Of a DNA stretch of 64,000 nt, positions 1 to 64,000 are shown one piece after another (position 1 is the first letter of the stretch; the number at the start of each line of letters is the position of its first letter). The stretch is taken from contig CAWDTA010000005.1 of assembly GCA_963805085.1 (NCBI GenBank), forward strand, positions 320,001 through 384,000, written 5' to 3'. The notes below the pieces were generated by a model. The model saw only the letters and a program-made list of their open reading frames with translations. It did not search any database and was not told the origin of the DNA. The position numbers and the translations under genes were made by a program. The DNA is from an uncultured Veillonellaceae bacterium (GTDB taxonomy: Bacteria; Bacillota; Negativicutes; JARBTT01).

Positions 1-254
1 TAAGTGAGCAACAAGCAGCAAATTTGAGTGAAAAGGATACGATTATTGGACATTCAATTGCAGGAAACTTAACTACTACTGGAACGGTACGTTTTATTAC
101 AGCAGCACCGGGATTTGCGGATCTTAAGATGAGTAGGGAAAAAAGTCAGGCAGATTTGAGTGCTTTTCAAGTGCGTATTTATGTTGAAGCGCAAGATAAA
201 CTTTTGCCGGGAATGACCATTGAGGTGAAAAAAGATGAATTCACTAAAAGATGA
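1..254 (+). CDS. HlyD-family secretion/membrane fusion protein, C-terminal part (truncated by window start)
   Basis: C-terminal beta-barrel-like segment GTVRFITAAPGFA...DLSAFQVRIYVE...LLPGMTIEV; overlaps the ABC permease start. Confidence 0.7.
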   Translation, partial: SEQQAANLSEKDTIIGHSIAGNLTTTGTVRFITAAPGFADLKMSREKSQADLSAFQVRIYVEAQDKLLPGMTIEVKKDEFTKR

Positions 255-1410
255 GCTACGATATTTCTTCTCGGGTGAGGGAATGCCTTATGGAAAGGTC
301 TCTCTGATAGTGGTTATAGTCGTCACTTCAATTTTTATGGCGTGTTTTTCTAATAATAATTATATCGAAGAAGGCAATATCGTTGTTGTTGACATTGATA
401 ATTCTAAGTATAGCCATGAATTTATTGATGAACTGAATGCATCGCAATACATCCATGTGGATAAGGTACTCAACATGCCAGTTAATCCACAGACACTTTT
501 TTATCAGACGCGTCATCTGGCAGTGGTGTACTTACCGAAGGGGTTTGAGAAGAATCGTTATAATATGTCGGTGAATAATATAGGAGTATTATATGACAAT
601 ACGAATTTGTCACAATCCAGTAGTATAAAAGAGGCGCTAAATGCAATAGTAGCCACAGAAAATGCAAAAATTGGTTCTGGTCAGATTCAGGCACTGGGGT
701 TGAGTAGTGAACAGGCAAGTGGTGTGATGAATAATATTTCGCTTAATAAGAGGGATTTATTCAACCCAGTCAGTTCCTATGTTGATACAGTTGTTATAGG
801 ATTCATGTTCTTCTTTTCTAGTGTGTTTTTCACCTTAGCTGTTATTGGCATCATCCCACGGTTGAGGTTAGAGCATAAATGGGAGATAGAAGTTCTGATG
901 GGAAGCCCGCTTGCAACAATGCTGCGGCTGGTGCCTTATGTACTCTGTTTTGTGGGGGCGAATGTGGTAGGCATGGTAATGCTTCGTTTGATAGGTGATC
1001 TTAAATTTCAAGGTAGTTTCCTACTTTTTTTACCAGCAGTGTTTATTTTGGCTACATCCCTTGGCATCTTGGCGATGTTCGTAGGTTGGAATGCACCAAA
1101 TCCAGGCATGGCCGGCAGTCGCATGATTTTTTTTGTACCGCCAGGATTTATTCTTAGCGGGATGACGATACCAGTAGATTATTTTCCAAAGTGGGTGCAG
1201 ATTGGATCACATTTTTTCCCATTAGTTTGGTTATATAAATTCACTAAGGATATTATCATGCGAGGAACTTCCTTTTGGGATTGTGCATCGGAATATGGTG
1301 GGTTTTTGATTTATTTAGGTATTTTTGCAGTTGTTTTTAGTCTACGCTTTTTTCGTCAACGACAGAAAATGTTGTTAGTTTTGGATGCAGCAGATAACAA
1401 GAACATATAA
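235..1410 (+). CDS. ABC-2 type transporter permease (YhhJ/YbhS-like)
   Basis: N-terminal TM, VVVDIDNSKYS motif, large loop, multiple C-terminal TMs with LSGMTIP.DYFPKW. Confidence 0.85.
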   Translation: MNSLKDELRYFFSGEGMPYGKVSLIVVIVVTSIFMACFSNNNYIEEGNIVVVDIDNSKYSHEFIDELNASQYIHVDKVLNMPVNPQTLFYQTRHLAVVYLPKGFEKNRYNMSVNNIGVLYDNTNLSQSSSIKEALNAIVATENAKIGSGQIQALGLSSEQASGVMNNISLNKRDLFNPVSSYVDTVVIGFMFFFSSVFFTLAVIGIIPRLRLEHKWEIEVLMGSPLATMLRLVPYVLCFVGANVVGMVMLRLIGDLKFQGSFLLFLPAVFILATSLGILAMFVGWNAPNPGMAGSRMIFFVPPGFILSGMTIPVDYFPKWVQIGSHFFPLVWLYKFTKDIIMRGTSFWDCASEYGGFLIYLGIFAVVFSLRFFRQRQKMLLVLDAADNKNI

Positions 1411-1427
1411 TAGGGGAGAGATGATGG

Positions 1428-1856
1428 ATGAAACTTGACACAATATTGGTTCCAGTGGATGGCTCCGAACAAAGTTGGCGGGCATTGGAACAGGCCGTCT
1501 ATTTTGCGAGTATTTGCAATGCACATATCGATATCCTTTATGTTTTGGACCTCAGCGTCAATATTACAGATCTGGATCGTGTGAGTACATGTGGATATAT
1601 TCCTGTGGAAATAAAAGAAGAAGCTTATTCATTGCTAAAAAAAGCAGCGGCGAAGGTGGTGCCAGGGGTGGAAGTTTGTACGTTTTTGAATATTGGTTCT
1701 CCGGCCTCGACGATTATCGACTTTTGTGCGGCTAGATCATATGATCTCATCATCATGGGAAATCGTGGGCTAGGAAAAATTCAGCAAATCCTCATCGGCA
1801 GTGTAAGCCGTTATGTGCTTTATCATGCGGACTGTCCTGTGCTTGTTGTGAGGTAG
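1428..1856 (+). CDS. Universal stress protein (UspA family)
   Basis: ILVPVDGSEQSWRAL N-terminus; DLIIMGNRGLG..LIGSVSRYVLYHADCPVLVVR C-terminus. Confidence 0.93.
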   Translation: MKLDTILVPVDGSEQSWRALEQAVYFASICNAHIDILYVLDLSVNITDLDRVSTCGYIPVEIKEEAYSLLKKAAAKVVPGVEVCTFLNIGSPASTIIDFCAARSYDLIIMGNRGLGKIQQILIGSVSRYVLYHADCPVLVVR

Positions 1857-1877
1857 AAAAAGAACAGGAGCTATTTT

Positions 1878-3185
1878 ATGTTAACGAAAAAATTAGTTGT
1901 GAGTATATTATTGAACGGGATATTAGTGGGAATGCTTTTGCCACCGAAATTTGTTGAAGCGGAAAAACTTACTCTGGAGGAAAGCATTACTTTAGCTTTT
2001 GCAAACAACGAACAGATTAAGGCTACAGCAAGCAGTGAAAAGGCTGCAATCTGGGATTGGAAGAAAGCGAAAGGAGAACAGGGGCTCAATATAGGATTTT
2101 CTCATACATCGGCTAAAATTGGTGGAGAATACTGGAAGATTTATAATGTTAAGGATGATCCATCTGATTATTTTATCAATGAATTTTCGGCTTCATTGCC
2201 ATTGTATACAGGGGGGGGGCTGGAAAATAAAGTTAAAAAAACGGGGGTTGAAGTAGAAATTAGTGACCTCCAATTGGAAGCGGTTAAGCAGGATATTAAA
2301 TATCAAACAATCAAGGCCTATTATGATATTCTGGACTGTAAAAATATCCAGAAAGTCAGGGAAGAAGCCGTTAGTGAACTGGAAGAACATCTAAAAAATG
2401 TTCAGGATCAATTTTACGTCGGAGCGGTTGCACGTGTTGACGTATTGCGTTCTGAGGTAGAGTTGGCCAATGCAAAACAAAATCTTGTAACGGCACAGAA
2501 TAACTTACGCATTGCGCAGTCAATATTCAATAAGGTGGTTGGGTTGGACATAATGCAGAAAACCGAAACTGCCGATGAGCTAGGATATGAGCCAAAACAT
2601 TATGATTTGGCTCAATGTGTAGAGTACGCCTTGCAGCATCAGCCGAATGCTCTTATTGCTGAAAAAAGTGTTTCTTTGGCTACCACGGAGCAAAAGATTG
2701 CAGCTGCAAGTTACAAGCCAGAAATTGCAGCTATAGCGACTTATGCGACATATGATACCAAAATAAGTGAATTCAATACCAAAGAATGGTTAGTTGGGGT
2801 CAATGCAAAGTTCAATATATTCGATAACCAGGTTACGCATGACAAGGTTAAAGCTGCCGACGCAAATATTGAGGTAGCGAAGCATCAGAAAAATGATACA
2901 AATTCGGGAGTCGAACTTGCTGTTCAGCAGGCCTATCTTAACATGACACGTGCTGAGAGTAATATAGAGACGAATCGAGTCGCAGTGGAAAAGGCAAAAG
3001 AAGATTTCAAGTTGGCGAGTTTGCGTTATAAAGTCGACCTTGCTAACAACGTGGAGGTCATGGATGCGCAGGTAGCGCTTACGACTGCGAAAACGGCTTA
3101 TGAGCAATCATTATATGATTATAATCTCAGTAAGGCCGAATTAGAAAAAGCTATGGGAGTGAAAGATGAACGTGTAACTGGATAA
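1878..3185 (+). CDS. TolC-family outer membrane efflux protein
   Basis: Signal peptide, LTLEESITLA, PLYTGG, two OEP-like repeats, YDYNLSKAELEKAMG C-terminus. Confidence 0.9.
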   Translation: MLTKKLVVSILLNGILVGMLLPPKFVEAEKLTLEESITLAFANNEQIKATASSEKAAIWDWKKAKGEQGLNIGFSHTSAKIGGEYWKIYNVKDDPSDYFINEFSASLPLYTGGGLENKVKKTGVEVEISDLQLEAVKQDIKYQTIKAYYDILDCKNIQKVREEAVSELEEHLKNVQDQFYVGAVARVDVLRSEVELANAKQNLVTAQNNLRIAQSIFNKVVGLDIMQKTETADELGYEPKHYDLAQCVEYALQHQPNALIAEKSVSLATTEQKIAAASYKPEIAAIATYATYDTKISEFNTKEWLVGVNAKFNIFDNQVTHDKVKAADANIEVAKHQKNDTNSGVELAVQQAYLNMTRAESNIETNRVAVEKAKEDFKLASLRYKVDLANNVEVMDAQVALTTAKTAYEQSLYDYNLSKAELEKAMGVKDERVTG

Positions 3186-3220
3186 GTTAAGTAAGATAAA
3201 TGAATATGATGAGTATGTTG

Positions 3221-3255
3221 AAAGTGCATTTCCTAGTCATGGAAATGCACTTTTT
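3221..3255 (+). terminator. Intrinsic terminator after tolC
   Basis: aaagtgcatttcc-loop-ggaaatgcacttttt hairpin with T-run. Confidence 0.75.
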
Positions 3256-3270
3256 AATTCTACATATGGA

Positions 3271-3363
3271 ATAAAAAAACTACAAGGACAAGTAGATGAA
3301 CTAAATATGGAGAATGAACTATTAAAAAAATTCTAGGTCTTCTTGAAGCAAAAGAAAGTGTAA
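3271..3363 (+). mobile_element. IS3-family OrfA C-terminal remnant
   Basis: Translates IKKLQGQVDELNMENELLKKF*, typical OrfA leucine-zipper tail with A-run; rest of element absent. Confidence 0.55.
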
Positions 3364-3420
3364 GATTTGCCGACATCTTACATTTTACAAACTGGAAATT
3401 AAAGTTAAAATTGAATGCCA

Positions 3421-3482
3421 TTGACAAAAAAGACATCCATATATTATAATTTGATTGTGGTCAAATTATAATATATGGATGT
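3421..3482 (+). promoter_or_regulatory. sigma-A promoter of tetR overlapped by a 22-bp-arm palindrome (candidate autoregulatory operator)
   Basis: TTGACA 3421-3426, TATAAT 3445-3450; perfect inverted repeat acatccatatattataatttga-ttgtgg-tcaaattataatatatggatgt 3433-3482. Confidence 0.75.
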
Positions 3483-3490
3483 GACTTAGT

Positions 3491-4108
3491 ATGGCAAGAA
3501 CACCACAAGCCCCTGAAATTCGAATCAATGAAATTTTAGATGTTGCACAAAAATGCTTTATTAATAAGGGCTATCGTAAAACTACAATAAGTGGTATTGC
3601 TAAAGAAATGGGTGTAGCAAAAGGTATGCTTTATTATTATTTTAAATCGAAGGAGGAATTGTTAGAAGTATTGCTGAATCGTCATTCAGATTTGTTTTTA
3701 AGCGAAATAAAACAGATGGCTGATTCAGAGAGTATTATGCCGTCTGAGAAAATTGGACGAATGTTTGAGCAAGTAATTCATGGTGTTTTTTATAAAGATG
3801 GTGAACTTTTAAGTATCCTTTATGATGAGAAAAACTTATATATTAAGGAAAAAGTAGCTTCTTATTGTGGAGATTCATTTATGAATATAGGGAAAAAAGT
3901 TATTGTGGAGGGAAAGGAAAAAAAAGAGTTCTTTGTTGAACAGGAAGAAGCTGTACTTGAGTTTCTTATATTGATTTTAAGCTTTCTTATTGAAATATTT
4001 TATAAACAATTACCTAGTGACATTTTGCAAGTACGAGTGAAAATGGCAGAAAATATGATTGAAAAGTTATTGAATAGCAAGACAGGATCAATTCATTTGA
4101 ATCTATAA
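3491..4108 (+). CDS. TetR/AcrR-family transcriptional regulator
   Basis: N-terminal HTH ILDVAQKCF..KGYRKTTISGIAKEMGVAKGMLYYYFKSKEELL. Confidence 0.93.
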   Translation: MARTPQAPEIRINEILDVAQKCFINKGYRKTTISGIAKEMGVAKGMLYYYFKSKEELLEVLLNRHSDLFLSEIKQMADSESIMPSEKIGRMFEQVIHGVFYKDGELLSILYDEKNLYIKEKVASYCGDSFMNIGKKVIVEGKEKKEFFVEQEEAVLEFLILILSFLIEIFYKQLPSDILQVRVKMAENMIEKLLNSKTGSIHLNL

Positions 4109-4171
4109 AATAAAAATATACGAGAGAAGCCGTAATTCTAAAAAGTTATTTAGATTTGCGGTTTTTTAGGC

Positions 4172-4199
4172 AAATTAATTGACCGTGGTCAATTAATTT
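4172..4199. promoter_or_regulatory. Candidate TetR operator upstream of RND operon
   Basis: Perfect palindrome aaattaattgacc-gt-ggtcaattaattt; core TTGA..GTGGTCAA shared with the tetR promoter palindrome. Confidence 0.7.
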
Positions 4200-4272
4200 A
4201 TTAGGGCCATTTATAAAAAATTTATTGAAATATTGTGTCAAAATATATAACTATAGGAAGTGGTAAACGAAG

Positions 4273-5376
4273 ATGTTGAATACTTTAAAAAAGAGTAGAA
4301 AAACAGCTGTTTTGTTAGGTATTGTAATTATAGTCTTTGTGGTAATATTTTTGTTGCGTGGAAAAGATGAAGTACCTGTAGCCAAGGAAGAAATTACTAT
4401 GGTACATACGATGAAAATTGCCGCAAATGCCATCGCACAAAATTACACATATTCTGGGGAAGTGAGAGGCCGTTATGAGAGCAAGCTGGCATTTCAGGTA
4501 AAGGGAAAAATTGTTTGTAGAAATGTACAGCTAGGAAGTTCGGTCACTACAGGTGATGTGCTTATGCAGATTGATGCTAAGGATATCGTGCAAACAGTAA
4601 ATACTAATTCTGCATCAGTTGATTCGGCAAAATCGGAGTTGGAACTTGCGCAGAGTGATTTAAGCCGTTATCAGGAATTAGTTAATGGAGGGGTTATCAG
4701 TCAGGCAACATATGATAAATATGTCAATGCCTATAATGTAAGTGCGGCAAGAGTACGACAGACACAGGCGCAATACACGCAGAGTGTTAATGAGATGGAC
4801 TATAGCTTGCTGAAATCTGATAAATCAGGTGTCATATCGAGTATTTCCGCCGAAATCGGACAAGTGGTAAGTCCGGGACAGGTTGTTGTCACTTTAGTAC
4901 AAGATGGTGAACGTGAAATAGAAATTAATGTGCCGGAAAATCGTATTGAAGATTTAAGGCAGGCACAGGATATTAAAGTGAATTTTTGGGCTTTAGGCAA
5001 TGAAAGCGTAAGTGGTTTTGTCAGAGAAATTGCACCGATGGCAGATCCAAGCACACGGACCTTTAAAGTGCGTATTAGTATTCCAAATCCACCAACTGAT
5101 ATGAAACTTGGTATGACAGCAACCGTAAGTATACCGCGAAGCAGTGGTAATTTGATGAAAATTCCTATTGATGCAATTTATCAAAATAGCGAAACTCCGG
5201 CAGTTTGGAAGATTAAAGATGATGAACTTTCCTTGTGCCCGATTCAGGTTGGCAATTATGGATCTGATACAGTTGAAGTTTTATCTGGTTTGCAAGAAGG
5301 TGACTGTATTGTAACAAAAGGCGTTCATATGTTAACAGAAGGGCAAAAAGTAAAATCCGGTGGTGACTCGTTATGA
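4273..5376 (+). CDS. RND efflux periplasmic adaptor (membrane fusion) subunit
   Basis: N-terminal TM, SGEVRGRYESKLAFQVKGKI, lipoyl/hairpin architecture, APMADPSTRTFKVR. Confidence 0.92.
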   Translation: MLNTLKKSRKTAVLLGIVIIVFVVIFLLRGKDEVPVAKEEITMVHTMKIAANAIAQNYTYSGEVRGRYESKLAFQVKGKIVCRNVQLGSSVTTGDVLMQIDAKDIVQTVNTNSASVDSAKSELELAQSDLSRYQELVNGGVISQATYDKYVNAYNVSAARVRQTQAQYTQSVNEMDYSLLKSDKSGVISSISAEIGQVVSPGQVVVTLVQDGEREIEINVPENRIEDLRQAQDIKVNFWALGNESVSGFVREIAPMADPSTRTFKVRISIPNPPTDMKLGMTATVSIPRSSGNLMKIPIDAIYQNSETPAVWKIKDDELSLCPIQVGNYGSDTVEVLSGLQEGDCIVTKGVHMLTEGQKVKSGGDSL

Positions 5377-8300
5377 AAAAAAGTTTCAATTTAACGGAGT
5401 GGGCTCTAAACCATAAACAATATATTTACTTCTTTGTAGTGCTGCTATTTGCCGTGGGGATATTTTCGTATAAAAGTCTTGGCCGGTTGGAAGATCCTGA
5501 TTTTACAATCAAACAGATGGTCATCAGTGTACCATGGCCAGGTGCAACTGCTGGTGAAGTACAAGAACAGGTAACAGATAAAATTGAAAAGAAATTACAG
5601 GATCTTCCTGGATTGGATTATTTGAAAAGTTATTCTATGCCAGGGCAGACTGTAATTTATGTAAATGTAAAAGATACCATTCAAAAAGAACAAATACGTA
5701 ATCGGTGGCTGGAAGCTCGTAATATGGTTAATGATATGAAGGGAACTTTGCCGGAAGGAACGCTGGAACCAATATTCAATGATCGTTTTGATGAAGTTTA
5801 CGGTGTTATTTATACATTGACTGGTAATGATTATAGTTATGAAGAAAAACGTGAAAAAGCAGAAAAAATTCGGCGCATGCTGCTGGATACGCCCAGTGTT
5901 CGTAAAGTTAAGCTTATCGGTGTTCAGACTGAAAAAATTTATATTGAAATTGAAAACAGCAAACTTGCCCAACTCGCAATTGATCCGAATCTGATTACGC
6001 AGACATTGCAAGCGCAGAATTCAATGATTCCAGCAGGCATGCTAGAAACACATTCGGATGATTTATACCTTAGAGTTACAGGGATGTTCGAGGATACAGA
6101 AGACATTAGTAATACGCCTATTTCAGCGAATGGTAGAACTTTTCGTTTGAGTGATATTGCAAAAATAACACGCAGTTATGCAGAACCACAGGATCCGAAA
6201 ATGTTTTATAATGGTGAGCCGACAATTGGTATTGCTCTTGCGATGGAGTCTGGTGGAAACATTTTGACACTGGGGGATAATTTAGATAAAACTGTTGCCC
6301 AGATAAAAAAGAAACTACCGTCTGGCTTAATGCTAAATCAGACGGTTAATCAACCCAAGGTTGTAGACGTGTCTATTAATGAATTTATTCATTCGTTGGC
6401 TGAAGCCGTTATTATTGTTTTAATTGTTAGTTTTGCGAGCTTGGGAGTACGTTCGGGAATCATCGTTGCACTGTGCATTCCCTTGGTTATTGCCGCGGTA
6501 TTTGGGTTTATGTATTTAGACGGAATATCTCTGCAGAATATTTCGCTGGGGTCTCTAATTATTGCACTGGGGCTGCTCGTAGATGATGCGATTATTACAA
6601 TTGAGATGATATCAGTAAAACTTGAGCAAGGTTGGACACGGTTTAATGCAACGTGTTTTGCTTATACGTCCACGGCTTATCCAAGATTGTGTGGCGCGAT
6701 GGTTACTTGTGCAGGGTTTATTCCAGTTGGTTTTTCGCCTGGCAGTGCAGCAGAAGCCGTAGGATCAATTTTTCAGGTTATAACGGCATCATTAGTTATT
6801 TCATGGATTGTCGCCGGTACAGTAACACCACTATTGGGATATCAATTTATTAAGGTAAAGCCCATTGAAAGTAAAGATGGTGAAACTGAAAAATCGATAT
6901 ATGATAGCAAGTTTTATCATAAATTCAAACAAATATTAATTTTCTTTTTAACGCATCGAAAAAAGGTACTTATTGTAACACTCATTTGTTTTTTAGGCTC
7001 ATGCGCGCTTATGGGAAATATAAAAAAAGAATTCTTTGGTGCAACAAAGCGGCCGGAACTTATCGTGCAGCTGCAACTACAAGAAGGCGCTTCTTTAAAA
7101 AATATCGAAGCGGGAGCAAATCAATTTGCTCAGATGATCGATGGGGATGAGGATATTGCTTATTACACGTATCATGTTGGTGAAGGTGCGCCGCGTTTTG
7201 TATTGGCTTATGAGCCGATATTTAATAAAACAAATTTTTCCGAATTTGTTATTGTTGCTAAAGACAGGGAAGCCCGAGATAGACTGGATACAAAAATAAA
7301 AGAGAATGCAGAGAATCATCTACCAGGGGTACGGATTCATACAAAACTTCTCAGCAATGGACCGCCGGCTGAGTATCCGGTTATGCTCCGGGTCAGAGGT
7401 TATGATGTTGAGGAGGTACGGGAAATTGCTAAAAATGTACAGAGCGTCATGATGAAAAATCAAGGAATATCTAAGACAGCACTTAACTGGGATGAAAAAT
7501 CAAAGGTGATTCATCTGTCGATTGATCAGGATAAAGCTAGGGCTTTGGGGATTACAAGTCAGGCTATAAAAGGTGCTTTACAGACGAATGTTTCGGGTAC
7601 ATCTATTGCTGAATTCAGAGAAACAGATAAGACGGTCAAGATGCTTCTGCGTTGTGAAAATCCGGAACGAAACGATCCATCAAACCTTAAAAATTTGAAT
7701 ATCCGTACAGCAAATGGTATGTATGTTCCGCTCGATCAGATTGCTAAAATAAGTTATGAAGCGGAAGAGGGACTTATCTATCGCTATGATCTCAAACCGA
7801 TGATTATAGTACAGGGAGAAGTGAAACCAGGGGTAACGGGAAATGATGTCACACAAGCTGTATATGATGAGTTAAAAGATGCTCGCGATAATCTGCCGTT
7901 TGGGTACAGTATTGAATTTGATGGTGCAATGGAAAATAGTATTAAGGCATCTAAATATCTTGCTGAACCTATACCAGCTATGATTATTATAATTATGCTT
8001 ATTTTAATGACGCAATTGCAAAGTATTCCCAAGATGATATTAACGCTTTTGACTGCACCATTAGGGCTTATTGGGGTATCGATAGGATTATTTTTTACAG
8101 GAAGACCAATGGGGTTTGTCGTTCAATTGGGAATTTTAGCTTTAGCAGGAATTATCATGCGCAATTCGGTAATTCTTATTGACCAGATTGATCAATTGCT
8201 TAATGAAGGACAAACACTCTGGGATTCGATTATTAATGCTACAATTATGCGATTCAGACCAATCTTACTTACAGCAACAGCAGCCATTTTGGCTATGATT

Positions 8301-8465
8301 CCATTGGTTTCAAGCGTTATGTGGGGAGCGATGGCTGTTGCTATTGCATTCGGCTTGGCCGGAGCTACTATATTGACCTTATTGGTACTGCCGGTTATGT
8401 ATGCAGCATGGTATAAAGCGGAACCAAGTAAAGAAGGTCAGCAAACTAAAGCAAGTTGGAGATGA
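5373..8465 (+). CDS. RND efflux transporter permease (AcrB/HAE1-like)
   Basis: 1030 aa; LGRLEDPDFT, ALGLLVDDAII (TM4 Asp pair), RFRPILLTA; overlaps adaptor stop. Confidence 0.95.
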   Translation: MKKSFNLTEWALNHKQYIYFFVVLLFAVGIFSYKSLGRLEDPDFTIKQMVISVPWPGATAGEVQEQVTDKIEKKLQDLPGLDYLKSYSMPGQTVIYVNVKDTIQKEQIRNRWLEARNMVNDMKGTLPEGTLEPIFNDRFDEVYGVIYTLTGNDYSYEEKREKAEKIRRMLLDTPSVRKVKLIGVQTEKIYIEIENSKLAQLAIDPNLITQTLQAQNSMIPAGMLETHSDDLYLRVTGMFEDTEDISNTPISANGRTFRLSDIAKITRSYAEPQDPKMFYNGEPTIGIALAMESGGNILTLGDNLDKTVAQIKKKLPSGLMLNQTVNQPKVVDVSINEFIHSLAEAVIIVLIVSFASLGVRSGIIVALCIPLVIAAVFGFMYLDGISLQNISLGSLIIALGLLVDDAIITIEMISVKLEQGWTRFNATCFAYTSTAYPRLCGAMVTCAGFIPVGFSPGSAAEAVGSIFQVITASLVISWIVAGTVTPLLGYQFIKVKPIESKDGETEKSIYDSKFYHKFKQILIFFLTHRKKVLIVTLICFLGSCALMGNIKKEFFGATKRPELIVQLQLQEGASLKNIEAGANQFAQMIDGDEDIAYYTYHVGEGAPRFVLAYEPIFNKTNFSEFVIVAKDREARDRLDTKIKENAENHLPGVRIHTKLLSNGPPAEYPVMLRVRGYDVEEVREIAKNVQSVMMKNQGISKTALNWDEKSKVIHLSIDQDKARALGITSQAIKGALQTNVSGTSIAEFRETDKTVKMLLRCENPERNDPSNLKNLNIRTANGMYVPLDQIAKISYEAEEGLIYRYDLKPMIIVQGEVKPGVTGNDVTQAVYDELKDARDNLPFGYSIEFDGAMENSIKASKYLAEPIPAMIIIIMLILMTQLQSIPKMILTLLTAPLGLIGVSIGLFFTGRPMGFVVQLGILALAGIIMRNSVILIDQIDQLLNEGQTLWDSIINATIMRFRPILLTATAAILAMIPLVSSVMWGAMAVAIAFGLAGATILTLLVLPVMYAAWYKAEPSKEGQQTKASWR

Positions 8466-8918
8466 TAAATATGGACCAACCGGCTACAAATTCTTGCAGA
8501 CAGTATAAACAAATATTAGTTCCGATAGACGGTTCAGAAAATTCCTGTCGGGCTATAGCCGCTGCTGTTGATATAGGCAGAATTATCTCAGGCGACAATC
8601 AGTATTTTATATATCCTGACCTTTTCACAGCAAACTTCGTTGCAAAAATAAATTTATGGAGATAAAGTACCGAATGAAGTGTTTTCTAATCCGGTGGCAT
8701 ATGCATAAAAGATGCAGAAAAATTAATTCCTAAGCATATTCGTAGACGTACGTATTATGAGATTGGTGAACGCTATTACAGATTTTGTCCAGCGTAATCA
8801 ATATGATGTTATTCTCATTGGGAGTAGAGAATTAAATTTTCTTTCTGGAATATGGCAGGAAAGTGTAAGTAAATATATTACAGCGAATGCACAGTGTTCG
8901 GTTTTAATTATAAAATAG
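8462..8918 (+). pseudogene. Frameshifted universal stress protein
   Basis: KQILVPIDGSENSCRAIAAA N-terminus; later frame YDVILIGSRELNFLSGIWQESVSKYITANAQCSVLIIK*; frames disrupted in between. Confidence 0.8.
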
Positions 8919-8935
8919 AAGGGGTATTAAAAGAA

Positions 8936-10237
8936 ATGAGGTTTCGATTTTTAAAAAAACAATCATTTTTTCTGTTGATAGCATTATCTTTTTGTCAAAA
9001 TGCGTCGGCAGAATTTAATTTGTCATTAGATAATAGTGTTATACTTGCACTGAAAAATGATCCATTTTTACAGGCCGTAGAGGCACAAAAGGAACAGGCT
9101 GTTTGGGGTGTAAAAGAGGCAAAGAGCAACAAGGGAATATCTCTTGATTATCAGCATACTGACATGCGATCGACAGCACCGCACACCTGGCAAGCAACAC
9201 TGGAAGCAGTTTCGCCGTATAATTACTATAGCAATGAATTATCCGCGAATATTCCTCTGTATACTGGTGGACGGATTGAAAGCACAATCGATCAGGCGAA
9301 ACTATCACTTAATGCATCTGAACTTGAAATTGATGCAACAAAACAAAAGCTTAAACTTGAAACTGACTTGAAATATTATGAGGCATTAAAAGCGAAAACC
9401 GTTTTGGATATAGCTCATCAAATGGTAGATAATTTTAACCAGCATCTAAATAATGTACAGCAAATGTATAAGGTCGGAGTAGTGCCATGGCATGATGTAG
9501 TACAGACGAAAGTACGTATGGCGAATGCGGAAAATAATCTGGTCAAGGCACAGAGTGACTATGATTTATCCATTCGCAGCCTGAATAAAACAATGGGATT
9601 GCCGCTTGATACGGATATTAAGTTGCTTGATGTGCTTGGATATCAAAAATATGATTTAAATTTAGAAGAAATGACAGCAGAAGGATTAGAAAATCGCCCC
9701 GAAATGGCACAACAGGAAATTGCAGTCAAAATTCAGGAAAAGCAGATGAATATTGCTAGAAGTGCACAACGTCCGGATGTGCGCATAAGGGGAACTATGG
9801 CTTGGGATGATGATGATTTTGCTGGAACAGATAACCGAGATTGGACTGCCATGCTGACACTAAAACAGAATATTTTTGATTCTGGCAATACAGATGCAAA
9901 AATCAAGGCAGCAAAATCAGGTATTGTTTCTGCACAAAATATACAGCAACAAACAAGAGACAATATTGCTTTAGAAATTAGTGAAGCCTGTTTAAATATG
10001 AGGAAAGCCGAAAAGCGAATTACAACGAATAAGGTTGCAATTGAAGAAGCAAATGTAAATTTAGATATTTCTCAGAAAAGCTATAGCGCAGGGATTGATA
10101 CTAATTTAGATGTCATGGATGCCGAGCTCGCACTTGATCAGGCGAAGACAAATTATATAGATTCGCTATATGATTATAATGCAAATAAAGCAAAACTTGA
10201 TAGAGCTGTTGGCAAAAAGGTGGAAATAGAAGACTAA
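8936..10237 (+). CDS. TolC-family outer membrane efflux protein
   Basis: Signal peptide from ATG 8936, IPLYTGG, OEP repeats, YDYNANKAKLDRAVG. Confidence 0.9.
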   Translation: MRFRFLKKQSFFLLIALSFCQNASAEFNLSLDNSVILALKNDPFLQAVEAQKEQAVWGVKEAKSNKGISLDYQHTDMRSTAPHTWQATLEAVSPYNYYSNELSANIPLYTGGRIESTIDQAKLSLNASELEIDATKQKLKLETDLKYYEALKAKTVLDIAHQMVDNFNQHLNNVQQMYKVGVVPWHDVVQTKVRMANAENNLVKAQSDYDLSIRSLNKTMGLPLDTDIKLLDVLGYQKYDLNLEEMTAEGLENRPEMAQQEIAVKIQEKQMNIARSAQRPDVRIRGTMAWDDDDFAGTDNRDWTAMLTLKQNIFDSGNTDAKIKAAKSGIVSAQNIQQQTRDNIALEISEACLNMRKAEKRITTNKVAIEEANVNLDISQKSYSAGIDTNLDVMDAELALDQAKTNYIDSLYDYNANKAKLDRAVGKKVEIED

Positions 10238-10379
10238 GAAAAATACGATGGTATGACGAAGAATGATTTTGTTTTGTTCAAACGAAATAGGTAATAAAAA
10301 TAGTCATGAAAAGATGAAAGACATTGATTCCGTGTGCGCCGGTGCCCCGAAGTCGACAGTGCTAAAGCATGTCATAGAC

Positions 10380-10560
10380 GGCATGTTCCAATGCTCTCCA
10401 ACTTCCGCAATTGAGCTAAGTTCCCGTATGATTGCGATGAGCAATGCAACGGATAACACCGAAGAACTCATTCAGAAATTAGACTTGCATTATAATAAAG
10501 TGCGTCAGGCAAACATTATCCGCGAGATCAATCGTAGGTGGTGTGGAAGCCTTGAAGTAA
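10380..10560 (+). pseudogene. atpG: F1 ATP synthase gamma subunit C-terminal fragment
   Basis: [39 protein letters not shown] then frameshifted VGGVEALK*. Confidence 0.85.
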
Positions 10561-10575
10561 GGTGGTTCTCTTATA

Positions 10576-11143
<568 letters not shown>

Positions 11144-11288
11144 AGGAACTCTCTATCTTTTAATTCTCTATTAAAAAAGTCATTAAGCTTCATTTTGTAT
11201 CCCCCTTTCACAATCTAATCTATAAGACTGCGCCTCTCAATTTATTGATTCCCAAAATTAACTTTCGGGAAAGAAGGTCACTATTTTT

Positions 11289-11723
11289 ATGGAATATATT
11301 GATCGCAAAGAACTTTCCACTAAACTTATTAATTATCTTGTTTCCATTCAGCTTAATTTTTTTTTGAGAATAGACGTTCCGTTAGTAGCGAATCAGTGGA
11401 TAACGTTAAATATTTTATATTTTGATGGACCATTAACATCCACAGAATTAGGCAGTCGTTTATCTATTTCCAAGCAGCAAGTATTTCAAATTATTAATAA
11501 ATTATATAAAGATGGTTATGTTAATCGTCAAACAACTCTTGAGGATCGACGCTGCAAAAATATTATGCTAACCGAAAAAGGCAACAAAATACTTATGAAT
11601 GGAAAAAACGCATTAAATTTCATGATCGAGAAAAACACTGATATTTTAACAGATTTGGAAATTGTTGATTTTAGCAAAGCAATCGAAGTGTTAGTACCTT
11701 TGTTTGAGAAAATATATGATTGA
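11289..11723 (+). CDS. MarR-family transcriptional regulator
   Basis: wHTH GPLTSTELGSRLSISKQQVFQIINKLYKDGYVNR...EDRRCKNIMLTEKG. Confidence 0.88.
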   Translation: MEYIDRKELSTKLINYLVSIQLNFFLRIDVPLVANQWITLNILYFDGPLTSTELGSRLSISKQQVFQIINKLYKDGYVNRQTTLEDRRCKNIMLTEKGNKILMNGKNALNFMIEKNTDILTDLEIVDFSKAIEVLVPLFEKIYD

Positions 11724-11959
11724 TAGGCGAATTATTAAATATATAAATTGAATTTTTAATCAGGCCAACAAGCTGAATACAAAATTCTTATAAAAATTCG
11801 ATTTTTTAGCATCTTTGCACGCCTTCGTTTGTCCATTTCTAATAAAAGTTCTTTTACAGGTCTGCCCATTATCTTGTTCATAGAATTCAACTTCCCACAT
11901 ATTAGCTTGACCTTTGTAAGCGATTAATTGTATATTACGGAGGAAAATGGCCCTGTCAG

Positions 11960-12260
11960 CATTTTTGAACTGACCCAGAAGCAACGTACAGAAAATAACC
12001 CCCTCAGAAGTAGAATAACTTGAAATTACGCAAACTGGCATCGTTTTTTATACGGTGTCAGTTTTATTTTTAATTCAATACGTTCAAAATTATAAAAGTA
12101 GATATATTCATCGATAAGGTTTTTGGATTCATCGATCGTTTTTGGGAGTACTCTTGAAATGCATTCTGTCTTTAAAATACTAAAAAAATTTTCGACTAAT
12201 GCATTATTGTAACAGTTTCCCTGTCTTGACATCGATGGTGTAATACTATATTCTTTAGTC
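11960..12260 (-). mobile_element. IS3-family transposase 3' remnant with probable element end
   Basis: SMSRQGNCYNNALVENFFSILKTEC...YIYFYNFERI integrase C-terminus; tgtacgttgcttctgggtcagttca-like end downstream on minus strand. Confidence 0.8.
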
Positions 12261-12572
12261 GATTATACCAGCCCTATATTTCAGAAATTGGTTAAAAAAG
12301 TTGGATTGGGTCAGTCTATGTCAAGGAGAGGAATTTGATGGGATAATGCACCACAGAAATTTTTCTTTGGTCATTTTAAAGATGAAGCTTATATAAAAAA
12401 ATGTGATACGTTAGAACAGTTAAAAAATGAAATAAAGCAATACATGATTTACTACAATGATTATAGATACCAATGGAATTTAAAAAAGATGACTCCTGTT
12501 CAGTACAGGAATCATCTTCTTAATATTGCATAGGCTCTTTTTCAAATTGTCCTTGAAAGGGGGACCACTTTA
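12261..12572 (+). mobile_element. Second IS3/IS150-family transposase 3' remnant
   Basis: YTSPIFQKLVKK.GLGQSMSRRG.*WDNAPQ.FFFGHFKDE...YYNDYRYQWNLKKMTPVQYRNHLL*, then tgtccttgaaagggggaccactt right-end-like sequence. Confidence 0.8.
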
Positions 12573-12961
12573 TTTAACCTTAGAGGGTATTTTGCTTTTT
12601 ATAGGATGGGGGCAACTCTTGATAATGCGATGAACAGTCAAGGTAAATTGGTAAAATAAGTAAAAATATAAGACGAAAAAAGCTTCTGAAAACTTCGGAA
12701 GCCTTGAATTATCTATATTGATGTGATGCTTGCAAACTTTTTTTAGAATGAGTTAAAATCAGGTCTAACAACGTCGTTAGACCTGATTTTCATATAGTGC
12801 ATTATTAAAATTCCCGTTAAGAGAAAGATAATCATTAATATTGCTAGATGATTGCATAATTCACCTGTATTACAACCAACCGTATGCCATTTGCTGAAAT
12901 CATAACTAAGCTGCAGCCTAGCGATATGTTGAATATAACTTCGCAAGGATTCTTTGTTTAT

Positions 12962-14710
12962 TTATTTTATCCATAAGCTTTCGTTATGAAAATGCTGATC
13001 AAATTCTTTACTGAACCATCGGCCGTTCAGCATGTTTTTGATGAGTATAGTTTTCTCTTCTGGCAAAAGGGTTTGATCGGCCTCGATTTCCCGGAGAATT
13101 TCATCATAGGAGGTGCGATCATAAGACATGGCAATTTCTGCTTTGTCTTTATTGGCATCGAAAATCAGTTGGCTGGGGCCTTTTTTCGCGGACTTCCAAG
13201 CGTTCCAATTTGTGAGTCCTTTGCCGTTTGGATTTCCTGTCCAGAGAAAATTTGCGATATAAGATTGGAAGTTTTTTGTGAGTTCGTGGGCGCCGTTGTT
13301 CTCGAAGGCTTGTGGATAAGCTGAACGGGGACCGATTGGTTCATCTGTCAGAAACGGCAGGAAAATTCCATGTGTTGCACCGACGAGTTCGGCCATTTCA
13401 TCACCGACGATGGATTCATTATTTCCCCATTTAATCATACAGGTATAGATGGGGGCATGATAATTTTCGATCATCTTGACGGCCGATTCTTCAGCATTGA
13501 AGAGCCCGTAGAATTTGCTGCCGTATTTGATGGAAAACGCAAGTTCTTTATGCGTCTGCGAATCAGAAAGTAAGGTGTGATTTTTCTGGGCAAGATTAAA
13601 ATAGGGGTCGCTGACAGAAAAGGCAGAAAATTCATTTGATCCGGTAAGCATAATGACTGGAACATCGTTATAGGAAGCTCCGTCAAAACCTTGTTTTGGC
13701 AAAACAGTTCCGTCTTTATAGAGATGGGGGAACCCGCTCATGCGTATGCGGGCGTTACCGAAGGTGGCAGCCAGGCGGTCTGCGGAAAGTCCGTAGAGGT
13801 AATTACGGACATCTGCATTATCCTGCAAAAGCCAGTGATAACCTTCTTCTTCTGATGGGGCGATGCCGTCTTCTACAACTAAGCAAGATAGGGCTTTGGC
13901 GATGATTTTGCTGCTGTCCTGCGGGTCAGACATAGTCATGCCGCCGCTGAAGGAAATGGCTTTTTGATATTTTCCTTTGAAGATTGGAGAGGCCAGCATT
14001 GCCATGACATCACGCCCGCCAGCGGAAAATCCAGAAATGGTTATATTCTGAGGATTACCGCCGAAGGATGCGGCATTTTCTTTGATCCAGTCCAGTGCCT
14101 GGGAAAAGTCAAGTAAGGTGTAATTGCCTGAGTCCTCTAACGGATTTCCGGTTTTTAATGCAGGAAGGCTGTTGAAACCCATAAGACCTAATCGATAATT
14201 CAGTGTAATGACAATGCTGTTTGTGTTGATCGCTAGTTTCTGAGGCGCAAGTTCTTCACTTGTACCGGTTTGATTGTTTCCACCGTGAATATAGACGAGA
14301 ACTGGCAGATTGATTACAGTTGAATCAGGACGGAAAATACTTAGGTTCAGGCAATCTTCACTGCCTTTGATTGCGTCTTTTGTTCCTTGTATGCCGATAT
14401 TTCCGGTTTTTATTGCAGAGAAGACACCTGACCAGGCATCAGGCTTTTGCGGAGCTTTCCAGCGTAGTTCTCCAACGGGTGGCTTGGCATAAGGAAGTCC
14501 TTGCCAGCTGAGGATGCCTTCGGAACGAAGACCGCTGACCATACCATAGGTGGTGTGCTGAAGTACACCTTGATGATAGGCGGGGGAAGCAGCCGTTTCT
14601 TGTTGAATTTGTGCTGCAACTGCCTGCGGTGGCATGACAAACGGCAAGAATAGAGCAAACGCCAAAATTGCTGAAAGTAACACGCGGGATAATTTTTGGT
14701 ATATTTGCAT
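12962..14710 (-). CDS. Secreted type-B carboxylesterase/lipase
   Basis: Signal peptide; GLPYAKPPVGELRWKAP, GSEDCLNLSI, HGG oxyanion motif, GFSAGG nucleophile elbow. Confidence 0.92.
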   Translation of the reverse strand: MQIYQKLSRVLLSAILAFALFLPFVMPPQAVAAQIQQETAASPAYHQGVLQHTTYGMVSGLRSEGILSWQGLPYAKPPVGELRWKAPQKPDAWSGVFSAIKTGNIGIQGTKDAIKGSEDCLNLSIFRPDSTVINLPVLVYIHGGNNQTGTSEELAPQKLAINTNSIVITLNYRLGLMGFNSLPALKTGNPLEDSGNYTLLDFSQALDWIKENAASFGGNPQNITISGFSAGGRDVMAMLASPIFKGKYQKAISFSGGMTMSDPQDSSKIIAKALSCLVVEDGIAPSEEEGYHWLLQDNADVRNYLYGLSADRLAATFGNARIRMSGFPHLYKDGTVLPKQGFDGASYNDVPVIMLTGSNEFSAFSVSDPYFNLAQKNHTLLSDSQTHKELAFSIKYGSKFYGLFNAEESAVKMIENYHAPIYTCMIKWGNNESIVGDEMAELVGATHGIFLPFLTDEPIGPRSAYPQAFENNGAHELTKNFQSYIANFLWTGNPNGKGLTNWNAWKSAKKGPSQLIFDANKDKAEIAMSYDRTSYDEILREIEADQTLLPEEKTILIKNMLNGRWFSKEFDQHFHNESLWIK

Positions 14711-14969
14711 AAGAAAACACCTCGCTTTTCATTTTACCTGGCAATATCCATATATTATGAATAATCATAATATTTCGCATACCGTGTGAATTTATGATAT
14801 ACTATAAAAGATAAATTATAAAGGAATTGGTAATTGATGCGGATTGGGCTATTTGGTATTGATATTGCTAGCAGGTTACCTATAGTATAGCATGGCGACA
14901 GGGAGTCGTATTTTGCTATTTGAGCGGAAAAATCGACTTTTTTTAAGTTTTTTTATTGAGGTGAAAATA

Positions 14970-16034
14970 TTGGAAGGCAGATGCAATCAGGAAGATTCTC
15001 TTATGGAGTATACAGAGAGGGAATTTCTTTATCGTGAGTACCATCGCTTAGCACAGCAAAATGATAAATACAAAATAAGGCAGCTGTTGAGCGCATTACC
15101 TCCGCAGTATATTGAACGGAACCGTATAATCTTGCCGGAAATTTCTTCGCCGCGCTTTCGGATAGAAGGCGGCACGATCATTCAAAATGAATTGTTGCAA
15201 TGGGCAGGTTCTCAGCCGGATATCCTTATGGAAAAGCATCCGCGCTATCTGCCGGAGTTCATCCATGGACATGCTTATGTTGAACTCATGTATCTTTATC
15301 GAGGGCAGTGTAGGAACAGGTTTTCTCATACGGTAATGTCGATGCAGGAGGGAGATGTTTGTATCATCGCACCACGGGTAAAGCATGGGGTAAGCATTTT
15401 TGATGATAGTATTCTAATCAATGTACAAATTAAACCGCAGGCAATTGCTAGGCTTTTCACCGATATTTCTGAGGAACAAAATCCATTGCTGTTATTTTTC
15501 CAGCGAATTTTGCAGGGCGAAAAACAATTCCCATATTTGTTCGTACGCACAGGAACATCTCCCAACTTGCGGGGAAAAATTAGCGATGCATTCGGTGAAT
15601 ACTGTAGTGAAAAGCCTTATGGGCGAAAGATAGCGGTGATGTATCTGCAGTTGTTTTTTGCGTTGATGATACGAGAGTATAGCAGCATAATGGTGGTTGG
15701 GGCGGAAGAAAAGAGTAATGCGCATAAAATCGGGTTGATTCTCGACTATATCCAAAAGCATTCTCGTGAAATTGATCTACAGAGTTTAGCAGGAAATTTC
15801 CATTATACACCGCAGTATATGAGCAAAATTATCCGCGAGTATACGGGGGTGCCGTTTAGCTGCCTGGTTAGGCGCCTTCGCTTGGAGCAGGCAGCATATC
15901 TTCTGCGCTGTAGCGAAAAAGCAATTCCAGTGATTGCCCGAGAGGTTGGATACAGAGATACGGATCATTTTATTCGCTTATTTAAGGCGCAATATCAGTA
16001 TACACCGCTGAAATACCGGCAGAGTCATCAATAA
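14970..16034 (+). CDS. AraC-family transcriptional regulator with cupin sensor domain
   Basis: KHPRYLPEFIHGHAYVELMY cupin; C-terminal double HTH; TTG start behind GAGGTG; divergent from esterase. Confidence 0.9.
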   Translation: MEGRCNQEDSLMEYTEREFLYREYHRLAQQNDKYKIRQLLSALPPQYIERNRIILPEISSPRFRIEGGTIIQNELLQWAGSQPDILMEKHPRYLPEFIHGHAYVELMYLYRGQCRNRFSHTVMSMQEGDVCIIAPRVKHGVSIFDDSILINVQIKPQAIARLFTDISEEQNPLLLFFQRILQGEKQFPYLFVRTGTSPNLRGKISDAFGEYCSEKPYGRKIAVMYLQLFFALMIREYSSIMVVGAEEKSNAHKIGLILDYIQKHSREIDLQSLAGNFHYTPQYMSKIIREYTGVPFSCLVRRLRLEQAAYLLRCSEKAIPVIAREVGYRDTDHFIRLFKAQYQYTPLKYRQSHQ

Positions 16035-16039
16035 AGTTC

Positions 16040-16249
16040 AGGCAAGGTTTATCTCATGAATATGTATACAAAACCTGAGTATAGAAGAAGAGATATTGCT
16101 AGTAAGACATTAGATTTATTGATTTAAGAAGCAATAGGTCGGGTTATCAAGAAAATATCGCTAGAGCCACAGAAATAGGGAGACTAGTATATGAAAAATA
16201 CCGATTTGTTAGTATGAAAGATGAAATAGAATATCCGTTATTTGCTTAA
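16040..16249 (+). pseudogene. GNAT acetyltransferase C-terminal relic
   Basis: YLMNMYTKPEYRRRDIASKTLDLLI*...GRLVYEKY with internal stops. Confidence 0.65.
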
Positions 16250-16329
16250 TCAATCCTTTGTCTAACACTTTTTAGAAATGTAGCATTCCATGGTATTATG
16301 GAGACAGTAGCATCCGTTAAAGTAGACAG

Positions 16330-16440
16330 TTTTGATTATACCTATGAATACGTAGAAAAAGATGTTAATGAAGTGCTTGATTTACTTGGTCTTTTATATA
16401 AGTTTATAAATCCCGGCGACAGAGTATTATTAAAACTGTA
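16330..16440 (+). pseudogene. DUF362-like N-terminal relic
   Basis: DYTYEYVEKDVNEVLDLLGL...INPGDRVLLK resembles DUF362 N-termini (from memory). Confidence 0.4.
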
Positions 16441-16554
16441 TAAAAGCATCCACCAACATTGAATAAGTCAAGGAAAAGATGAAGGTAATATCAGATAAAA
16501 AACTGCTTTGCCTATTGTAATATTTTATACGATTGATGAAAAATCTTAAATTAC

Positions 16555-16605
16555 GCCCTCCAGAGCCAGCCAGGGGCGTAGGTTCGATTCCTACCAGGCA
16601 CACCA
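16555..16605 (+). repeat. Isolated 3' half of a tRNA (att-like scar; possibly Arg(CCG)-derived)
   Basis: Perfect T-arm gtagg-ttcgatt-cctac, 3' acceptor strand and ACCA; no 5' half; decayed anticodon loop ctccaga. Confidence 0.7.
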
Positions 16606-16620
16606 TAAGAAATTGAATAA

Positions 16621-16662
16621 AATTAAGCCCTCTAAGGTTAATACCTTAGAGGGCTTAATTTT
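16621..16662 (+). terminator. Hairpin/terminator after tRNA fragment
   Basis: aattaagccctctaaggt-taat-accttagagggcttaatt, then T-run. Confidence 0.7.
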
Positions 16663-16883
16663 ATAGGATAGTGGGAAATACATAAAAAACGCATTGATAT
16701 TATTAATATTAGCGGGGCTTTAAAGGAATAGATAGAAAAATTCATTTGTTTTTTCTAGAGGGCCCAATGCTTTATTTGTAAATATAGTTTGCTCATTACG
16801 AATAGTACGTATAAGTGTTTTGATGCTTTTAAAAGCGCTCAAACCTTTTGATTTTAAAGGGATTGTGCACCTTGAGGTTTTGC

Positions 16884-17105
16884 TTAGAGTGATAAAAACA
16901 CTTGCTCCGTCCAGCCCGGTACGGAAAATAAAAGTACGGCTGCAAAGGCAAATGGAGTACAAAGCCGCAGCAACCAAGAACGGGCTTTGCCGTATTTTGA
17001 CTTGTGGCCCCATAGCCAGATCTGAAATACCGTATAAAAGGCGGTATACCAGCATGATGGTACCGACGGCGGCAGCACTTACGCCGATATAGTCAGTATA
17101 TTGCC
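16884..17105 (-). pseudogene. GPH (MelB-like) sugar:cation symporter N-terminal relic
   Basis: YTDYIGVSAAAVGTIMLVYRLLYGISDLAMG then shifted KSKYGKARSWLL..TPFAFAAVLLFSVP. Confidence 0.75.
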
Positions 17106-17593
17106 ATAGGAGGTGGAGCTATTGGGTGTTTGTTAACGGGGTTCGTGCACACTCACTGTCAAATGGATTTTTACTGTCTTGCTAGTCTTGTTTGGAACCT
17201 TTTTCTAGGACCATGGCTAACGAATTGATGTAGCTATCAATAACTATGATGCATTGGGCTAGAGACTAATGCATACTAGTTATTGATAGCTGGCAATAAC
17301 TATGATGTTTTTTAATTAATTGATTAATTTGGAGGTGTTAGTGTAGAGAAGGATGATCAGACCAGGCTGATGGAAATTACGGCGCGTTGTTTGCACAAAA
17401 ACGCCTTGCGACCGTATCTATAAGAGAATTGGCGCAGTCTGTATTTGCTGCGGACCAAGTGGCGGCAGAGAAAGCCAAGTGGCAGCTTACGGATTTGGAG
17501 AAGGGGCTACGATAACAGGAACGCAGCAGGCCGAAGCTTTGCTGGCGGTGGATCTATATGTATGTGAGCATTGAGTGAGGAGGAAAGGCAGAA

Positions 17594-19006
17594 ATGGGAA
17601 GAAGAATAAAAGAGGCAATGCCTGATTTTTTGGAACTCGGTGAGGCTATGAAATTAACTCGGGAACAAAATCGAGAGAATCACCGTCAATTTATAAATCC
17701 GGAATTAGTAAATATGATGGCGTTTCTAAATTTTGATAAGTGTTTTGTTAGAGCGGAGGGTACCTCCGTATGGGACAACGAAGGGAATGAATACTTGGAT
17801 TTTTTGGGAGGTTATGGGGCTCTGAACTTGGGTCATAATCATCCCGAGATCATTGCCGCAGTAGAGTCGGTAAAATCGCCGAATCTGCTACAAGCCGCCC
17901 TCAATCCGTTAGCAGGGGCTTTAGCCAGAGATCTGGCACTATTCACGCCAGGCAAATTGCAATATTCATTTTTGGGCAATAGTGGAGCGGAAGCGGTGGA
18001 AGGGGCCTTGAAACTGGCACGAGCTTCTAGTGGAAAAATGAAAATTGTTTCTTGTGAGGGTGCTTTTCATGGTAAGTCTTTTGGAGCCTTGTCAGTTACA
18101 GGGCGGGAGAAATATCGAAAGCCTTTTGCTCCTCTGCTGTCAGTAGTAGAATTCGTTCCGTATGGAGATAGTGCGGCTCTTGAAAAATCTTTAGCCAAGG
18201 AAGATGTGTCAGCTTTCATTGTGGAACCTATCCAGGGAGAGGGCGGTGTCATTGTGCCGCCGGAAGGATATTTGAAAAAAGTCAGGGATATTTGTACAGA
18301 ACATAATGCGCTGCTTATTGTTGATGAAATTCAGACAGGTTTTGGACGTACTGGTAAAATGTTTGCTTGTGAACACGAAGGGGTTGTTCCCGATATTATG
18401 TGCATATCCAAATCTTTTGGAGGTGGGGTAATGCCGCTGGCAGCCTATATAGCTATCGAAAAGGTTTGGAAACGCGCTTATGGCAGCATGGAAAAGGCGA
18501 CTCTACATACGTCTACTTTTGGCGGAAATTCTCGGGCGGCAGCGGCTGGAATTGCTACTTTAGAGATCATTTACCGAGAGGATCTATCACATCAAGCGGC
18601 AGAGAAGGGCGAATATCTCTTGGAAAGATTACGGCAGTTGCAGGAAAAATATCCGTTTTTGCAAGAAGTCCGCGGGCGAGGGCTTATGATTGGCCTTGAG
18701 TTTAGCCAGCCGAAACAGGAGGGGTTTTTTAACAAGCTGACTGGAGGCGTTGTGGGAAAATTAGCTGACGAATATCTGGGAGCAATGGTATCAGGAGAGC
18801 TTTTGAATAAACATCAGATTATTACTGCATATACTTTAAATAATCCTAATGTTATTCGCCTAGAACCGCCGCTTATCGTATCTTATGAGGAACTTGACAA
18901 ATTGCTTGTGGCTTTGGATGAAATTTTTGCTAAGAACAAGGGGTTTGGCGATATGGTGATATCCAGCAGTAAAACTATATTGGCCTCTTTGGCTAAAAAA
19001 ATATAA
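17594..19006 (+). CDS. Class III PLP-dependent aminotransferase (putrescine/acetylornithine/HpnO-like)
   Basis: YLDFLGGYG, NSGAEAVE, FHGKS, EPIQGEGG, DEIQTGFGRTG, SKSFGGG; substrate not determinable. Confidence 0.9.
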   Translation: MGRRIKEAMPDFLELGEAMKLTREQNRENHRQFINPELVNMMAFLNFDKCFVRAEGTSVWDNEGNEYLDFLGGYGALNLGHNHPEIIAAVESVKSPNLLQAALNPLAGALARDLALFTPGKLQYSFLGNSGAEAVEGALKLARASSGKMKIVSCEGAFHGKSFGALSVTGREKYRKPFAPLLSVVEFVPYGDSAALEKSLAKEDVSAFIVEPIQGEGGVIVPPEGYLKKVRDICTEHNALLIVDEIQTGFGRTGKMFACEHEGVVPDIMCISKSFGGGVMPLAAYIAIEKVWKRAYGSMEKATLHTSTFGGNSRAAAAGIATLEIIYREDLSHQAAEKGEYLLERLRQLQEKYPFLQEVRGRGLMIGLEFSQPKQEGFFNKLTGGVVGKLADEYLGAMVSGELLNKHQIITAYTLNNPNVIRLEPPLIVSYEELDKLLVALDEIFAKNKGFGDMVISSSKTILASLAKKI

Positions 19007-19488
19007 TAGAGTTAATCCCCAATATAGTGTAAATCAGAACAAAAATAGACGTACAAAATTAGAGTAAGATTTCCTCGAAATTTTGTATGCCCTTGTGGTC
19101 TTTTATGCCGTTTTCAGTGAATGCCGATAAGACCCACCTCTTCCACATTGTATTTTATTATGTAGTTTATTCACATTGACCTAGGCCAGCTCATCAAGAA
19201 GCTTTATGATTACCAAAAGGCGGCAGGTAATATTGATGGAAAATTTCGGACTTATTTTGCCAATATCCTTGGTGTATCAGAAACATTCATGCAGCGAAAA
19301 GAGGCAATGTTCGATTCTTACCGAGAAACATAAGAAAATATAAGCCTTCTAGCGATTTTACTAGAAAGTTTTTTGGTATAAAACTTGGCTGGTGAACAGA
19401 TGCCCCATCATGATGGATTAGCTTCTATCATCATCGTTACGGCGGTTATTATCATTCATAAGGACAATAATTGTAAAGCGGTATAGTA

Positions 19489-19529
19489 AAAAAAGCAAAT
19501 TACAGCTAATAACTGTAATTTGCTTTTTT
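19489..19529. terminator. Bidirectional intrinsic terminator
   Basis: aaaaaagcaaattacag-ctaataa-ctgtaatttgctttttt. Confidence 0.7.
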
Positions 19530-19551
19530 AGATTAATGTAATAGAATCTTG

Positions 19552-20400
19552 TCATTTTAATTCACCAAACCGCTCCATAAAAGCATCAGGTGGCATGCTT
19601 TTGTATTCAGTAATATATTTTTTAAATAACGCCATATTATCTTTACTCATTATTACACCCATATAAATGCGTGGAATCGTATACTTCGCATCATAATCCA
19701 TTAAACCTAAATCAGATACAGAAAATGCAGCTTCGTATCCTGCTTCTTTAACTGCTTGCAATACATTGCCATTATAATGACCGTATGGATATGCTATAAC
19801 ACGACACTGCTTTCCAGTGAATTCTTCTATGAATTTTTTTGAGTCTTCAAGCTCTTGCTGAATTTCCAATTTTGAATTTTTGTTGAGGTCAGGATGGGTT
19901 ATAGTATGAGATTGAATGGAGAAAAGTGGATTGGCAGCTAATTCTCTTAATTGCTTATCAGTTACATAGGGATATCCTGGTAAAGTTAAATTAATACCTT
20001 CTTTGAAAATAAAGAAGGTAGCATGCATATTATGTTTAACAAGCTCTGGAGCCGCATATTTATAGATGCCTTCATAACCGTCATCAAAAGAAATTAATAT
20101 AGAGTTTGCGGGAAACGGTAGATTGTTGTTAATATAATATAAAAATTCGTCCATTGATAAACTGTAATAGCCCTGTTTAGTCAACCAATCAAGTTGCTTC
20201 GCAAAATCTTTCAATGAAACGTCAAACCCATTTATCGGTGTCGGTTTAATATCATGATACATGAGGATCGGAGGAAAGTAACTTCTGTCTTGTTTAGACT
20301 CCATTTTTGCAACTGAACTTGCTTGAAACATAGTCAATAATATTAATAAAAATACTATTTTAAAATATTTTCTAATCAATACTCCCACTATCCTTTCCAT
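19552..20400 (-). CDS. Polysaccharide deacetylase (CE4/NodB family), exported
   Basis: PILMYH, ISFDDGY, QSHTITHPDL, AYPYG motifs; N-terminal hydrophobic segment. Confidence 0.92.
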   Translation of the reverse strand: MERIVGVLIRKYFKIVFLLILLTMFQASSVAKMESKQDRSYFPPILMYHDIKPTPINGFDVSLKDFAKQLDWLTKQGYYSLSMDEFLYYINNNLPFPANSILISFDDGYEGIYKYAAPELVKHNMHATFFIFKEGINLTLPGYPYVTDKQLRELAANPLFSIQSHTITHPDLNKNSKLEIQQELEDSKKFIEEFTGKQCRVIAYPYGHYNGNVLQAVKEAGYEAAFSVSDLGLMDYDAKYTIPRIYMGVIMSKDNMALFKKYITEYKSMPPDAFMERFGELK

Positions 20401-20582
20401 TACATTGAATTATACTATATCTTGTAAATCTTATAATCTAAAGTAGTGTAACCCAAAAGCGAAGTTTATGTCAATATATAAATGCTTCTTAGCGATTTCC
20501 CATTTTCTTGCCGCTTTTATAAGGTGATTACGGAAGTCCGTCTATTGCTATTCAAACGCAGCACTCAATGCATAATCCTATG

Positions 20583-20612
20583 TTGACAAACTAACGTCGT
20601 TAGTTTTATAAT
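20583..20612 (+). promoter_or_regulatory. sigma-A promoter with palindromic operator between -35 and -10
   Basis: TTGACA 20583-88, TATAAT 20607-12, palindrome aaactaacg-t-cgttagttt 20588-20606 upstream of TetR gene. Confidence 0.7.
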
Positions 20613-20727
20613 TAATTTAATTAGTTTTATATTGCTTTGACAATAACGTTTTAGAAACTATTTGTGAAAGAACGATTTAATTTAGTACTATGGACATCCA
20701 GAATAAATTAGATAACAATGAAAGTCG

Positions 20728-21303
20728 GTGATATTTTTGTGTACACGCGTTAGATTGGACAGTCAGACCATCGTAGCCGCGGCTGCGGGAATTGCTGATT
20801 TGAATGGCCTAGATAATGTTACGCTTACTGCCGTAGCAAATCAATTGGGAGTTCGCAAGCCTTCGCTGTATAATCATATTAACGGATTACCTGAATTAAA
20901 AGGACAATTGGCGATTTGGGGTACAGATCAACTCCGAGTCAAAATAAGTGATGCAGCTATTGGTAAAGCAAGGCATGATGCCATTGAGGCCATAGCTGGC
21001 GCCTACCGATTATTTGCCAAAGAGCGACCAGGTTTGTACAGGGCTATCGTATCATCACCAGACCGTGATAATCTAGATCTCAAGGCTGCCATTCAGAAAA
21101 TGATGGCAGTAATTTCTATGGTGCTAGAACCATATAATTTAAGTGACGGTGATAGAACCCATGCGATTCGAGGTCTACGTAGCTTGATGCATGGGTTTGC
21201 ATCCTTGGAAGAGGCCGGATGGTTTGCTGCCCCCGTAGACCGAGAGGAGAGCTATCAAAGGCTAATCAACATTTTCATTCGTGGTATAGAGTCTTCTTGC
21301 TAA
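20728..21303 (+). CDS. TetR-family regulator with WHG-type C-terminal domain
   Basis: LTAVANQLGVRKPSLYNHI HTH; RSLMHGFASLE. Confidence 0.9.
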   Translation: MIFLCTRVRLDSQTIVAAAAGIADLNGLDNVTLTAVANQLGVRKPSLYNHINGLPELKGQLAIWGTDQLRVKISDAAIGKARHDAIEAIAGAYRLFAKERPGLYRAIVSSPDRDNLDLKAAIQKMMAVISMVLEPYNLSDGDRTHAIRGLRSLMHGFASLEEAGWFAAPVDREESYQRLINIFIRGIESSC

Positions 21304-21352
21304 ACAATTTCTGCTATCTATCACTATTAGTGGTAGATAGCAGAAATTGTTT
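21302..21352. terminator. Long inverted repeat between tetR and MFS gene
   Basis: aaacaatttctgctatctatcact-att-agtggtagatagcagaaattgttt. Confidence 0.55.
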
Positions 21353-21395
21353 CTAATCTGAACTAATTAGAATTTTAGAATACGAGGATATTATT

Positions 21396-22589
21396 ATGGA
21401 ATTTTGGAAAAAAAATCTATTTGTATGCTGGTTTGGCTGTTTTGCCACTGCTGCAGGTCTAAGCCAGATAGCTCCGGTTTTACCTCTATATATTGAACAT
21501 TTGGGAGTACAAAATATTGAAGAAATCGAACAATGGTCTGGGATTGCATTTGGTGTTACCTTTATCGTTATGGCAATTGCTTCGCCAATTTGGGGGCAAG
21601 CTGCAGACAGATATGGGCGAAAACCCATGTTACTTCGTGCCAGCTTGGGAATGGCTATTGTTATAACTTGCATGGGATTTGTACAGAACGTTTATCAATT
21701 GGTTGGGTTGCGGCTAATACAAGGCGCCGTCTCAGGCTTTGTTTCCGCTGCCATAACTTTAATTGCAACCCAAGTGCCAAAAGAGCGTGCTGGATGGGCA
21801 TTAGGTACGCTTTCCACCGGAGCTGTTGGGGGCATGCTGTTAGGGCCGTTAATCGGTGGCTATCTCGCTGAAACATGGGGATTCCGCAGTGTCTTCTATG
21901 CTACCGGTACATTGCTAATGATCGCGTTTATGGCATCTTTTTTATTTGTACAAGAAGATTTCAAGCCCCCCACGAAAAATGTACTTTCTTTTCGTGAAGT
22001 TTGGAGTCTGATACCTAACCCTAGAATAATGATAACTATGTTTGTGACTACGTTTATCTTGCAACTGGCATTATTATCTATCGAACCGATTATCACAGTG
22101 TTTATCACTCAGTTGCATGTCACAAACCATGTTGCACTCATTTCCGGTATGGTTTTTGCTGCTTCCGGACTTGCCAATATGTTGGCAGCCCCGCAACTTG
22201 GGAAAGTATCTGATAAAATTGGTCCTCATAAGGTAATACTAGTGGCTCTTATTGCTGCGGGATTGCTATTTATTCCTCAAGCTTTTGTAACAAATCCTTG
22301 GCAATTGATGGGACTTCGTTTTTTGCTAGGAATAGCCGCAGCAGGCTTGTTGCCTTCTATTAATACTTTGATCATGAGTAATACACCGAAGTCTATTACT
22401 GGCCGATCTTTTGGCTACAACCAATCGGCCCAATTTTTAGGTTCCTTTGGTGGCTCGTTGCTAGGTGGTCAGACGGCGGCAACTTTTGGAATCCACTATG
22501 TATTCTTTGTCACTGGTTTCTTATTATTGCTCAACGCATTATGGGTTTATACAACACTATACAAGCAAGTATCACTGCAACATAAGTAG
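21396..22589 (+). CDS. MFS multidrug efflux transporter (MdtG/DHA1-like)
   Basis: WKKNLFVCWFG, SPIWGQAADRYGRKPMLLRA motif A, about 12 TMs. Confidence 0.92.
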   Translation: MEFWKKNLFVCWFGCFATAAGLSQIAPVLPLYIEHLGVQNIEEIEQWSGIAFGVTFIVMAIASPIWGQAADRYGRKPMLLRASLGMAIVITCMGFVQNVYQLVGLRLIQGAVSGFVSAAITLIATQVPKERAGWALGTLSTGAVGGMLLGPLIGGYLAETWGFRSVFYATGTLLMIAFMASFLFVQEDFKPPTKNVLSFREVWSLIPNPRIMITMFVTTFILQLALLSIEPIITVFITQLHVTNHVALISGMVFAASGLANMLAAPQLGKVSDKIGPHKVILVALIAAGLLFIPQAFVTNPWQLMGLRFLLGIAAAGLLPSINTLIMSNTPKSITGRSFGYNQSAQFLGSFGGSLLGGQTAATFGIHYVFFVTGFLLLLNALWVYTTLYKQVSLQHK

Positions 22590-22694
22590 TGGCTATTTTT
22601 ACTTAATCTATTTTTTTAACTCAAAAGAATTTCAAAAATTTATTTAGTAGAATCTAACACGTAAGGTAAATATTGATTATTAAAAAGAGAAAAG

Positions 22695-22955
22695 GTGGAA
22701 TATCTTATGAAAGATTTAACTAAAAAAATTATGATATTAGCAATGGTTGGTATGGTGCAAATCGGATTTAGTGCAGCTGTATCAGAGGCTTCATCATTGC
22801 AAAACTTTAATCAACACAAGGTTATACGTTTCGATGATCGGCATGATGGTCTACAAGACCCAAATGATCCTCAATTGAAACCACAGCCTCAACCTCGTCC
22901 AGAACAACCTCAGCTGCAACCGCAACCAGAGCAACCGCAGCCACAACCAGAGTAA
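22695..22955 (+). CDS. Small exported protein with Pro/Gln-rich tail
   Basis: Signal peptide ending SEAS; C-terminal PQPQPRPEQPQLQPQPEQPQPQPE. Confidence 0.65.
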   Translation: MEYLMKDLTKKIMILAMVGMVQIGFSAAVSEASSLQNFNQHKVIRFDDRHDGLQDPNDPQLKPQPQPRPEQPQLQPQPEQPQPQPE

Positions 22956-23067
22956 CCATGGAATCAAAACTAATTTAGTCAGTTTTTAGTTAAGTATTGG
23001 AGATTTCAGATACGAAGGTACCTTTGGAATTAATTGGACAAAAATTGGTTGGTTATAGATAAATGTA

Positions 23068-23096
23068 TTGCAATGCATAATCTCTTGATGTATAAT
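23068..23096 (+). promoter_or_regulatory. Probable sigma-A promoter for the anf leader
   Basis: TTGCAA-17 nt-TATAAT. Confidence 0.6.
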
Positions 23097-23141
23097 CAAA
23101 ATAAGTTAAGTTATTAACTTGTTTGTCAACTTTAGTGTAGA

Positions 23142-23199
23142 GTACAATGAAGTGCCGACTGGATACGCGTGTGCGTTCTGGTTGGCACTTATTTTTTTT
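23142..23199 (+). promoter_or_regulatory. ANTAR-like hexaloop hairpin overlapping an intrinsic terminator (attenuator 1)
   Basis: gtac-AATGAA-gtgc hairpin overlaps the 5' arm of terminator aagtgccgactgga...tctggttggcactt plus T8. Confidence 0.6.
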
Positions 23200-23430
23200 G
23201 TATGTGAGGTGAGTATAGTGTCGATTGATAGCGCCTTGATTATATCAGCATCAATGACAAGAAGTTTGACAGGAGTGCAGGTAGTGATATTGGGTGATGT
23301 TAAAGTAGATGCATCTTGGTCATATGGATAGATGAGAATTGAAGTTTCTAGTAAAAATTTTGTAATTGAGTAGTACCTATCTGTTTAGAGTATCAGTCGA
23401 CATTTTATAATCGGAAATAGTCATAACATG

Positions 23431-23700
23431 ATTCATGAGTATTCGTGGTACCCATGGATTAAAATAAAAACCTTCATGAGTATTCGTGGTACTCATAAAG
23501 GTTGTGAAGATCATAATTCCAGTGGTGCTAGGTTTATTTGTTGTACCCATTTTTTGTCTGCTACGATAGCTTCATCAGCATTTTAAGGGGGTGATTTTAT
23601 ACGCATAGAAAAACAAAAGGCTTCATGAGTATTCGTGGTACTCATGAAGCTAGGCAAATTATCTATTCCCAGTGGCACTAGGTTTATTCAATTTACCCAT
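23431..23700 (-). ncRNA. Putative tandem antisense structured RNA (two full units plus a third terminal hairpin)
   Basis: Three copies of ttcatgagtattcgtggtac(t/c)cat hairpin (23431, 23469, 23619); two copies of ccagtgg..ctaggtttatt.....tacccat (23519, 23669); G-U pairs and U-tracts favour the minus strand. Confidence 0.65.
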
Positions 23701-23705
23701 TGAAC

Positions 23706-23734
23706 ATTATAACACTTTGCTTTTCCTTTTTCAA
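23706..23734 (-). promoter_or_regulatory. sigma-A promoter (extended -10) driving the antisense RNA
   Basis: Minus strand TTGAAA-17 nt-TATAAT with TG one base upstream of -10; predicted start ~23700. Confidence 0.7.
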
Positions 23735-23786
23735 CAAAATAATAACAAAATTAAATGCTGGATAGGCTTGGTAAATAAGGCAATAG

Positions 23787-24671
<885 letters not shown>

Positions 24672-24705
24672 TTAAAAACAAGGAATAAGGGGGGAACGTG
24701 AAATT

Positions 24706-25032
24706 ATGATTATGGTTAGAGCAATTATTAGACCAGATAAAAAAGACGCGATTCTTTGCGAACTTTCCAGTGCTGGATTTAATGCTGCTACTGTTTATGA
24801 TGTTGTAGGTCGCGGTAAGCAAAGGGGGATTAAGTTTGGTGACGTTATATATGATGAAATTCCTAAAAGTCTGATTATGTTAGTGGTTAATGATGAAGAT
24901 AAAGATGATGTGCTAGATGTTATTCTTCAGCATGCGAAGGTCGGCGAAAACGGATCGTTTGGCGATGGAAAAATATTTGTAAGTTCTATTGATGAAGTCT
25001 ATACCGTTTCCAGTGGCACTGCTGGTCTATAA
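24706..25032 (+). CDS. nifI1: PII-like nitrogenase regulator NifI1 type
   Basis: DVVGRGKQRG..YDEIPK, GSFGDGKIFV; located between H and D genes. Confidence 0.88.
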   Translation: MIMVRAIIRPDKKDAILCELSSAGFNAATVYDVVGRGKQRGIKFGDVIYDEIPKSLIMLVVNDEDKDDVLDVILQHAKVGENGSFGDGKIFVSSIDEVYTVSSGTAGL

Positions 25033-25044
25033 GGAGGTGGCGTT

Positions 25045-25452
25045 ATGAAAGAAATTATAGCTGTAGTAAGGATGAATAAGGTCAGTGATACAAAAAGGGC
25101 ACTGATAGGAGTAGGTGCTGCTGGTTTAACTGCATTGAAGGTTATGGGACGCGGTAGATTGGTAGAAGACAAAACGGTAATTGCTGAACGTAGAAAAACT
25201 TTATTGGCACTCAGTCGTAACGATGAGCAAAATACAGAAAAAATTGTAACCGAATTTTTAGATGGTACGCGTTTATTTCCACGCAGAATGTTTACAGTTT
25301 TAGCGCATGATCAAGATGTGCCGAAAATTATCAAGGCCATAGTTGACGCCAATAAGACAGAGTATAAAGTTGGTGACGGAAAAATCTTTGTAGTACCTGT
25401 GATGGATGCTGTTCGAGTTAGAACTAAAGAATCTGGAGATACAGCCATATAG
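25045..25452 (+). CDS. nifI2: PII-like nitrogenase regulator NifI2 type
   Basis: MKEIIAVVRMNKV, VMGRGR, long T-loop, GDGKIFVVPV.DAVRVRT.E.G. Confidence 0.88.
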   Translation: MKEIIAVVRMNKVSDTKRALIGVGAAGLTALKVMGRGRLVEDKTVIAERRKTLLALSRNDEQNTEKIVTEFLDGTRLFPRRMFTVLAHDQDVPKIIKAIVDANKTEYKVGDGKIFVVPVMDAVRVRTKESGDTAI

Positions 25453-25474
25453 TGGGATTTAAAATAATCATTAA

Positions 25475-27070
<1,596 letters not shown>

Positions 27071-27086
27071 GAGGGATGATATAGTT

Positions 27087-27449
27087 ATGGGAAAAGTTAC
27101 AGAAGACACTATGGAAAATAAAGTAGAGCAACTAGTTGATTATATTATGAAATGGTGCCTGTGGCAGTTTCACTCCCGGGCATGGGATAGAGAAAAACAA
27201 AATGAGGGAATCCTTACAAAAACCAGCCAGCTACTCTGTGATGAACCTGTAGAACTACAAACTCCAGCGGACAAATGTTATTGGGTAGATGCTGTGGTAT
27301 TAGCTAAGGAATTCAAAGCTGGGTATCCGTGGCTTTGTGCGATGGATAAAGCGGACATAAAATTACTCATGCAGGCACTCAAAGACCGTTTGGACTATTT
27401 GACGATTACAGGGTCCCTTAATGAAGAACTGACTGACCCTAAGTATTAG
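27087..27449 (+). CDS. anfG: Fe-only nitrogenase delta chain
   Basis: [47 protein letters not shown]; ATG behind GGAGG. Confidence 0.95.
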
Positions 27450-27510
27450 AGATAAGAACTGTGCCGTCACGGCCGACGTTTAAAAAATAAATAGTAAAGG
27501 GAGTCATGCT

Positions 27511-28899
27511 ATGTCTTGTGAGATAAAAGAAAAGGAACGTGCCGGCATTATTAACCCGATATTTACATGCCAACCTGCGGGGGCGCAGTATGCCAGCATA
27601 GGAATCAAGGATTGTATTGCGATAGTTCATGGCGGACAGGGATGCGTTATGTTTGTCCGTCTACTCATCGCACAGCATTTGAAGGAAAATTTTGATATCG
27701 CATCTTCGTCCTTACATGAGGATGCTGCGGTGTTCGGTGCTGTCCATCGCGTTGAAGAAGCCGTAGATGTGCTTCTGATGCGGTATCCACATGTGAAAGT
27801 AATACCAGTCATTACAACATGCTCGACAGAAGTTATCGGTGATGATGTCGATGGTGTTATTCGGAAACTTAATAATGGACTATTGAAAGAAAAATATGCC
27901 GATCGTGAAGTGCATCTGATTCCCATTCACTGTCCTAGCTTTAAGGGAAGTCAAGTGACGGGATACGATGTCGCTCTAGAGGCTTTTGTACAGACTTTGG
28001 CGAAAAAAGATAAGCCAAACGGAAAGATTAACTTAATTACTGGCTGGGCCAATCCAGGGGACGTAACGGCACTCAAACACCTTCTGTCCGTAATGGAGGT
28101 AGAGACAACTGTACTTTTTGAAATTGAAAGTTTTGACTCTCCCCTCATGCCAGACGCCAGTGCCGTCTCTCATGGCAGCACGACGGTTGAGGATTTGATT
28201 GGAACAGCTGATGCCATCGGAACCATTGCACTAAATAAATATGAAGGTGGAAAAGCCGCTGAGTATCTTGAAAGCGAATTTGGCGTTCCAGCTATTATAG
28301 GACCAAGCCCTATCGGTATTCGCAATACGGATACCTTTTTGCAGAACCTGAAAAAAATGACAGGCAACCCAATTCCTCAGTCTTTAGTTCGTGAACGGGG
28401 AATTGCCATTGATGCGTTAACTGATCTTGTCCACATGTTTCTGGCAGATAAGAAAGTTGCTATCTATGGACATCCTGATCTGGTTGTCGGGCTGGCAGAA
28501 TTTTGTCTCGATTTGGAGATGAAACCAGTATTGTTGCTACTTGGTGATGACAACAAGACATACGTTGAAGATTCACGTATCAAGGATCTTCAAGAAAAAG
28601 TTGATTTTGACATGGAGATTATTACAAATGCTGATTTATGGGAACTAGAGGATCGGATAAAAAATAAGGGGTTGGAACTTGATCTGATTCTTGGTCATTC
28701 AAAGGGGCGATTCATTTCTATTGACAATAATATTCCTATGGTACGTGTTGGTTTCCCAACCTATGATCGTGCGGGATTATTCCGTCATCCTGTAGTCGGC
28801 TACGCAGGCGCGACATGGCTTGCTGAAACAATAGCAAATACGCTGTTCACCGACATGGAATACAAGAAAAATAAGGAATGGATTCTTAATGTTTGGTAA
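27511..28899 (+). CDS. anfK: Fe-only nitrogenase beta chain
   Basis: INPIFTCQPAGAQY, HGGQGCVMFVR, TTCSTEVIGDD, ends EWILNVW. Confidence 0.95.
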   Translation: MSCEIKEKERAGIINPIFTCQPAGAQYASIGIKDCIAIVHGGQGCVMFVRLLIAQHLKENFDIASSSLHEDAAVFGAVHRVEEAVDVLLMRYPHVKVIPVITTCSTEVIGDDVDGVIRKLNNGLLKEKYADREVHLIPIHCPSFKGSQVTGYDVALEAFVQTLAKKDKPNGKINLITGWANPGDVTALKHLLSVMEVETTVLFEIESFDSPLMPDASAVSHGSTTVEDLIGTADAIGTIALNKYEGGKAAEYLESEFGVPAIIGPSPIGIRNTDTFLQNLKKMTGNPIPQSLVRERGIAIDALTDLVHMFLADKKVAIYGHPDLVVGLAEFCLDLEMKPVLLLLGDDNKTYVEDSRIKDLQEKVDFDMEIITNADLWELEDRIKNKGLELDLILGHSKGRFISIDNNIPMVRVGFPTYDRAGLFRHPVVGYAGATWLAETIANTLFTDMEYKKNKEWILNVW

Positions 28900-28980
28900 T
28901 CGTTACTAGAAACATTTATTAGATTCTGCCAGTCCTCTTATCTGGTTCTGGCAGAATCATTTAAGAAGAGGGTATAAATA

Positions 28981-29361
28981 ATGATAGTAAATAAAACAAA
29001 TGAAGAATTTGAAGAAAATTATCGGTATGCAGAGGGGTTTCATCATAGAGCAGAACAGTTCTTACGTGAAGGGCAAAGCGCTAGTGTAGTGTTCAATGTG
29101 GCTGCAGTTGCGCTCGAACGATATCTTGTCGCGTTATGTGATTTGCATGGTGCAGAGCCGAGAAATCATAATTATGTCTGTCTTATGGAAACTATAGAAA
29201 AAATCATTGATTTTCCGCCGGTATTAAATGAGGAAATAAGGTCTTTGGATTTAATATTTGGTATCTGCTCTCTTGAAAATTATTATCATGGTACGCCTGC
29301 CTCAAACGATGCGGATCGAGTACTTTCAATGTGTAATGAAGTTCAAAAGTTTTTTGCTTAA
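28981..29361 (+). CDS. HEPN-like protein in anf cluster
   Basis: Helical 126 aa with ALERYLVAL...PRNHNY pattern reminiscent of HEPN fold. Confidence 0.55.
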   Translation: MIVNKTNEEFEENYRYAEGFHHRAEQFLREGQSASVVFNVAAVALERYLVALCDLHGAEPRNHNYVCLMETIEKIIDFPPVLNEEIRSLDLIFGICSLENYYHGTPASNDADRVLSMCNEVQKFFA

Positions 29362-29506
29362 ATAAGAGTTTTATTCCTTAGAATTGCTTGGGAAATAATA
29401 GAGATAATTTGTAGATTCAGTGTGTAAATATGGTGCAAAAATTTATAGAAAAATCAAGGTGAATAGGATGTTCAGTCATAACTGAACAAAAGGAGTTGAA
29501 TCAAAT

Positions 29507-30436
29507 ATGAAAAATGAATACTCTAAGAATATGGCACCAGTTTTTTCGAAAGAATTAGCAGAAACAACGGCTAAACACCCTTGCTATTCTTTTGATGCTC
29601 ATCATAAATTTGCTCGAATGCATTTGCCTGTGGCACCAAAATGTAATGCTAGCTGTAACTATTGTAATAGAAAGTATGACTGTGTAAATGAAAGTCGTCC
29701 TGGTGTAACCAGTGAAGTATTGACTCCCGAAATGAGCTTGGCAAAATTTATTAGGGTAAAAGAAGAAATACCTCACTTGAGTGTTGTCGGAATCGCTGGT
29801 CCGGGTGATGCTTTGGCAAATTGGCAATCTGTAAAAAGGAGTATTGAGTTCATAAAAAGAGAAGCACCAGATATGATATTTTGTTTATCGACGAATGGTT
29901 TGATGCTACCGCATTATAGTCAGAAAATTATTGACTTGGGAATTAAGCATGTAACGGTCACTGTAAATTGTTTGGAACCTACCATAGGGGCAAAAATCTA
30001 TCATCATATTAATTATCAAGATAAGTATTATGTGGGAAAAGTTGCAGCTGAAATTTTAATTAGAAATCAGTTGGAAGGAATCAAACTTTTGGCTGATGAA
30101 GGCGCCTTGGTAAAAGTTAATATTGTTATGATTAAGGGTGTCAATGATGGACATATAACGGATGTAGTAAAAAAAGTTAAGAGTTTGGGGGCTCTAATGA
30201 CAAATATCATGCCATTAATTCCAGCGCCAGGTAGCGTTTTTCATGATTTCCCGCAGACTAGCATGAAAGACGTAAATGCCATGCGGGATTTGTGTCAAAT
30301 TGATATTTCACAGATGCGCCACTGCCAGCAATGCAGGGCGGATGCTATCGGACTTTTGACAGAAGATCAATCTTATAAATATAGAAACACCACCAAGCCG
30401 GAAGTGAAAAAATGTAAATTGCGGGCTAGTGTGTAA
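29507..30436 (+). CDS. nifB: Nitrogenase cofactor biosynthesis radical SAM protein (no NifX-like domain)
   Basis: HPC, RMHLPVAPKCNASCNYCNRKYDCVNESRPG, GIAGPGD, STNG, HCQQCRADA. Confidence 0.95.
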   Translation: MKNEYSKNMAPVFSKELAETTAKHPCYSFDAHHKFARMHLPVAPKCNASCNYCNRKYDCVNESRPGVTSEVLTPEMSLAKFIRVKEEIPHLSVVGIAGPGDALANWQSVKRSIEFIKREAPDMIFCLSTNGLMLPHYSQKIIDLGIKHVTVTVNCLEPTIGAKIYHHINYQDKYYVGKVAAEILIRNQLEGIKLLADEGALVKVNIVMIKGVNDGHITDVVKKVKSLGALMTNIMPLIPAPGSVFHDFPQTSMKDVNAMRDLCQIDISQMRHCQQCRADAIGLLTEDQSYKYRNTTKPEVKKCKLRASV

Positions 30437-30535
30437 AAGGTTTACCTCATGTCTTTTATAAATTGCACGATGAAGAAGATCGCTCTGGACATAATAGCTT
30501 TGGTTATATATATTGTAACAATAATAAAATAGACA

Positions 30536-30600
30536 GCATAATGAAGTGCCAACTAGGTGATGCGCAAGTTCGCATTCATTTGGGTTGGTTTTTTTATTTT
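30536..30600 (+). promoter_or_regulatory. ANTAR-like hexaloop hairpin overlapping an intrinsic terminator (attenuator 2)
   Basis: gcat-AATGAA-gtgc hairpin then gccaactaggtgatgcg...cgcattcatttgggttggt plus T-run; same motif as 23142. Confidence 0.6.
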
Positions 30601-30648
30601 AAGAAGATAAGCAACCTAAGAACAGTGATGAAAGGATGGAAAAAAGAA

Positions 30649-31362
30649 ATGATACTTCACTATTTACAACATGTCCCCTTTGAAAATCCTGGAAGTATTC
30701 TAATGTGGGCAAAGGAAAATGGTCATAGCATAACAAATACGCAATTATATAAAAATGAAGCTTTCCCAACGCAGGATAAATTTGATTGGCTTGTGGTTAT
30801 GGGGGGGCCGATGAATATCTATGACGAAGAAAATTATCCGTGGCTTGTCGCTGAAAAGGTGTTCATAAAAGAAAGTATTGCAGCGGGGAAAGTGATTATC
30901 GGATTATGTCTCGGTGGGCAATTGATTGCTGATGTAATAGGTGGTAAGGTGACTCAAAATCCTCATAAGGAAATTGGTTGGTTTCCAATTCGTTTGAGTG
31001 ACGAAGCCAGAAAGTCACCATTGTTTTGCTTTTTCCCCGATCATCCAATTGTATTCCAGTGGCATGGTGATACATTTAGTGCCTTACCCGCAGACGCTAA
31101 ATGCATAGCAACAAGTGATGCTTGTAAGTATCAGGCCTTCATTTATAAAAATAGAGTATTTGGTTTTCAATATCACTTGGAAAATACATTATCGATTATC
31201 AATGGCCTCGTGGAGAATTGTAGGGATGAAATGGTTGCTGATATTTATGTGCAGACGCCAGAAGAGTTACTTGCGCATCCAGAGTATATTGAACAAGATA
31301 ATCAGTTGATGAATCGGTTCCTTACACAATTGGAAAAAATGTACAGAGAGGGTGGACTTTGA
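30649..31362 (+). CDS. Class I glutamine amidotransferase-like protein
   Basis: LQHVPFENPG, VMGGPMN, GLCLGGQL, QWHGD, GFQYHLE (Cys-His-Glu triad); ATG 30649. Confidence 0.9.
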   Translation: MILHYLQHVPFENPGSILMWAKENGHSITNTQLYKNEAFPTQDKFDWLVVMGGPMNIYDEENYPWLVAEKVFIKESIAAGKVIIGLCLGGQLIADVIGGKVTQNPHKEIGWFPIRLSDEARKSPLFCFFPDHPIVFQWHGDTFSALPADAKCIATSDACKYQAFIYKNRVFGFQYHLENTLSIINGLVENCRDEMVADIYVQTPEELLAHPEYIEQDNQLMNRFLTQLEKMYREGGL

Positions 31363-31895
31363 TGCAGAAGATTAGCTATACAAAGCGAAACTGTACAGAT
31401 CAGCAAAAAATAGAAGCGTTTATTTTGAAAGAAAGAAATGGCGTACTGGGAATGGTAGATGATATACTCCCGTACGCCGTTCCGATGAATTATGTATGGT
31501 ATAATGGTTCAATTTATTTTCATGGTATGGGATCTGGTAAAAAGGAAAATATTCTTTCTAAAAACCAGTCTGTTTGTTTTACTATATATAGAGAATATGG
31601 TACTGTGATTGACCCTGTACCATGTCATGCCGATACGTCATATATGAGTGTAATACTTTTTGGCAAGGCTGAAAAGGTGACTGACTATGAGGAGGCTGCT
31701 ATAGCTCTTCAGAAGTTGCTTGATAAATATATGCCAAAGTATTACAGCAATCCTTTAACCAGTACTTTGATTGAAAAGTATCGATCTTCACTTGATGGAA
31801 ATGCTGTCTCAGTTTATCGGTTAACACCTCAGGAAATGACGACTAAAGAGAACTCGGTGGAAGCTGGAGAACTGTTGAATTTGGAAACGCGGTAA
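31359..31895 (+). CDS. Pyridoxamine 5'-phosphate oxidase-like flavin-binding protein (Anf3-like)
   Basis: PYAVPMNY, IYFHGMGSGKK, PVPCHADTSYMSVILFG split-barrel features; coupled to GATase. Confidence 0.75.
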   Translation: MMQKISYTKRNCTDQQKIEAFILKERNGVLGMVDDILPYAVPMNYVWYNGSIYFHGMGSGKKENILSKNQSVCFTIYREYGTVIDPVPCHADTSYMSVILFGKAEKVTDYEEAAIALQKLLDKYMPKYYSNPLTSTLIEKYRSSLDGNAVSVYRLTPQEMTTKENSVEAGELLNLETR

Positions 31896-31945
31896 GCATA
31901 TAGATGCCTACCTCAATATTTGAGTAGATATTTTTTATAACAAGT

Positions 31946-31986
31946 AATGGCTGTCTCAAATTTTTTGATTTGAGACAGCCATTTTT
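31946..31986. terminator. Terminator between anf accessory genes and MCP
   Basis: aatggctgtctcaaat-loop-atttgagacagccatttt. Confidence 0.75.
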
Positions 31987-32022
31987 AATACAAAATTTTA
32001 CATGAAATGAAAGTATTAGACA

Positions 32023-33723
32023 TCAAATTTTAAATTTAGTAGTAATTTCATTAAGCTCCGTAGCCATTTTTGCTAAAGATTCAGAGCTTGAGTTCACTTC
32101 ATGGAGACTGGCACTTTGTTCTTCGGCAGAGGCAGCTACTGTTTGGGCGCTTGCGCCGGTTTCTTCTGCTACGGTGTTGATGTTGTGAACGTTATTGATA
32201 ACAGACTGCATACCATGAGCGGTTTCTTCTACAGCTTTACTAATCTGCTCTATTCCTGATTTCACTTCGGATAACTTGCTTATAATTGTCTGGAAGCCTT
32301 GTTGTGTTTCGTCAGTGGCTGTTTTACCTGACACTACTTCCTTATTGGCTGTGGTTACAACGTCCACAGCGAACTGGATATCCGTCGTCATTTTACCGAT
32401 GATTTCTTCAATCGTATTGGTAGCTAATGCACTTTGTTCAGCTAGTTTACGAACTTCTTCTGCTACCACAGCAAAGCCTCGTCCAGCTTCTCCGGCTCTA
32501 GCTGCTTCAATAGCAGCATTCAAAGCCAAAAGGTTTGTTTGCCCAGCGATTGTACGAATGGTTGTGACAATTTGTTGAATGTCACCGGATCCTTTTACTA
32601 GAGATTCAGAAACGTGGGTGATGTCTGACATTGATTTTTCAATGGTCTGATTTTGTGTTACCAGTTTATAAATGAGCTGCATCCCTTGATCAGCCTCGTT
32701 AGCTGTATCTTGAGTCAGGTTATTGACATGGGAAGCACTGGCACTTATTTCTTCCGCACTGGCACCAACTTGTTGAATGACAGCGGAAATTTCTGTTATA
32801 TTATTTATATTCCGATCCGATCCAGCGGCAACCTCGGTAATGGTTTTAGCGACGTTTTCTGATACTTGTAATTGTTCTTCGACGGATGAAGATAATTCTT
32901 CACTGGAAGCTGCTAATGAGTCAGCGTTACTTCTAAGCAAACTAACAATAGTTTTTAGCGCTTTTTTTGTTTTAATGAGTGCTTCGGCCATATCACCAAT
33001 TTCGTCGTTACGAGTAGCATTCACATCTTTGTGTGATAAATCTAGATCACTTAGTGCTAAAATACTATTTTGTAAATTTTTGATTCTGCTTGATAGATTG
33101 CGGCTGTACCAGATTAGAATTGCGATAATAGCAATAATGCCTAATACACTAGCGATAAGTACCTTTCTAAATAGAGAGTCTTCCTCTTCAGTAAGTTTGC
33201 TGATAGTCTTTTTTAATGCGGTGTCTTGTGTTTGCATGGATTTTTCAAATAATGCGTTGATGGAATCGGTTTTTTTGCGTAGTTCTGCTAGCTTGCTGGT
33301 ATATGTAGGATTATTGGCTTTTTTTTGCTCAATCACTTGTTTCATATCTTCACTGTAAGATTGCAGTGCTTTTTGTAAATCTTCGGCGGCTTTCTTATTA
33401 CCTGAGCCTGTTTTATCTTCTATTTTTACGGCTACATCAGTTATCGTGTTGTAACTGTTGTTAAAAAATGTTAAAGTATCGGCGGCGTATTTTTCATCAT
33501 TATATGCAATGTAACCACGTAATTCACTTAAAGCGCTATGGAAATCATCTTGTGCTCCTTGTAACGCAAGGGTTCGTTGTACTGCGCCAGAGAGTATTGT
33601 TTGATAAGCAGAGCTACTTTCTCTTATTTGATAAAGTAATATTCCTACCGTAATGGTCATTAGTGTGATGGCAATCCCCATCAGGATAGCTAATTGGGTG
33701 CCAATCGGCATACGTTTTTTCAT
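32023..33723 (-). CDS. Methyl-accepting chemotaxis protein
   Basis: Two TMs, HAMP (RNDEIGDMA), signalling domain [38 protein letters not shown]. Confidence 0.96.
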
Positions 33724-33897
33724 TCTTTCTTCCTCCTAATATATTTGTAATGATAAATGGTTAGTCCTTTGTTTTTTTTCATGATAGATTGTTGGTCAAG
33801 CGTTCGTTGTAACGGATAAAAGTCAATTGGTTTTTGTGAGAAAGTTTGCCTTGCATAAGCGAATGTTCGGTTGGCTGTTCATAAGACGATGATAAAA

Positions 33898-34003
33898 TAA
33901 AAAATGCCAGGTTGCAATTTTAATGCAACCTGGCAATCGTAGATTTTAATCATCCTTAGATCCATAGCTTTGCGTCCCTTCTTTTCAGAAGGTTTGCCTT
34001 AGG
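33898..34003 (-). ncRNA. c-di-GMP-I (GEMM) riboswitch with terminator upstream of MCP
   Basis: Minus strand GGCAAACCUUCU-GAAA-AGAAGGGACGCAAAGCUAUGGAUCUAAGG...ACGAUUGCCAGGUUGC overlapping terminator ugccagguugca/ugcaaccuggca plus U-run. Confidence 0.92.
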
Positions 34004-34343
34004 TATTCCTTTGTCTAATTACGTAATTCGACAAATTTTTTAAAAAATCCTGCATAGTTTTATTTCTGGAGGATTAATATTGATTTAGTATAAAAGCAGA
34101 GCAAAAGTATATAAAGTATTGGGTGATTTGTAATTTTTATCTTTTTATTCCTAATTGTTATATTCTACTTTGCATAAAATAAAAAAATGTTTATTATTTT
34201 ATGGGAGTAATCATGGTAAAATATATTGACAATACGCAATGAGTGTTTTACTCTGTTCATTATGCAATTCATTTATTTTAGGAAATAAATAGAATCATTA
34301 TTTAAGATAGCCGTTAGTTTTACAAAGGATAGGAGGGATTATT

Positions 34344-34748
34344 ATGGGACAAGTAAGGGTAAAAGTGAATTTTTTTGATACGGATGCTATGGCAGTCGTA
34401 CATCATGCCAATTATTTTCGCTGGTTTGAAATTGGTAGAGTAGAATTCTTGCGTGAAGCAGGGATTACATTAAATGAACTTATGGCGGATCATATCGTAT
34501 TCCCAATTACGGACGTCAGTTGTAAATATCGCGCATCCGCACGGTTTGATGATGTTGTGATTATTGAAACGATTGCGAAAGTGCTTACACCAGTCAAGCT
34601 GGTTTTTGATTACAAGGTCATACGTGAAGCGGATGGCGAACTTTTAGCAGAAGGTCATAGCCAAGGGGTATTTACTAGTATGGAAACAGGGAAGCTTATC
34701 AAGTTACCTAAAGAATATTTTGATAAATTAAAAGCAATTCAGCAATAA
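34344..34748 (+). CDS. Acyl-CoA thioesterase (YbgC/4HBT hot-dog fold)
   Basis: DTDAMAVVHHANYFRWFEIGR motif. Confidence 0.9.
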   Translation: MGQVRVKVNFFDTDAMAVVHHANYFRWFEIGRVEFLREAGITLNELMADHIVFPITDVSCKYRASARFDDVVIIETIAKVLTPVKLVFDYKVIREADGELLAEGHSQGVFTSMETGKLIKLPKEYFDKLKAIQQ

Positions 34749-34830
34749 AAAGCTGGATACTTATAAATATGCGAGTATAATAGATAATTGGTGAATAAAC
34801 AGAGTTAATAGTTTTTGAGGGGGTGGTGCA

Positions 34831-35640
34831 GTGAACGCGAGTGCACCAATCGGGATTTTTGATTCGGGAATCGGTGGTCTTACTGTGGTTAGAGAAGTGA
34901 GACGTCTGTTACCGAATGAAAATATTATTTATGTGGGGGATACAGCACGTGTTCCATATGGATCGCGTGATCCAGTTGAAATTTTAAAATTTATGCATCA
35001 GATATTACATTTTTTTGCAAAGCAAAAAGTGAAAATGGCAGTGTTTGCCTGTAATACGATGACGACATATGGCTTTCACGAGGCAAAAGAAAACTATCCC
35101 TATTTAGTTACGGCGATGAACAGTGGTGTTCCTGAAGCAATTAAAGGAAGTCATAATAAAAAAATTGGTGTTATTGCTACAAAAGGAACTGTTAACAATC
35201 AAATGCATAGTAAGGCCGCAGCGCAATTTGATCAAATGGTCAAAGTGTATGCAAAGGCTTGTCCAGATTTTGTGCCGTTGATCGAGAGTGGGAGAATTGC
35301 CGGGCGTGAAATGGAGCTTCTAGCCAAGAAATACTTGATGTTTTTTAGCGAAATTGATATTGATTCTCTAATTTTAGGATGTACCCATTATCCTTTGATT
35401 GATCGGGTGATTCAAAATGTTATTGGCAGTCACGTGAAACTTATCAATCCAGCGAGTGCAACGGCAAATGATGCAATTGCTTCATTAAAGAGAGTTAGTC
35501 AATTGAACATAAACCAGCATGCTGGTTCCTTAAAAATGTGCTTTTCAGCGAATCTTGATCAAGCACGCAAGATGACCAATTTGGTCTTGAGTACAAATAA
35601 GGCGGAGTTTAAACTAATAAATTTAGAAGATTATTGCTAA
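34831..35640 (+). CDS. murI: Glutamate racemase
   Basis: IGIFDSGIGGLTV, GDTARVPYG, ACNT, LGCTHYP. Confidence 0.95.
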   Translation: MNASAPIGIFDSGIGGLTVVREVRRLLPNENIIYVGDTARVPYGSRDPVEILKFMHQILHFFAKQKVKMAVFACNTMTTYGFHEAKENYPYLVTAMNSGVPEAIKGSHNKKIGVIATKGTVNNQMHSKAAAQFDQMVKVYAKACPDFVPLIESGRIAGREMELLAKKYLMFFSEIDIDSLILGCTHYPLIDRVIQNVIGSHVKLINPASATANDAIASLKRVSQLNINQHAGSLKMCFSANLDQARKMTNLVLSTNKAEFKLINLEDYC

Positions 35641-35717
35641 TTTATAGTAGTTTATTCGTTTTTTTGATATAATAATAACAATTGTCAAATTTACTGAAAT
35701 AAATTTGAGCTTATGTA

Positions 35718-36275
35718 ATGATTAATGGAGGCGTAGTCGTGGGAATTTTATACGGCCTTATAGGCTTGGTTATACTTATTATTATTGTTTGCTGGGCATA
35801 TATTGTAAATAAAGGAAATGCTCATTTTGAATTGAAAGTAGCGGAGAGAACGCCGTTTGAATTAGTAGAGATCAAAGAGGATAGTATTACGCTAAATTGC
35901 CAAGTTGCTATGGTGAATAAGGGAGAGCAATTAGGAACGATTATGGATTGTTATACACGCCATCTTCTACCATATGAGCAATTTGATGGTGTACAAGTGT
36001 TTTCGAAAGTAGAGCTGGAAACAGCACGGCGTGAGGATGATTATTTCGAAGCATTAATTATTGAAAGAAACCGAAGAGTTAACTTAGTCGTGACCGTTAA
36101 GTTAACTGCACGGAAAAATAGTGATATTAAGTCTATGCTTGCCCAGATGGTCGATATGCCGATTGATATTGTTTATCAACAAGTGACACGTGCTGATTGG
36201 CATATAGAAAAAGCGCGTATAGAAATGAAAGCTAGTGAAGTTGCTAGTGTTGCAAATGTAACTTTGGCTGATTAA
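35718..36275 (+). CDS. Hypothetical membrane-anchored protein
   Basis: N-terminal TM then beta-rich soluble domain; 13 bp from next gene. Confidence 0.7.
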
Positions 36276-36288
36276 GGGAGAGAATAAA

Positions 36289-36945
36289 ATGGCTGAAATT
36301 GAAATCATACCAGTGCCAACCCGTATTTTAACGGATAAAGATGACATTGTAGATATAATGGAAAAGTATGCAAAAGATAAAATTGGTCCAAACGACGTAA
36401 TCTCCGTCGCTGAGAGTGTCGTAGCAATTACGCAAGGACAAATCGTTAGACCAGAGGATTTAGAACTTTGTTTTTTAGCGCGTGTTTTATGTCGGTTTAT
36501 TCCTGAGGCCGGAAGCTTGGCTAGCCCTTATGGTATGCAAGCGTTAATGAATGTGGAAGGAAAATGGCGTGTGTTTTTTGCATTTATTGTTGGTATGATT
36601 GCCAAAGTATTTGGCAAAAGTGGCGTGTTTTATAAATTGGGCGGAGAGCAAACAGCATTGATTGATGATGTCACTGGTACGATGCCCCCATTTGATAAAC
36701 ATATTGTTTATGGTCCAGATAAACCGTTTGAGGTTGTCAAGCAGTTAAAAGAACGTTTGGATTGCTTTGGCGCAGTGATTGCCGATGTTAATGATTTAAA
36801 GCGGTCTCGTATCGTTGGTGTTACCGAAGGTACAGATGGCGAAAAAGTCGCTCATTTATTAATTGATAATCCATTTGGTAACGCTTCGCAAAAAACACCA
36901 ATCGTTATCATTAAAAATTTTTCGGAGTATCAAGCGAAATCATAA
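36289..36945 (+). CDS. CofE-like (F420-0:gamma-glutamyl ligase family) protein
   Basis: [48 protein letters not shown]. Confidence 0.75.
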
Positions 36946-37103
36946 GGCTAAAGCAGATAAAAAGAGGATAGACTATATGCTATCCTCTTTCATTATTGCA
37001 ATGCGCCATGAATAGAGTCATTATTTATCGCTTTTTCATATTGCTACTTTGCCAAAGTAGTTATAAAATAATAAGAAGTACAAGTATATTTTAGGAGGCC
37101 GTT

Positions 37104-37853
37104 ATGGTTAGAAGAGATGGACGGAACAGTGTTGATCAAATGCGGAAGGTGAAAATCACAAGGCACTATTTGAAGCATCCCGCAGGATCAGTTTTAATAG
37201 AATTTGGCAATACAAAAGTAATTTGTGCGGCAACGATTGAAGAAAGAGTACCAGGGTTTTTAAAGGGAAGTGGAGAAGGGTGGATCACAGCAGAATATTC
37301 ACTACTACCTAGTTCTACCCAAACACGTAATCCACGCGAATCAATGCGTGGCAGGGTAACAGGACGTACGCATGAGATTCAACGATTGATTGGACGATCT
37401 CTTCGTAGTGTAATTGATTTAAAAGCACTTGGTGAAAAAACGATTATGATTGATTGCGACGTTATCCAAGCAGATGGTGGAACACGGACAGCGTCGATTA
37501 CTGGGGCATTTATTGCTTTGGTAGAGGCGCTAGATACCATTTATAATCCTGAAAGAGCATTTCCAATCAAAGATTTTCTAGCGGCCGTTAGTGTAGGAAT
37601 CTTGGAAGATGGTACACCAGTCGTGGATTTATGTTATGAAGAAGATTCTAAAGCAGTTGTAGATATGAATGTGGTCATGACTGGCAATGGAAAATTTGTT
37701 GAAGTACAAGGAACTGGAGAAGAAAGGCCATTTAGTAGAGAAGAGCTAGATGTTTTACTTGAAAAAGCAAGTAATGGTATTTCTGAATTGATTGATTATC
37801 AAAAAGATGTTTTGGGTAATCAATTGGTCTGGAAAGTAGGCCGCGAACCATGA
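37104..37853 (+). CDS. rph: Ribonuclease PH
   Basis: [47 protein letters not shown]. Confidence 0.97.
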
Positions 37854-38446
37854 AAGAACTTGTTATTGCAAGTAAAAATAAAGGTAAAATAAAAGAAATC
37901 CAAGCGGCTTTTAAAAATATCGGGGTAAAAGTTATTTCACTTTCTGAATTTCTAGAAATTCCTGATGCAGTCGAAGATGGCAAAACCTTTGAAGAAAATG
38001 CTCTTATTAAAGCGCATTTTTATTCTAACTTAACGGGAAAAGCTTGTTTAGCCGATGACTCAGGACTAGAAGTGGATGCGCTGAATGGTGAGCCTGGGGT
38101 GTATTCTGCTCGCTATGCAGGTGAAGAAGCAACGGATGCTGATAATAATTCCAAATTAATCAAAGAACTTCAGAAAGTCAAGGTAATCGGTAGTAAAGCT
38201 CGTTTTCGGTGTGTGTTGGCTTTTGTGGATATGAATGGAGAAAATATCCTTTGTAATGGAAGTTGTGAAGGAATCATTTTAGAAAAAGAACGTGGTAATG
38301 GTGGCTTTGGCTATGATCCATTGTTTTACATAGAAGAGTTAAAAAAATCAATGGCAGAAATTACAGTCGAGGAAAAAAATCAAATTAGCCATCGAGGTGC
38401 TGCTTTAAGAGTGATGGCAGAAAAATTGGCGGAATATTTAAAATGA
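37850..38446 (+). CDS. rdgB: XTP/dITP diphosphatase (Ham1 family)
   Basis: [43 protein letters not shown]. Confidence 0.95.
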
Positions 38447-38919
38447 TAATAGGCGTAATGAGTGATAGTCATGGAGATGGGGTAGCAATTAAAAAAGCAG
38501 TAGATGTAATCGGTGAAGTTGATTTCTGGCTACACGCAGGTGATTTTTGCACGGATGCTGCTATATTAGCAGAGTATACTGGCAAAAAAGTTTATGCTGT
38601 TGCAGGTAATTGTGATGGATTGGCTACAAAAAATAAGGTGGACGAATTCCTTACTGTGGAAGGAAAGAAAATCTGGCTTACACATGGGCATCAGTCCAGT
38701 GTCAAATGTGGTACGGATGATTTGATTTGGAATGCCAAGCAGTATGGGGTTGATATTGTTATCTATGGTCATACACACATCAGTGAAATATCTCGTTATG
38801 AAGATTTATGCGTTATCAATCCTGGCAGTGTCGCAAGACCTTATCACGTTACAGCACCAACTTGTTTGAGACTTACTATTAATAAGCAAGAAATATTCAC
38901 GAATTTAATAGAATTATGA
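38443..38919 (+). CDS. Metallophosphoesterase (YfcE/YsnB family)
   Basis: SDSHG, HAGD, AGNCD, THGH, GHTH, NPGS. Confidence 0.92.
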   Translation: MIIGVMSDSHGDGVAIKKAVDVIGEVDFWLHAGDFCTDAAILAEYTGKKVYAVAGNCDGLATKNKVDEFLTVEGKKIWLTHGHQSSVKCGTDDLIWNAKQYGVDIVIYGHTHISEISRYEDLCVINPGSVARPYHVTAPTCLRLTINKQEIFTNLIEL

Positions 38920-39221
38920 TATAAATTTAAAAATATTTAAAAAATATCTGCAATATAGCAGGAAAGTTCATTATAGCTAGCAAATACTTATTAATAATAC
39001 TAATTATAAAAAGAAAAATGATAAATAGTTATCATACAATAATTAAGAGTTATTGTGATTGTATATTTGAATACTTCTCATAGAATCATTCATTGAAATC
39101 GCATTTTAGCTCCTTCTCAAGGAATCTCATCTGGGCTGAGAATTTTGTTGAAAAGGCGTATTAAATGTGCTATTATGATGCCTATGAGTGTGTTATATAT
39201 TATATTTTGGGAGGGTTTACA

Positions 39222-40064
39222 TTGCGTACAATTCAAGTAAAAAAAGTTACTGAAGCCATCACTCAGATGTGTAAAGATGCTGCTTACTATTTGCCAGAAG
39301 ATGTTTATGAGGCTTTAAAAAAAGGTAGAGAGACTGAGGAATCTCCAGTAGGTAGAGATGTTCTTGATCAAATTATCAAAAATGCAGAAATTGCAAAAGC
39401 CGAAGATAGACCAATCTGTCAAGATACTGGTATGGCAGTTATTTTTATGGAAATTGGACAAGATGTTCATTTTGAAGGCGGTAATTTAGTTGATGCTGTT
39501 AACGCTGGTGTTGCTGCAGGATATACAGAAGGTTATCTTCGTAAATCTGTAGTTGGTGAACCGTTATTCAATCGTAAAAATACGACAAACAATACTCCTG
39601 CAATATTACATACAAGTATTGTAGATGGTGACAAAGTGAAAATTACCATTGCACCTAAAGGGTTTGGTAGTGAAAATAAATCAGGTGTTAAAATGCTAGT
39701 ACCAGCTGATGGTGTTGAAGGCGTGAAAGCGGCTGTTCTTGACATCATTCAACATGCTGGCCCTAATCCATGCCCTCCAATGGTAGTAGGTGTAGGTATT
39801 GGTGGCACGATGGAAAAATCTGCGCTTTTATCTAAAAAAGCTTTAGCACGTCCTATCAGTGTGCGCAACGAGCATCCTGAATATCAAAAATTAGAAGCTG
39901 AATTGCTTGAATTAATCAACAAAACTGGTATTGGTCCACAACTTGGCGGTACTACTACAGCTCTTGCTGTTAATGTTGAGTGGTTTGCAACTCATATTGC
40001 TGGTTTACCGGTATCTGTAAATATTTGCTGTCATGCAATGCGTCATGCAGAAGTTATCTTATAG
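39222..40064 (+). CDS. Fe-S fumarate hydratase, alpha subunit
   Basis: PICQDTG, KGFGSEN, NPCPP, THIAGLPV..NICCHA; TTG start behind GGAGG. Confidence 0.92.
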   Translation: MRTIQVKKVTEAITQMCKDAAYYLPEDVYEALKKGRETEESPVGRDVLDQIIKNAEIAKAEDRPICQDTGMAVIFMEIGQDVHFEGGNLVDAVNAGVAAGYTEGYLRKSVVGEPLFNRKNTTNNTPAILHTSIVDGDKVKITIAPKGFGSENKSGVKMLVPADGVEGVKAAVLDIIQHAGPNPCPPMVVGVGIGGTMEKSALLSKKALARPISVRNEHPEYQKLEAELLELINKTGIGPQLGGTTTALAVNVEWFATHIAGLPVSVNICCHAMRHAEVIL

Positions 40065-40079
40065 GAGGGGAATGTAAAA

Positions 40080-40637
40080 ATGGCTGAAAAAATTCGTATT
40101 ACAACACCTTTAACGGAAGAAGTATCCCGTACTTTAAAAGCTGGTGACAGCGTACTAATTACTGGAACTATCATTAGCGCACGTGATGCAGCTCATAAAG
40201 TAATGACAGAAGCATTAGCACGTGGCGAAAAATTGCCAGTTGATTGGCAAAATCAAATCGTTTATTATCTTGGACCAACACCGGCAAAACCTGGTGATCC
40301 AATTGGTTCAGCTGGTCCTACGACTTCTGGTCGTATGGATGCATATACACCTACCATGCTTGCACAAGGCATCAAAGGTATGGTTGGTAAAGGCTATCGT
40401 AGTAAAGAAGTACTTGACGCAATGAAAGAACATGGTACTACTTATTTCGCAGCAGTAGGTGGCGCAGCTGCCTTAATTGCAAAATCAGTTAAAAAATATG
40501 AAGTATTGGCATATCCTGAACTTGGTCCTGAAGCAGTTGCTGCTTTGACGGTTGAAGATTTCCCAGCTATCGTAGTTATTGACTGTGAAGGTAATAACTT
40601 CTACGAACAGGGGCAAGCACCTTATCGTAAGTTATAA
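40080..40637 (+). CDS. Fe-S fumarate hydratase, beta subunit
   Basis: ARDAAH, AGPTTSGRMD, GGAAALIA, ELGPEA. Confidence 0.92.
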   Translation: MAEKIRITTPLTEEVSRTLKAGDSVLITGTIISARDAAHKVMTEALARGEKLPVDWQNQIVYYLGPTPAKPGDPIGSAGPTTSGRMDAYTPTMLAQGIKGMVGKGYRSKEVLDAMKEHGTTYFAAVGGAAALIAKSVKKYEVLAYPELGPEAVAALTVEDFPAIVVIDCEGNNFYEQGQAPYRKL

Positions 40638-40684
40638 TATTTTCCCCCATTGAGGGGAATTACAAAAATATAGGAGGTTTAAGC

Positions 40685-41302
40685 ATGAGTCACACAACTT
40701 TTTATGTTCGTCGTCTACATTCTTTATCTGGCATCGTGCCAGTCGGTTTCTTCTTGTTGGAGCACATTTTCACAATCTCATCAGTAATGGGGGGAGCAAG
40801 TAATTTTGATAGTTCGGTAGCAAAAATAGCTCTTATTCCTCATGATATCATGATTTTTATGGAAATTTTCTTCATTGGAATTCCATTTTTATTCCATGGT
40901 ATTTACGGTGCAATCATTGCTATGCAAGCAAAAAACAACCCACAACAATACGGTTATGCGCGTAACTGGCAATTCTATTTCCAAAGAATGACTGCTTGGT
41001 ACACAATCGTATTCTTACTATGGCATGTTGGTTACTTACGCTTTATGATGAAAGGTTCCGGAGTGGAAATTAATTATGCTCTTATGAATAATTATTTTAG
41101 CAATCCAATCGTATTCGTATTATATGCTGTTGGTATGGTTGCGGCAATCTATCATTTTACGAATGGATTATTCACTTTCACTATGACTTGGGGGATTGCT
41201 AAAGGTCCTCGTGCACAAGCTGTATTCAACAAGGCTACGTTGGCGTTATGTGCAGTATTGTCTGTTATTGCTTTAGTTTCATTAACGCGCTTCATTGCGT
41301 AA
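40685..41302 (+). CDS. sdhC: Succinate dehydrogenase/fumarate reductase cytochrome b subunit
   Basis: RRLHSLSGIVP, five TMs, His ligands, HFTNGL. Confidence 0.93.
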   Translation: MSHTTFYVRRLHSLSGIVPVGFFLLEHIFTISSVMGGASNFDSSVAKIALIPHDIMIFMEIFFIGIPFLFHGIYGAIIAMQAKNNPQQYGYARNWQFYFQRMTAWYTIVFLLWHVGYLRFMMKGSGVEINYALMNNYFSNPIVFVLYAVGMVAAIYHFTNGLFTFTMTWGIAKGPRAQAVFNKATLALCAVLSVIALVSLTRFIA

Positions 41303-41362
41303 TCAAAACTGTGGTCTAGTAGACGTACTACTAGATAATCTTAGATTAAGGAGAGAACCTGC

Positions 41363-43117
41363 GTGAAAAAGAAAATTATAATTGTAGGTGGCGGCTTATC
41401 CGGTTTAATGGCTACAATGAAGGTTTGCGAAGCTGGTGGCGAAGTAGAATTGTTCTCTTATTGCCCGGTAAAACGTTCGCATTCCCTTTGTGCACAAGGC
41501 GGGATTAACGCTTGCATGAATACAAAAGGGCAAAACGATAGTATTTGGGAACATTATGATGATACTGTATATGGTGGGGATTTCTTAGGAGATCAAGCTG
41601 CGATCAAAGGTATGATTGATACTGCTCCAAAATTAATTAAAATGTTCGATCGTATGGGTGTTCCTTTCACTCGTACAGCTGAAGGTGTACTTGACCTTCG
41701 TAACTTTGGTGGTCAAAAGAATAAACGTACTTGCTTTGCTGGTGCTACTACTGGTCAACAATTACTTTATGCTTTAGATGAACAAGTTCGTATGTGGGAA
41801 ACAAAAGGCTTAGTGAAAAAATATGAATTCTGGGAATTCATTAGAATTGTTAAGAATAAAGAAGGCGTATGCCGTGGTATCGTAGCACAGAGCATGAATT
41901 CTATGGATATCGAAGTATTTGTTGGCGATGCTGTTATCTTAGCAACAGGTGGCCCTGGTATGGTATTCGGTAAGAGTACTAACTCCACAATTTGTAATGG
42001 TTCTGCTGTATCTGCTGTTTACCAACAAGGTGCTCACCTTGGTAATAGTGAATTCGTACAAATTCATCCAACAGCTATTCCTGGCGAAGACAAGAATCGT
42101 CTTATGTCAGAAGCGGCTCGTGGTGAAGGCGGACGTGTATGGACTTATAAAGATGGTAAACCTTGGTATTTCTTAGAAGAAATGTACCCTGCATATGGTA
42201 ACCTTGTACCTCGTGATATCGCTGCTCGTGCAATTCATAAAGTATGCGTAGACATGGGACTTGGTATTGATGGTGGTAATAAAGTATATCTTGATCTTTC
42301 TCATATTGATACTGATTACTTGAACCGTAAACTTGCTGGTATTATGGAAATTTATGAAGAATTCGTTGGTGACGATCCTCGTAAAGTTCCAATGCAAATT
42401 TTCCCATCGGTTCATTATTCTATGGGTGGAATCTGGGTAGACATTAAACATAACACAAACATCCCTGGACTTTTAGCTTCCGGCGAATGTGATTACCAAT
42501 ATCATGGAGCTAACCGTTTAGGTGCGAACTCCTTACTTTCTGCTGCATATTCTGGAACAGTATCTGGCCCAGAATCTATGCGTTGGGCTAAAGAAGGCGA
42601 AAAAGGCACAGAATTAACACAAGATGAAATTGCTAAAGCTAAGCAAGAAGCAATCGATGAATTTGAAAAAATTCTTGCGATGAATGGCACTGAAAATGCA
42701 TATAAATTACACCATGAACTTGGTGAATTGATGATGAAATACGTTACAATTGTTCGTGTAAACAGCGAATTGGACGTTTGTTATGAAGAACTTCAAAAAC
42801 TTCTTAAACGTTGGGACGATATTGGCGTAGCTGATAAAGGTCACTGGGCTAATCAAGAAGCTATGTTTGTAAGACAACTTCGTAACATGCTTATTTATGC
42901 ACTTGTTGTATGTAGAGCAGCTCGTCTTCGTGACGAAAGCCGCGGTGCTCACTATAAAGCTGAGTTCCCTAACCGTGATGATGAAAACTTCCTCAAAACT
43001 ACAATTGCTGAATTTGATGAAGCTACTTGCTGTCCAAGAATCAGCTATATTGATTTTGATCATTCGATTATTAAACCGCGTCCTCGTAACTACGCTGTCG
43101 CTAAGGGAGGCAAATAA
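41363..43117 (+). CDS. sdhA: Succinate dehydrogenase/fumarate reductase flavoprotein
   Basis: GGGLSG, RSHSLCAQGGIN, QIHPT, HYSMGG, HGANRLGANSL, ESRGAH. Confidence 0.96.
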   Translation: MKKKIIIVGGGLSGLMATMKVCEAGGEVELFSYCPVKRSHSLCAQGGINACMNTKGQNDSIWEHYDDTVYGGDFLGDQAAIKGMIDTAPKLIKMFDRMGVPFTRTAEGVLDLRNFGGQKNKRTCFAGATTGQQLLYALDEQVRMWETKGLVKKYEFWEFIRIVKNKEGVCRGIVAQSMNSMDIEVFVGDAVILATGGPGMVFGKSTNSTICNGSAVSAVYQQGAHLGNSEFVQIHPTAIPGEDKNRLMSEAARGEGGRVWTYKDGKPWYFLEEMYPAYGNLVPRDIAARAIHKVCVDMGLGIDGGNKVYLDLSHIDTDYLNRKLAGIMEIYEEFVGDDPRKVPMQIFPSVHYSMGGIWVDIKHNTNIPGLLASGECDYQYHGANRLGANSLLSAAYSGTVSGPESMRWAKEGEKGTELTQDEIAKAKQEAIDEFEKILAMNGTENAYKLHHELGELMMKYVTIVRVNSELDVCYEELQKLLKRWDDIGVADKGHWANQEAMFVRQLRNMLIYALVVCRAARLRDESRGAHYKAEFPNRDDENFLKTTIAEFDEATCCPRISYIDFDHSIIKPRPRNYAVAKGGK

Positions 43118-43119
43118 TA

Positions 43120-43872
43120 ATGGCAGAACAAAAAACAGTTCATATTATCGTTGAAAGACAAGCATCTCCAACAAGCGCGCCTTATACAGAAGAATTTGAA
43201 ATCTCATATCGCCCAGCACTTAATGTTGTTGCAGCATTGATGGAAATTCAAAAGAACCCTGTTACTAAAGATGGCAAAAAGACTACTCCTGTAACTTGGG
43301 AATGTAACTGCTTGGAAAAAGTATGTGGTGCATGTATGATGGTTATTAACGGTCAAGCTCGTCAAGCCTGCTGCGCGTTAATTGATCAGTTAGAACAACC
43401 AATTCGTTTAGCTCCAGCTCGTACTTTCCCTGTAATTCGTGACCTTCTAATCGACCGTTCCGTAATGTTTGAAAGCTTGAAGAGAATTCAAGGTTGGGTT
43501 CGTGTTGATGGAAGTTGGGAAGTTAAAGATGCTCCAAGCCAAAACCCTAATGTTGCGGCTACAGCATATGAAATTTCTCACTGCATGACTTGCGGTTGTT
43601 GTATGGAAGCTTGCCCTAACGTTGGAACTCAATCCGATTTCATCGGACCTGCTCCAACTGTACAAGCTCATCTATTCAACTTACATCCATTCGGCGCTTA
43701 TGACAAAGAAATTCGTCTTAATGCTTTAATGGAAAAAGGCGGCATCACTAGTTGTGGTAACAGCCAAAACTGTGTACAAGCTTGCCCTAAACACATTAAA
43801 CTTACAGAACATCTTGCACAACTGAACAGAGATGTTAATAAACAATCCATTAAAAACTTATTCAACAAATAA
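43120..43872 (+). CDS. sdhB: Succinate dehydrogenase/fumarate reductase Fe-S subunit
   Basis: CLEKVCGAC, CMTCGCCMEACP, CGNSQNCVQACP. Confidence 0.96.
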   Translation: MAEQKTVHIIVERQASPTSAPYTEEFEISYRPALNVVAALMEIQKNPVTKDGKKTTPVTWECNCLEKVCGACMMVINGQARQACCALIDQLEQPIRLAPARTFPVIRDLLIDRSVMFESLKRIQGWVRVDGSWEVKDAPSQNPNVAATAYEISHCMTCGCCMEACPNVGTQSDFIGPAPTVQAHLFNLHPFGAYDKEIRLNALMEKGGITSCGNSQNCVQACPKHIKLTEHLAQLNRDVNKQSIKNLFNK

Positions 43873-43884
43873 GTTTGGGATTTT

Positions 43885-43928
43885 GAAAACAGCTCTAGTA
43901 TCTTCGGATATTAGAGCTGTTTTTTTTG
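43885..43928 (+). terminator. Terminator after sdhB
   Basis: aaaacagctctagtatct-tcg-gatattagagctgttttttt. Confidence 0.8.
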
Positions 43929-44141
43929 ATTAGAATTCTTCTGCATGAAGGCAACTAATTTTCTGAGGAGCTATTTATTCTATTTGGACTATGTGAAAGC
44001 CAATTTAATGCTATATTTTTGCAAAAAAATTTGAAATTTACTTAATTGTATATTTGCGCTTAGGAATGTAGTATAGTAAGATAAAATATGTAATGGAACC
44101 TTGTATGGGTTCAAAAAAGAAAACTAACTGGAGCGAATAAG

Positions 44142-44828
44142 ATGAATTTTGTCATTTCGAATAAAACCATATATGAGTCGACGCGTGAATATGCATATCG
44201 TGTGTTGAGTGAGAATATATTGAATCTAAATTTGATTCCTGGTACGGCCCTGTCGGAACAGGATATCGCAGTTTTATTGAACATAAGTCGTACACCGGTC
44301 CGCGAAGCCTTTATTCGTTTGGCACAGGAGAATTTATTGGATATTTTGCCACAAAAGGGAACCTATATAGCTCAAATTGATTTGCAGCAAGTTTCGGAAG
44401 CGAGATATTTGCGTGAAGTTATGGAACAAGCTATTATAAAGATTGCTTGTGTTAAATTTCCAACCAACGCATTGATAGAGTTAAATGCTTGTTTGAAAAA
44501 GCAGGAAGAATGTGTAGAAAAAGAAGACTATGATACATTTTTTCAACTTGATTGGGTCTTTCATGGCATTATTTTTAATGCTTGCGAAAAATCTCGTATA
44601 TGGCAATTGATTACGCAGATGAGCTTGAATTATACACGGGTTAGAATTTTGAACTTGAAGCATGGATATTATGAGTTGCCGAAGCTCTTTTCTCAGCATC
44701 AAAGTATTTTACAGGCGATTGCAAATAAAGAACCGATTCAAGGCGGAGAAATTGTTGAGTTGCATATTAATAAGGTTGTTGAGGATATAGAAGATTTAAA
44801 AAAAATATATGAAGGATATTTTAAATAA
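44142..44828 (+). CDS. GntR-family (FCD) transcriptional regulator
   Basis: LSEQDIAVLLNISRTPVREAFIRL, PQKGTY, FCD with QH..IL.AI. Confidence 0.92.
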   Translation: MNFVISNKTIYESTREYAYRVLSENILNLNLIPGTALSEQDIAVLLNISRTPVREAFIRLAQENLLDILPQKGTYIAQIDLQQVSEARYLREVMEQAIIKIACVKFPTNALIELNACLKKQEECVEKEDYDTFFQLDWVFHGIIFNACEKSRIWQLITQMSLNYTRVRILNLKHGYYELPKLFSQHQSILQAIANKEPIQGGEIVELHINKVVEDIEDLKKIYEGYFK

Positions 44829-45050
44829 GAGAAAGTCAGCATTAGAATTTGAACTGAAATAAAAAATAGTGGGCAGAAATAAAAGTACAATTGTATTTTA
44901 TTTCTGCCCATTTGAATTTGGGTAGATCAATCCTGGCATATAGATGTGTTCATGAAATTTACAAAATTCAAATAAATGAGAATTTCGATTTAAATCAGAG
45001 AATAAACGAGAATATAAAGTAAAATGTCAAAAAAATGGAGATTATCTCCA

Positions 45051-45086
45051 TTTGCTGACATACTAGAATGGTAGTATATTAGCAAA
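45051..45086. promoter_or_regulatory. Candidate GntR operator upstream of uxuA
   Basis: Imperfect palindrome tttgctgacatacta-gaatgg-tagtatattagcaaa (13/15). Confidence 0.5.
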
Positions 45087-45113
45087 TGAAGATAGATATA
45101 TAGGGGGTATAGT

Positions 45114-46199
45114 ATGAAGATGACATTTCGCTGGTATGGGGAAAGAGATGACAAAATAACGTTGCAGCAGATTCAACAGATTCCTGGTATGCAAGGAATA
45201 GTAGGAGCTTTATTTGATATTCCTGTGGGGCAAGTATGGCCAATGGATAAAATTTTGCGTTTAAAATCGCAAATTGAAACGTATGGATTAGTCTTTGAGA
45301 CTGTTGAAAGTGTAAATGTACATGAAGATATCAAATTAGGACGCGTAAGCCGCGATCAATATATAGAAAATTATAATACGACTTTAAGAAATCTGGACAA
45401 AGCGGGTGTAAATGTTGTTTGTTATAATTTTATGCCGATTTTCGATTGGACGCGTACAGATTTGGCAAAACCTTTATATGATGGATCTACGGCATTGTCG
45501 TATGATTTTCATGTCATAAAAGATAAAGATCCAATTGCGCTGGCTAAAGAAATAGAAGAAAATAGTAATGGTTTTTTACTTCCGGGCTGGGAACCTGATC
45601 GGTTAAAAGAACTGAGACATTTATTTGAATTATACAGCGATGTGGATGAAGAAATGTTGTTTGCTAATCTAGCTTATTTTTTAAAGGCTGTAGTTCCAGT
45701 CGCTGAAGAATGTGGCATAAAGATGGCAATTCATCCAGATGACCCACCGTACTCTGTATTTGGCCTGCCGCGTATCGTAACGTCGAAAAAGAATTTGGAT
45801 AGAATTGTTTCTATGGTTGACAGTGCTAGTAATGCGTTGACGATTTGCAGTGGTTCTTTGGGAGCGAGCTTAGAAAATGATATCCCAGAAATTATCCGCT
45901 ATTTTGGCAAAAAAAATCGTGTAGCATTTGCGCATGTAAGAAATGTTCAAGTGCATGAACCTGGTGTTTTTAATGAAGTAGCGCATAAATCAAAGTATGG
46001 TTCTTTGGATATGTATGAAATTATGAAAGCTTTATATGATATAGATTTTAAAGGACCGATTCGTCCTGATCATGGTAGAATGATTTGGAATGAGGAAGGT
46101 CGTCCTGGGTATGGATTATATGATCGAGCTTTGGGGGCAAATTATTTAACTGGTTTATGGGATGCCATCTGTAGAGAAAATCATAGAACTGAATTTTAA
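45114..46199 (+). CDS. uxuA: Mannonate dehydratase
   Basis: MKMTFRWYG, ESVNVHEDIK, CYNFMPIFDWTRT, IHPDDPP, RPDHG, PGYGLYDRALG. Confidence 0.96.
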   Translation: MKMTFRWYGERDDKITLQQIQQIPGMQGIVGALFDIPVGQVWPMDKILRLKSQIETYGLVFETVESVNVHEDIKLGRVSRDQYIENYNTTLRNLDKAGVNVVCYNFMPIFDWTRTDLAKPLYDGSTALSYDFHVIKDKDPIALAKEIEENSNGFLLPGWEPDRLKELRHLFELYSDVDEEMLFANLAYFLKAVVPVAEECGIKMAIHPDDPPYSVFGLPRIVTSKKNLDRIVSMVDSASNALTICSGSLGASLENDIPEIIRYFGKKNRVAFAHVRNVQVHEPGVFNEVAHKSKYGSLDMYEIMKALYDIDFKGPIRPDHGRMIWNEEGRPGYGLYDRALGANYLTGLWDAICRENHRTEF

Positions 46200-46211
46200 G
46201 CAAAAGGAGAT

Positions 46212-47831
46212 GTGAGCATGTTATGTTTGAAAAGAGAACATTTGAAAGATAAAGAAGCCTGGAATCGTAGACATATTTCTTTATTTAGCTTCGATGATAA
46301 AAAAATGATAGCGAATAGTAAAAAACATCCACAGTGGATGCATTTTGGTCCAGGAAATATCTTTCGAGCGTTTATTGCTTCCTTACAGCAAGAACTTTTG
46401 GAAAAATGTGCAGTACAGACAGGGATTATAGCTGTCGCACCCTACGATGGCGAAGTCATTGAAAAAATATATCGTCCGCACGATAATTTGAGTCTGGTTG
46501 TTACAATGGAGCCTGATAATACTTTGGAGAAAAAAGTCATTGGCAGCATCAGTGAAAGTTTGATTTGCAGCCCGCAACAGAAAAAAGATTGGAAAAGACT
46601 GCAAGAAATATGGAGAAATCCTTCTTTACAAATTGTCAGTTTTACGATTACAGAAAAAGGTTATAAAATAACAGACTTCTTTGGCTATAAGCAAGAGGTC
46701 AAAGAAGATATTCAGAATGGATTGGAAATGCCGCAAAGTTTTCTTGGGAAAGTTACAGCCTTATTGTATGAACGTTATGTTGCTGGACAATTACCGATTG
46801 CATTGCTCAGTTTGGATAACTGTTCACATAATGGAGATAAATTGAAACAATCAATCCTTACTATAGCAAAGGCTTGTCAGGAAAAGGGCTTTTTAGAAGA
46901 GGAATTTATTGCGTATATTAATAATGTGAAGCAAGTTTCGTTTCCTTGCAGTATGATCGACAAAATTACGCCGCGTCCATCTAAAATGATACAGAAGATT
47001 TTGCAAGACGATGGCGTTACACAGATGGGGTTTATTTGCAGTCAGCATCAGAGTCATTATGCTCCTTTTGTCAATGCAGAAAAAACAGGCTATCTAGTGG
47101 TTGAAGACTGGTTCCCAAATGGACGCGGTCCTTTGGATACGGTTGGTGTTATACTTACGGATCGGCAAACAGTAGACCAGGTAGAACGCATGAAAGTCTG
47201 TACTTGCTTGAATCCGTTACATACAGCTTTAGCTGTTTTTGGCTGCTTGCTAGACTATGAATCTATTGCTTTGGAAATGCAAAATCCAATATTGAAAAAA
47301 CTGGTTGAAAAAATAGGGTATCAAGAAGGTATGCCGGTTGTGACGGATCCAGGGGTTATAAATCCACAAGACTTTTTGAAGGAAGTTATCGAAGTGCGTT
47401 TTCCAAATGCAAATATTCCTGATACTCCACAACGTATAGCAAGCGATACTTCTCAAAAGATAGGGATACGGTTTGGTGAAACATTAAAAGCTTATGCGAA
47501 AAGGCCTGATTTAGAGATTGGTGAGCTAATCTATATTCCGTTGACGATTGCCGGTTGGTGTCGCTATCTAATGGGTGTAGATGATAAAGGAAAAAACTTT
47601 GTAGTAAGCCCAGATCCTTTATTACTAGAGTTGCAAAAGAATATACAGAGCCTGCAGTTAGGAAATCCAGAGTCCTTGAAAAATCAATTGAAAGCTATTT
47701 TATCTAATCAAGAAATATTTGGAGTAGATTTATATAAAATTGGCTTAGGTAATAAAATCGAAGCATACGTAAAAGAAATGCTCGTAAGTGAGGGCGCTGT
47801 CGAAAGCGTGCTCATGAAATATCTAAGATGA
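46212..47831 (+). CDS. Mannitol dehydrogenase family protein, likely D-mannonate oxidoreductase (UxuB-like)
   Basis: HFGPGNIFRAF, SFTITEKGY, SLDNC, SMIDKITP, MKVCTCLNPLH; directly after uxuA. Confidence 0.85.
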   Translation: MSMLCLKREHLKDKEAWNRRHISLFSFDDKKMIANSKKHPQWMHFGPGNIFRAFIASLQQELLEKCAVQTGIIAVAPYDGEVIEKIYRPHDNLSLVVTMEPDNTLEKKVIGSISESLICSPQQKKDWKRLQEIWRNPSLQIVSFTITEKGYKITDFFGYKQEVKEDIQNGLEMPQSFLGKVTALLYERYVAGQLPIALLSLDNCSHNGDKLKQSILTIAKACQEKGFLEEEFIAYINNVKQVSFPCSMIDKITPRPSKMIQKILQDDGVTQMGFICSQHQSHYAPFVNAEKTGYLVVEDWFPNGRGPLDTVGVILTDRQTVDQVERMKVCTCLNPLHTALAVFGCLLDYESIALEMQNPILKKLVEKIGYQEGMPVVTDPGVINPQDFLKEVIEVRFPNANIPDTPQRIASDTSQKIGIRFGETLKAYAKRPDLEIGELIYIPLTIAGWCRYLMGVDDKGKNFVVSPDPLLLELQKNIQSLQLGNPESLKNQLKAILSNQEIFGVDLYKIGLGNKIEAYVKEMLVSEGAVESVLMKYLR

Positions 47832-47893
47832 GATACAGTAATGATAAATCAAGGTTAATAATATGTGTAAAAATATCGAGGGGAGAATAGGAA

Positions 47894-49441
47894 ATGTCAT
47901 TTTTGAATCGATTTATAGAAAATAAGAAAAAGAAAGTTACGTTATGGCGAGCTCTTAGTTATGGCGCTGCAGATATTATGGGTGGTAGCTCAAATATGTT
48001 AATTACAACATATTTAATGTTTTTTTATACAACATTTGTTGGCTTGACCCCAGTGGCAGCAGCATCAATTTTTGCTGGGGCAAAAATTATTGATGCGATA
48101 GCAAGTGTATGGATGGGAAGTCTTAGTGATACTTTCTATAATACGAAACTTGGAAAACTATTTGGACGTCGGCGCTTTTTCTTGCTCATTGGGTCTCCGC
48201 TTGTACTTACTTACGGATTATTATGGGTGAATGGACTCAATTATTGGTTTTATTTTTGTACTTATGTATTATTTGATATAGTAGCTACGGTTATTCTGAT
48301 TCCATTTGAAACTTTGCCGATGGAGATGACGACAGATTTTAATGAAAGAACATTGCTTTCAACTTGTAGAATGTTTATGTCAGGCGCTTTTAGTTCTATA
48401 TGTCCATTGATAGGTGCTGAAATTATTCATGTAATGGGAGAACATAATCCAAATGCTTATTTCGTTCTTGGTGGTAGCTTCGCAGTTTTCTATATGTGTT
48501 GCATATTTCTCACATATACATCTACATGGGAACGTAGCTATGAAGAATTTATGTCAACTAGAAAACTAGAACCACAAAAAATACAGCAATCCTTTTTTAG
48601 CTTTGAAGGGGTTAAGACACTGTGTCATATTGTTATTGACTATCTCTCTACCTTACGAGTGAGAGCTTTTAGACAACATTTAGCACTTTATTTATTAGGG
48701 GTTACTGCACAAGATATTTTTGTAACTGTGTTTATGTATTACGTTGTATTTGTAATTCATCAGACGACGTTATTTGGTGGATCGTTGCTGTCTATCAGTC
48801 TCATTAGTTTACCTTTGACGCCAATCAGTTATTGGTTATTCATTAGACTCGGACCGGCTAACTTATATAAAATTTGCTATACGATGGTTATTATGGGCTG
48901 CGTAGGCTATTATATTATGGCGATATCTCATGTAACAAATATTTTTTTATGGGCAATTATTATTTCAACGATTTATCAAATTGGTAAAGGATTTGTGTAT
49001 TCTAATCCATGGAATACATTCTCCTTTATTCCGGATGTGGATGAAATGATAACAACTAAGAGACGTGAAGGTTTGTTTGCTGCTATGATGACATTTTGCC
49101 GAAAACTGACGGGCTCAGTTGGTATGATAATTGTAGGAGCTGTCCTTGAATATGGCGGGTTTGTGAAACAAGCTAGTGAGCAACCTCCAACTGCTATTGA
49201 TAGTATTTTAAATATTCTACTTTTTGGTGTTGGTGGAATGACGTTTTTGGCATTGTTAGTAAGCTTTACTTTCACATTGAATAAAAAAAATCATGGGATT
49301 TTAATCGATGAAATACAACGGTTGAAGAATGGTGGATCGAAAGACGATGTTGATCCTAAAACAAAAAAAGTTGTCGAAAGCCTGACTGGTGTGGAATATC
49401 GTAAGCTTTATCCAACGCTCACTGATAAGCATAGCGCATAG
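47894..49441 (+). CDS. MFS GPH-family sugar/uronate transporter
   Basis: YGAADIMGG, FYTTFVGL, FGRRRFFLL, PDVDEMITTKRREG. Confidence 0.9.
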   Translation: MSFLNRFIENKKKKVTLWRALSYGAADIMGGSSNMLITTYLMFFYTTFVGLTPVAAASIFAGAKIIDAIASVWMGSLSDTFYNTKLGKLFGRRRFFLLIGSPLVLTYGLLWVNGLNYWFYFCTYVLFDIVATVILIPFETLPMEMTTDFNERTLLSTCRMFMSGAFSSICPLIGAEIIHVMGEHNPNAYFVLGGSFAVFYMCCIFLTYTSTWERSYEEFMSTRKLEPQKIQQSFFSFEGVKTLCHIVIDYLSTLRVRAFRQHLALYLLGVTAQDIFVTVFMYYVVFVIHQTTLFGGSLLSISLISLPLTPISYWLFIRLGPANLYKICYTMVIMGCVGYYIMAISHVTNIFLWAIIISTIYQIGKGFVYSNPWNTFSFIPDVDEMITTKRREGLFAAMMTFCRKLTGSVGMIIVGAVLEYGGFVKQASEQPPTAIDSILNILLFGVGGMTFLALLVSFTFTLNKKNHGILIDEIQRLKNGGSKDDVDPKTKKVVESLTGVEYRKLYPTLTDKHSA

Positions 49442-49639
49442 CAGTATACACGAAGTATAAGAATTTGGAAAGTACGAAATAAGAGGTTCCTTTTCTGAAG
49501 GAGTTGTTACAAATATTTTTGATATTGAGAATATTCAGAATAATATGGATTCTAGTATCAATAATAAAGTAGATATCGTAAAGTATGTTGTCAAAATTGC
49601 CAAATAAATAGTGGATGAAATTATGAGGGGAGATTTATT

Positions 49640-51691
49640 ATGAGTAGTAGTTACGAATGCTGGTTTAAATATGATCGTGTTTTAAATGAGAAAATAAAAG
49701 ATGATTATCAAAAATATGCTGGGGTAATTTTTTTTAAGGAAGGCAATGCAGTTTTACAGACTGCGGTAGATGAGTTGGTGTTTGCTTTTGAAAAAATATT
49801 TGGTCATAGGCCAATGATTATTAACGAAAAACCGGACACTCCCCATGTTTTTGTGGGGACGGCAGCAGTTGCTGCTGATGAGTATGCAATTGAGGTTCCT
49901 CGTCCAATTAAACGTGAAGGTTTTAGTATAAAAAGCTATAAGCAAGATAATCATGCAGTATTACAGCTTATTGGCAATGATCCGAATGGTGTAATTTACA
50001 GTGTATTTCATCTCATAAAAGCCATTTTGTGTGAGAAGACGCTGTCGGAAGCTGTAATCGAATCGACGCCGAAAAATCAGTTGCGGATGATCAATCATTG
50101 GGACAATATTAGCGGGGACGTTGAGCGAGGTTATGCAGGTCAATCACTTTTCTTTGCGAACAATGCTATTCGCAAAGATTATTCTAGAGTTAAAGATTAT
50201 GCCAGAATACTTGCCTCCATTGGCATCAATGCATTGACGATTAACAATGTAAATGTACATCAGGAAGAAGCGTATTTTATAACCGATAAATATTTACCTG
50301 ATATTGCTCAATTTGCTAATATATTTAGAAAGTATGGTATTAAGCTCTTTTTAAGCGTGAATTTCGCGGCACCGATTCGAATTGGCCATTTACCAACAGC
50401 AGATCCAGGGGATGAAGAAGTAAAAAGCTGGTGGAAGAAAAGTGTTCAGAACATATATAAATATATTCCTGATTTTGGCGGATTTTTAATTAAAGCGGAT
50501 TCTGAGCATGAAGCTGGGCCGTTTTCCTATGGACGAAATCATGCTGAGGGTGCTAATGTATTAGCGGCCGCCCTTAAACCCTTTGATGGCCTAGTCATTT
50601 GGCGGGGGTTTGTTTATAATTGTGAACTCAATTGGCGTAATCGCGAATTTGATCGAGCAAGGGCTTCTTATGATAATTTCAAGCCACTTGATGGACAATT
50701 CATAGACAATGTAATCATTCAGGTGAAAAATGGCCCTGTTGATTTTCAGATCAGAGAACCCGTGCATCCACTCTTTGGCGCTATGGAAAAGACCAATGAA
50801 CTTTTAGAGGTACAGATTACTCAAGAATATACTGGGCAACAGAAAGATCTTTGTTATTTAGTGCCGATGTGGAAAGAATGCTTGGATTTTGATACGTATG
50901 CCAAAGGGGAAAATTCACCGGTGAAAGATGTAATCAGCGGTGAACTCTTTAAGAATACATATGGTGGTATGGTTGGCGTTTCCAATATTGGCGATGATAA
51001 GAGCTGGACGGGAAATCCGCTTGCTCAGGCAAATTTGTATGGATTTGGCATGCTCGCATGGAATCCAGATTTTACTTCTGAAGCAATTGCTGAGGAATGG
51101 ACAAAGCTTACTTTTGGTTTGACGGAAAAAGTAGCAAAGATTATTGTTAATATGCTTGTTTGCTCACGGCGTGTTTATGAAGATTATACCGTGCCATTAG
51201 GAATTGGCTGGATGGTTAATCCTAACCATCACTATGGACCTAGTGTAGATGGCTATGAATATGCGCGCTGGGGTACATATCATTATGCGGATTTTAAAGG
51301 GATTGGTGTAGATCGTACAGTTGCGACCGGGACTGGTTATGCTGGTCAATATAGATCGCCAATGGCTGAAATCTATGAAGCAGAGGAAACATGCCCCGAA
51401 GAATTGTTGCTGTTTTTCCACCATGTATCATATCAGTACAAATTAAAGAATGGTCAAACATTGCTTCAATATATATATAATACTCATTTTAAAGGGGTAG
51501 AAGCCGTAAAAGGATTTATTGATGATTGGCAATTATTACAAGATTATGTAGAGCCAGAAATTTTTGATGCTGTTGCAAAGAGGTTTATAGCGCAACTGAA
51601 CAATGCAGAAGAATGGCGAGATGTAGTTAATACTTATTTTTATAGAAAAACAGGCATTAAGGATGATTTGGGAAGAAAGATATATGAATAA
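49640..51691 (+). CDS. aguA: Alpha-glucuronidase, GH67 (no signal peptide)
   Basis: RMINHWDN, ERGYAG, NNVN, KADSE, KNGPVDFQIREP, QITQEYTGQQ, PEELLLFFHH, EWRDVVNTYF. Confidence 0.93.
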   Translation: MSSSYECWFKYDRVLNEKIKDDYQKYAGVIFFKEGNAVLQTAVDELVFAFEKIFGHRPMIINEKPDTPHVFVGTAAVAADEYAIEVPRPIKREGFSIKSYKQDNHAVLQLIGNDPNGVIYSVFHLIKAILCEKTLSEAVIESTPKNQLRMINHWDNISGDVERGYAGQSLFFANNAIRKDYSRVKDYARILASIGINALTINNVNVHQEEAYFITDKYLPDIAQFANIFRKYGIKLFLSVNFAAPIRIGHLPTADPGDEEVKSWWKKSVQNIYKYIPDFGGFLIKADSEHEAGPFSYGRNHAEGANVLAAALKPFDGLVIWRGFVYNCELNWRNREFDRARASYDNFKPLDGQFIDNVIIQVKNGPVDFQIREPVHPLFGAMEKTNELLEVQITQEYTGQQKDLCYLVPMWKECLDFDTYAKGENSPVKDVISGELFKNTYGGMVGVSNIGDDKSWTGNPLAQANLYGFGMLAWNPDFTSEAIAEEWTKLTFGLTEKVAKIIVNMLVCSRRVYEDYTVPLGIGWMVNPNHHYGPSVDGYEYARWGTYHYADFKGIGVDRTVATGTGYAGQYRSPMAEIYEAEETCPEELLLFFHHVSYQYKLKNGQTLLQYIYNTHFKGVEAVKGFIDDWQLLQDYVEPEIFDAVAKRFIAQLNNAEEWRDVVNTYFYRKTGIKDDLGRKIYE

Positions 51692-51845
51692 AATGTAAAA
51701 TAATTAGGGGGAAATACTTTAAATTTAGCATTAATTTAGAAGAATATTATAGGAAGATAAAAGACTACATAATAATGATTATCAGTGACAAAGATACTTT
51801 GTCCGATATGTTTTTCATAATGAAAAATCATAAAAGGATGGATTT

Positions 51846-53204
51846 TTGATGAACATGATGATAAAAAATATGATTTATGGACTAATATCAGTGGTGATAT
51901 TTGGATTTTCTAGTACCGGATTTGCTCAGGCGAATCCATTTAGTGATGTTTCTAGAGGTAATTGGTCCTATGATGCTATAAAGCTCTTGATTCAGCAAAA
52001 CTTAGTTACGGGATATGATACTACAACGATAAAAGAAGATCAGATTTTGACAAGAGTTGAAATGGCGGTTATTGTAGCTAAGGCTATGTCCAAGGAAGAT
52101 ACGGCAAGCGACAATACAAAAAGGACTATTGATCAATTGGCAGTTGAATATGCAGAAGAATTAAAAGCTATTGGTGTAGTTCCAAAAGTTTCACAAAGTA
52201 AATTGGATAGGTTTACAGTAAATGGAATGGCTCGTGTTAGATTTGAAAAAGGAAAAACAAATGGTCCAACGGTAGATCAGGGGGGAATGGGAAAAAATTA
52301 TACACCCAATAGCCATATTAATCTAGATTTACTGTATAATTATCAACTTAATAAAGACTGGTCACTGTTTGGTGAATCTGAATTTGGTCGTCAGTTGAAT
52401 AGTGGTACGGAAAGTCAGACGTTGCAAAATTCTATATTTGAACAAATGTGTGTAATTGGCCCTGTAATCGGTATGAATGTAAAAATAGGTCGCTTTACCT
52501 CCGTTTCACCATATGGTATGGTATACGATGACAAAGTAACTGGTGTACAATTTACTTTCGGTAAAAAATTACAGACGATAATAGAATCAGGTAAAGCAAC
52601 TTCCACTGATGATGGGAATATTACTATTTATAGTGTTAATGATGGTACTGTTACTGCTACTAGTACTCCATACTCTTCTCAAATATATAATTCAGTTTTG
52701 CTTAAAACCCCCGTAAGTCCAGTGAGCAATGTGCAACTTGGTTATTATAAAATTGGTGCGTATTTAGGTCATGGGCAATCAGTGGTGCAAGATAAAAATA
52801 TAGGTTATGTTACAGGAGCATTTGATAGCAATTTTGCAAAAAATCTCAATTTACGTCTCGCTTTTAGTCATTCAAATGCAAGTGCCGTAAAAACGACTTG
52901 TTCTGATGGGACTACAATTGCAAGTAGCAAGACTTTGGGATATGTAGCTCGTATAGACTATAAAAAAGCAGATATTACTAAGATTGGAAGCTATGAGTGT
53001 TTTATTTTGTATAGAATGAGTCCACGATTATCCTGCTATAGCGATACTGATAACTGGCGGCAAAATGTAAAAGGTATTCGTGTTGGTTGCAAATATGTTA
53101 CTGATATCAATACAAAGCTTTACACCTGGTATACATTTGGTAAAGATGTCGACACAAATGCGAAGAATAACGAATACAGAGTAGAATATCAATTTTTTAT
53201 CTAA
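51846..53204 (+). CDS. SLH-domain outer membrane porin (OmpM-like)
   Basis: Signal peptide, NPFSDV..NWSYDAI..L...VTGY..LTRVEMA..VAKAM SLH, then beta-barrel-like region ending YRVEYQFFI. Confidence 0.85.
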   Translation: MMNMMIKNMIYGLISVVIFGFSSTGFAQANPFSDVSRGNWSYDAIKLLIQQNLVTGYDTTTIKEDQILTRVEMAVIVAKAMSKEDTASDNTKRTIDQLAVEYAEELKAIGVVPKVSQSKLDRFTVNGMARVRFEKGKTNGPTVDQGGMGKNYTPNSHINLDLLYNYQLNKDWSLFGESEFGRQLNSGTESQTLQNSIFEQMCVIGPVIGMNVKIGRFTSVSPYGMVYDDKVTGVQFTFGKKLQTIIESGKATSTDDGNITIYSVNDGTVTATSTPYSSQIYNSVLLKTPVSPVSNVQLGYYKIGAYLGHGQSVVQDKNIGYVTGAFDSNFAKNLNLRLAFSHSNASAVKTTCSDGTTIASSKTLGYVARIDYKKADITKIGSYECFILYRMSPRLSCYSDTDNWRQNVKGIRVGCKYVTDINTKLYTWYTFGKDVDTNAKNNEYRVEYQFFI

Positions 53205-53373
53205 TTTGATCTTACTCCAAAGAATGATGTATTTTCCTTTATTTATGAAAAGACTTAGATACTTAAATGCCAATTTCGAGATAAATCGAGTAGACGGTTT
53301 AAATAACCGCCCGCTCAATAGAAATTAATGTATTAATGAATATCTTTCACTGATTTATACTTAAGCGAAAGGA

Positions 53374-54690
53374 ATGGTTATAAATATGAGAAAAAGTTGG
53401 TTAATAAGGTTTCTATTCTGCGGATTATTTTTGGTACAGATTTTTCAAAGTCCGGCTTTGTGTGCAGAGATGAATATTTCAAAGGATAAGTTTTTCATTT
53501 TTAATCCTCCAGCAAATACTATTAATGAAGTTATGAAAACAGAGTCTATTTCAACGCAGACAATAGTCGCAAATAAATGGGTTGGTACTTGGGCAACTTC
53601 ACCATACTTGGTTACAGAGTCTAATATACCGCCTAGTCCTGGACTTTCAAACAACACCTTACGCCAGATTATTCGTGTTTCAATTGGTGGAAATCAAATT
53701 CGATTAAAATTTTCTAATCAATATGGTAAATCTCCAATTACAATGAATTCGGTGCATTTGGCTGTATCAGATGGTAAAAGTTCAATTAAATCTGACACAG
53801 ATAAAGTATTAACCTTTGGTGGAAATGAATCTGTAACAATTCCAGCAGGCCAAACGATTACTTCAGATACGCTTAATTATGGTTTAGAAAAACTGGCTAA
53901 TATGGCTATTACAATATATTTTGGTAGTACCCCAACTGATCTAACTGGTCATCCGGGGTCTAGAACAACATCGTACTTGCAGTCTGATAATGCAGTTACT
54001 GAGTCAAGCCTGCCCACAGCAGTAACTACTGATCACTGGTACTTTATAACAGGAATGGATGTACTGGCCTCAGACAAGGCAGTGGTTGCTTTGGGCGATT
54101 CAATTACCGATGGGAGAGGTACAACAACAAACGCAAATAATAGATGGACTGATATTTTTGCTTCCTGTTTACAGAAAAATCCTGCTACATCTAACGTCGC
54201 AGTGCTTAATCAAGGAATTGGTGGGAATTCTGTACTGTCAGGTGGATTAGGTCCAGTAGCGGTTAAGAGATTTGACCGTGATGTGTTGGAACAAAGTGGT
54301 GTTCGTTATCTAATAATATTCGAGGGTATTAACGATATTGGATCAGAGAAATCTACCCTAAAATTATCAACAGATTTGATAAATAGCTATAAGAATTTCA
54401 TTAGTAAAGCACATGAGAAAAATATCCTTGTATATGGAGCGACAATTTTGCCGTGTGGCGGTTCAGGATATTATAGTGAGCTTCATGAACAAATAAGGCA
54501 GGCAGTAAATGATTGGATTAGGACAAGTCGTCAATTTGATGCAGTAATCGATTTTGATGCCGCATTAAGAGATTCAAACGTTGCAACAAGACTTTTGAGT
54601 ACTTATGATAGTGGTGATCATTTACATCCTAATCCAGAAGGATATAAAAGAATGGCAGAAGCAATAGATCTAAATTTATTTTCTAAATAG
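53374..54690 (+). CDS. Secreted SGNH/GDSL hydrolase (probable carbohydrate esterase)
   Basis: WVGTWATSP, LGDSITDG, NQGIGGN, GIND, GDHLHPN. Confidence 0.9.
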   Translation: MVINMRKSWLIRFLFCGLFLVQIFQSPALCAEMNISKDKFFIFNPPANTINEVMKTESISTQTIVANKWVGTWATSPYLVTESNIPPSPGLSNNTLRQIIRVSIGGNQIRLKFSNQYGKSPITMNSVHLAVSDGKSSIKSDTDKVLTFGGNESVTIPAGQTITSDTLNYGLEKLANMAITIYFGSTPTDLTGHPGSRTTSYLQSDNAVTESSLPTAVTTDHWYFITGMDVLASDKAVVALGDSITDGRGTTTNANNRWTDIFASCLQKNPATSNVAVLNQGIGGNSVLSGGLGPVAVKRFDRDVLEQSGVRYLIIFEGINDIGSEKSTLKLSTDLINSYKNFISKAHEKNILVYGATILPCGGSGYYSELHEQIRQAVNDWIRTSRQFDAVIDFDAALRDSNVATRLLSTYDSGDHLHPNPEGYKRMAEAIDLNLFSK

Positions 54691-54958
54691 AGGCAAGAAA
54701 GGGGCTGTAGTGCGCCCGGGTAAGGCATAACCCGCACCCCTGTGGCAAACGTTAAAAAGATGTTTTATGGGTATAACGGCAAAATAGCAGGCAGAAAGCT
54801 AAAGGTCTTCAATCTTCTATTGCTAAGTGCAAGAATCATAAAGAAAAGTATAAAATAAATAGCTTGTATATTAACGGATTTAATTGTATACTATAATTCG
54901 TGTCAGTAACAAATATGTTCGCCGCTTTTGATGTAAAAAGAATAAATAATTAAAAGTG

Positions 54959-54987
54959 TTGACATAATGATCTGCTACTGGTATAAT
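54959..54987 (+). promoter_or_regulatory. sigma-A promoter of tRNA pair
   Basis: TTGACA-17 nt-TATAAT. Confidence 0.85.
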
Positions 54988-55002
54988 ATATTTTGTGGTT
55001 GA

Positions 55003-55079
55003 CGGGGCATGGCTCAGTTTGGTAGAGCACCTGGCTTGGGACCAGGGGGTCGCAGGTTCGAATCCTGCTGCTCCGACCA
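55003..55079 (+). tRNA. tRNA-Pro(TGG)
   Basis: Cloverleaf CGGGGCA...TGCTCCG-A-CCA; anticodon stem cctgg/ccagg, loop cttggga. Confidence 0.95.
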
Positions 55080-55085
55080 TTAATC

Positions 55086-55162
55086 GCGCCTGTAGCTCAG
55101 TTGGATAGAGCAACGGCCTTCTAAGCCGTGTGTCGAGCGTTCGAATCGCCCCAGGCGCACCA
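55086..55162 (+). tRNA. tRNA-Arg(TCT)
   Basis: GCGCCTG...CAGGCGC-A-CCA; anticodon stem acggc/gccgt, loop cttctaa; one A-C mismatch in T-stem. Confidence 0.93.
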
Positions 55163-55426
55163 TTTGAAATCAAAGACTTTCAGTTTTTACTGAGAGCCTT
55201 TTTTGTTTTCGCGTGTCCAGCGGGACTGTGCTGGTGGGTGAAATCAAGGCGGGAAACTAGGTACATTTGTACTTGGTTTCCCGCCTTTTAGTTTCGAGAA
55301 TGGTTAAAAAACTTGCATTTTGATTGGTAAATATATTATGATATCATCATAATATAATAAAAAAATTATCAAAAAACAATCAAAACATTATCAAAAGTGA
55401 TGATGCTAAAAAAAGGAGAATTTATT

Positions 55427-55852
55427 ATGAAGTATGATAATAGTTGTCTTCATTGTACAAAAGATCAAAGGTTGCAGGATTTAATGATAGAAATAGCCGA
55501 ACTGGAGATATCAACTTTATATTTATTTAAGGAACAAACTTATAAAGGACGGTGTCTGTTATCATTCAAAGGTCATAAGAGTGAATTGTTTGAGCTTACT
55601 GATGAGGAATTAAAGCTGTATAGTCAAGATCTTGCTAAAGCATCCAAGGCTATCCAGCAGGCATGTAAGCCGGATAGAATCAACTATGGGGCTTATTCTG
55701 ACAATTTGCTGCATCTTCATTTTCACCTTGTTCCAAAGTACAAGGAAGGTTATTCTTGGGGCAGTACGTTTGAGATGATGCCTGCCAATAAGAAATTGCT
55801 CAGTGTTGTGGAATATGATCAGTTAATTCGTTTTATTAAAATTCATTTATAG
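55427..55852 (+). CDS. HIT-family protein
   Basis: C..C N-terminus, PDRINYGAYSD, HLHFHLVP histidine triad. Confidence 0.9.
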   Translation: MKYDNSCLHCTKDQRLQDLMIEIAELEISTLYLFKEQTYKGRCLLSFKGHKSELFELTDEELKLYSQDLAKASKAIQQACKPDRINYGAYSDNLLHLHFHLVPKYKEGYSWGSTFEMMPANKKLLSVVEYDQLIRFIKIHL

Positions 55853-55989
55853 GATAAATGAAATGAACGTATTAAATTTTATATAAATTTAGAATAAAGG
55901 GCGTTGCTTAAATGGAAGTATAAAACAATTTAAGAAATCCAAGCAGATATCGCCACTTTGGTGGCAAGAGTAAGAAATACCCAAGGGAT

Positions 55990-56170
55990 TGCGGCGGATA
56001 TTTTTAGTCAGGAAAAAGTTAAGCTTCAGAGGCTATGTGGATAGATGGTCATTTGAAACCTAAAATTCTTGCGCACCCTCTTCAGAGGATTGCACAAGAA
56101 GCTGGAATGAACATTCTAGAAGATTGTAAATTTATCATGGTAGAAGAGAATAAAATTGGTGCTGAAAAAC
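55990..56170 (+). pseudogene. Acylating aldehyde dehydrogenase internal fragment
   Basis: MWIDGHLKPKILAHPLQRIAQEAGMNILEDCKFIMVEENKIG.E resembles CoA-acylating ALDH; runs into tRNA repeat. Confidence 0.55.
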
Positions 56171-56255
56171 TTCTAAGCCGTGTGTTGAGCGTTCGGATCG
56201 TCTTAGGTGCAACATATGAAATCAAGGGTTCTAGCATTTTGCTAGAGCCTTTTTT
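56170..56255 (+). repeat. Degenerate tRNA-Arg(TCT) 3' half plus terminator, copy 1
   Basis: cttctaagccgtgtgttgagcgttcggatcgtcttaggtgcaaca-tatgaaatcaagggttctagcattttgctagagcctttttt. Confidence 0.85.
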
Positions 56256-56380
56256 GTTTTTCTTATAATGAAGAATTTATATTTTTAATAAACCAATCGG
56301 GATAGGATTAGCAAAGTAGAAGTAGAATACTAACGATAGTAATATAATCTGGTATAGGTGTGAAAGAGAGGCGATATGTT

Positions 56381-57358
56381 ATGGATAGGAAACAAAGCGA
56401 TAAAGAGATAAAAGAAATCTATTTGGCGGGAGGTTGTTTTTGGGGGACTGAGAAATATCTGTCTTTAGTCAAAGGAATCGAGTCTACCGAGGTTGGGTAT
56501 GCCAACGGCCGTACAGAAAATCCGAGTTATGAAGATGTCTGCACAGGGGAAAATGGTCATGCGGAAACGGTCAAGCTCCTCTACGATCCGGCGGTGATAA
56601 GTTTGGAATTCATTTTGAATCTTTTTTATAATGTGATCGATCCGGTGGCGAAGAACCAGCAGGGGAATGATATAGGAGTACAGTACCGTACCGGTATTTA
56701 TTATGTGGATGATAAGGATCAAGAGCGGATTTTGAATTCTTTACAGACCTTGCAAGAGGGATATGATAAGCCGATTGCCATCGAGGTCGAACCGCTGCGA
56801 AACTACTATGCCGCAGAAGAGTGGCATCAGAAATATCTAGATAAGAATCCGCAGGGATATTGCCATATTCCCAGTAGAAAATTTAGCCAGGCTGAGCAGG
56901 CGATAGATCCTTCGGTGCTCTATCAAGTAAAATCAAAGTCTGTATTAAAAAACACGCTCACGGAGATGCAATATGCGGTGACCCAAAAGAATGCCACTGA
57001 ACCGCCTTTTCAAAATCCGTTTTATAATAATTTTCGGAAAGGTATCTATGTTGATGTAACGACAGGAGAACCGCTTTTTGTTTCGACTGACAAATTTGAA
57101 TCCGGCTGTGGCTGGCCTAGCTTTTCTAGACCGATAAGATCGGAGAGTCTTCATGAAGTAATGGATCCGAGTCATGGCATGGAGCGGATAGAAGTGCGCA
57201 GCAAGACGGGAAATACCCATCTTGGCCATGTTTTTACGGACGGGCCAAAGGCTTCCGGTGGGTTAAGGTACTGCATCAACAGTGCAGCGCTAATGTTTAT
57301 TGGTAAGGAAGAAATGGAAGAAAAAAATTATGGATATTTGCTGCCACTGTTGGATTGA
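56381..57358 (+). CDS. msrAB: Bifunctional methionine sulfoxide reductase MsrA/MsrB
   Basis: [23 protein letters not shown]; [27 protein letters not shown]. Confidence 0.96.
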
Positions 57359-58782
57359 TCTATGGATTCATTTGGAGGAATAGTAGTTCTTAAACCTATT
57401 TGATTGCCTCGTGACCAGCAGACAATTGCCCCGATCGCTCCTATGATCGCTGCTACAAGATAGGTATCATGTAATGCAAGTGTAAAGCTCGCAGTAGTAT
57501 CGTTAAGAAGTGAATATCTAGCTAACTGATTGCTAAATACAGCACCACTAACAGCAACCCCCATCACTTGCCCAATATTTCGCATTAAAGCCAATGTACC
57601 AGATGCGACTCCAATATTATTTTTGATTACGCTCCCCATAATGGCATTATTGTTTGGTGCAAGAAATAATCCAGTACCAAGACCGACTAAGGCCAGGCCA
57701 AAGGCATTCATAACGTAGGTAAAGTTTTCAGTGTGACCGAGAAGTATGATGCCACTACAAATTATTACCATCCCAGCAGAAGTAAGTAATCGCGAACCAA
57801 AACGGTCGGATAGTGCCCCTGCCACCGGGGAAGCTAGCATCATCGCTCCAGGAAAAGTACTCATCAATAAACCAGCTGTTCTTGTTGATAGGGTTAAAAA
57901 GCCCACAAGGTAAAAAGGCATAAGAAAAGTTACGGTATACTGAGTCAAATAATTAATCAAAGCAGCAAGATTGCCTGCTAAAAAGGCTCGATTTTTGAAG
58001 AGCCCAAGGTTTAACATTGGGTGACCGCATTTGATTTCGATATAAATGAACATCGCAAATGAAATTAACGCGATAAAAAATAAACTTATAACAATAGACG
58101 AGTGCCAGCCCCATATATGTCCATGACTTACAGCTAGTAAAAACGTACTAAGACAGGTAAAAATAGTAACTGCTCCGCCAATATCGAACTTCTGAGGCTT
58201 TGTAATTTTTATCGGGAGTATTTTCCACGACCAAATTGTGCTAATGATGCCTATAGGAATGTTAATAATGAATATAGATTGCCAACCATAGGTTCCAACT
58301 AAAATCCCGCCAAGGGATGGACCGGCAGCAAGACCAAGCGAAACAAACATAGCGTTAATGCCAATAGCTTTTCCTCTCTCTGAAGGCTGGAAGGTATCAG
58401 TTATAATAGCTTGAACAACAGCCAAGATCGCCCCTGCGCCAATTGCCTGCAGTCCCCGCGAGGCGATAAGTACCCATATATTTGGTGATAAACTATTTAA
58501 TGCTGACGCTACGGTAAAGATGGCAAAACCACCGACAAAGACTGGGCGGTGACCGTACATATCACCAATTCTACCATAGGTTAAAAGTAGGCTGCTAATA
58601 AGTAGCAGATAAACTATTACTACCCACTCAGTATTGGTAACGGTTGTATGGAAATAGGTTGTAATTTCTGGTAAAGCAATGTTTACAATACTGGCATCAA
58701 GTGTGGACATAAAGACACCAAGTGCTGTCGTTGAATGGATGAGCCACTTACGAACTTCTGGAGTTTTCAATAAGTATAGCAT
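57328..58782 (-). CDS. MFS transporter, DHA2 (EmrB/QacA-like)
   Basis: [37 protein letters not shown]; about 14 TMs. Confidence 0.92.
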
Positions 58783-58905
58783 GTATTATTCCTCCAATTT
58801 GGTTAATGTAGCGCGTCATAGCACCGTATAATATATTAAACTCCTAATGGTAATGTTCCATATAGACAAGCGACTCAGCTATAAAATTAGCAAAGCTTCC
58901 ATACA

Positions 58906-58999
58906 AACGGCACTTCAAGTCGTCGTGTGTCGAGCGTTCAAATCGGCTCAGGCGTGCCATATGAAATCAAGGGTTCTAGCTTTGCTAGAACCTTTTTTT
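58906..58999 (+). repeat. Degenerate tRNA-Arg(TCT) 3' half plus terminator, copy 2
   Basis: aacggcacttcaagtcgtcgtgtgtcgagcgttcaaatcggctcaggcgtgcca-tatgaaatcaagggttctagctttgctagaaccttttt. Confidence 0.85.
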
Positions 59000-59077
59000 G
59001 CTTATTAAACTAAGCTGTAATTATCTATACTTTGGTATATAATGATAAAGTAATTTAGTAGAATAGGAGCAATATGA

Positions 59078-60685
59078 ATGGAAGCACGGTCTATCTTAAA
59101 TAATAAATATTATTTGTACATGACAGAATTTTTTGCCGGAATGTCAGTAATGGCGGTGGAACTTGGAGCAAGCAGACTTTTAGCACCGTATTTTAGTTCT
59201 TCACAGATTGTATGGACAATTATTATCGGAACTATCATGATTGCAATGGCGCTGGGGAATATCTGGGGTGGTAGGAGTGCGGATAAGGATCCCAATCCGG
59301 ATAATTTGTATACGCGTATGATTATTGCTGCTCTATGGATTGCCGCAATACCGTTAGTGGGCAAATATGTAATTTTAGCCGTGTCAGCAGCACTTGTTTT
59401 AACCATAAACAATAGTTTTTTAATTTTAGCAGCCTTTTTATCCTGTATGATCATCTTTGTATTTCCGCTGTTCTTGTTGGGGACAGTTACCCCTTCTCTG
59501 GTGAAATATACGGTAGATAGCTTAGATGACAGTGGAAAGATCGTGGGTACACTGGTTGCGATTAATACAATTGGAAGCATCATTGGTACATTTTTACCTA
59601 CCTTTGTTACGATTCCGGCAGTTGGGACATCCATTACATTCTTAATATTCTCGGGGATTCTTTTGGCACTTGGTCTGATTTACTTTATAGACAAAAAAGC
59701 GAAGAAAGTGAAATGTATCATTGGTGTTATTTTATTCCTTGTTTGCAGTATATTTGGTTCTTCAGACAGTTTAGCTTTTTGGGAAAACAATCTCTTATAT
59801 GAAGGAGAATCTATTTATAATTATTTGCAGGTGAAGGAAATCGATAATAGTGTAATTCTTTCTACAAATGTACTTTTTGGCGTTCAATCTATTATGAAAA
59901 AAGATGATAGCTTGACGGGAATGTATTATGATTATGCACTTGCTGCACCTGTCATGTCTGGAATTGGGACGAAAGAAAATACAAAAATTTTAGTACTCGG
60001 TATGGGAACAGGGACTTATGCAAAACAATGTCAAAAATATTTTACCAATGCATCTATTGAAGGCGTAGAAATCGATCAGAAAATAACTGATTTGGCGAGT
60101 AAATATTTCGAGCTTCCCGATAACATAAAAGTGACTACTTATGATGGTCGGGCGTACTTGAATGCTACAGATAAAAAATATGATGTAATTATGGTAGACG
60201 CGTACCAGGACATAACGATACCTTTTCAGATGTCTTCCATAGAATTCTTTACTATGGTTAAGGAGCACTTAACAAAAGATGGCATTATGGTTGTCAATAT
60301 GAATATGCATACCGAAAAAGAGGGAAATATTAATCAGTATCTGTCAGACACAATCGCAAATGTTTTTAATGTGGTATATACAGTGAATGTAGATGGAACA
60401 ACCAACAGAGAATTGTTTGCAACACAGAATAGGGAGGTTGCTAAAAATTTTGAGCAGAATACTGTGGAATTAAGCAATTATAAATTAAAGGCATTAATGC
60501 ATAATGTTGCAGGCAATATGGATAGATACATAAAGGGAGAGTATCTCTTGACTGATGATAAAGCACCAGTAGAACTTTTAGGAATGCAGGTAATCGATGA
60601 ATTAATCCAGCATGAAATAAGTTATTACAAAGAAGTATTCAAAAAAGAAGGGATAAATGGATTACTAAAAAATATATTATTCTGA
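59078..60685 (+). CDS. Fused membrane domain/spermidine synthase-like SAM-dependent transferase
   Basis: N-terminal TMs (VMAVELGASRLLAPYF), LVLGMGTG, VEID, DGRAYL, YDVIMVDAY, LTDDKAPVE. Confidence 0.85.
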   Translation: MEARSILNNKYYLYMTEFFAGMSVMAVELGASRLLAPYFSSSQIVWTIIIGTIMIAMALGNIWGGRSADKDPNPDNLYTRMIIAALWIAAIPLVGKYVILAVSAALVLTINNSFLILAAFLSCMIIFVFPLFLLGTVTPSLVKYTVDSLDDSGKIVGTLVAINTIGSIIGTFLPTFVTIPAVGTSITFLIFSGILLALGLIYFIDKKAKKVKCIIGVILFLVCSIFGSSDSLAFWENNLLYEGESIYNYLQVKEIDNSVILSTNVLFGVQSIMKKDDSLTGMYYDYALAAPVMSGIGTKENTKILVLGMGTGTYAKQCQKYFTNASIEGVEIDQKITDLASKYFELPDNIKVTTYDGRAYLNATDKKYDVIMVDAYQDITIPFQMSSIEFFTMVKEHLTKDGIMVVNMNMHTEKEGNINQYLSDTIANVFNVVYTVNVDGTTNRELFATQNREVAKNFEQNTVELSNYKLKALMHNVAGNMDRYIKGEYLLTDDKAPVELLGMQVIDELIQHEISYYKEVFKKEGINGLLKNILF

Positions 60686-60733
60686 ATGAAAAAAAGTGAA
60701 AAATAAGAAATTATTTACTCATGGCCTAAAATT

Positions 60734-60817
60734 TTCTGAGCTATGTGTCGAGCGTTCAGATTGCCAAAGCGCTCCATATGAAATCAAGGGTTCTAGCATT
60801 TTGCTAGAATCCTTTTT
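60734..60817 (+). repeat. Degenerate tRNA-Arg(TCT) 3' half plus terminator, copy 3
   Basis: ttctgagctatgtgtcgagcgttcagattgccaaagcgctcca-tatgaaatcaagggttctagcattttgctagaatccttttt. Confidence 0.8.
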
Positions 60818-61017
60818 GTTAGAAAACAGAAGCGGCCATGTTTACATGCTTTCCGCATATTAGTTTAAATTGCCCTCTTACAAGGTTTTAGGTTTATTTT
60901 TCACGCTAACAACATATTAATTAACTTAAAATTAATATGTTGTTAACTAACTATTAAAAGCCCGGAAGTATAATATAGAGGATAATAGTTATTCGACAGA
61001 AATAGAGGGGAAGTAAA

Positions 61018-61389
61018 TTGAAAGTACTAATTGTCGACGATTCAAGTTTTGCTAGGCGAACACTAGAAAAATTTCTCAAAAAAAATTTTCCTAATATAGT
61101 AATTACTTTAGCTTGCAATGGGCGAGCAGGTTGTATTGCATTTGCCCGCGAAAAACCGGATATTATATTTACTGATCTCTTAATGCCTGAAATGGTTGGG
61201 CAGGAGATGATCAAACAAATACGAGAAATCGATGAACAGGTTCCGATTTTTGTTTTAACAGCTGATATTCAGCAGGTCACTAAATTTGAGCTGATTCAGT
61301 ACGGTATTACCGCATTTATCAATAAGCCGCTAACCAGCGAAAATGGTGAACTTATCAAGCAAAAGATAGGGGGGCGAATTGATGCTTAG
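61018..61389 (+). CDS. Single-domain response regulator (CheY-like)
   Basis: VLIVDDS, FTDLLMPEM, LTAD, INKP. Confidence 0.92.
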   Translation: MKVLIVDDSSFARRTLEKFLKKNFPNIVITLACNGRAGCIAFAREKPDIIFTDLLMPEMVGQEMIKQIREIDEQVPIFVLTADIQQVTKFELIQYGITAFINKPLTSENGELIKQKIGGRIDA

Positions 61390-62023
61390 TGAAATGCAAA
61401 AAGACGTGCTGACGGAAGTCGTGAATATAGCGATTGGTCGGAGCGCGGCTCTCCTATCTGAAATGACAAGACAAAAAGTGGAATTATCTGTTCCTTGTAT
61501 TGATCTTCTTACAATAAGGGATGCAGAATCCCCCATTTTTTCACAGATTTCCGTTGATAGGGGGCATATCATCTCTTCGTCGATCAAATTTGGAACTGAA
61601 TTTAAAGGAAAAGCGTTTTTACTATTTCCGGCTCGTCAGGCTAAGCTTTTAGTTGGTTTGTGCCTAGGCGATAGTGTCGATGAAACTAATATAAATGATA
61701 AGAATTTATTAGATACTGATTTTGATGTTTTAATGGAGATTAGTAATGTTATTTTGAACGCTATTATGGGGGGGATGGGGAACTTTCTTGAATCCAAGCT
61801 AGTATACTCGCTACCCGAGATAGAAATGATGTTCGTCTCCGCAGAGGGGCAAAGGGGATTGCTGCAGGGACAAATGTATGTACTGGTATTGCAAGCAAAA
61901 CTTGATTTAGCAGATAAGCAGTTTGAAGGCACGATTTTGATTGCCTTAAGCTTAGATTCGGTAGCGCAGTTAATCAGCCGAATTGATCGATTGGTGGGGA
62001 ATTTGCATGAATCAGGTATTTGA
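61382..62023 (+). CDS. CheC-like phosphatase
   Basis: Two D...E..N motifs: DVLTEVVNIAIGRSA, DVLMEISNVILNA. Confidence 0.88.
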   Translation: MLSEMQKDVLTEVVNIAIGRSAALLSEMTRQKVELSVPCIDLLTIRDAESPIFSQISVDRGHIISSSIKFGTEFKGKAFLLFPARQAKLLVGLCLGDSVDETNINDKNLLDTDFDVLMEISNVILNAIMGGMGNFLESKLVYSLPEIEMMFVSAEGQRGLLQGQMYVLVLQAKLDLADKQFEGTILIALSLDSVAQLISRIDRLVGNLHESGI

Positions 62024-62969
62024 TCATATTTTGGATCATCTGAATTTGGGAGTCTTACTTGTTGACAATAACCACAGTGTGCTAGTCTGGAATAGCTGGC
62101 TGGAACGAGCAAGCGGCGTCCCAAAAGACGAAGTGATTGGCAGACCGCTTGGTGAGATTTGCCCATGCTTTCAAAAAAATAGCTTCAAAGATATGCTGAA
62201 CAATGCCATCGTCAATGGTGAGCATCGATTTTGCTCGGGCATGTTACATAATGGATTTATTTATCCCAAGGATAGGGAGGATATCACTGAAAAAGGTCGG
62301 CAAAACATGCAGATTGAGGCATTTTACCAAGACGGGGAAGTTTTCGCGTTGATCCAGATCAGCGACATTACCAGTCAGTATCGACGGATACACTGCTTGA
62401 AACACTTGGTCAAAGAGCTAGAAGTCGACTATGAATCTATTAAGGAATCGGAGGAGCATGCTAAACGCAATGCTTTGTATGATCCTTTGACGGGATTGTG
62501 CAATCGAACCTTATTTTACGATCGACTCAGGCATTCAATAGATCAGGCTGGTAGGAGTGGACGCCTTGTAGCTTTGCTATTTTTAGATTTAGATGGTTTT
62601 AAATCGGTGAATGATTCGATGGGGCATCTCAGCGGCGATTTATTGCTTAAAGAGGTTGCTAACCGCTTGAATACAGTTGTGCGAAAAACGGATACCGTCT
62701 GTCGATTAGGTGGCGACGAATATACAATTATTCTTCCTGACATAAAATCGAAAAATGATGTTGAAATGACTGCCAAAGATATCCGCAGGTTATTATCGGA
62801 CGAATTTAATCTGGGGGATAAAAACATATTTATTACTGTCAGTATTGGGATTAGCCTTTTTCCTGTAGATGGAGTCGATTCGGAAAATCTGGTAAAACAT
62901 GCTGATAGTGCTATGTATTCAGTAAAGAGCACTGGTAAAAACGGTTATCAGTTTTACTCGATCAAATAG
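62007..62969 (+). CDS. PAS-domain diguanylate cyclase
   Basis: PAS (WNSWLERASG), DPLTGLCNR, LDLDGFKSVND..GH..GD, RKTD I-site, GGDEY. Confidence 0.9.
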   Translation: MNQVFDHILDHLNLGVLLVDNNHSVLVWNSWLERASGVPKDEVIGRPLGEICPCFQKNSFKDMLNNAIVNGEHRFCSGMLHNGFIYPKDREDITEKGRQNMQIEAFYQDGEVFALIQISDITSQYRRIHCLKHLVKELEVDYESIKESEEHAKRNALYDPLTGLCNRTLFYDRLRHSIDQAGRSGRLVALLFLDLDGFKSVNDSMGHLSGDLLLKEVANRLNTVVRKTDTVCRLGGDEYTIILPDIKSKNDVEMTAKDIRRLLSDEFNLGDKNIFITVSIGISLFPVDGVDSENLVKHADSAMYSVKSTGKNGYQFYSIK

Positions 62970-63102
62970 CCTGTTCCCACGCCCATCCCTTAGTTGGTTT
63001 TAACTCCAAATTAATATTGCTATAATTAAAATTGATAATAATTATAGCAATATTAAGATGAAAATATAAATATAAATTCTGTTAGGTCAATAATATATAT
63101 TT

Positions 63103-63175
63103 GGCAGACTTACTGAAAAGTAAGGACGTAAAGTTGTGAGTCTGAGGACGATTGTCTATAATTGCTAGGTTTCCC
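63103..63175 (+). ncRNA. c-di-GMP-I riboswitch, divergent copy
   Basis: GGCAGACUUACU-GAAA-AGUAAGGACGUAAAGUUGUGAGUCUGAGG...AUAAUUGCUAGGUUUCC upstream of MCP-like gene. Confidence 0.7.
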
Positions 63176-63315
63176 TTGGAAGAGGTACTGAAACCAAGGT
63201 ATTTATCTGGGCTTTTGGTGTTTACATTCGGGGGAAAAAAATTTAGGGGAGTTTGTTCATTAAATCAGTTACAAACAAACTCTTGTCTAATTTTTAATAA
63301 AGGAGAATAATACTA

Positions 63316-64000
63316 ATGACTATTAAAGTTAAAACAATTATATTGCTGTTAATCGCTCTTTTTGTAACAGGTTTAATTGTCGGTGGGTCAGGTATGTATG
63401 TTATCTATAAAAAAACATTGAAAAACACTCAAGTAAGTATGTACGGACAGGCGTCTCAGCTTGCTGGCGGGGTCAATGAATTAGTTTCTACCTTTGCGAA
63501 AAGTGGAAAATTTTTTGGTGAAGATACCGATCTTAAGTTAGGAGATACTGCTCGCATACAAGGAAAGCTCAATACCTATTTTGCCACGTCCTGGGGAGTC
63601 GATCGTCTCGTGTTTATCAATACAGCGGGTGAGAGAGTTGCCTCAGCTCCACACGATGCTAAAAGTCTGGGAGGTAGTGTGGCTGACCGCGCTTTCTTTA
63701 AAGACACAATGACGGATCAGAAGTCGCATATCAGCGATGTGATAGTAAACAGGGTAAATGGAATGCCTTCCGTCATTGTTACACATCCCATAAAGGCGGA
63801 AGACGGCAAAATGGCAGGAATTGTTGTGCAGTCAGTCTCTTTGGACATCCTGCAAAATCTCTTGGCACCAGTTAAAGTTGGCGAAGGCGGAGTGGCCGGC
63901 ATAGTTGCCCAAGATGGATCGATACTAGCTCATACGGACAAAGATTTAATCAAAGAACAAAAAAAACTTCCTGAAGATATATTACAAACGCTGAAGGAAA
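63316..64000 (+). CDS. dCache-domain chemoreceptor, probable MCP (truncated by window end)
   Basis: AGGAG RBS, N-terminal TM, ADRAFFK...ISDVIVNRVNG.PSVIVTHPI, VKVGEGG...DGSILAH; frame open to end. Confidence 0.8.
   Translation, partial: MTIKVKTIILLLIALFVTGLIVGGSGMYVIYKKTLKNTQVSMYGQASQLAGGVNELVSTFAKSGKFFGEDTDLKLGDTARIQGKLNTYFATSWGVDRLVFINTAGERVASAPHDAKSLGGSVADRAFFKDTMTDQKSHISDVIVNRVNGMPSVIVTHPIKAEDGKMAGIVVQSVSLDILQNLLAPVKVGEGGVAGIVAQDGSILAHTDKDLIKEQKKLPEDILQTLKE

What the first reader, a model, noticed from the sequence alone, without database searches (positions are those of the whole stretch)
23431..23734. Tandem antisense structured RNA with CCAC-loop hairpins inside the Fe-only nitrogenase leader
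Seen: a near-consensus minus-strand sigma-A promoter (TTGAAA-17-TATAAT with TG extension) points away from anfH with no ORF downstream. It would give a ~90-nt RNA: stem GGGUAAAUUG/UAAUUUGCCU enclosing CCUAG-UGCCA-CUGGG, then a 12-bp stem with loop CCACGAA and a U-tract. The unit repeats about 150 nt further with conserved AUGGGUA, AAUAAACCUAG..CCACUGG and AUGAGUACCACGAAUACUCAU blocks but diverged linkers, and a third copy of the last hairpin follows. All five hairpin tips carry CCAC, and the 5' AUGGGUA could alternatively pair with UACUCAU in the terminator. The complementary sense loop UUCGUGG contains a YUNR U-turn, as in plasmid antisense kissing systems. I do not recognise it as a known riboswitch. 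Inference: an undescribed RNA regulator of anf expression (cis-antisense attenuation, protein sponge, or seed pairing to the GUGG-containing RBS regions of anfH, gaaggtggtt, and nifI2, ggaggtggcg). It could instead be a mobile-element-derived antisense module unrelated to anf.
Basis: partly seen in the sequence, partly recalled or inferred. Interest (0 to 1): 0.85.

Follow-up and report, generated by a model that had tools for sequence, protein, structure and literature searches.

The report
Antisense small RNA in nitrogenase leaders
A short, well-folded RNA gene lies backwards inside the untranslated leader of nitrogenase operons in many Negativicutes bacteria, where it probably helps to keep this costly enzyme switched off until it is needed.

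Summary
On the minus strand a near-consensus sigma-A promoter (23734..23706) drives a ~90-95-nt RNA (unit A, 23702..23606) made of a P1 stem, an inner hairpin and a 12-bp terminator with a U-tract. A second unit (23552..23457) and a third hairpin (23455..23435) follow. It matches no Rfam family and is not a dispersed repeat. A covariance model of unit A finds the RNA in 53 of 151 genomes of the class (Negativicutes). In 66 of 68 loci examined it lies upstream of, and divergent from, a nifH/anfH homologue. All 25 modelled pairs covary, and G·U pairs (265 cells, against 38 A·C) place the fold on the anti-nifH strand. The nifH-sense strand carries a promoter and ANTAR-type hexaloop hairpin/terminator attenuators further upstream, so the RNA is antisense to a long nitrogenase leader. 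In 82 of 88 units the terminator loop starts with YUNR on one of the two strands, which fits kissing-loop recognition. The terminator shows no predicted switch. Best reading: an undescribed cis-antisense sRNA family that represses leaky nitrogenase transcripts. Expression and effect are untested, because no RNA-seq run was available.

The parts
23706..23734 (-). Sigma-A-type promoter of the small RNA: TTGAAA, 17-nt spacer, TATAAT, with a TG extension.
   Evidence: 11 of 12 matches. The equivalent promoter scores at least 10 of 12 upstream of the nifH-proximal unit in 66 of 68 homologous loci, with variable spacer sequence.
23606..23702 (-). Unit A, the complete small RNA (~90-95 nt). P1 is 23699-23689 paired with 23661-23651. 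The inner hairpin is 23682-23677 paired with 23673-23668. The terminator stem is 23650-23639 paired with 23631-23620, with loop CCACGAA. The U-tract is 23619-23608.
   Evidence: Fold (z = -5.9). Terminator scan. Model R1 scores it 106.3 bits. Covariation.
23457..23552 (-). Unit B, a second copy. It keeps the 5' AAAUGGGUA, the AAUAAACCUAG..CUGG core and a 14-bp terminator (23503-23469) with a U-tract. It has no P1 closing strand and no good promoter of its own (TTAAAA-17-TAGCAG, 7 of 12).
   Evidence: (64.8 bits).
23435..23455 (-). Hairpin C, a third copy of the 3' hairpin alone (AUGGGUA-CCACGAA-UACUCAU), without a U-tract.
   Evidence: z = -1.8; weak on its own.
23585..23594 (+). Shine-Dalgarno-like AAGGGGGUGA on the anfH-sense strand, between units B and A. 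On the RNA strand it reads UCACCCCCUU, just beyond unit A's terminator.
   Evidence: I saw the same element (AAGGAGGUG, often followed by UAUCG/UAUAG) beyond the RNA's terminator in most of the 96 units listed; I did not count them exactly.
23068..23096 (+). Promoter-like site on the anfH-sense strand (TTGCAA-17-TATAAT). I take it as the start of the long anfH leader.
   Evidence: 10 of 12. Equivalent TTGCa-17-TATACT sites precede the attenuators in relatives.
23142..23203 (+). Sense-strand attenuator. A mini-hairpin (GUAC-AAUGAA-GUGC, 23142-23155; hexaloop with A at position 1 and G at position 4) overlaps the 5' arm of a strong terminator (stem 23150-23190, U-tract 23191-23203).
   Evidence: Fold (z about -5). 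The same design is on the sense strand in 42 of 67 loci, against 2 of 67 on the opposite strand and 3 of 67 in shuffles. The motif definition comes from PMC3369931 (passages read).
23844..24671 (+). anfH, the gene whose leader contains the antisense RNA genes. It is followed by nifI1, nifI2, anfD, anfG and anfK.
   Evidence: Pfam and NCBIfam.

Best explanation
Unit A is a gene for a discrete, untranslated small RNA of about 90-95 nt. It belongs to an undescribed family that is conserved across Negativicutes. The gene sits inside the long 5' leader of nitrogenase operons (nifH, and here anfH) and is transcribed in the opposite direction from a near-consensus sigma-A promoter.

The nitrogenase mRNA starts several hundred bases upstream, at about 23103 in this window. 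It first has to pass ANTAR-type attenuators and then runs through the region complementary to the small RNA.

Proposed mechanism (inferred):
1. The abundant small RNA meets the nascent or finished leader through a kissing contact. This contact is between its 3' hairpin loop and the complementary leader hairpin, and one of the two loops starts with a YUNR U-turn.
2. The duplex then spreads into the P1/P2 region. The leader cannot fold well there, because the RNA's G·U pairs become A·C mismatches on the sense strand.
3. The duplex is cleaved or otherwise inactivates the leader. Convergent transcription adds interference.
4. The result is a threshold. Leaky read-through transcripts are destroyed when fixed nitrogen is present, and strong antiterminated transcription outruns the small RNA when it is not.

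Units B and C are extra target/RNA copies that occur only at the AnfH-like loci.

Shown: the gene anatomy, conservation, covariation, strand, and linkage to nifH. Inferred: sense transcription through the site, pairing, and the sign of the effect.
For: Anatomy: promoter, fold and terminator are as described.

Distribution: model R1 finds the RNA in 53 of 151 class genomes, 24 of 67 genera. Weaker variants appear in more genomes when filters are off.

Structure on the 88 aligned units:
- 91.2% of cells are paired.
- 25 of 25 pairs show changes on both sides.
- 0 of 500 shuffles reach any of the five measures.
- Slid controls give 31-44% paired.

Strand: 265 G·U cells against 38 A·C or C·A cells. 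Reverse-strand hits score about 30 bits or less, against 106 bits.

Linkage: a NifH homologue lies divergent within 400 nt in 60 of 68 loci, at 839-1294 nt in 6, and is absent from 2, which have an MFS transporter gene instead. The gap from the RNA's 5' end to the nifH ATG is typically 55-143 nt, about 45 nt of which is the RNA's own promoter. A nifH promoter therefore has to lie upstream, beyond the RNA gene.

Sense-strand context: promoter and hexaloop-hairpin/terminator attenuators. The genome has two pairs of a kinase-sized ORF followed by a REC-ANTAR regulator; domains were scanned for one pair only, which has a HisKA_2 kinase.

Recognition loop: YUNR starts the loop on the sRNA (30 units) or on the sense complement (52 units), 82 of 88 in total, against about 14% of random 7-mers. 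This matches the rule for loop-loop antisense systems stated in PMC4485353 (passage read).

Terminator: it forms with probability of about 1 in 87 of 88 units.

Coding: not coding, since AUG is kept in only 44 of 88 units.
Against: - No transcript data exist for either strand.
- Blocks of primary sequence (AAAUGGGUA, AAUAAACC, CUGGG, GCUUCAUG) are conserved across families. A purely cis-antisense pair does not need this, because complementarity is automatic. It hints at a further partner: a protein, a ligand or a trans target.
- Secondary units mostly lack promoters (3 of 20 have one). They would need read-through of a strong terminator, or they are only extra target sites.
- The sign of regulation is a guess. 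Duplex formation could stabilise the mRNA instead.
- The genome's own Mo-nifH leader lacks the RNA, so nitrogenase control does not require it.
Confidence: 0.5

Rival explanations
1. The RNA works mainly through a conserved partner other than the leader. That partner could be a protein (chaperone, nuclease or regulator), a small ligand, or trans mRNA targets. On this view it sits next to nifH only so that its synthesis is coupled, inversely, to nitrogenase transcription through promoter occlusion.
For: Strong primary-sequence conservation of the 5' AAAUGGGUA and of the 5' side of the internal loop, AAUAAACC, across families. The A-rich internal loop plus terminator U-tail resembles chaperone-binding sRNA modules; this is recalled, not tested.
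Against: In all 68 loci a gene on the opposite strand lies upstream of the RNA: a NifH homologue in 66 (within 400 nt in 60, at 839-1294 nt in 6) and an MFS transporter gene in 2. A free-standing trans sRNA does not need that. No ANTAR-type hairpins are present (2 of 88). The CCAC/GUGG seed is limited to one clade. I made no search for trans targets.
Confidence: 0.2
2. It is an antisense-acting riboswitch or attenuator. P1/P2 would be a sensor, and the 3' hairpin a regulated terminator. Read-through would send antisense transcription across the Shine-Dalgarno-like element, the ANTAR attenuators and the sense promoter.
For: A conserved, covarying domain is followed directly by a terminator, with no ORF downstream. 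Secondary units without promoters lie in series, like tandem attenuators. A conserved CACCUCCUU lies just past the terminator on the RNA strand. There are precedents: the S-box antisense control of ubiG (PMC2566862, abstract in listing) and the review PMC9943018 (abstract in listing), both.
Against: No competing antiterminator is predicted. The terminator pair probability is about 1.0 in 87 of 88 units, and in the 12 nascent-RNA structures printed the 5' arm made only small local pairs. P1's 3' strand is not complementary to the terminator arm. Type-B units lack P1 altogether. No Rfam riboswitch matches.
Confidence: 0.1
3. Only the act of convergent transcription matters (transcriptional interference with the nitrogenase leader). 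The RNA product would have no role.
For: A near-consensus promoter faces the sense transcript in 66 of 68 loci.
Against: Interference does not need a conserved P1/P2 fold, compensatory changes in 25 of 25 pairs, or a conserved YUNR loop.
Confidence: 0.08
4. The functional element is on the nifH-sense strand, as a leader structure or protein-binding site, or is double-stranded DNA (operator palindromes ATGAGTA-N7-TACTCAT). The antisense promoter would then be incidental.
For: The orientation relative to nifH is constant. The hairpin core is palindromic, and its loop occurs in both orientations.
Against: G·U pairs outnumber A·C by 265 to 38 in favour of the anti-nifH strand. Stems covary, which a DNA operator would not do. 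The promoter and U-tract are conserved on the antisense strand only. Sense-strand model hits are weak.
Confidence: 0.05

Closest known systems
Plasmid copy-control countertranscripts with kissing loops (RNAI, CopA, RNAIII of pIP501, ctRNAs)
   Same: A short untranslated RNA with its own strong promoter, encoded opposite the 5' leader of the gene it would control. It has stable stem-loops, a YUNR U-turn in a recognition loop of either partner (PMC4485353, passage read), and an intrinsic terminator.
   Different: It is chromosomal and tied to nitrogenase operons. It has no sequence or model match to Rfam ctRNA families (best hit ctRNA_pGA1, E = 1.2, and that lies at another site). It occurs in tandem units. 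Its primary-sequence blocks are conserved across families. No induced terminator is visible downstream in the leader.
Antisense-acting riboswitches (S-box antisense to ubiG-mccBA in Clostridium acetobutylicum; the B12 riboswitch/AspocR in Listeria is recalled)
   Same: A structured RNA domain plus terminator, placed convergent to an operon, with no ORF of its own (PMC2566862 and PMC9943018, abstracts in listing).
   Different: No known aptamer is present and no switchable terminator is predicted. It lies inside the 5' leader rather than downstream of the operon.
ANTAR antitermination of nitrogen genes (GnfK/GnfR at Geobacter nifH; EutV/NasR target RNAs) and the ANTAR-sequestering sRNAs EutX/Rli55 (the latter recalled)
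   Same: The sense leader here carries mini-hairpins with A..G.. hexaloops that overlap terminators, like the Geobacter CAGGCAANGGCGCC element (PMC2995071) and the ANTAR motif (PMC3369931). The genome encodes REC-ANTAR regulators.
   Different: This describes the context, not the finding. The antisense RNA itself lacks ANTAR-type hairpins (2 of 88 units), so it is not a EutX-like decoy by that criterion. I know of no antisense sRNA gene reported inside an ANTAR-controlled leader.
sRNAs acting on nitrogen fixation (NfiS in Pseudomonas stutzeri, sRNA154 in Methanosarcina mazei; the tandem NsiR1 array in Anabaena); all recalled, none read here
   Same: Small RNAs linked to nitrogenase expression. 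NsiR1 also occurs as tandem promoter-plus-terminator repeats.
   Different: Those are trans-encoded and act by imperfect pairing. None of them is embedded antisense in the nifH leader. They belong to different phyla and share no sequence relation with this RNA.

Membership tests
Cis-encoded antisense sRNA with loop-loop recognition | Its own promoter on the strand opposite to the target's 5' leader. | tested here: met
   At least 10 of 12 matches in 66 of 68 loci.
Cis-encoded antisense sRNA with loop-loop recognition | [quoted passage not shown] | tested here: met
   82 of 88 units, against about 14% of random 7-mers. Stem cells are 99.2% paired.
Cis-encoded antisense sRNA with loop-loop recognition | A short, untranslated RNA ended by an intrinsic terminator. 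| tested here: met
   AUG is kept in only 44 of 88 units.
Cis-encoded antisense sRNA with loop-loop recognition | Both strands are actually transcribed across the complementary stretch, and the RNA changes target expression. | not testable with these tools
   No RNA holder was listed. Sense transcription is inferred from spacing and the upstream promoter and attenuators.
Riboswitch (including antisense-acting) | A conserved sensor domain supported by covariation. | tested here: inconclusive
   P1 and P2 covary. However, P1 cells are only 74-79% paired, type-B units lack P1, and only one side of the internal loop is conserved.
Riboswitch (including antisense-acting) | An expression platform with mutually exclusive terminator and antiterminator. 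| tested here: not met
   Terminator probability is about 1.0 in 87 of 88 units. No upstream partner for its 5' arm appeared in the 12 nascent-RNA structures printed.
Any Rfam 15 family | A score at or above the family's gathering threshold. | tested here: not met
   There is no hit at the site. The best sub-threshold hit is SpR18 at 20.9 bits, against a threshold of 60.
ANTAR-target RNA (applied to the antisense RNA as a possible decoy) | Small stem-loops with hexanucleotide loops, A at position 1 and G at position 4. | tested here: not met
   2 of 88 units, against a mean of 9.3 in shuffles.
ANTAR-target RNA (applied to the sense-strand leader) | A hexaloop hairpin (A1, G4) overlapping an intrinsic terminator, with an ANTAR protein in the genome. 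| tested here: met
   Window 23142-23203. 42 of 67 loci, against 2 and 3 in the controls. ANTAR genes.
ANTAR-target RNA (applied to the sense-strand leader) | A pair of such hairpins close together (dual-hairpin motif). | tested here: inconclusive
   Many relatives have two, but each has its own terminator and they lie about 70 nt apart. Only one was found in the window.
Dispersed repeat or mobile-element module | Several copies scattered in the genome, and mobility genes nearby. | tested here: not met
   The only full match in the 4.2-Mb genome is the site itself. One IS200-like gene was found among the 20 flanking ORFs scanned.

The most novel reading that the evidence does not exclude
The conserved P1/internal-loop/P2 domain is a sensor for a nitrogen- or carbon-status signal (a metabolite such as glutamine or 2-oxoglutarate, or a signalling protein). 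Binding would change how fast the small RNA pairs with the nitrogenase leader. The convergent sRNA and leader promoters, together with the ANTAR attenuators, would then form a bistable RNA switch for nitrogenase. That would be a ligand-gated antisense RNA rather than a ligand-gated terminator.
Probability: 0.1. Interest if true: 0.88.

Novelty: new variant of a known kind. Interest (0 to 1): 0.66.

Why it matters
How nitrogenase is regulated in Negativicutes and related Firmicutes is poorly known; they lack the NifA paradigm (recalled). This locus suggests layered RNA control of both the Mo and the Fe-only enzymes. The layers would be ANTAR attenuators in series, followed by one to three small antisense RNA genes embedded in the same leader.

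If the RNA sets a threshold for expression, that would explain how a very costly, oxygen-sensitive enzyme is kept tightly off. It would also give a compact, portable control module for engineering nitrogen fixation.

The family is also a clean new case for studying kissing-loop antisense recognition on a chromosome. It provides natural 'loop-flip' variants.

Tried and rejected
- Rfam at gathering and at E-value thresholds gave nothing relevant.
- BLAST of the region against its own genome gave only the site itself.
- Small ORF (MGKxNKP, near-leaderless) starting at AUGGG: rejected. AUG is present in 44 of 88 units, and I saw length differences between units by eye.
- Translated leader ORF after the sense-strand Shine-Dalgarno-like element: reading frames and lengths are not conserved. 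AUG, AUC, AUA and GUG starts were read by eye. Left unexplained.
- K-turn or pseudoknot readings of the internal loop: considered by eye only, with no support.
- CCAC loops pairing with GUGG in the RBS: rejected as a family feature.
- AUGGGUA pairing with the terminator's 3' arm as an antiterminator: GGG can wobble-pair with every variant arm, but it cannot compete with the local 12-bp hairpin.
- ANTAR decoy: rejected on motif grounds.
- RNA-seq: no RNA holder was listed.
- Four literature searches found no description of an antisense or structured RNA upstream of nifH in Negativicutes or Firmicutes. A fifth listed no paper on Pelosinus or Sporomusa among the 12 rows shown of 70. Supplements, for example the ANTAR hit tables of PMC3369931, could not be seen and may list the sense-strand attenuators.
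- Distribution outside the class was not tested. The exact-pattern scan of genome contigs gave 13 hits: 9 titled Pelosinus, Sporomusa, Propionispora or Negativicutes, and 4 titled only Bacillota bacterium.
- Rows dropped: L044 and L072 were left out of the counts as near-duplicates of L040 and L071. Hits below 41 bits were also left out.

Full report
**What is in the window.** The promoter scan finds TTGAAA-17-TATAAT with a TG extension at 23734..23706, matching 11 of 12 positions. It also finds two minus-strand terminator-like hairpins, at 23650..23620 and 23503..23469. The 95 nt from 23702 to 23608 fold into three elements:
- an 11-bp P1;
- an internal loop and an inner hairpin;
- a perfect 12-bp hairpin with loop CCACGAA, followed by a U-tract.

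The fold has MFE -34 kcal/mol and z = -5.9, and no shuffle of 200 folds as well. A second copy lies 149-150 nt further on. It keeps the 5' AAAUGGGUA, the AAUAAACCUAG..CUGG core and the terminator, but has no P1 closing strand. A third copy of the hairpin alone follows; the hairpin core occurs three times in the window, against none expected. The neighbouring operon is anfH-nifI1-nifI2-anfD-anfG-anfK by Pfam and by NCBIfam equivalogs.

**Not a known family, not a repeat.** Rfam 15 gives no hit at the site at gathering thresholds, and only chance-level matches at E up to 10. In the 4.2-Mb genome the only full match to the region is itself.

**A conserved RNA family.**
- BLAST found related sequence in 11 of 40 other genomes of the class.
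- I aligned nine complete units from different genera (A3). RNAalifold recovered P1, P2 and the terminator, and I built covariance model R1 from this alignment.
- R1 finds the RNA in 53 of 151 class genomes including the window's own, in 24 of 67 genera, often in 2-5 copies. With filters off, weaker variants appear upstream of nifH in further genomes.
- An exact-pattern scan of one genome per species gave 13 hits. Nine are titled Pelosinus, Sporomusa, Propionispora or Negativicutes, and four are titled only Bacillota bacterium.
- NifH-family genes occur in 100 of the same 151 genomes. Of the 53 RNA-positive genomes, 52 are among them. The exception is a 33-bit hit.

**Structure and strand.** On 88 units aligned to the model (A5; two near-duplicate loci and hits under 41 bits were left out):
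- 91.2% of pair cells are standard pairs.
- All 25 pairs show changes on both sides.
- No shuffle of 500 reaches any of the five measures.
- Sliding the partners drops pairing to 31-44%.

The alignment was fitted to the model, which favours it. The seed alignment made by MAFFT already showed 8 of 25 compensated pairs. G·U pairs number 265 cells, against 38 A·C or C·A cells. The fold therefore exists on the strand opposite nifH and would be broken on the sense strand. Model hits on the sense strand score about 30 bits or less, against 106. Only 44 of 88 units keep AUG at the AUGGG position, so it is not a small ORF.

**Genomic context.**
- In 60 of 68 loci a NifH homologue starts within 400 nt of the RNA's 5' end on the other strand. 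In 6 more it lies 839-1294 nt away, behind P-II or small genes. Two loci have an MFS transporter gene instead.
- The NifH homologue is 82-100% identical to the window's AnfH in 23 loci and 59-66% identical in 43. All 20 secondary units lie in the first group.
- The nifH-proximal unit has a promoter matching at least 10 of 12 positions in 66 of 68 loci, with free spacer sequence. Secondary units have one in only 3 of 20 cases.
- The gene on the far side is variable: transporters, ThiF, a GltD-like protein, FtsY and others.
- The RNA's 5' end lies typically 55-143 nt from the nifH start, and the RNA's own promoter fills about 45 nt of that gap. The nitrogenase promoter must therefore lie beyond the RNA gene.

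**The sense strand upstream.** The nifH-sense strand is itself a conserved module, in this order:
1. an operator-like AATATTGCGA;
2. a TTGCa-17-TATACT promoter;
3. one or two hairpin-terminators, each preceded by a 4-bp stem with a hexaloop such as AAUGAA or AAUGGG that overlaps the terminator's 5' arm;
4. a Shine-Dalgarno-like AAGGAGGUG.

The hexaloop-plus-terminator design is on the sense strand in 42 of 67 loci. It is on the opposite strand in 2 and in shuffles in 3. In the window it is at 23142-23203, behind the promoter-like site at 23068-23096.

This is the ANTAR target design: hexanucleotide loops with A at position 1 and G at position 4 (PMC3369931, passages read). It also resembles the GnfR element at Geobacter nifH (PMC2995071, passages read). 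The genome encodes two REC-ANTAR regulators, each preceded by a kinase-sized ORF; for the one pair scanned, that ORF is a HisKA_2 kinase. The small RNA is therefore antisense to a long nitrogenase leader (about 740 nt here), downstream of the attenuators.

**How it probably works.**
- The 3' hairpin forms with probability of about 1 in 87 of 88 units, and the nascent-RNA structures I inspected showed no competing antiterminator. The product is therefore a discrete sRNA, not a switch.
- The loop sequence is conserved but occurs in both orientations: CCACGAA in 24 units, UUCGUGG in 13, CCGCAAA in 12, CUGCGAA in 7, and others.
- In 82 of 88 units the loop begins with YUNR, either on the sRNA or on the complementary leader hairpin, against about 14% for random 7-mers. 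That is the stated rule for loop-loop antisense systems, where the U-turn may sit in either partner (PMC4485353, passage read). Related units are not independent, so the 82 of 88 overstates the evidence.
- I therefore favour kissing-loop recognition of the leader, duplex spreading into the weakly folded sense region, and inactivation of leaky transcripts. Convergent transcription would add to this.
- This mechanism, and especially its sign, is inferred.

**What does not fit.** Primary-sequence blocks are more conserved than a pure cis pair needs. Secondary units lack promoters. The genome's Mo-nifH leader has a terminator but no such RNA. These points keep a protein-, ligand- or trans-target role open.

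- CCAC is a local feature, present in 24 of 88 terminator loops. CCAC together with GUGG in the RBS occurs in 11 of 60 loci, all in one clade.
- The RNA lacks ANTAR-type hairpins: 2 of 88 units, fewer than in shuffles.
- A mobile-element origin is not supported.

**Limits.**
- No RNA-seq run holding the region was listed.
- Paper supplements were not available.
- Four literature searches found no description of this RNA, and a fifth listed nothing relevant among the 12 rows shown of 70.
- References to NfiS, sRNA154, NsiR1, EutX/Rli55, AspocR and STAB-SD are recalled, not read.

Noticed in passing
window 23068-23213 (+); relatives L047-L092: The nitrogenase leader carries a conserved sense-strand module. 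It consists of an operator-like AATATTGCGA(A/C)TAT in relatives, a TTGCa-17-TATACT promoter, and one or two terminators, each overlapped by a 4-bp/hexaloop (A..G..) mini-hairpin. This fits ANTAR (GnfR-like) antitermination.
   Followed up: partly
window 23585-23594 (+) and 23204-23213 (+); most relatives: A strong Shine-Dalgarno-like AAGGAGGUG, often followed by UAUCG or UAUAG, sits far upstream of nifH, just after the attenuator and just beyond each sRNA terminator. No conserved ORF follows it. It could be a leader mini-ORF or a stabilising ribosome-binding site. Unexplained.
   Followed up: partly
sRNA 3' arm, e.g. window 23631-23618 (-), compared with leader mini-hairpins in L057-L068: The sRNA's 3' end (CAUGAAGCUUUU) is nearly the same sequence as the leader's ANTAR-like hairpin (CAAUGAAGCUU). 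This could be chance, common origin or a functional mimic. I did not resolve it.
   Followed up: no
G000:C2:1896830-1898130 (L112): The genome's second nifH (Mo-type by similarity) has an AT-rich leader with a terminator but no match to the sRNA model (best 7.7 bits).
   Followed up: partly
L084 and L096: At two loci the sRNA lies divergent from an MFS transporter gene, with no nifH in the fetched stretch.
   Followed up: no
L013, L029, L036, L037, L045, L046, L048, L049: Arrays at some AnfH-like loci end at a conserved long hairpin, GGGGUAUCAAUGAAC...GUUCAUUGAUACCCC. On the sense strand this hairpin is a terminator preceded by a hexaloop mini-hairpin. Some secondary units there lack U-tracts.
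   Followed up: no
window 22695-22955 (+): An 86-aa ORF with a signal-peptide-like start and a Pro/Gln-rich tandem repeat (21-nt repeat at 22911-22952). It has no Pfam match.
   Followed up: no
window 33921-34008 (-) and 63093-63177 (+): Two c-di-GMP-I riboswitch aptamers, scoring 77.2 and 42.5 bits.
   Followed up: no
window 55003-55076 and 55086-55159 (+): Two adjacent tRNA genes.
   Followed up: no
L045:572-1366: An IS200-like (Y1) transposase gene lies next to one sRNA array. It was the only mobility gene among the 20 flanking ORFs scanned.
   Followed up: no

Follow-up and report, generated by a model that had tools for sequence, protein, structure and literature searches.

The 64,000-nt stretch analysed here (the window), part of contig C5 of a 4.2-Mb assembly, carries a tRNA-Pro(TGG)/tRNA-Arg(TCT) pair, the second member of which is the single gene with this anticodon among the 77 tRNA genes of the assembly. 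Downstream of it, displaced copies of its 3′ half alternate with short groups of genes (Table 1). A preliminary description had reported three such degenerate direct repeats in the window and had proposed to look for more beyond it. The three repeats were confirmed by profile search and three further copies were found past 64 kb, so that six copies (f1–f6) follow the gene, all on the + strand and the farthest 28.5 kb away. The array is larger than the window alone showed.

Table 1. Features of the tRNA-Arg(TCT) locus in window numbering, with C5 coordinates for copies beyond the window.
Feature	Position	Strand	Evidence
tRNA-Pro(TGG), leads the tRNA-Pro/tRNA-Arg pair	55003..55079	+	ARAGORN; Rfam tRNA 69.5 bits
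Intact tRNA-Arg(TCT), integration target, attL-type site	55086..55162	+	ARAGORN, Rfam tRNA
Trailer TTTGAAATCAA + hairpin CTTTCAG..CTGAGAG + T-run, present tRNA-operon terminator	55163..55204	+	Sequence; terminator-like site 55177-55196
Second TGAAATCAAGG + 19-bp hairpin	55239..55290	+	Sequence, terminator scan
Islet 1: HIT-like protein, 151 aa	55397..55852	+	Pfam HIT E 3.9 × 10−5
Islet 1: frame-broken non-coding or pseudogene stretch	55880..56149	+	Three-frame translations
f1: 21 nt of truncated P arm, tRNA 3′ half (38/45 identical), trailer + hairpin	56150..56262	+	
Islet 2: fused methionine sulfoxide reductase msrAB	56360..57358	+	Pfam PMSR and SelR
Islet 2: MFS transporter	57328..58782	-	Pfam MFS_1 E 1.8 × 10−52
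f2: altered anticodon stem-loop retained (AACGGCACTTCAAGTCGTC), trailer + hairpin; without P arm	58909..59008	+	
Islet 3: 535-aa protein, C-terminal spermine/spermidine-synthase-like methyltransferase domain	59078..60685	+	Pfam Spermine_synth E 1.1 × 10−15
f3: ~13 nt P-arm remnant (GGCCTAAAATT), tRNA 3′ half (34/45), trailer + hairpin	60713..60827	+	
Islet 4, start; continues to f4 at window-numbered 65555	61018..64000	+	Pfam, Rfam
f4	C5:385555-385669 (window numbering 65555, beyond window)	+	
f5	C5:398654-398764 (window numbering 78654, beyond window)	+	
f6	C5:403606-403714 (window numbering 83606, beyond window)	+	

The repeat unit comprises the tRNA 3′ half plus a trailer and a hairpin, its tRNA part running from the start of the anticodon loop to the CCA. 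In the window, direct matches to the tRNA 3′ half plus trailer lie at 56170, 58915 and 60734; two of these repeats share 73% and 60% identity with the intact gene over 93 nt, and a 32-nt repeat family shows 91, 72 and 81%. When the whole assembly was searched with a profile of the unit, the gene and the six copies were recovered on C5, all on the + strand (E 7 × 10−31 to 3.6 × 10−22), together with one solitary copy on C2 (E 6 × 10−11); remaining matches were other tRNA genes, or fragments with similar hairpins. The repeat is therefore far beyond chance and is not dispersed genome-wide, which the preliminary description had named as an outcome contrary to its interpretation. In most copies, identity to the tRNA begins at base 1 of the 7-nt anticodon loop; this holds for f1 and f4 as well as for copies of related genomes (G004_f1, G019_f1 and G019_f3), whereas in G018 it begins at position 29 (G000 denotes the genome under study; G004, G013, G018, G019 and G027 its relatives; L027, L030 and X1–X3 metagenomic relatives). 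As in the Islander definition of tDNA islands, an intact tRNA gene is accompanied by displaced fragments of itself that share its orientation and its replicon, with the fragment end point at the canonical crossover sublocation, the anticodon loop. From f1 to f6, the tRNA part matches the gene at 38, 39, 34, 39, 36 and 36 of 45 positions (cores 76–87%); every islet is bounded by two att copies, although their tRNA match amounts to just 34–39 of 45.

It had been claimed that the terminator following each repeat is much better conserved than the tRNA part. This applies to f1–f3, the trailers of f2 and f3 matching that of f1 at 38/41 and 39/41 positions, but not to f4, f5 and f6 (34, 32 and 35 of 41). 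Two further observations of the same kind were correct: the hairpin behind the intact gene differs from that of the displaced copies, and TGAAATCAAGG plus a hairpin recurs at 55239. The latter may be a very decayed, internally deleted extra copy, a reading not supported by the unit profile, which at E ≤ 10 does not pick up this hairpin as another copy. The 9-mer TGAAATCAA occurs five times in the window, always on the + strand between 55165 and 60787 (shuffle expectation 1.98; five or more in 5 of 100 shuffles). By itself the 9-mer says little, as it occurs 151 times genome-wide; exact matches to the 19-mer TGAAATCAAGGGTTCTAGC are limited to the three window copies. TGAAATCAA, suggested in the preliminary description as a candidate recombinase-binding or processing signal, sits in the trailer, within the att identity block of some relatives (tRNA positions 33–88), and is missing behind the intact gene in G004, G018 and G019. 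All three window hairpins score as intrinsic terminators, of a type that often follows other tRNA genes in this genome. In the most probable reading, the att identity block includes the trailer with TGAAATCAA and the hairpin.

Segments between the repeats share no relation with each other. Their contents were largely as initially described (HIT-like, msrAB, MFS, spermidine-synthase-like and signalling genes), except for a fragment of an aldehyde dehydrogenase (ALDH) in islet 1. That region has no Pfam match at E ≤ 10, and its sole support, a tblastn match to one of the ALDH genes of this genome (E 0.04), was not reproduced by BLASTP. Related strains carry a 115-nt deletion at 55978–56094 (joint in X1–X3 contigs). 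The msrAB protein of islet 2 is 75% identical to that of G004 and 94% to that of L027, and a homologue of the islet 3 protein in G013 lacks the repeat behind its gene. Islet 4 encodes a response regulator, a CheC/CheX-like protein, a PAS-GGDEF protein and a dCache-HAMP-MCP chemoreceptor (Pfam) and contains a c-di-GMP-I riboswitch at 63093–63177 (Rfam RF01051, 42.5 bits). Islet 5 contains flavodoxin-like and SDR genes that are 5′-truncated, in keeping with erosion, and further cargo of the array includes an ABC transporter with a GH31 hydrolase and a dynamin-like GTPase. Islet GC content is 34.5–41.3%, close to the genome value of 37.4%, so that a compositional sign of foreign origin is absent.

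In agreement with the preliminary description, no integrase, phage or conjugation genes were detected: all ORFs of at least 60 aa in C5:375163-408814 were negative for recombinase, phage and transfer domains in Pfam. The preliminary description had also suggested looking for an integrase past 64 kb, and none was found. None of the genome-wide matches to PF00589 (three) and PF00239 (two) falls within C5:375–409 kb, and tblastn with three integrases of relatives gave no match in the array at E ≤ 1. These negatives agree with the description of CIMEs (cis-mobilizable elements), and the integrase inside each island that the Islander definition includes is absent. Two full-length tyrosine integrases in the assembly, 39% and 51% identical to the two integrases of G019, belong to islands at other tRNAs (Arg-CCG and Gly-CCC), and the PF00589 match nearest to the array, within the tRNA-Arg(CCG) island, is 61 kb upstream of it. 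The assembly yielded no cognate integrase; since it is 83% complete, one may lie elsewhere in the genome.

In relatives that have the tRNA pair, elements with tyrosine integrases occupy exactly this site, and copies of the same repeat form their boundaries. The pair is also present in G004 and G019, and in G018 with a tRNA-Gly between both; the tRNA-Arg(TCT) gene is 100% identical in all three. These elements include (i) a 26.6-kb prophage-like element of G019 with ERF, DUF3990 and DUF932 genes, whose 400-aa integrase adjoins the gene; (ii) an 8.8-kb element of G019 with a 416-aa integrase and HTH_17, Cro/C1-type HTH, HTH_36 and TrbL genes; and (iii) a 46.7-kb element of G018 with a 433-aa integrase, the ends of which are a 49-nt perfect repeat of tRNA positions 29–77. 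Several copies in G000 have flanking arms homologous to those of the 8.8-kb element. The left flank of f5 is 71.5% identical over 151 nt to the P arm before G019 f2, 75% over 169 nt to that before G019 f3, and 78.5% over 219 nt to the P arm of G027. Of the P arm, 13–28 nt are left at f1, f3 and f4; the right flanks of f4 and f6 have ~55 nt in common. TTGTCCACCAA occurs exactly 14 times genome-wide, three times within 130 nt of f4, f5 and f6. Arms are complete only at f5 and partial at f4 and f6, most others being truncated or absent. Over 534 nt, a 1.5-kb islet of G004 shares 82% identity with the right end of the 26.6-kb element of G019. This match to the far end of an element directly shows erosion from larger elements, as had been proposed.

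G000 and G004 are collinear on both sides of the array (70–97% amino acid identity). In G004, msrAB and the gene for a purple acid phosphatase are neighbours; in G000, 31.4 kb with f2–f6 separate them, as expected of an insert into a shared backbone. The msrAB gene lies inside the array here yet looks like backbone in G004, and its occurrence in at least four contexts among relatives indicates that rearrangement other than att recombination also shaped the region. An ortholog of f1 in a Pelosinus sp. MAG (L027) shares the derived GTCTTAGGTG, with four derived changes in common, which bears on the age of this copy; between the two copies, the first 34 trailer bases are identical and the tRNA part differs at 4 of 45 positions. 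In L030, a different gene precedes the f6 ortholog. The comparison across strains that had been called for revealed Logan contigs of related strains that differ exactly at the repeats. Between 56200 and 56250, within f1, ~3.5 kb of additional sequence is present in one contig each of X1 (4765 nt) and X2. Three joints, read from short sides of metagenome contigs at an 85% threshold and perhaps derived from other species, lead (i) from 55164 to 56217 (X1, X2 and X3; shorter side 38 nt), joining the tRNA end straight to the f1 trailer; (ii) from 60680 back to 56165 (X1; 47 nt), the form expected of a circle or of reordering; and (iii) from 56257 to 59002 (X1; 30 nt).

These direct observations (the repeats, their register, the absence of recombinase genes, the relatives' integrase elements with homologous arms, and the erosion in G004) are probably explained by a relic array of tandem accretion, to which we assign a probability of about 0.72. 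Site-specific integration at an att site in the anticodon loop would have been followed by deletion of the integration modules, leaving CIME-like islets. Serial accretion at one tRNA by crossover in the anticodon loop had already been proposed, and the start of identity there and the relatives' elements at this site bear it out; overall, the earlier interpretation is partly supported. We infer the succession of events, the point of crossover and what the hairpin does as follows. Circular tyrosine-integrase elements would repeatedly have recombined with tRNA-Arg(TCT) or with an already displaced 3′-half copy, strands being exchanged in the anticodon loop. In at least one family, attP would comprise a P arm of ~130 nt with TTGTCCACCAAT sites, tRNA positions 32–77, a trailer and terminator hairpin of ~45 nt, and a P′ arm. 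At each event, the element's copy would rebuild the gene, and the former 3′ half with its trailer would end up at the distal side of the insert. The rebuilt tRNA operon would take its terminator from the trailer and hairpin of the element, which would explain why these travel with the repeat. Internal deletions would later have taken out the integrase, excisionase and replication modules, and shortened most of the arms, leaving cargo (msrAB/MFS, SpeE-like, c-di-GMP/chemotaxis, ABC transporter/GH31, dynamin-like GTPase) between drifting att copies. Decay of the copies runs counter to the simplest form of this scheme, since it does not climb with distance from the gene; an order with the newest element next to the tRNA does not hold, and some elements must be assumed to have entered displaced copies. 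The genome-like GC content of the islets and the varied contexts of msrAB also weigh against the scheme.

The repeat-exact differences among strains could also be read as ongoing mobility. The array would then be active and mobilised in trans, CIME-like or integron-like, with islets still excised, captured or reshuffled at the repeats, and its integrase would come from the unassembled 17%, a transient int2-type helper element or a neighbouring island. The joints and extra DNA in X1–X3, the arms that islet 5 retains (a P′ remnant at f4, a complete P arm at f5), and the gene differing ahead of the f6 ortholog in L030 agree with this. We consider it unlikely, as the cores deviate from the tRNA at 6–11 of 45 positions, the arms are mostly clipped, no cognate integrase was found while the full-length tyrosine integrases sit at other tRNAs, and the arm motif was not found beside the att sites of the Arg-CCG and Gly-CCC islands. 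The joints carry the limits given above, and old gains and losses would explain the strain differences equally well. Cargo homologues elsewhere lack the repeat, and an integron-like system of actively shuffled cassettes would be a less probable reading.

Two readings do without integration. In one, the repeat is a functional RNA or regulatory module, a tRNA-like 3′ element plus terminator behind operons, spread by duplication. The terminator scores of the window hairpins, the better-kept trailers of f1–f3 and the unchanged trailer start of f1 relative to the Pelosinus MAG would suit such a module. It is nevertheless very improbable: no Rfam family matches the copies at E ≤ 1, copies occur only behind tRNA-Arg(TCT) plus the one on C2, f2 has no preceding + strand gene to terminate, and the trailers of f4–f6 are kept no better than their tRNA parts. 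Presence of the hairpin type after other tRNA genes marks it as an ordinary terminator, and the integrase elements of the relatives account for the repeat. Still less credible is local segmental duplication or unequal homologous recombination of the tRNA region, unrelated to mobile elements. The copies are indeed clustered and in direct orientation, but every one begins at or beside the anticodon loop, and the tRNA 5′ half and tRNA-Pro are missing from all of them; the inter-repeat segments are mutually unrelated, and the left flanks have homologues among the element arms of other genera.

Among known systems, integrons likewise present a one-directional array of short, unrelated, mostly promoter-poor cassettes with a recurring recombination-site-like repeat between them. 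In integrons, every cassette ends 3′ in an attC site, an imperfect palindrome that recombines as a folded single strand, whereas the present repeat is a tRNA 3′ half plus terminator. Adjacent intI, attI and Pc are absent here, no tyrosine recombinase lies within the array, and relatives carry whole elements with their own integrases at the site.

Closer parallels are found among elements that use the 3′ ends of RNA genes. The available part of a review on tandem accretion and CIMEs of ICE/IME families (PMC5704250, citing Pavlovic et al. 2004 and Bellanger et al. 2011) describes site-specific integration at tRNA gene 3′ ends, new elements entering an att copy to form tandems, and decayed elements without integration or transfer genes that keep flanking att copies. 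Our array differs from the streptococcal CIMEs described there in its Negativicutes-type host, its six successive integrase-free islets without a functional partner element, and its degenerate att copies. In Dehalococcoides, as far as the available text of PMC3146451 goes, many direct repeats of the ssrA 3′ end within 100 kb downstream similarly bound tandem, strain-variable islands, with conserved bases beside the repeat on the element side. Some of those islands lack an integration module and were proposed as CIMEs, but 16 keep it, compared with none here; the target there is tmRNA, with a 20-bp T-loop repeat and a CcrB-like serine recombinase, in contrast to the 45-nt tRNA block from the anticodon loop and the tyrosine integrases in our relatives. 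Prochlorococcus tycheposon islands, in the accessible portion of their description (bioRxiv 10.1101/2020.12.28.424599), contain tRNA-adjoining elements separated only by partial tRNA copies, scattered partial tRNAs being taken as older integrations pushed inward; element and integrase families differ, and fragmented integrases are reported there, whereas none was found here. Islander, according to the available part of PMC4383910, also takes a regenerated tRNA gene and a displaced 3′ fragment as island ends, with an anticodon-centred att site in 2083 of 3919 islands. It requires an integrase per tandem island and would therefore filter out the present array; its table gives four tandems of at least three. 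Repeated landing at one tRNA gene is a known mode of bacterial genome growth, of which this locus would be a long version from which every integrase gene has gone.

Copies of the 3′ half of tRNA-Arg(TCT) with its trailer were recovered by a repeat search at 56170, 58915, and 60734, in agreement with the direct repeats recognised in the preliminary description. A profile of the unit (3′ half, trailer, and hairpin), built from units of the assembly under study (4.21 Mb, 5 contigs, 37% G+C) and of its relatives, was run against the whole assembly. On contig C5 it detected six copies (f1 to f6, numbered outward from the gene) and tRNA-Arg(TCT) itself, all on the plus strand (E 7e-31 to 3.6e-22). 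Three of them (f4, f5, and f6) lie beyond the 64-kb window, where further repeats had been predicted, and the array is twice the length visible within it. Most copies match the tRNA from the opening base of the 7-nt anticodon loop (CTTCTAA) through CCA. Elsewhere, the profile matched one solitary copy (C2:632914-632972), the remaining matches being other tRNA genes or fragments with a similar hairpin. Because unit matches sit only on C5 and at this single C2 site, the array is real and not dispersed; a search with a trailer 19-mer (≤3 mismatches) likewise returned only the array and the C2 copy, and a genome-wide dispersed repeat was ruled out. A supposed seventh copy at 55207-55250 showed similarity by eye only, was undetected by the profile, and was discarded. 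The C2 copy (locus L002, 10914-10972) is an Arg(TCT)-like 3′ fragment that, like f2, retains an altered anticodon stem-loop. A probable relic of a different element, it adjoins a small ORF and genes encoding a DUF2971 protein, a Mutator-family transposase, and a RES-domain protein.

Features of the tRNA-Arg(TCT) array and related loci (positions without prefix refer to the window; C5, contig of the assembly; L, extracted loci)
Feature	Position	Strand	Description
tRNA-Pro(TGG)	55003-55079		
tRNA-Arg(TCT)	55086-55162		single gene with that anticodon among 77 tRNA genes of the assembly
f1	56150-56262	+	tRNA part 38/45; trailer is the reference
f2	58909-59008	+	tRNA part 39/45; trailer vs f1 38/41
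f3	60713-60827	+	tRNA part 34/45; trailer vs f1 39/41
f4	C5:385555-385669	+	tRNA part 39/45; trailer vs f1 34/41
f5	C5:398654-398764	+	tRNA part 36/45; trailer vs f1 32/41
f6	C5:403606-403714	+	tRNA part 36/45; trailer vs f1 35/41
Islet 1	gene to f1		HIT-like protein, frame-broken stretch
Islet 2	f1 to f2		msrAB, MFS transporter
Islet 3	f2 to f3		SpeE-like protein
Islet 4	f3 to f4		response regulator, CheC/X, PAS-GGDEF, c-di-GMP riboswitch, chemoreceptor
Islet 5	f4 to f5		ABC transporter, 5′-truncated flavodoxin-like gene, AraC, GH31, MFS, histidine kinase, 5′-truncated SDR
Islet 6	f5 to f6		dynamin-like GTPase
msrAB with leader	56263-57358; L015 1656-2633; L029 6402-7541; L030 9660-10996		
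tRNA-Arg(TCT)-to-cluster interval	C5:375162-429035; L014/L015; L019/L021		
tRNA-Arg(CCG) hotspot sites	C5:297504-297578; C5:316693-316737 (outside window); 16568-16605 (C5:336568-336605)		

The terminator following the tRNA part had been described as better conserved, which holds for the trailers inside the window (f1 to f3) but not for those of f4 to f6. The three hairpins of the window score as intrinsic terminators (15 sites found vs 4.5 expected in shuffles). Behind tRNA-Leu(GAG), tRNA-Leu(CAG), and a Leu-like 3′ fragment (all within C5:1231-3200, outside the window), as well as behind a tRNA-Arg(CCG) fragment, stands the same TCTAGC..GCTAGA hairpin, which is therefore a common post-tRNA terminator type in this genome and no mark of the array. 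The Leu-like fragment lies about 0.9 kb past the tRNA-Leu pair, and its locus may be another mini-islet. The 9-mer TGAAATCAA had been thought worth seeking behind other tRNAs; it is missing from the 40 nt downstream of all 76 remaining tRNA genes, and it occurs 151 times genome-wide. Spacers resembling TTTGAAAT are present after other tRNAs. The repeat units had no Rfam match at E ≤ 1, and an exact 19-mer of the unit trailer was found at only 2 loci in the genome-contig database. In Pectinatus brassicae (locus L026, 2001-2080), this 19-mer trailer also stands behind an intact tRNA-Arg(TCT). Once the left arm of the hairpin is complete, the sequence there gives way to three GGTTGCAAC repeats, which suggests that the identity block of an element stops within the hairpin.

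Islet content was assigned with Pfam and Rfam; the ALDH fragment previously placed in islet 1 could not be confirmed. In islet 4, a c-di-GMP-I riboswitch (63093-63177, 42.5 bits) lies directly 5′ of the gene for a dCache-HAMP-MCP chemoreceptor (63316 to C5:385283), adjoined by the response regulator, CheC/X, and PAS-GGDEF genes. No compositional anomaly of the islets was detected. From the gene to the backbone, ORFs of at least 60 aa gave no Pfam match to recombinase, phage, or transfer domains, and tblastn of three relatives' integrases against the array returned nothing at E ≤ 1; integrase remnants inside the array were likewise not detected with PF00589 and PF00239. The earlier statement that integrase, phage, and conjugation genes are missing extends to the whole array (ORFs ≥60 aa), and the integrase predicted beyond 64 kb was not found there by Pfam or tblastn; with the assembly 83% complete by marker count, this absence is shown for the array and not for the whole organism. 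Genome-wide, PF00589 matched only at C5:313 kb, C2:943 kb, and a fragment on C4, and PF00239 only at C2:200 kb and C5:703 kb. Homologues of the cargo at 86 other loci had no repeat units beside them, the three profile matches being the tRNA locus of the relative G019 and two weak ones to the tRNA part only.

The region was searched against forty relatives. Among named sources, the unit was matched most closely by a Pelosinus sp. MAG and Pectinatus brassicae, which makes the organism a probable member of the Negativicutes. In a class survey with at most four candidates scored per genome, 12 of 201 sampled genomes carried the unit, including ours, and more than one copy was present only in ours, G019, and G004. 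The full unit was not found in G001, an assembly of the same genus (280 contigs, 84% complete), an absence that carries no weight. Three fragments stand downstream of the same tRNA pair in G019, delimiting (i) a 26.6-kb interval with a 400-aa tyrosine integrase adjoining the gene and with ERF, DUF3990, and DUF932 genes; (ii) an 8.8-kb interval with a 416-aa integrase and HTH_17, Cro/C1-type, HTH_36, and TrbL genes; and (iii) a 7.5-kb islet (L016, 6110-13606) between two fragments and without integrase. The products of this last islet are a protein kinase-AAA_11/AAA_12 helicase fusion of 1195 aa, a PLD-like protein, and a 464-aa protein without assigned family, a set that looks like defence-type cargo. 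G018 carries a 46.7-kb element with a 433-aa integrase; at the two ends of this element, tRNA positions 29-77 are repeated without mismatch (49 nt). The three integrases share only 23-27% identity; therefore, several lineages use the tRNA-Arg(TCT) site.

Remnants of such elements were detected beside the displaced copies. On its left, f5 shares 150-220 nt of homologous flank (71.5-78.5% identity) with the second and third G019 fragments and with a copy in G027, a further relative; the second G019 fragment is the right end of the 416-aa-integrase element. Within this P arm of the proposed attP, TTGTCCACCAAT lies about 125 nt upstream of the core. The 11-mer TTGTCCACCAA has 14 exact occurrences in the assembly, three of them beside f4, f5, and f6, and is doubled immediately right of the first G019 fragment. 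Arm remnants of 13-28 nt persist at f1, f3, and f4, and none at f2; the f6 arm is absent here and retained in the ortholog on metagenome contig L030. A right flank of about 55 nt is common to f4 and f6. These P arm-core-P′ arm junctions are the expected product of tandem integration of related elements.

Loss of mobility genes is illustrated by G004, which is collinear with our assembly on both sides of the locus (70-97% amino acid identity). Its single islet (1.5 kb, a DUF3990 gene and a 91-aa ORF) matches the right end of the 26.6-kb G019 element at 82% identity across 534 nt and is the remainder after a loss of about 25 kb, integrase included. The truncated genes of islet 5 point in this direction as well. 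The msrAB and purple acid phosphatase genes are adjacent in G004 and 31.4 kb apart here, with f2 to f6 between them; therefore, either some integrations used displaced copies or msrAB moved. No extra decayed copies were found from f1 to the phosphatase gene in G004. Among relatives, msrAB occupies at least four genomic contexts with a constant leader of about 100 nt, and in loci L028 and L029 it is preceded by the hairpin on its own, the tRNA part being absent. The f1 copy is old, since the Pelosinus MAG carries an f1-like counterpart, with the four derived bases in common, ahead of a GNAT gene and msrAB. Between tRNA-Arg(TCT) and the conserved tRNA-Arg(ACG)-His-Gln-Lys cluster lie about 2 kb in G018 (46.7-kb element excluded), 18 kb in G004, and 54 kb here, an interval that may consist entirely of old accreted DNA. 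An 11-kb segment (43873-54880) with SLH-domain and GDSL-lipase genes lies directly upstream of tRNA-Pro; G004, though otherwise collinear, lacks a counterpart and carries 5.8 kb of different DNA in its place.

We consider the locus a relic array formed by tandem accretion, with a probability of roughly 0.7. That it is instead still active and mobilised in trans appears unlikely. Variation in related strains is visible in Logan contigs from four soil and groundwater metagenome runs (X1 to X4), aligned at ≥85%, to which other species may contribute. In one contig each of X1 and X2, f1 is interrupted by some 3.5 kb of additional DNA, and contigs join 55164 to 56217, 56257 to 59002, and 60680 back to 56165 (sides short, 30-47 nt). 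Contig cover ends after about 60821 in X1 and X3 and reaches 62916 in X4, such loss of cover not being evidence. These differences are read as variation among related strains that is located at the repeats, not as proof of present mobility.

A more specific proposal, which we regard as improbable, is a working capture platform at tRNA-Arg(TCT) and its displaced copies. The cassettes would be small and integrase-less, each ending in an attP-like module of about 220 nt (P arm, tRNA 3′ half, terminator); their insertion, excision, and reordering would depend on an integrase supplied in trans from transient helper elements of the type carrying the 416-aa integrase. In soil and groundwater populations, cassette order would then differ from strain to strain, and the platform would constitute a tRNA-based analogue of the integron in Negativicutes. 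The resident integrases are unlikely helpers, their own att sites (tRNA-Arg(CCG), tRNA-Gly(CCC)) being without the arm motif. Other readings have small weight. A second hotspot is present at tRNA-Arg(CCG), two 3′ fragments of which lie displaced at about 19 and 39 kb downstream, the later one inside the window; a full-length tyrosine integrase at C5:312.7-313.9 kb is 39% identical to the 416-aa integrase of G019.

The locus is a clear, well-delimited case of a single-copy tRNA gene seeding a growing variable region, in which adaptive-looking cargo (oxidative-damage repair, transport, c-di-GMP and chemotaxis signalling) can outlast the elements that carried it in. If the islets were still mobilisable in trans, they would offer a simple system for gene capture without a resident recombinase. 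According to Islander (PMC4383910), anticodon-centred sites are common and one integrase per island is required; finders with this demand would overlook all six islets. The same phenomenon is described in (i) the CIME/accretion scheme, in which a decayed element retains att copies and further integration follows (PMC5704250); (ii) Dehalococcoides, in which many ssrA repeats bound tandem, strain-variable islands, some without integration module (PMC3146451); and (iii) Prochlorococcus islands, in which scattered partial tRNAs were interpreted as old integrations (bioRxiv 10.1101/2020.12.28.424599). The present array is a long integrase-free example in a little-studied lineage.
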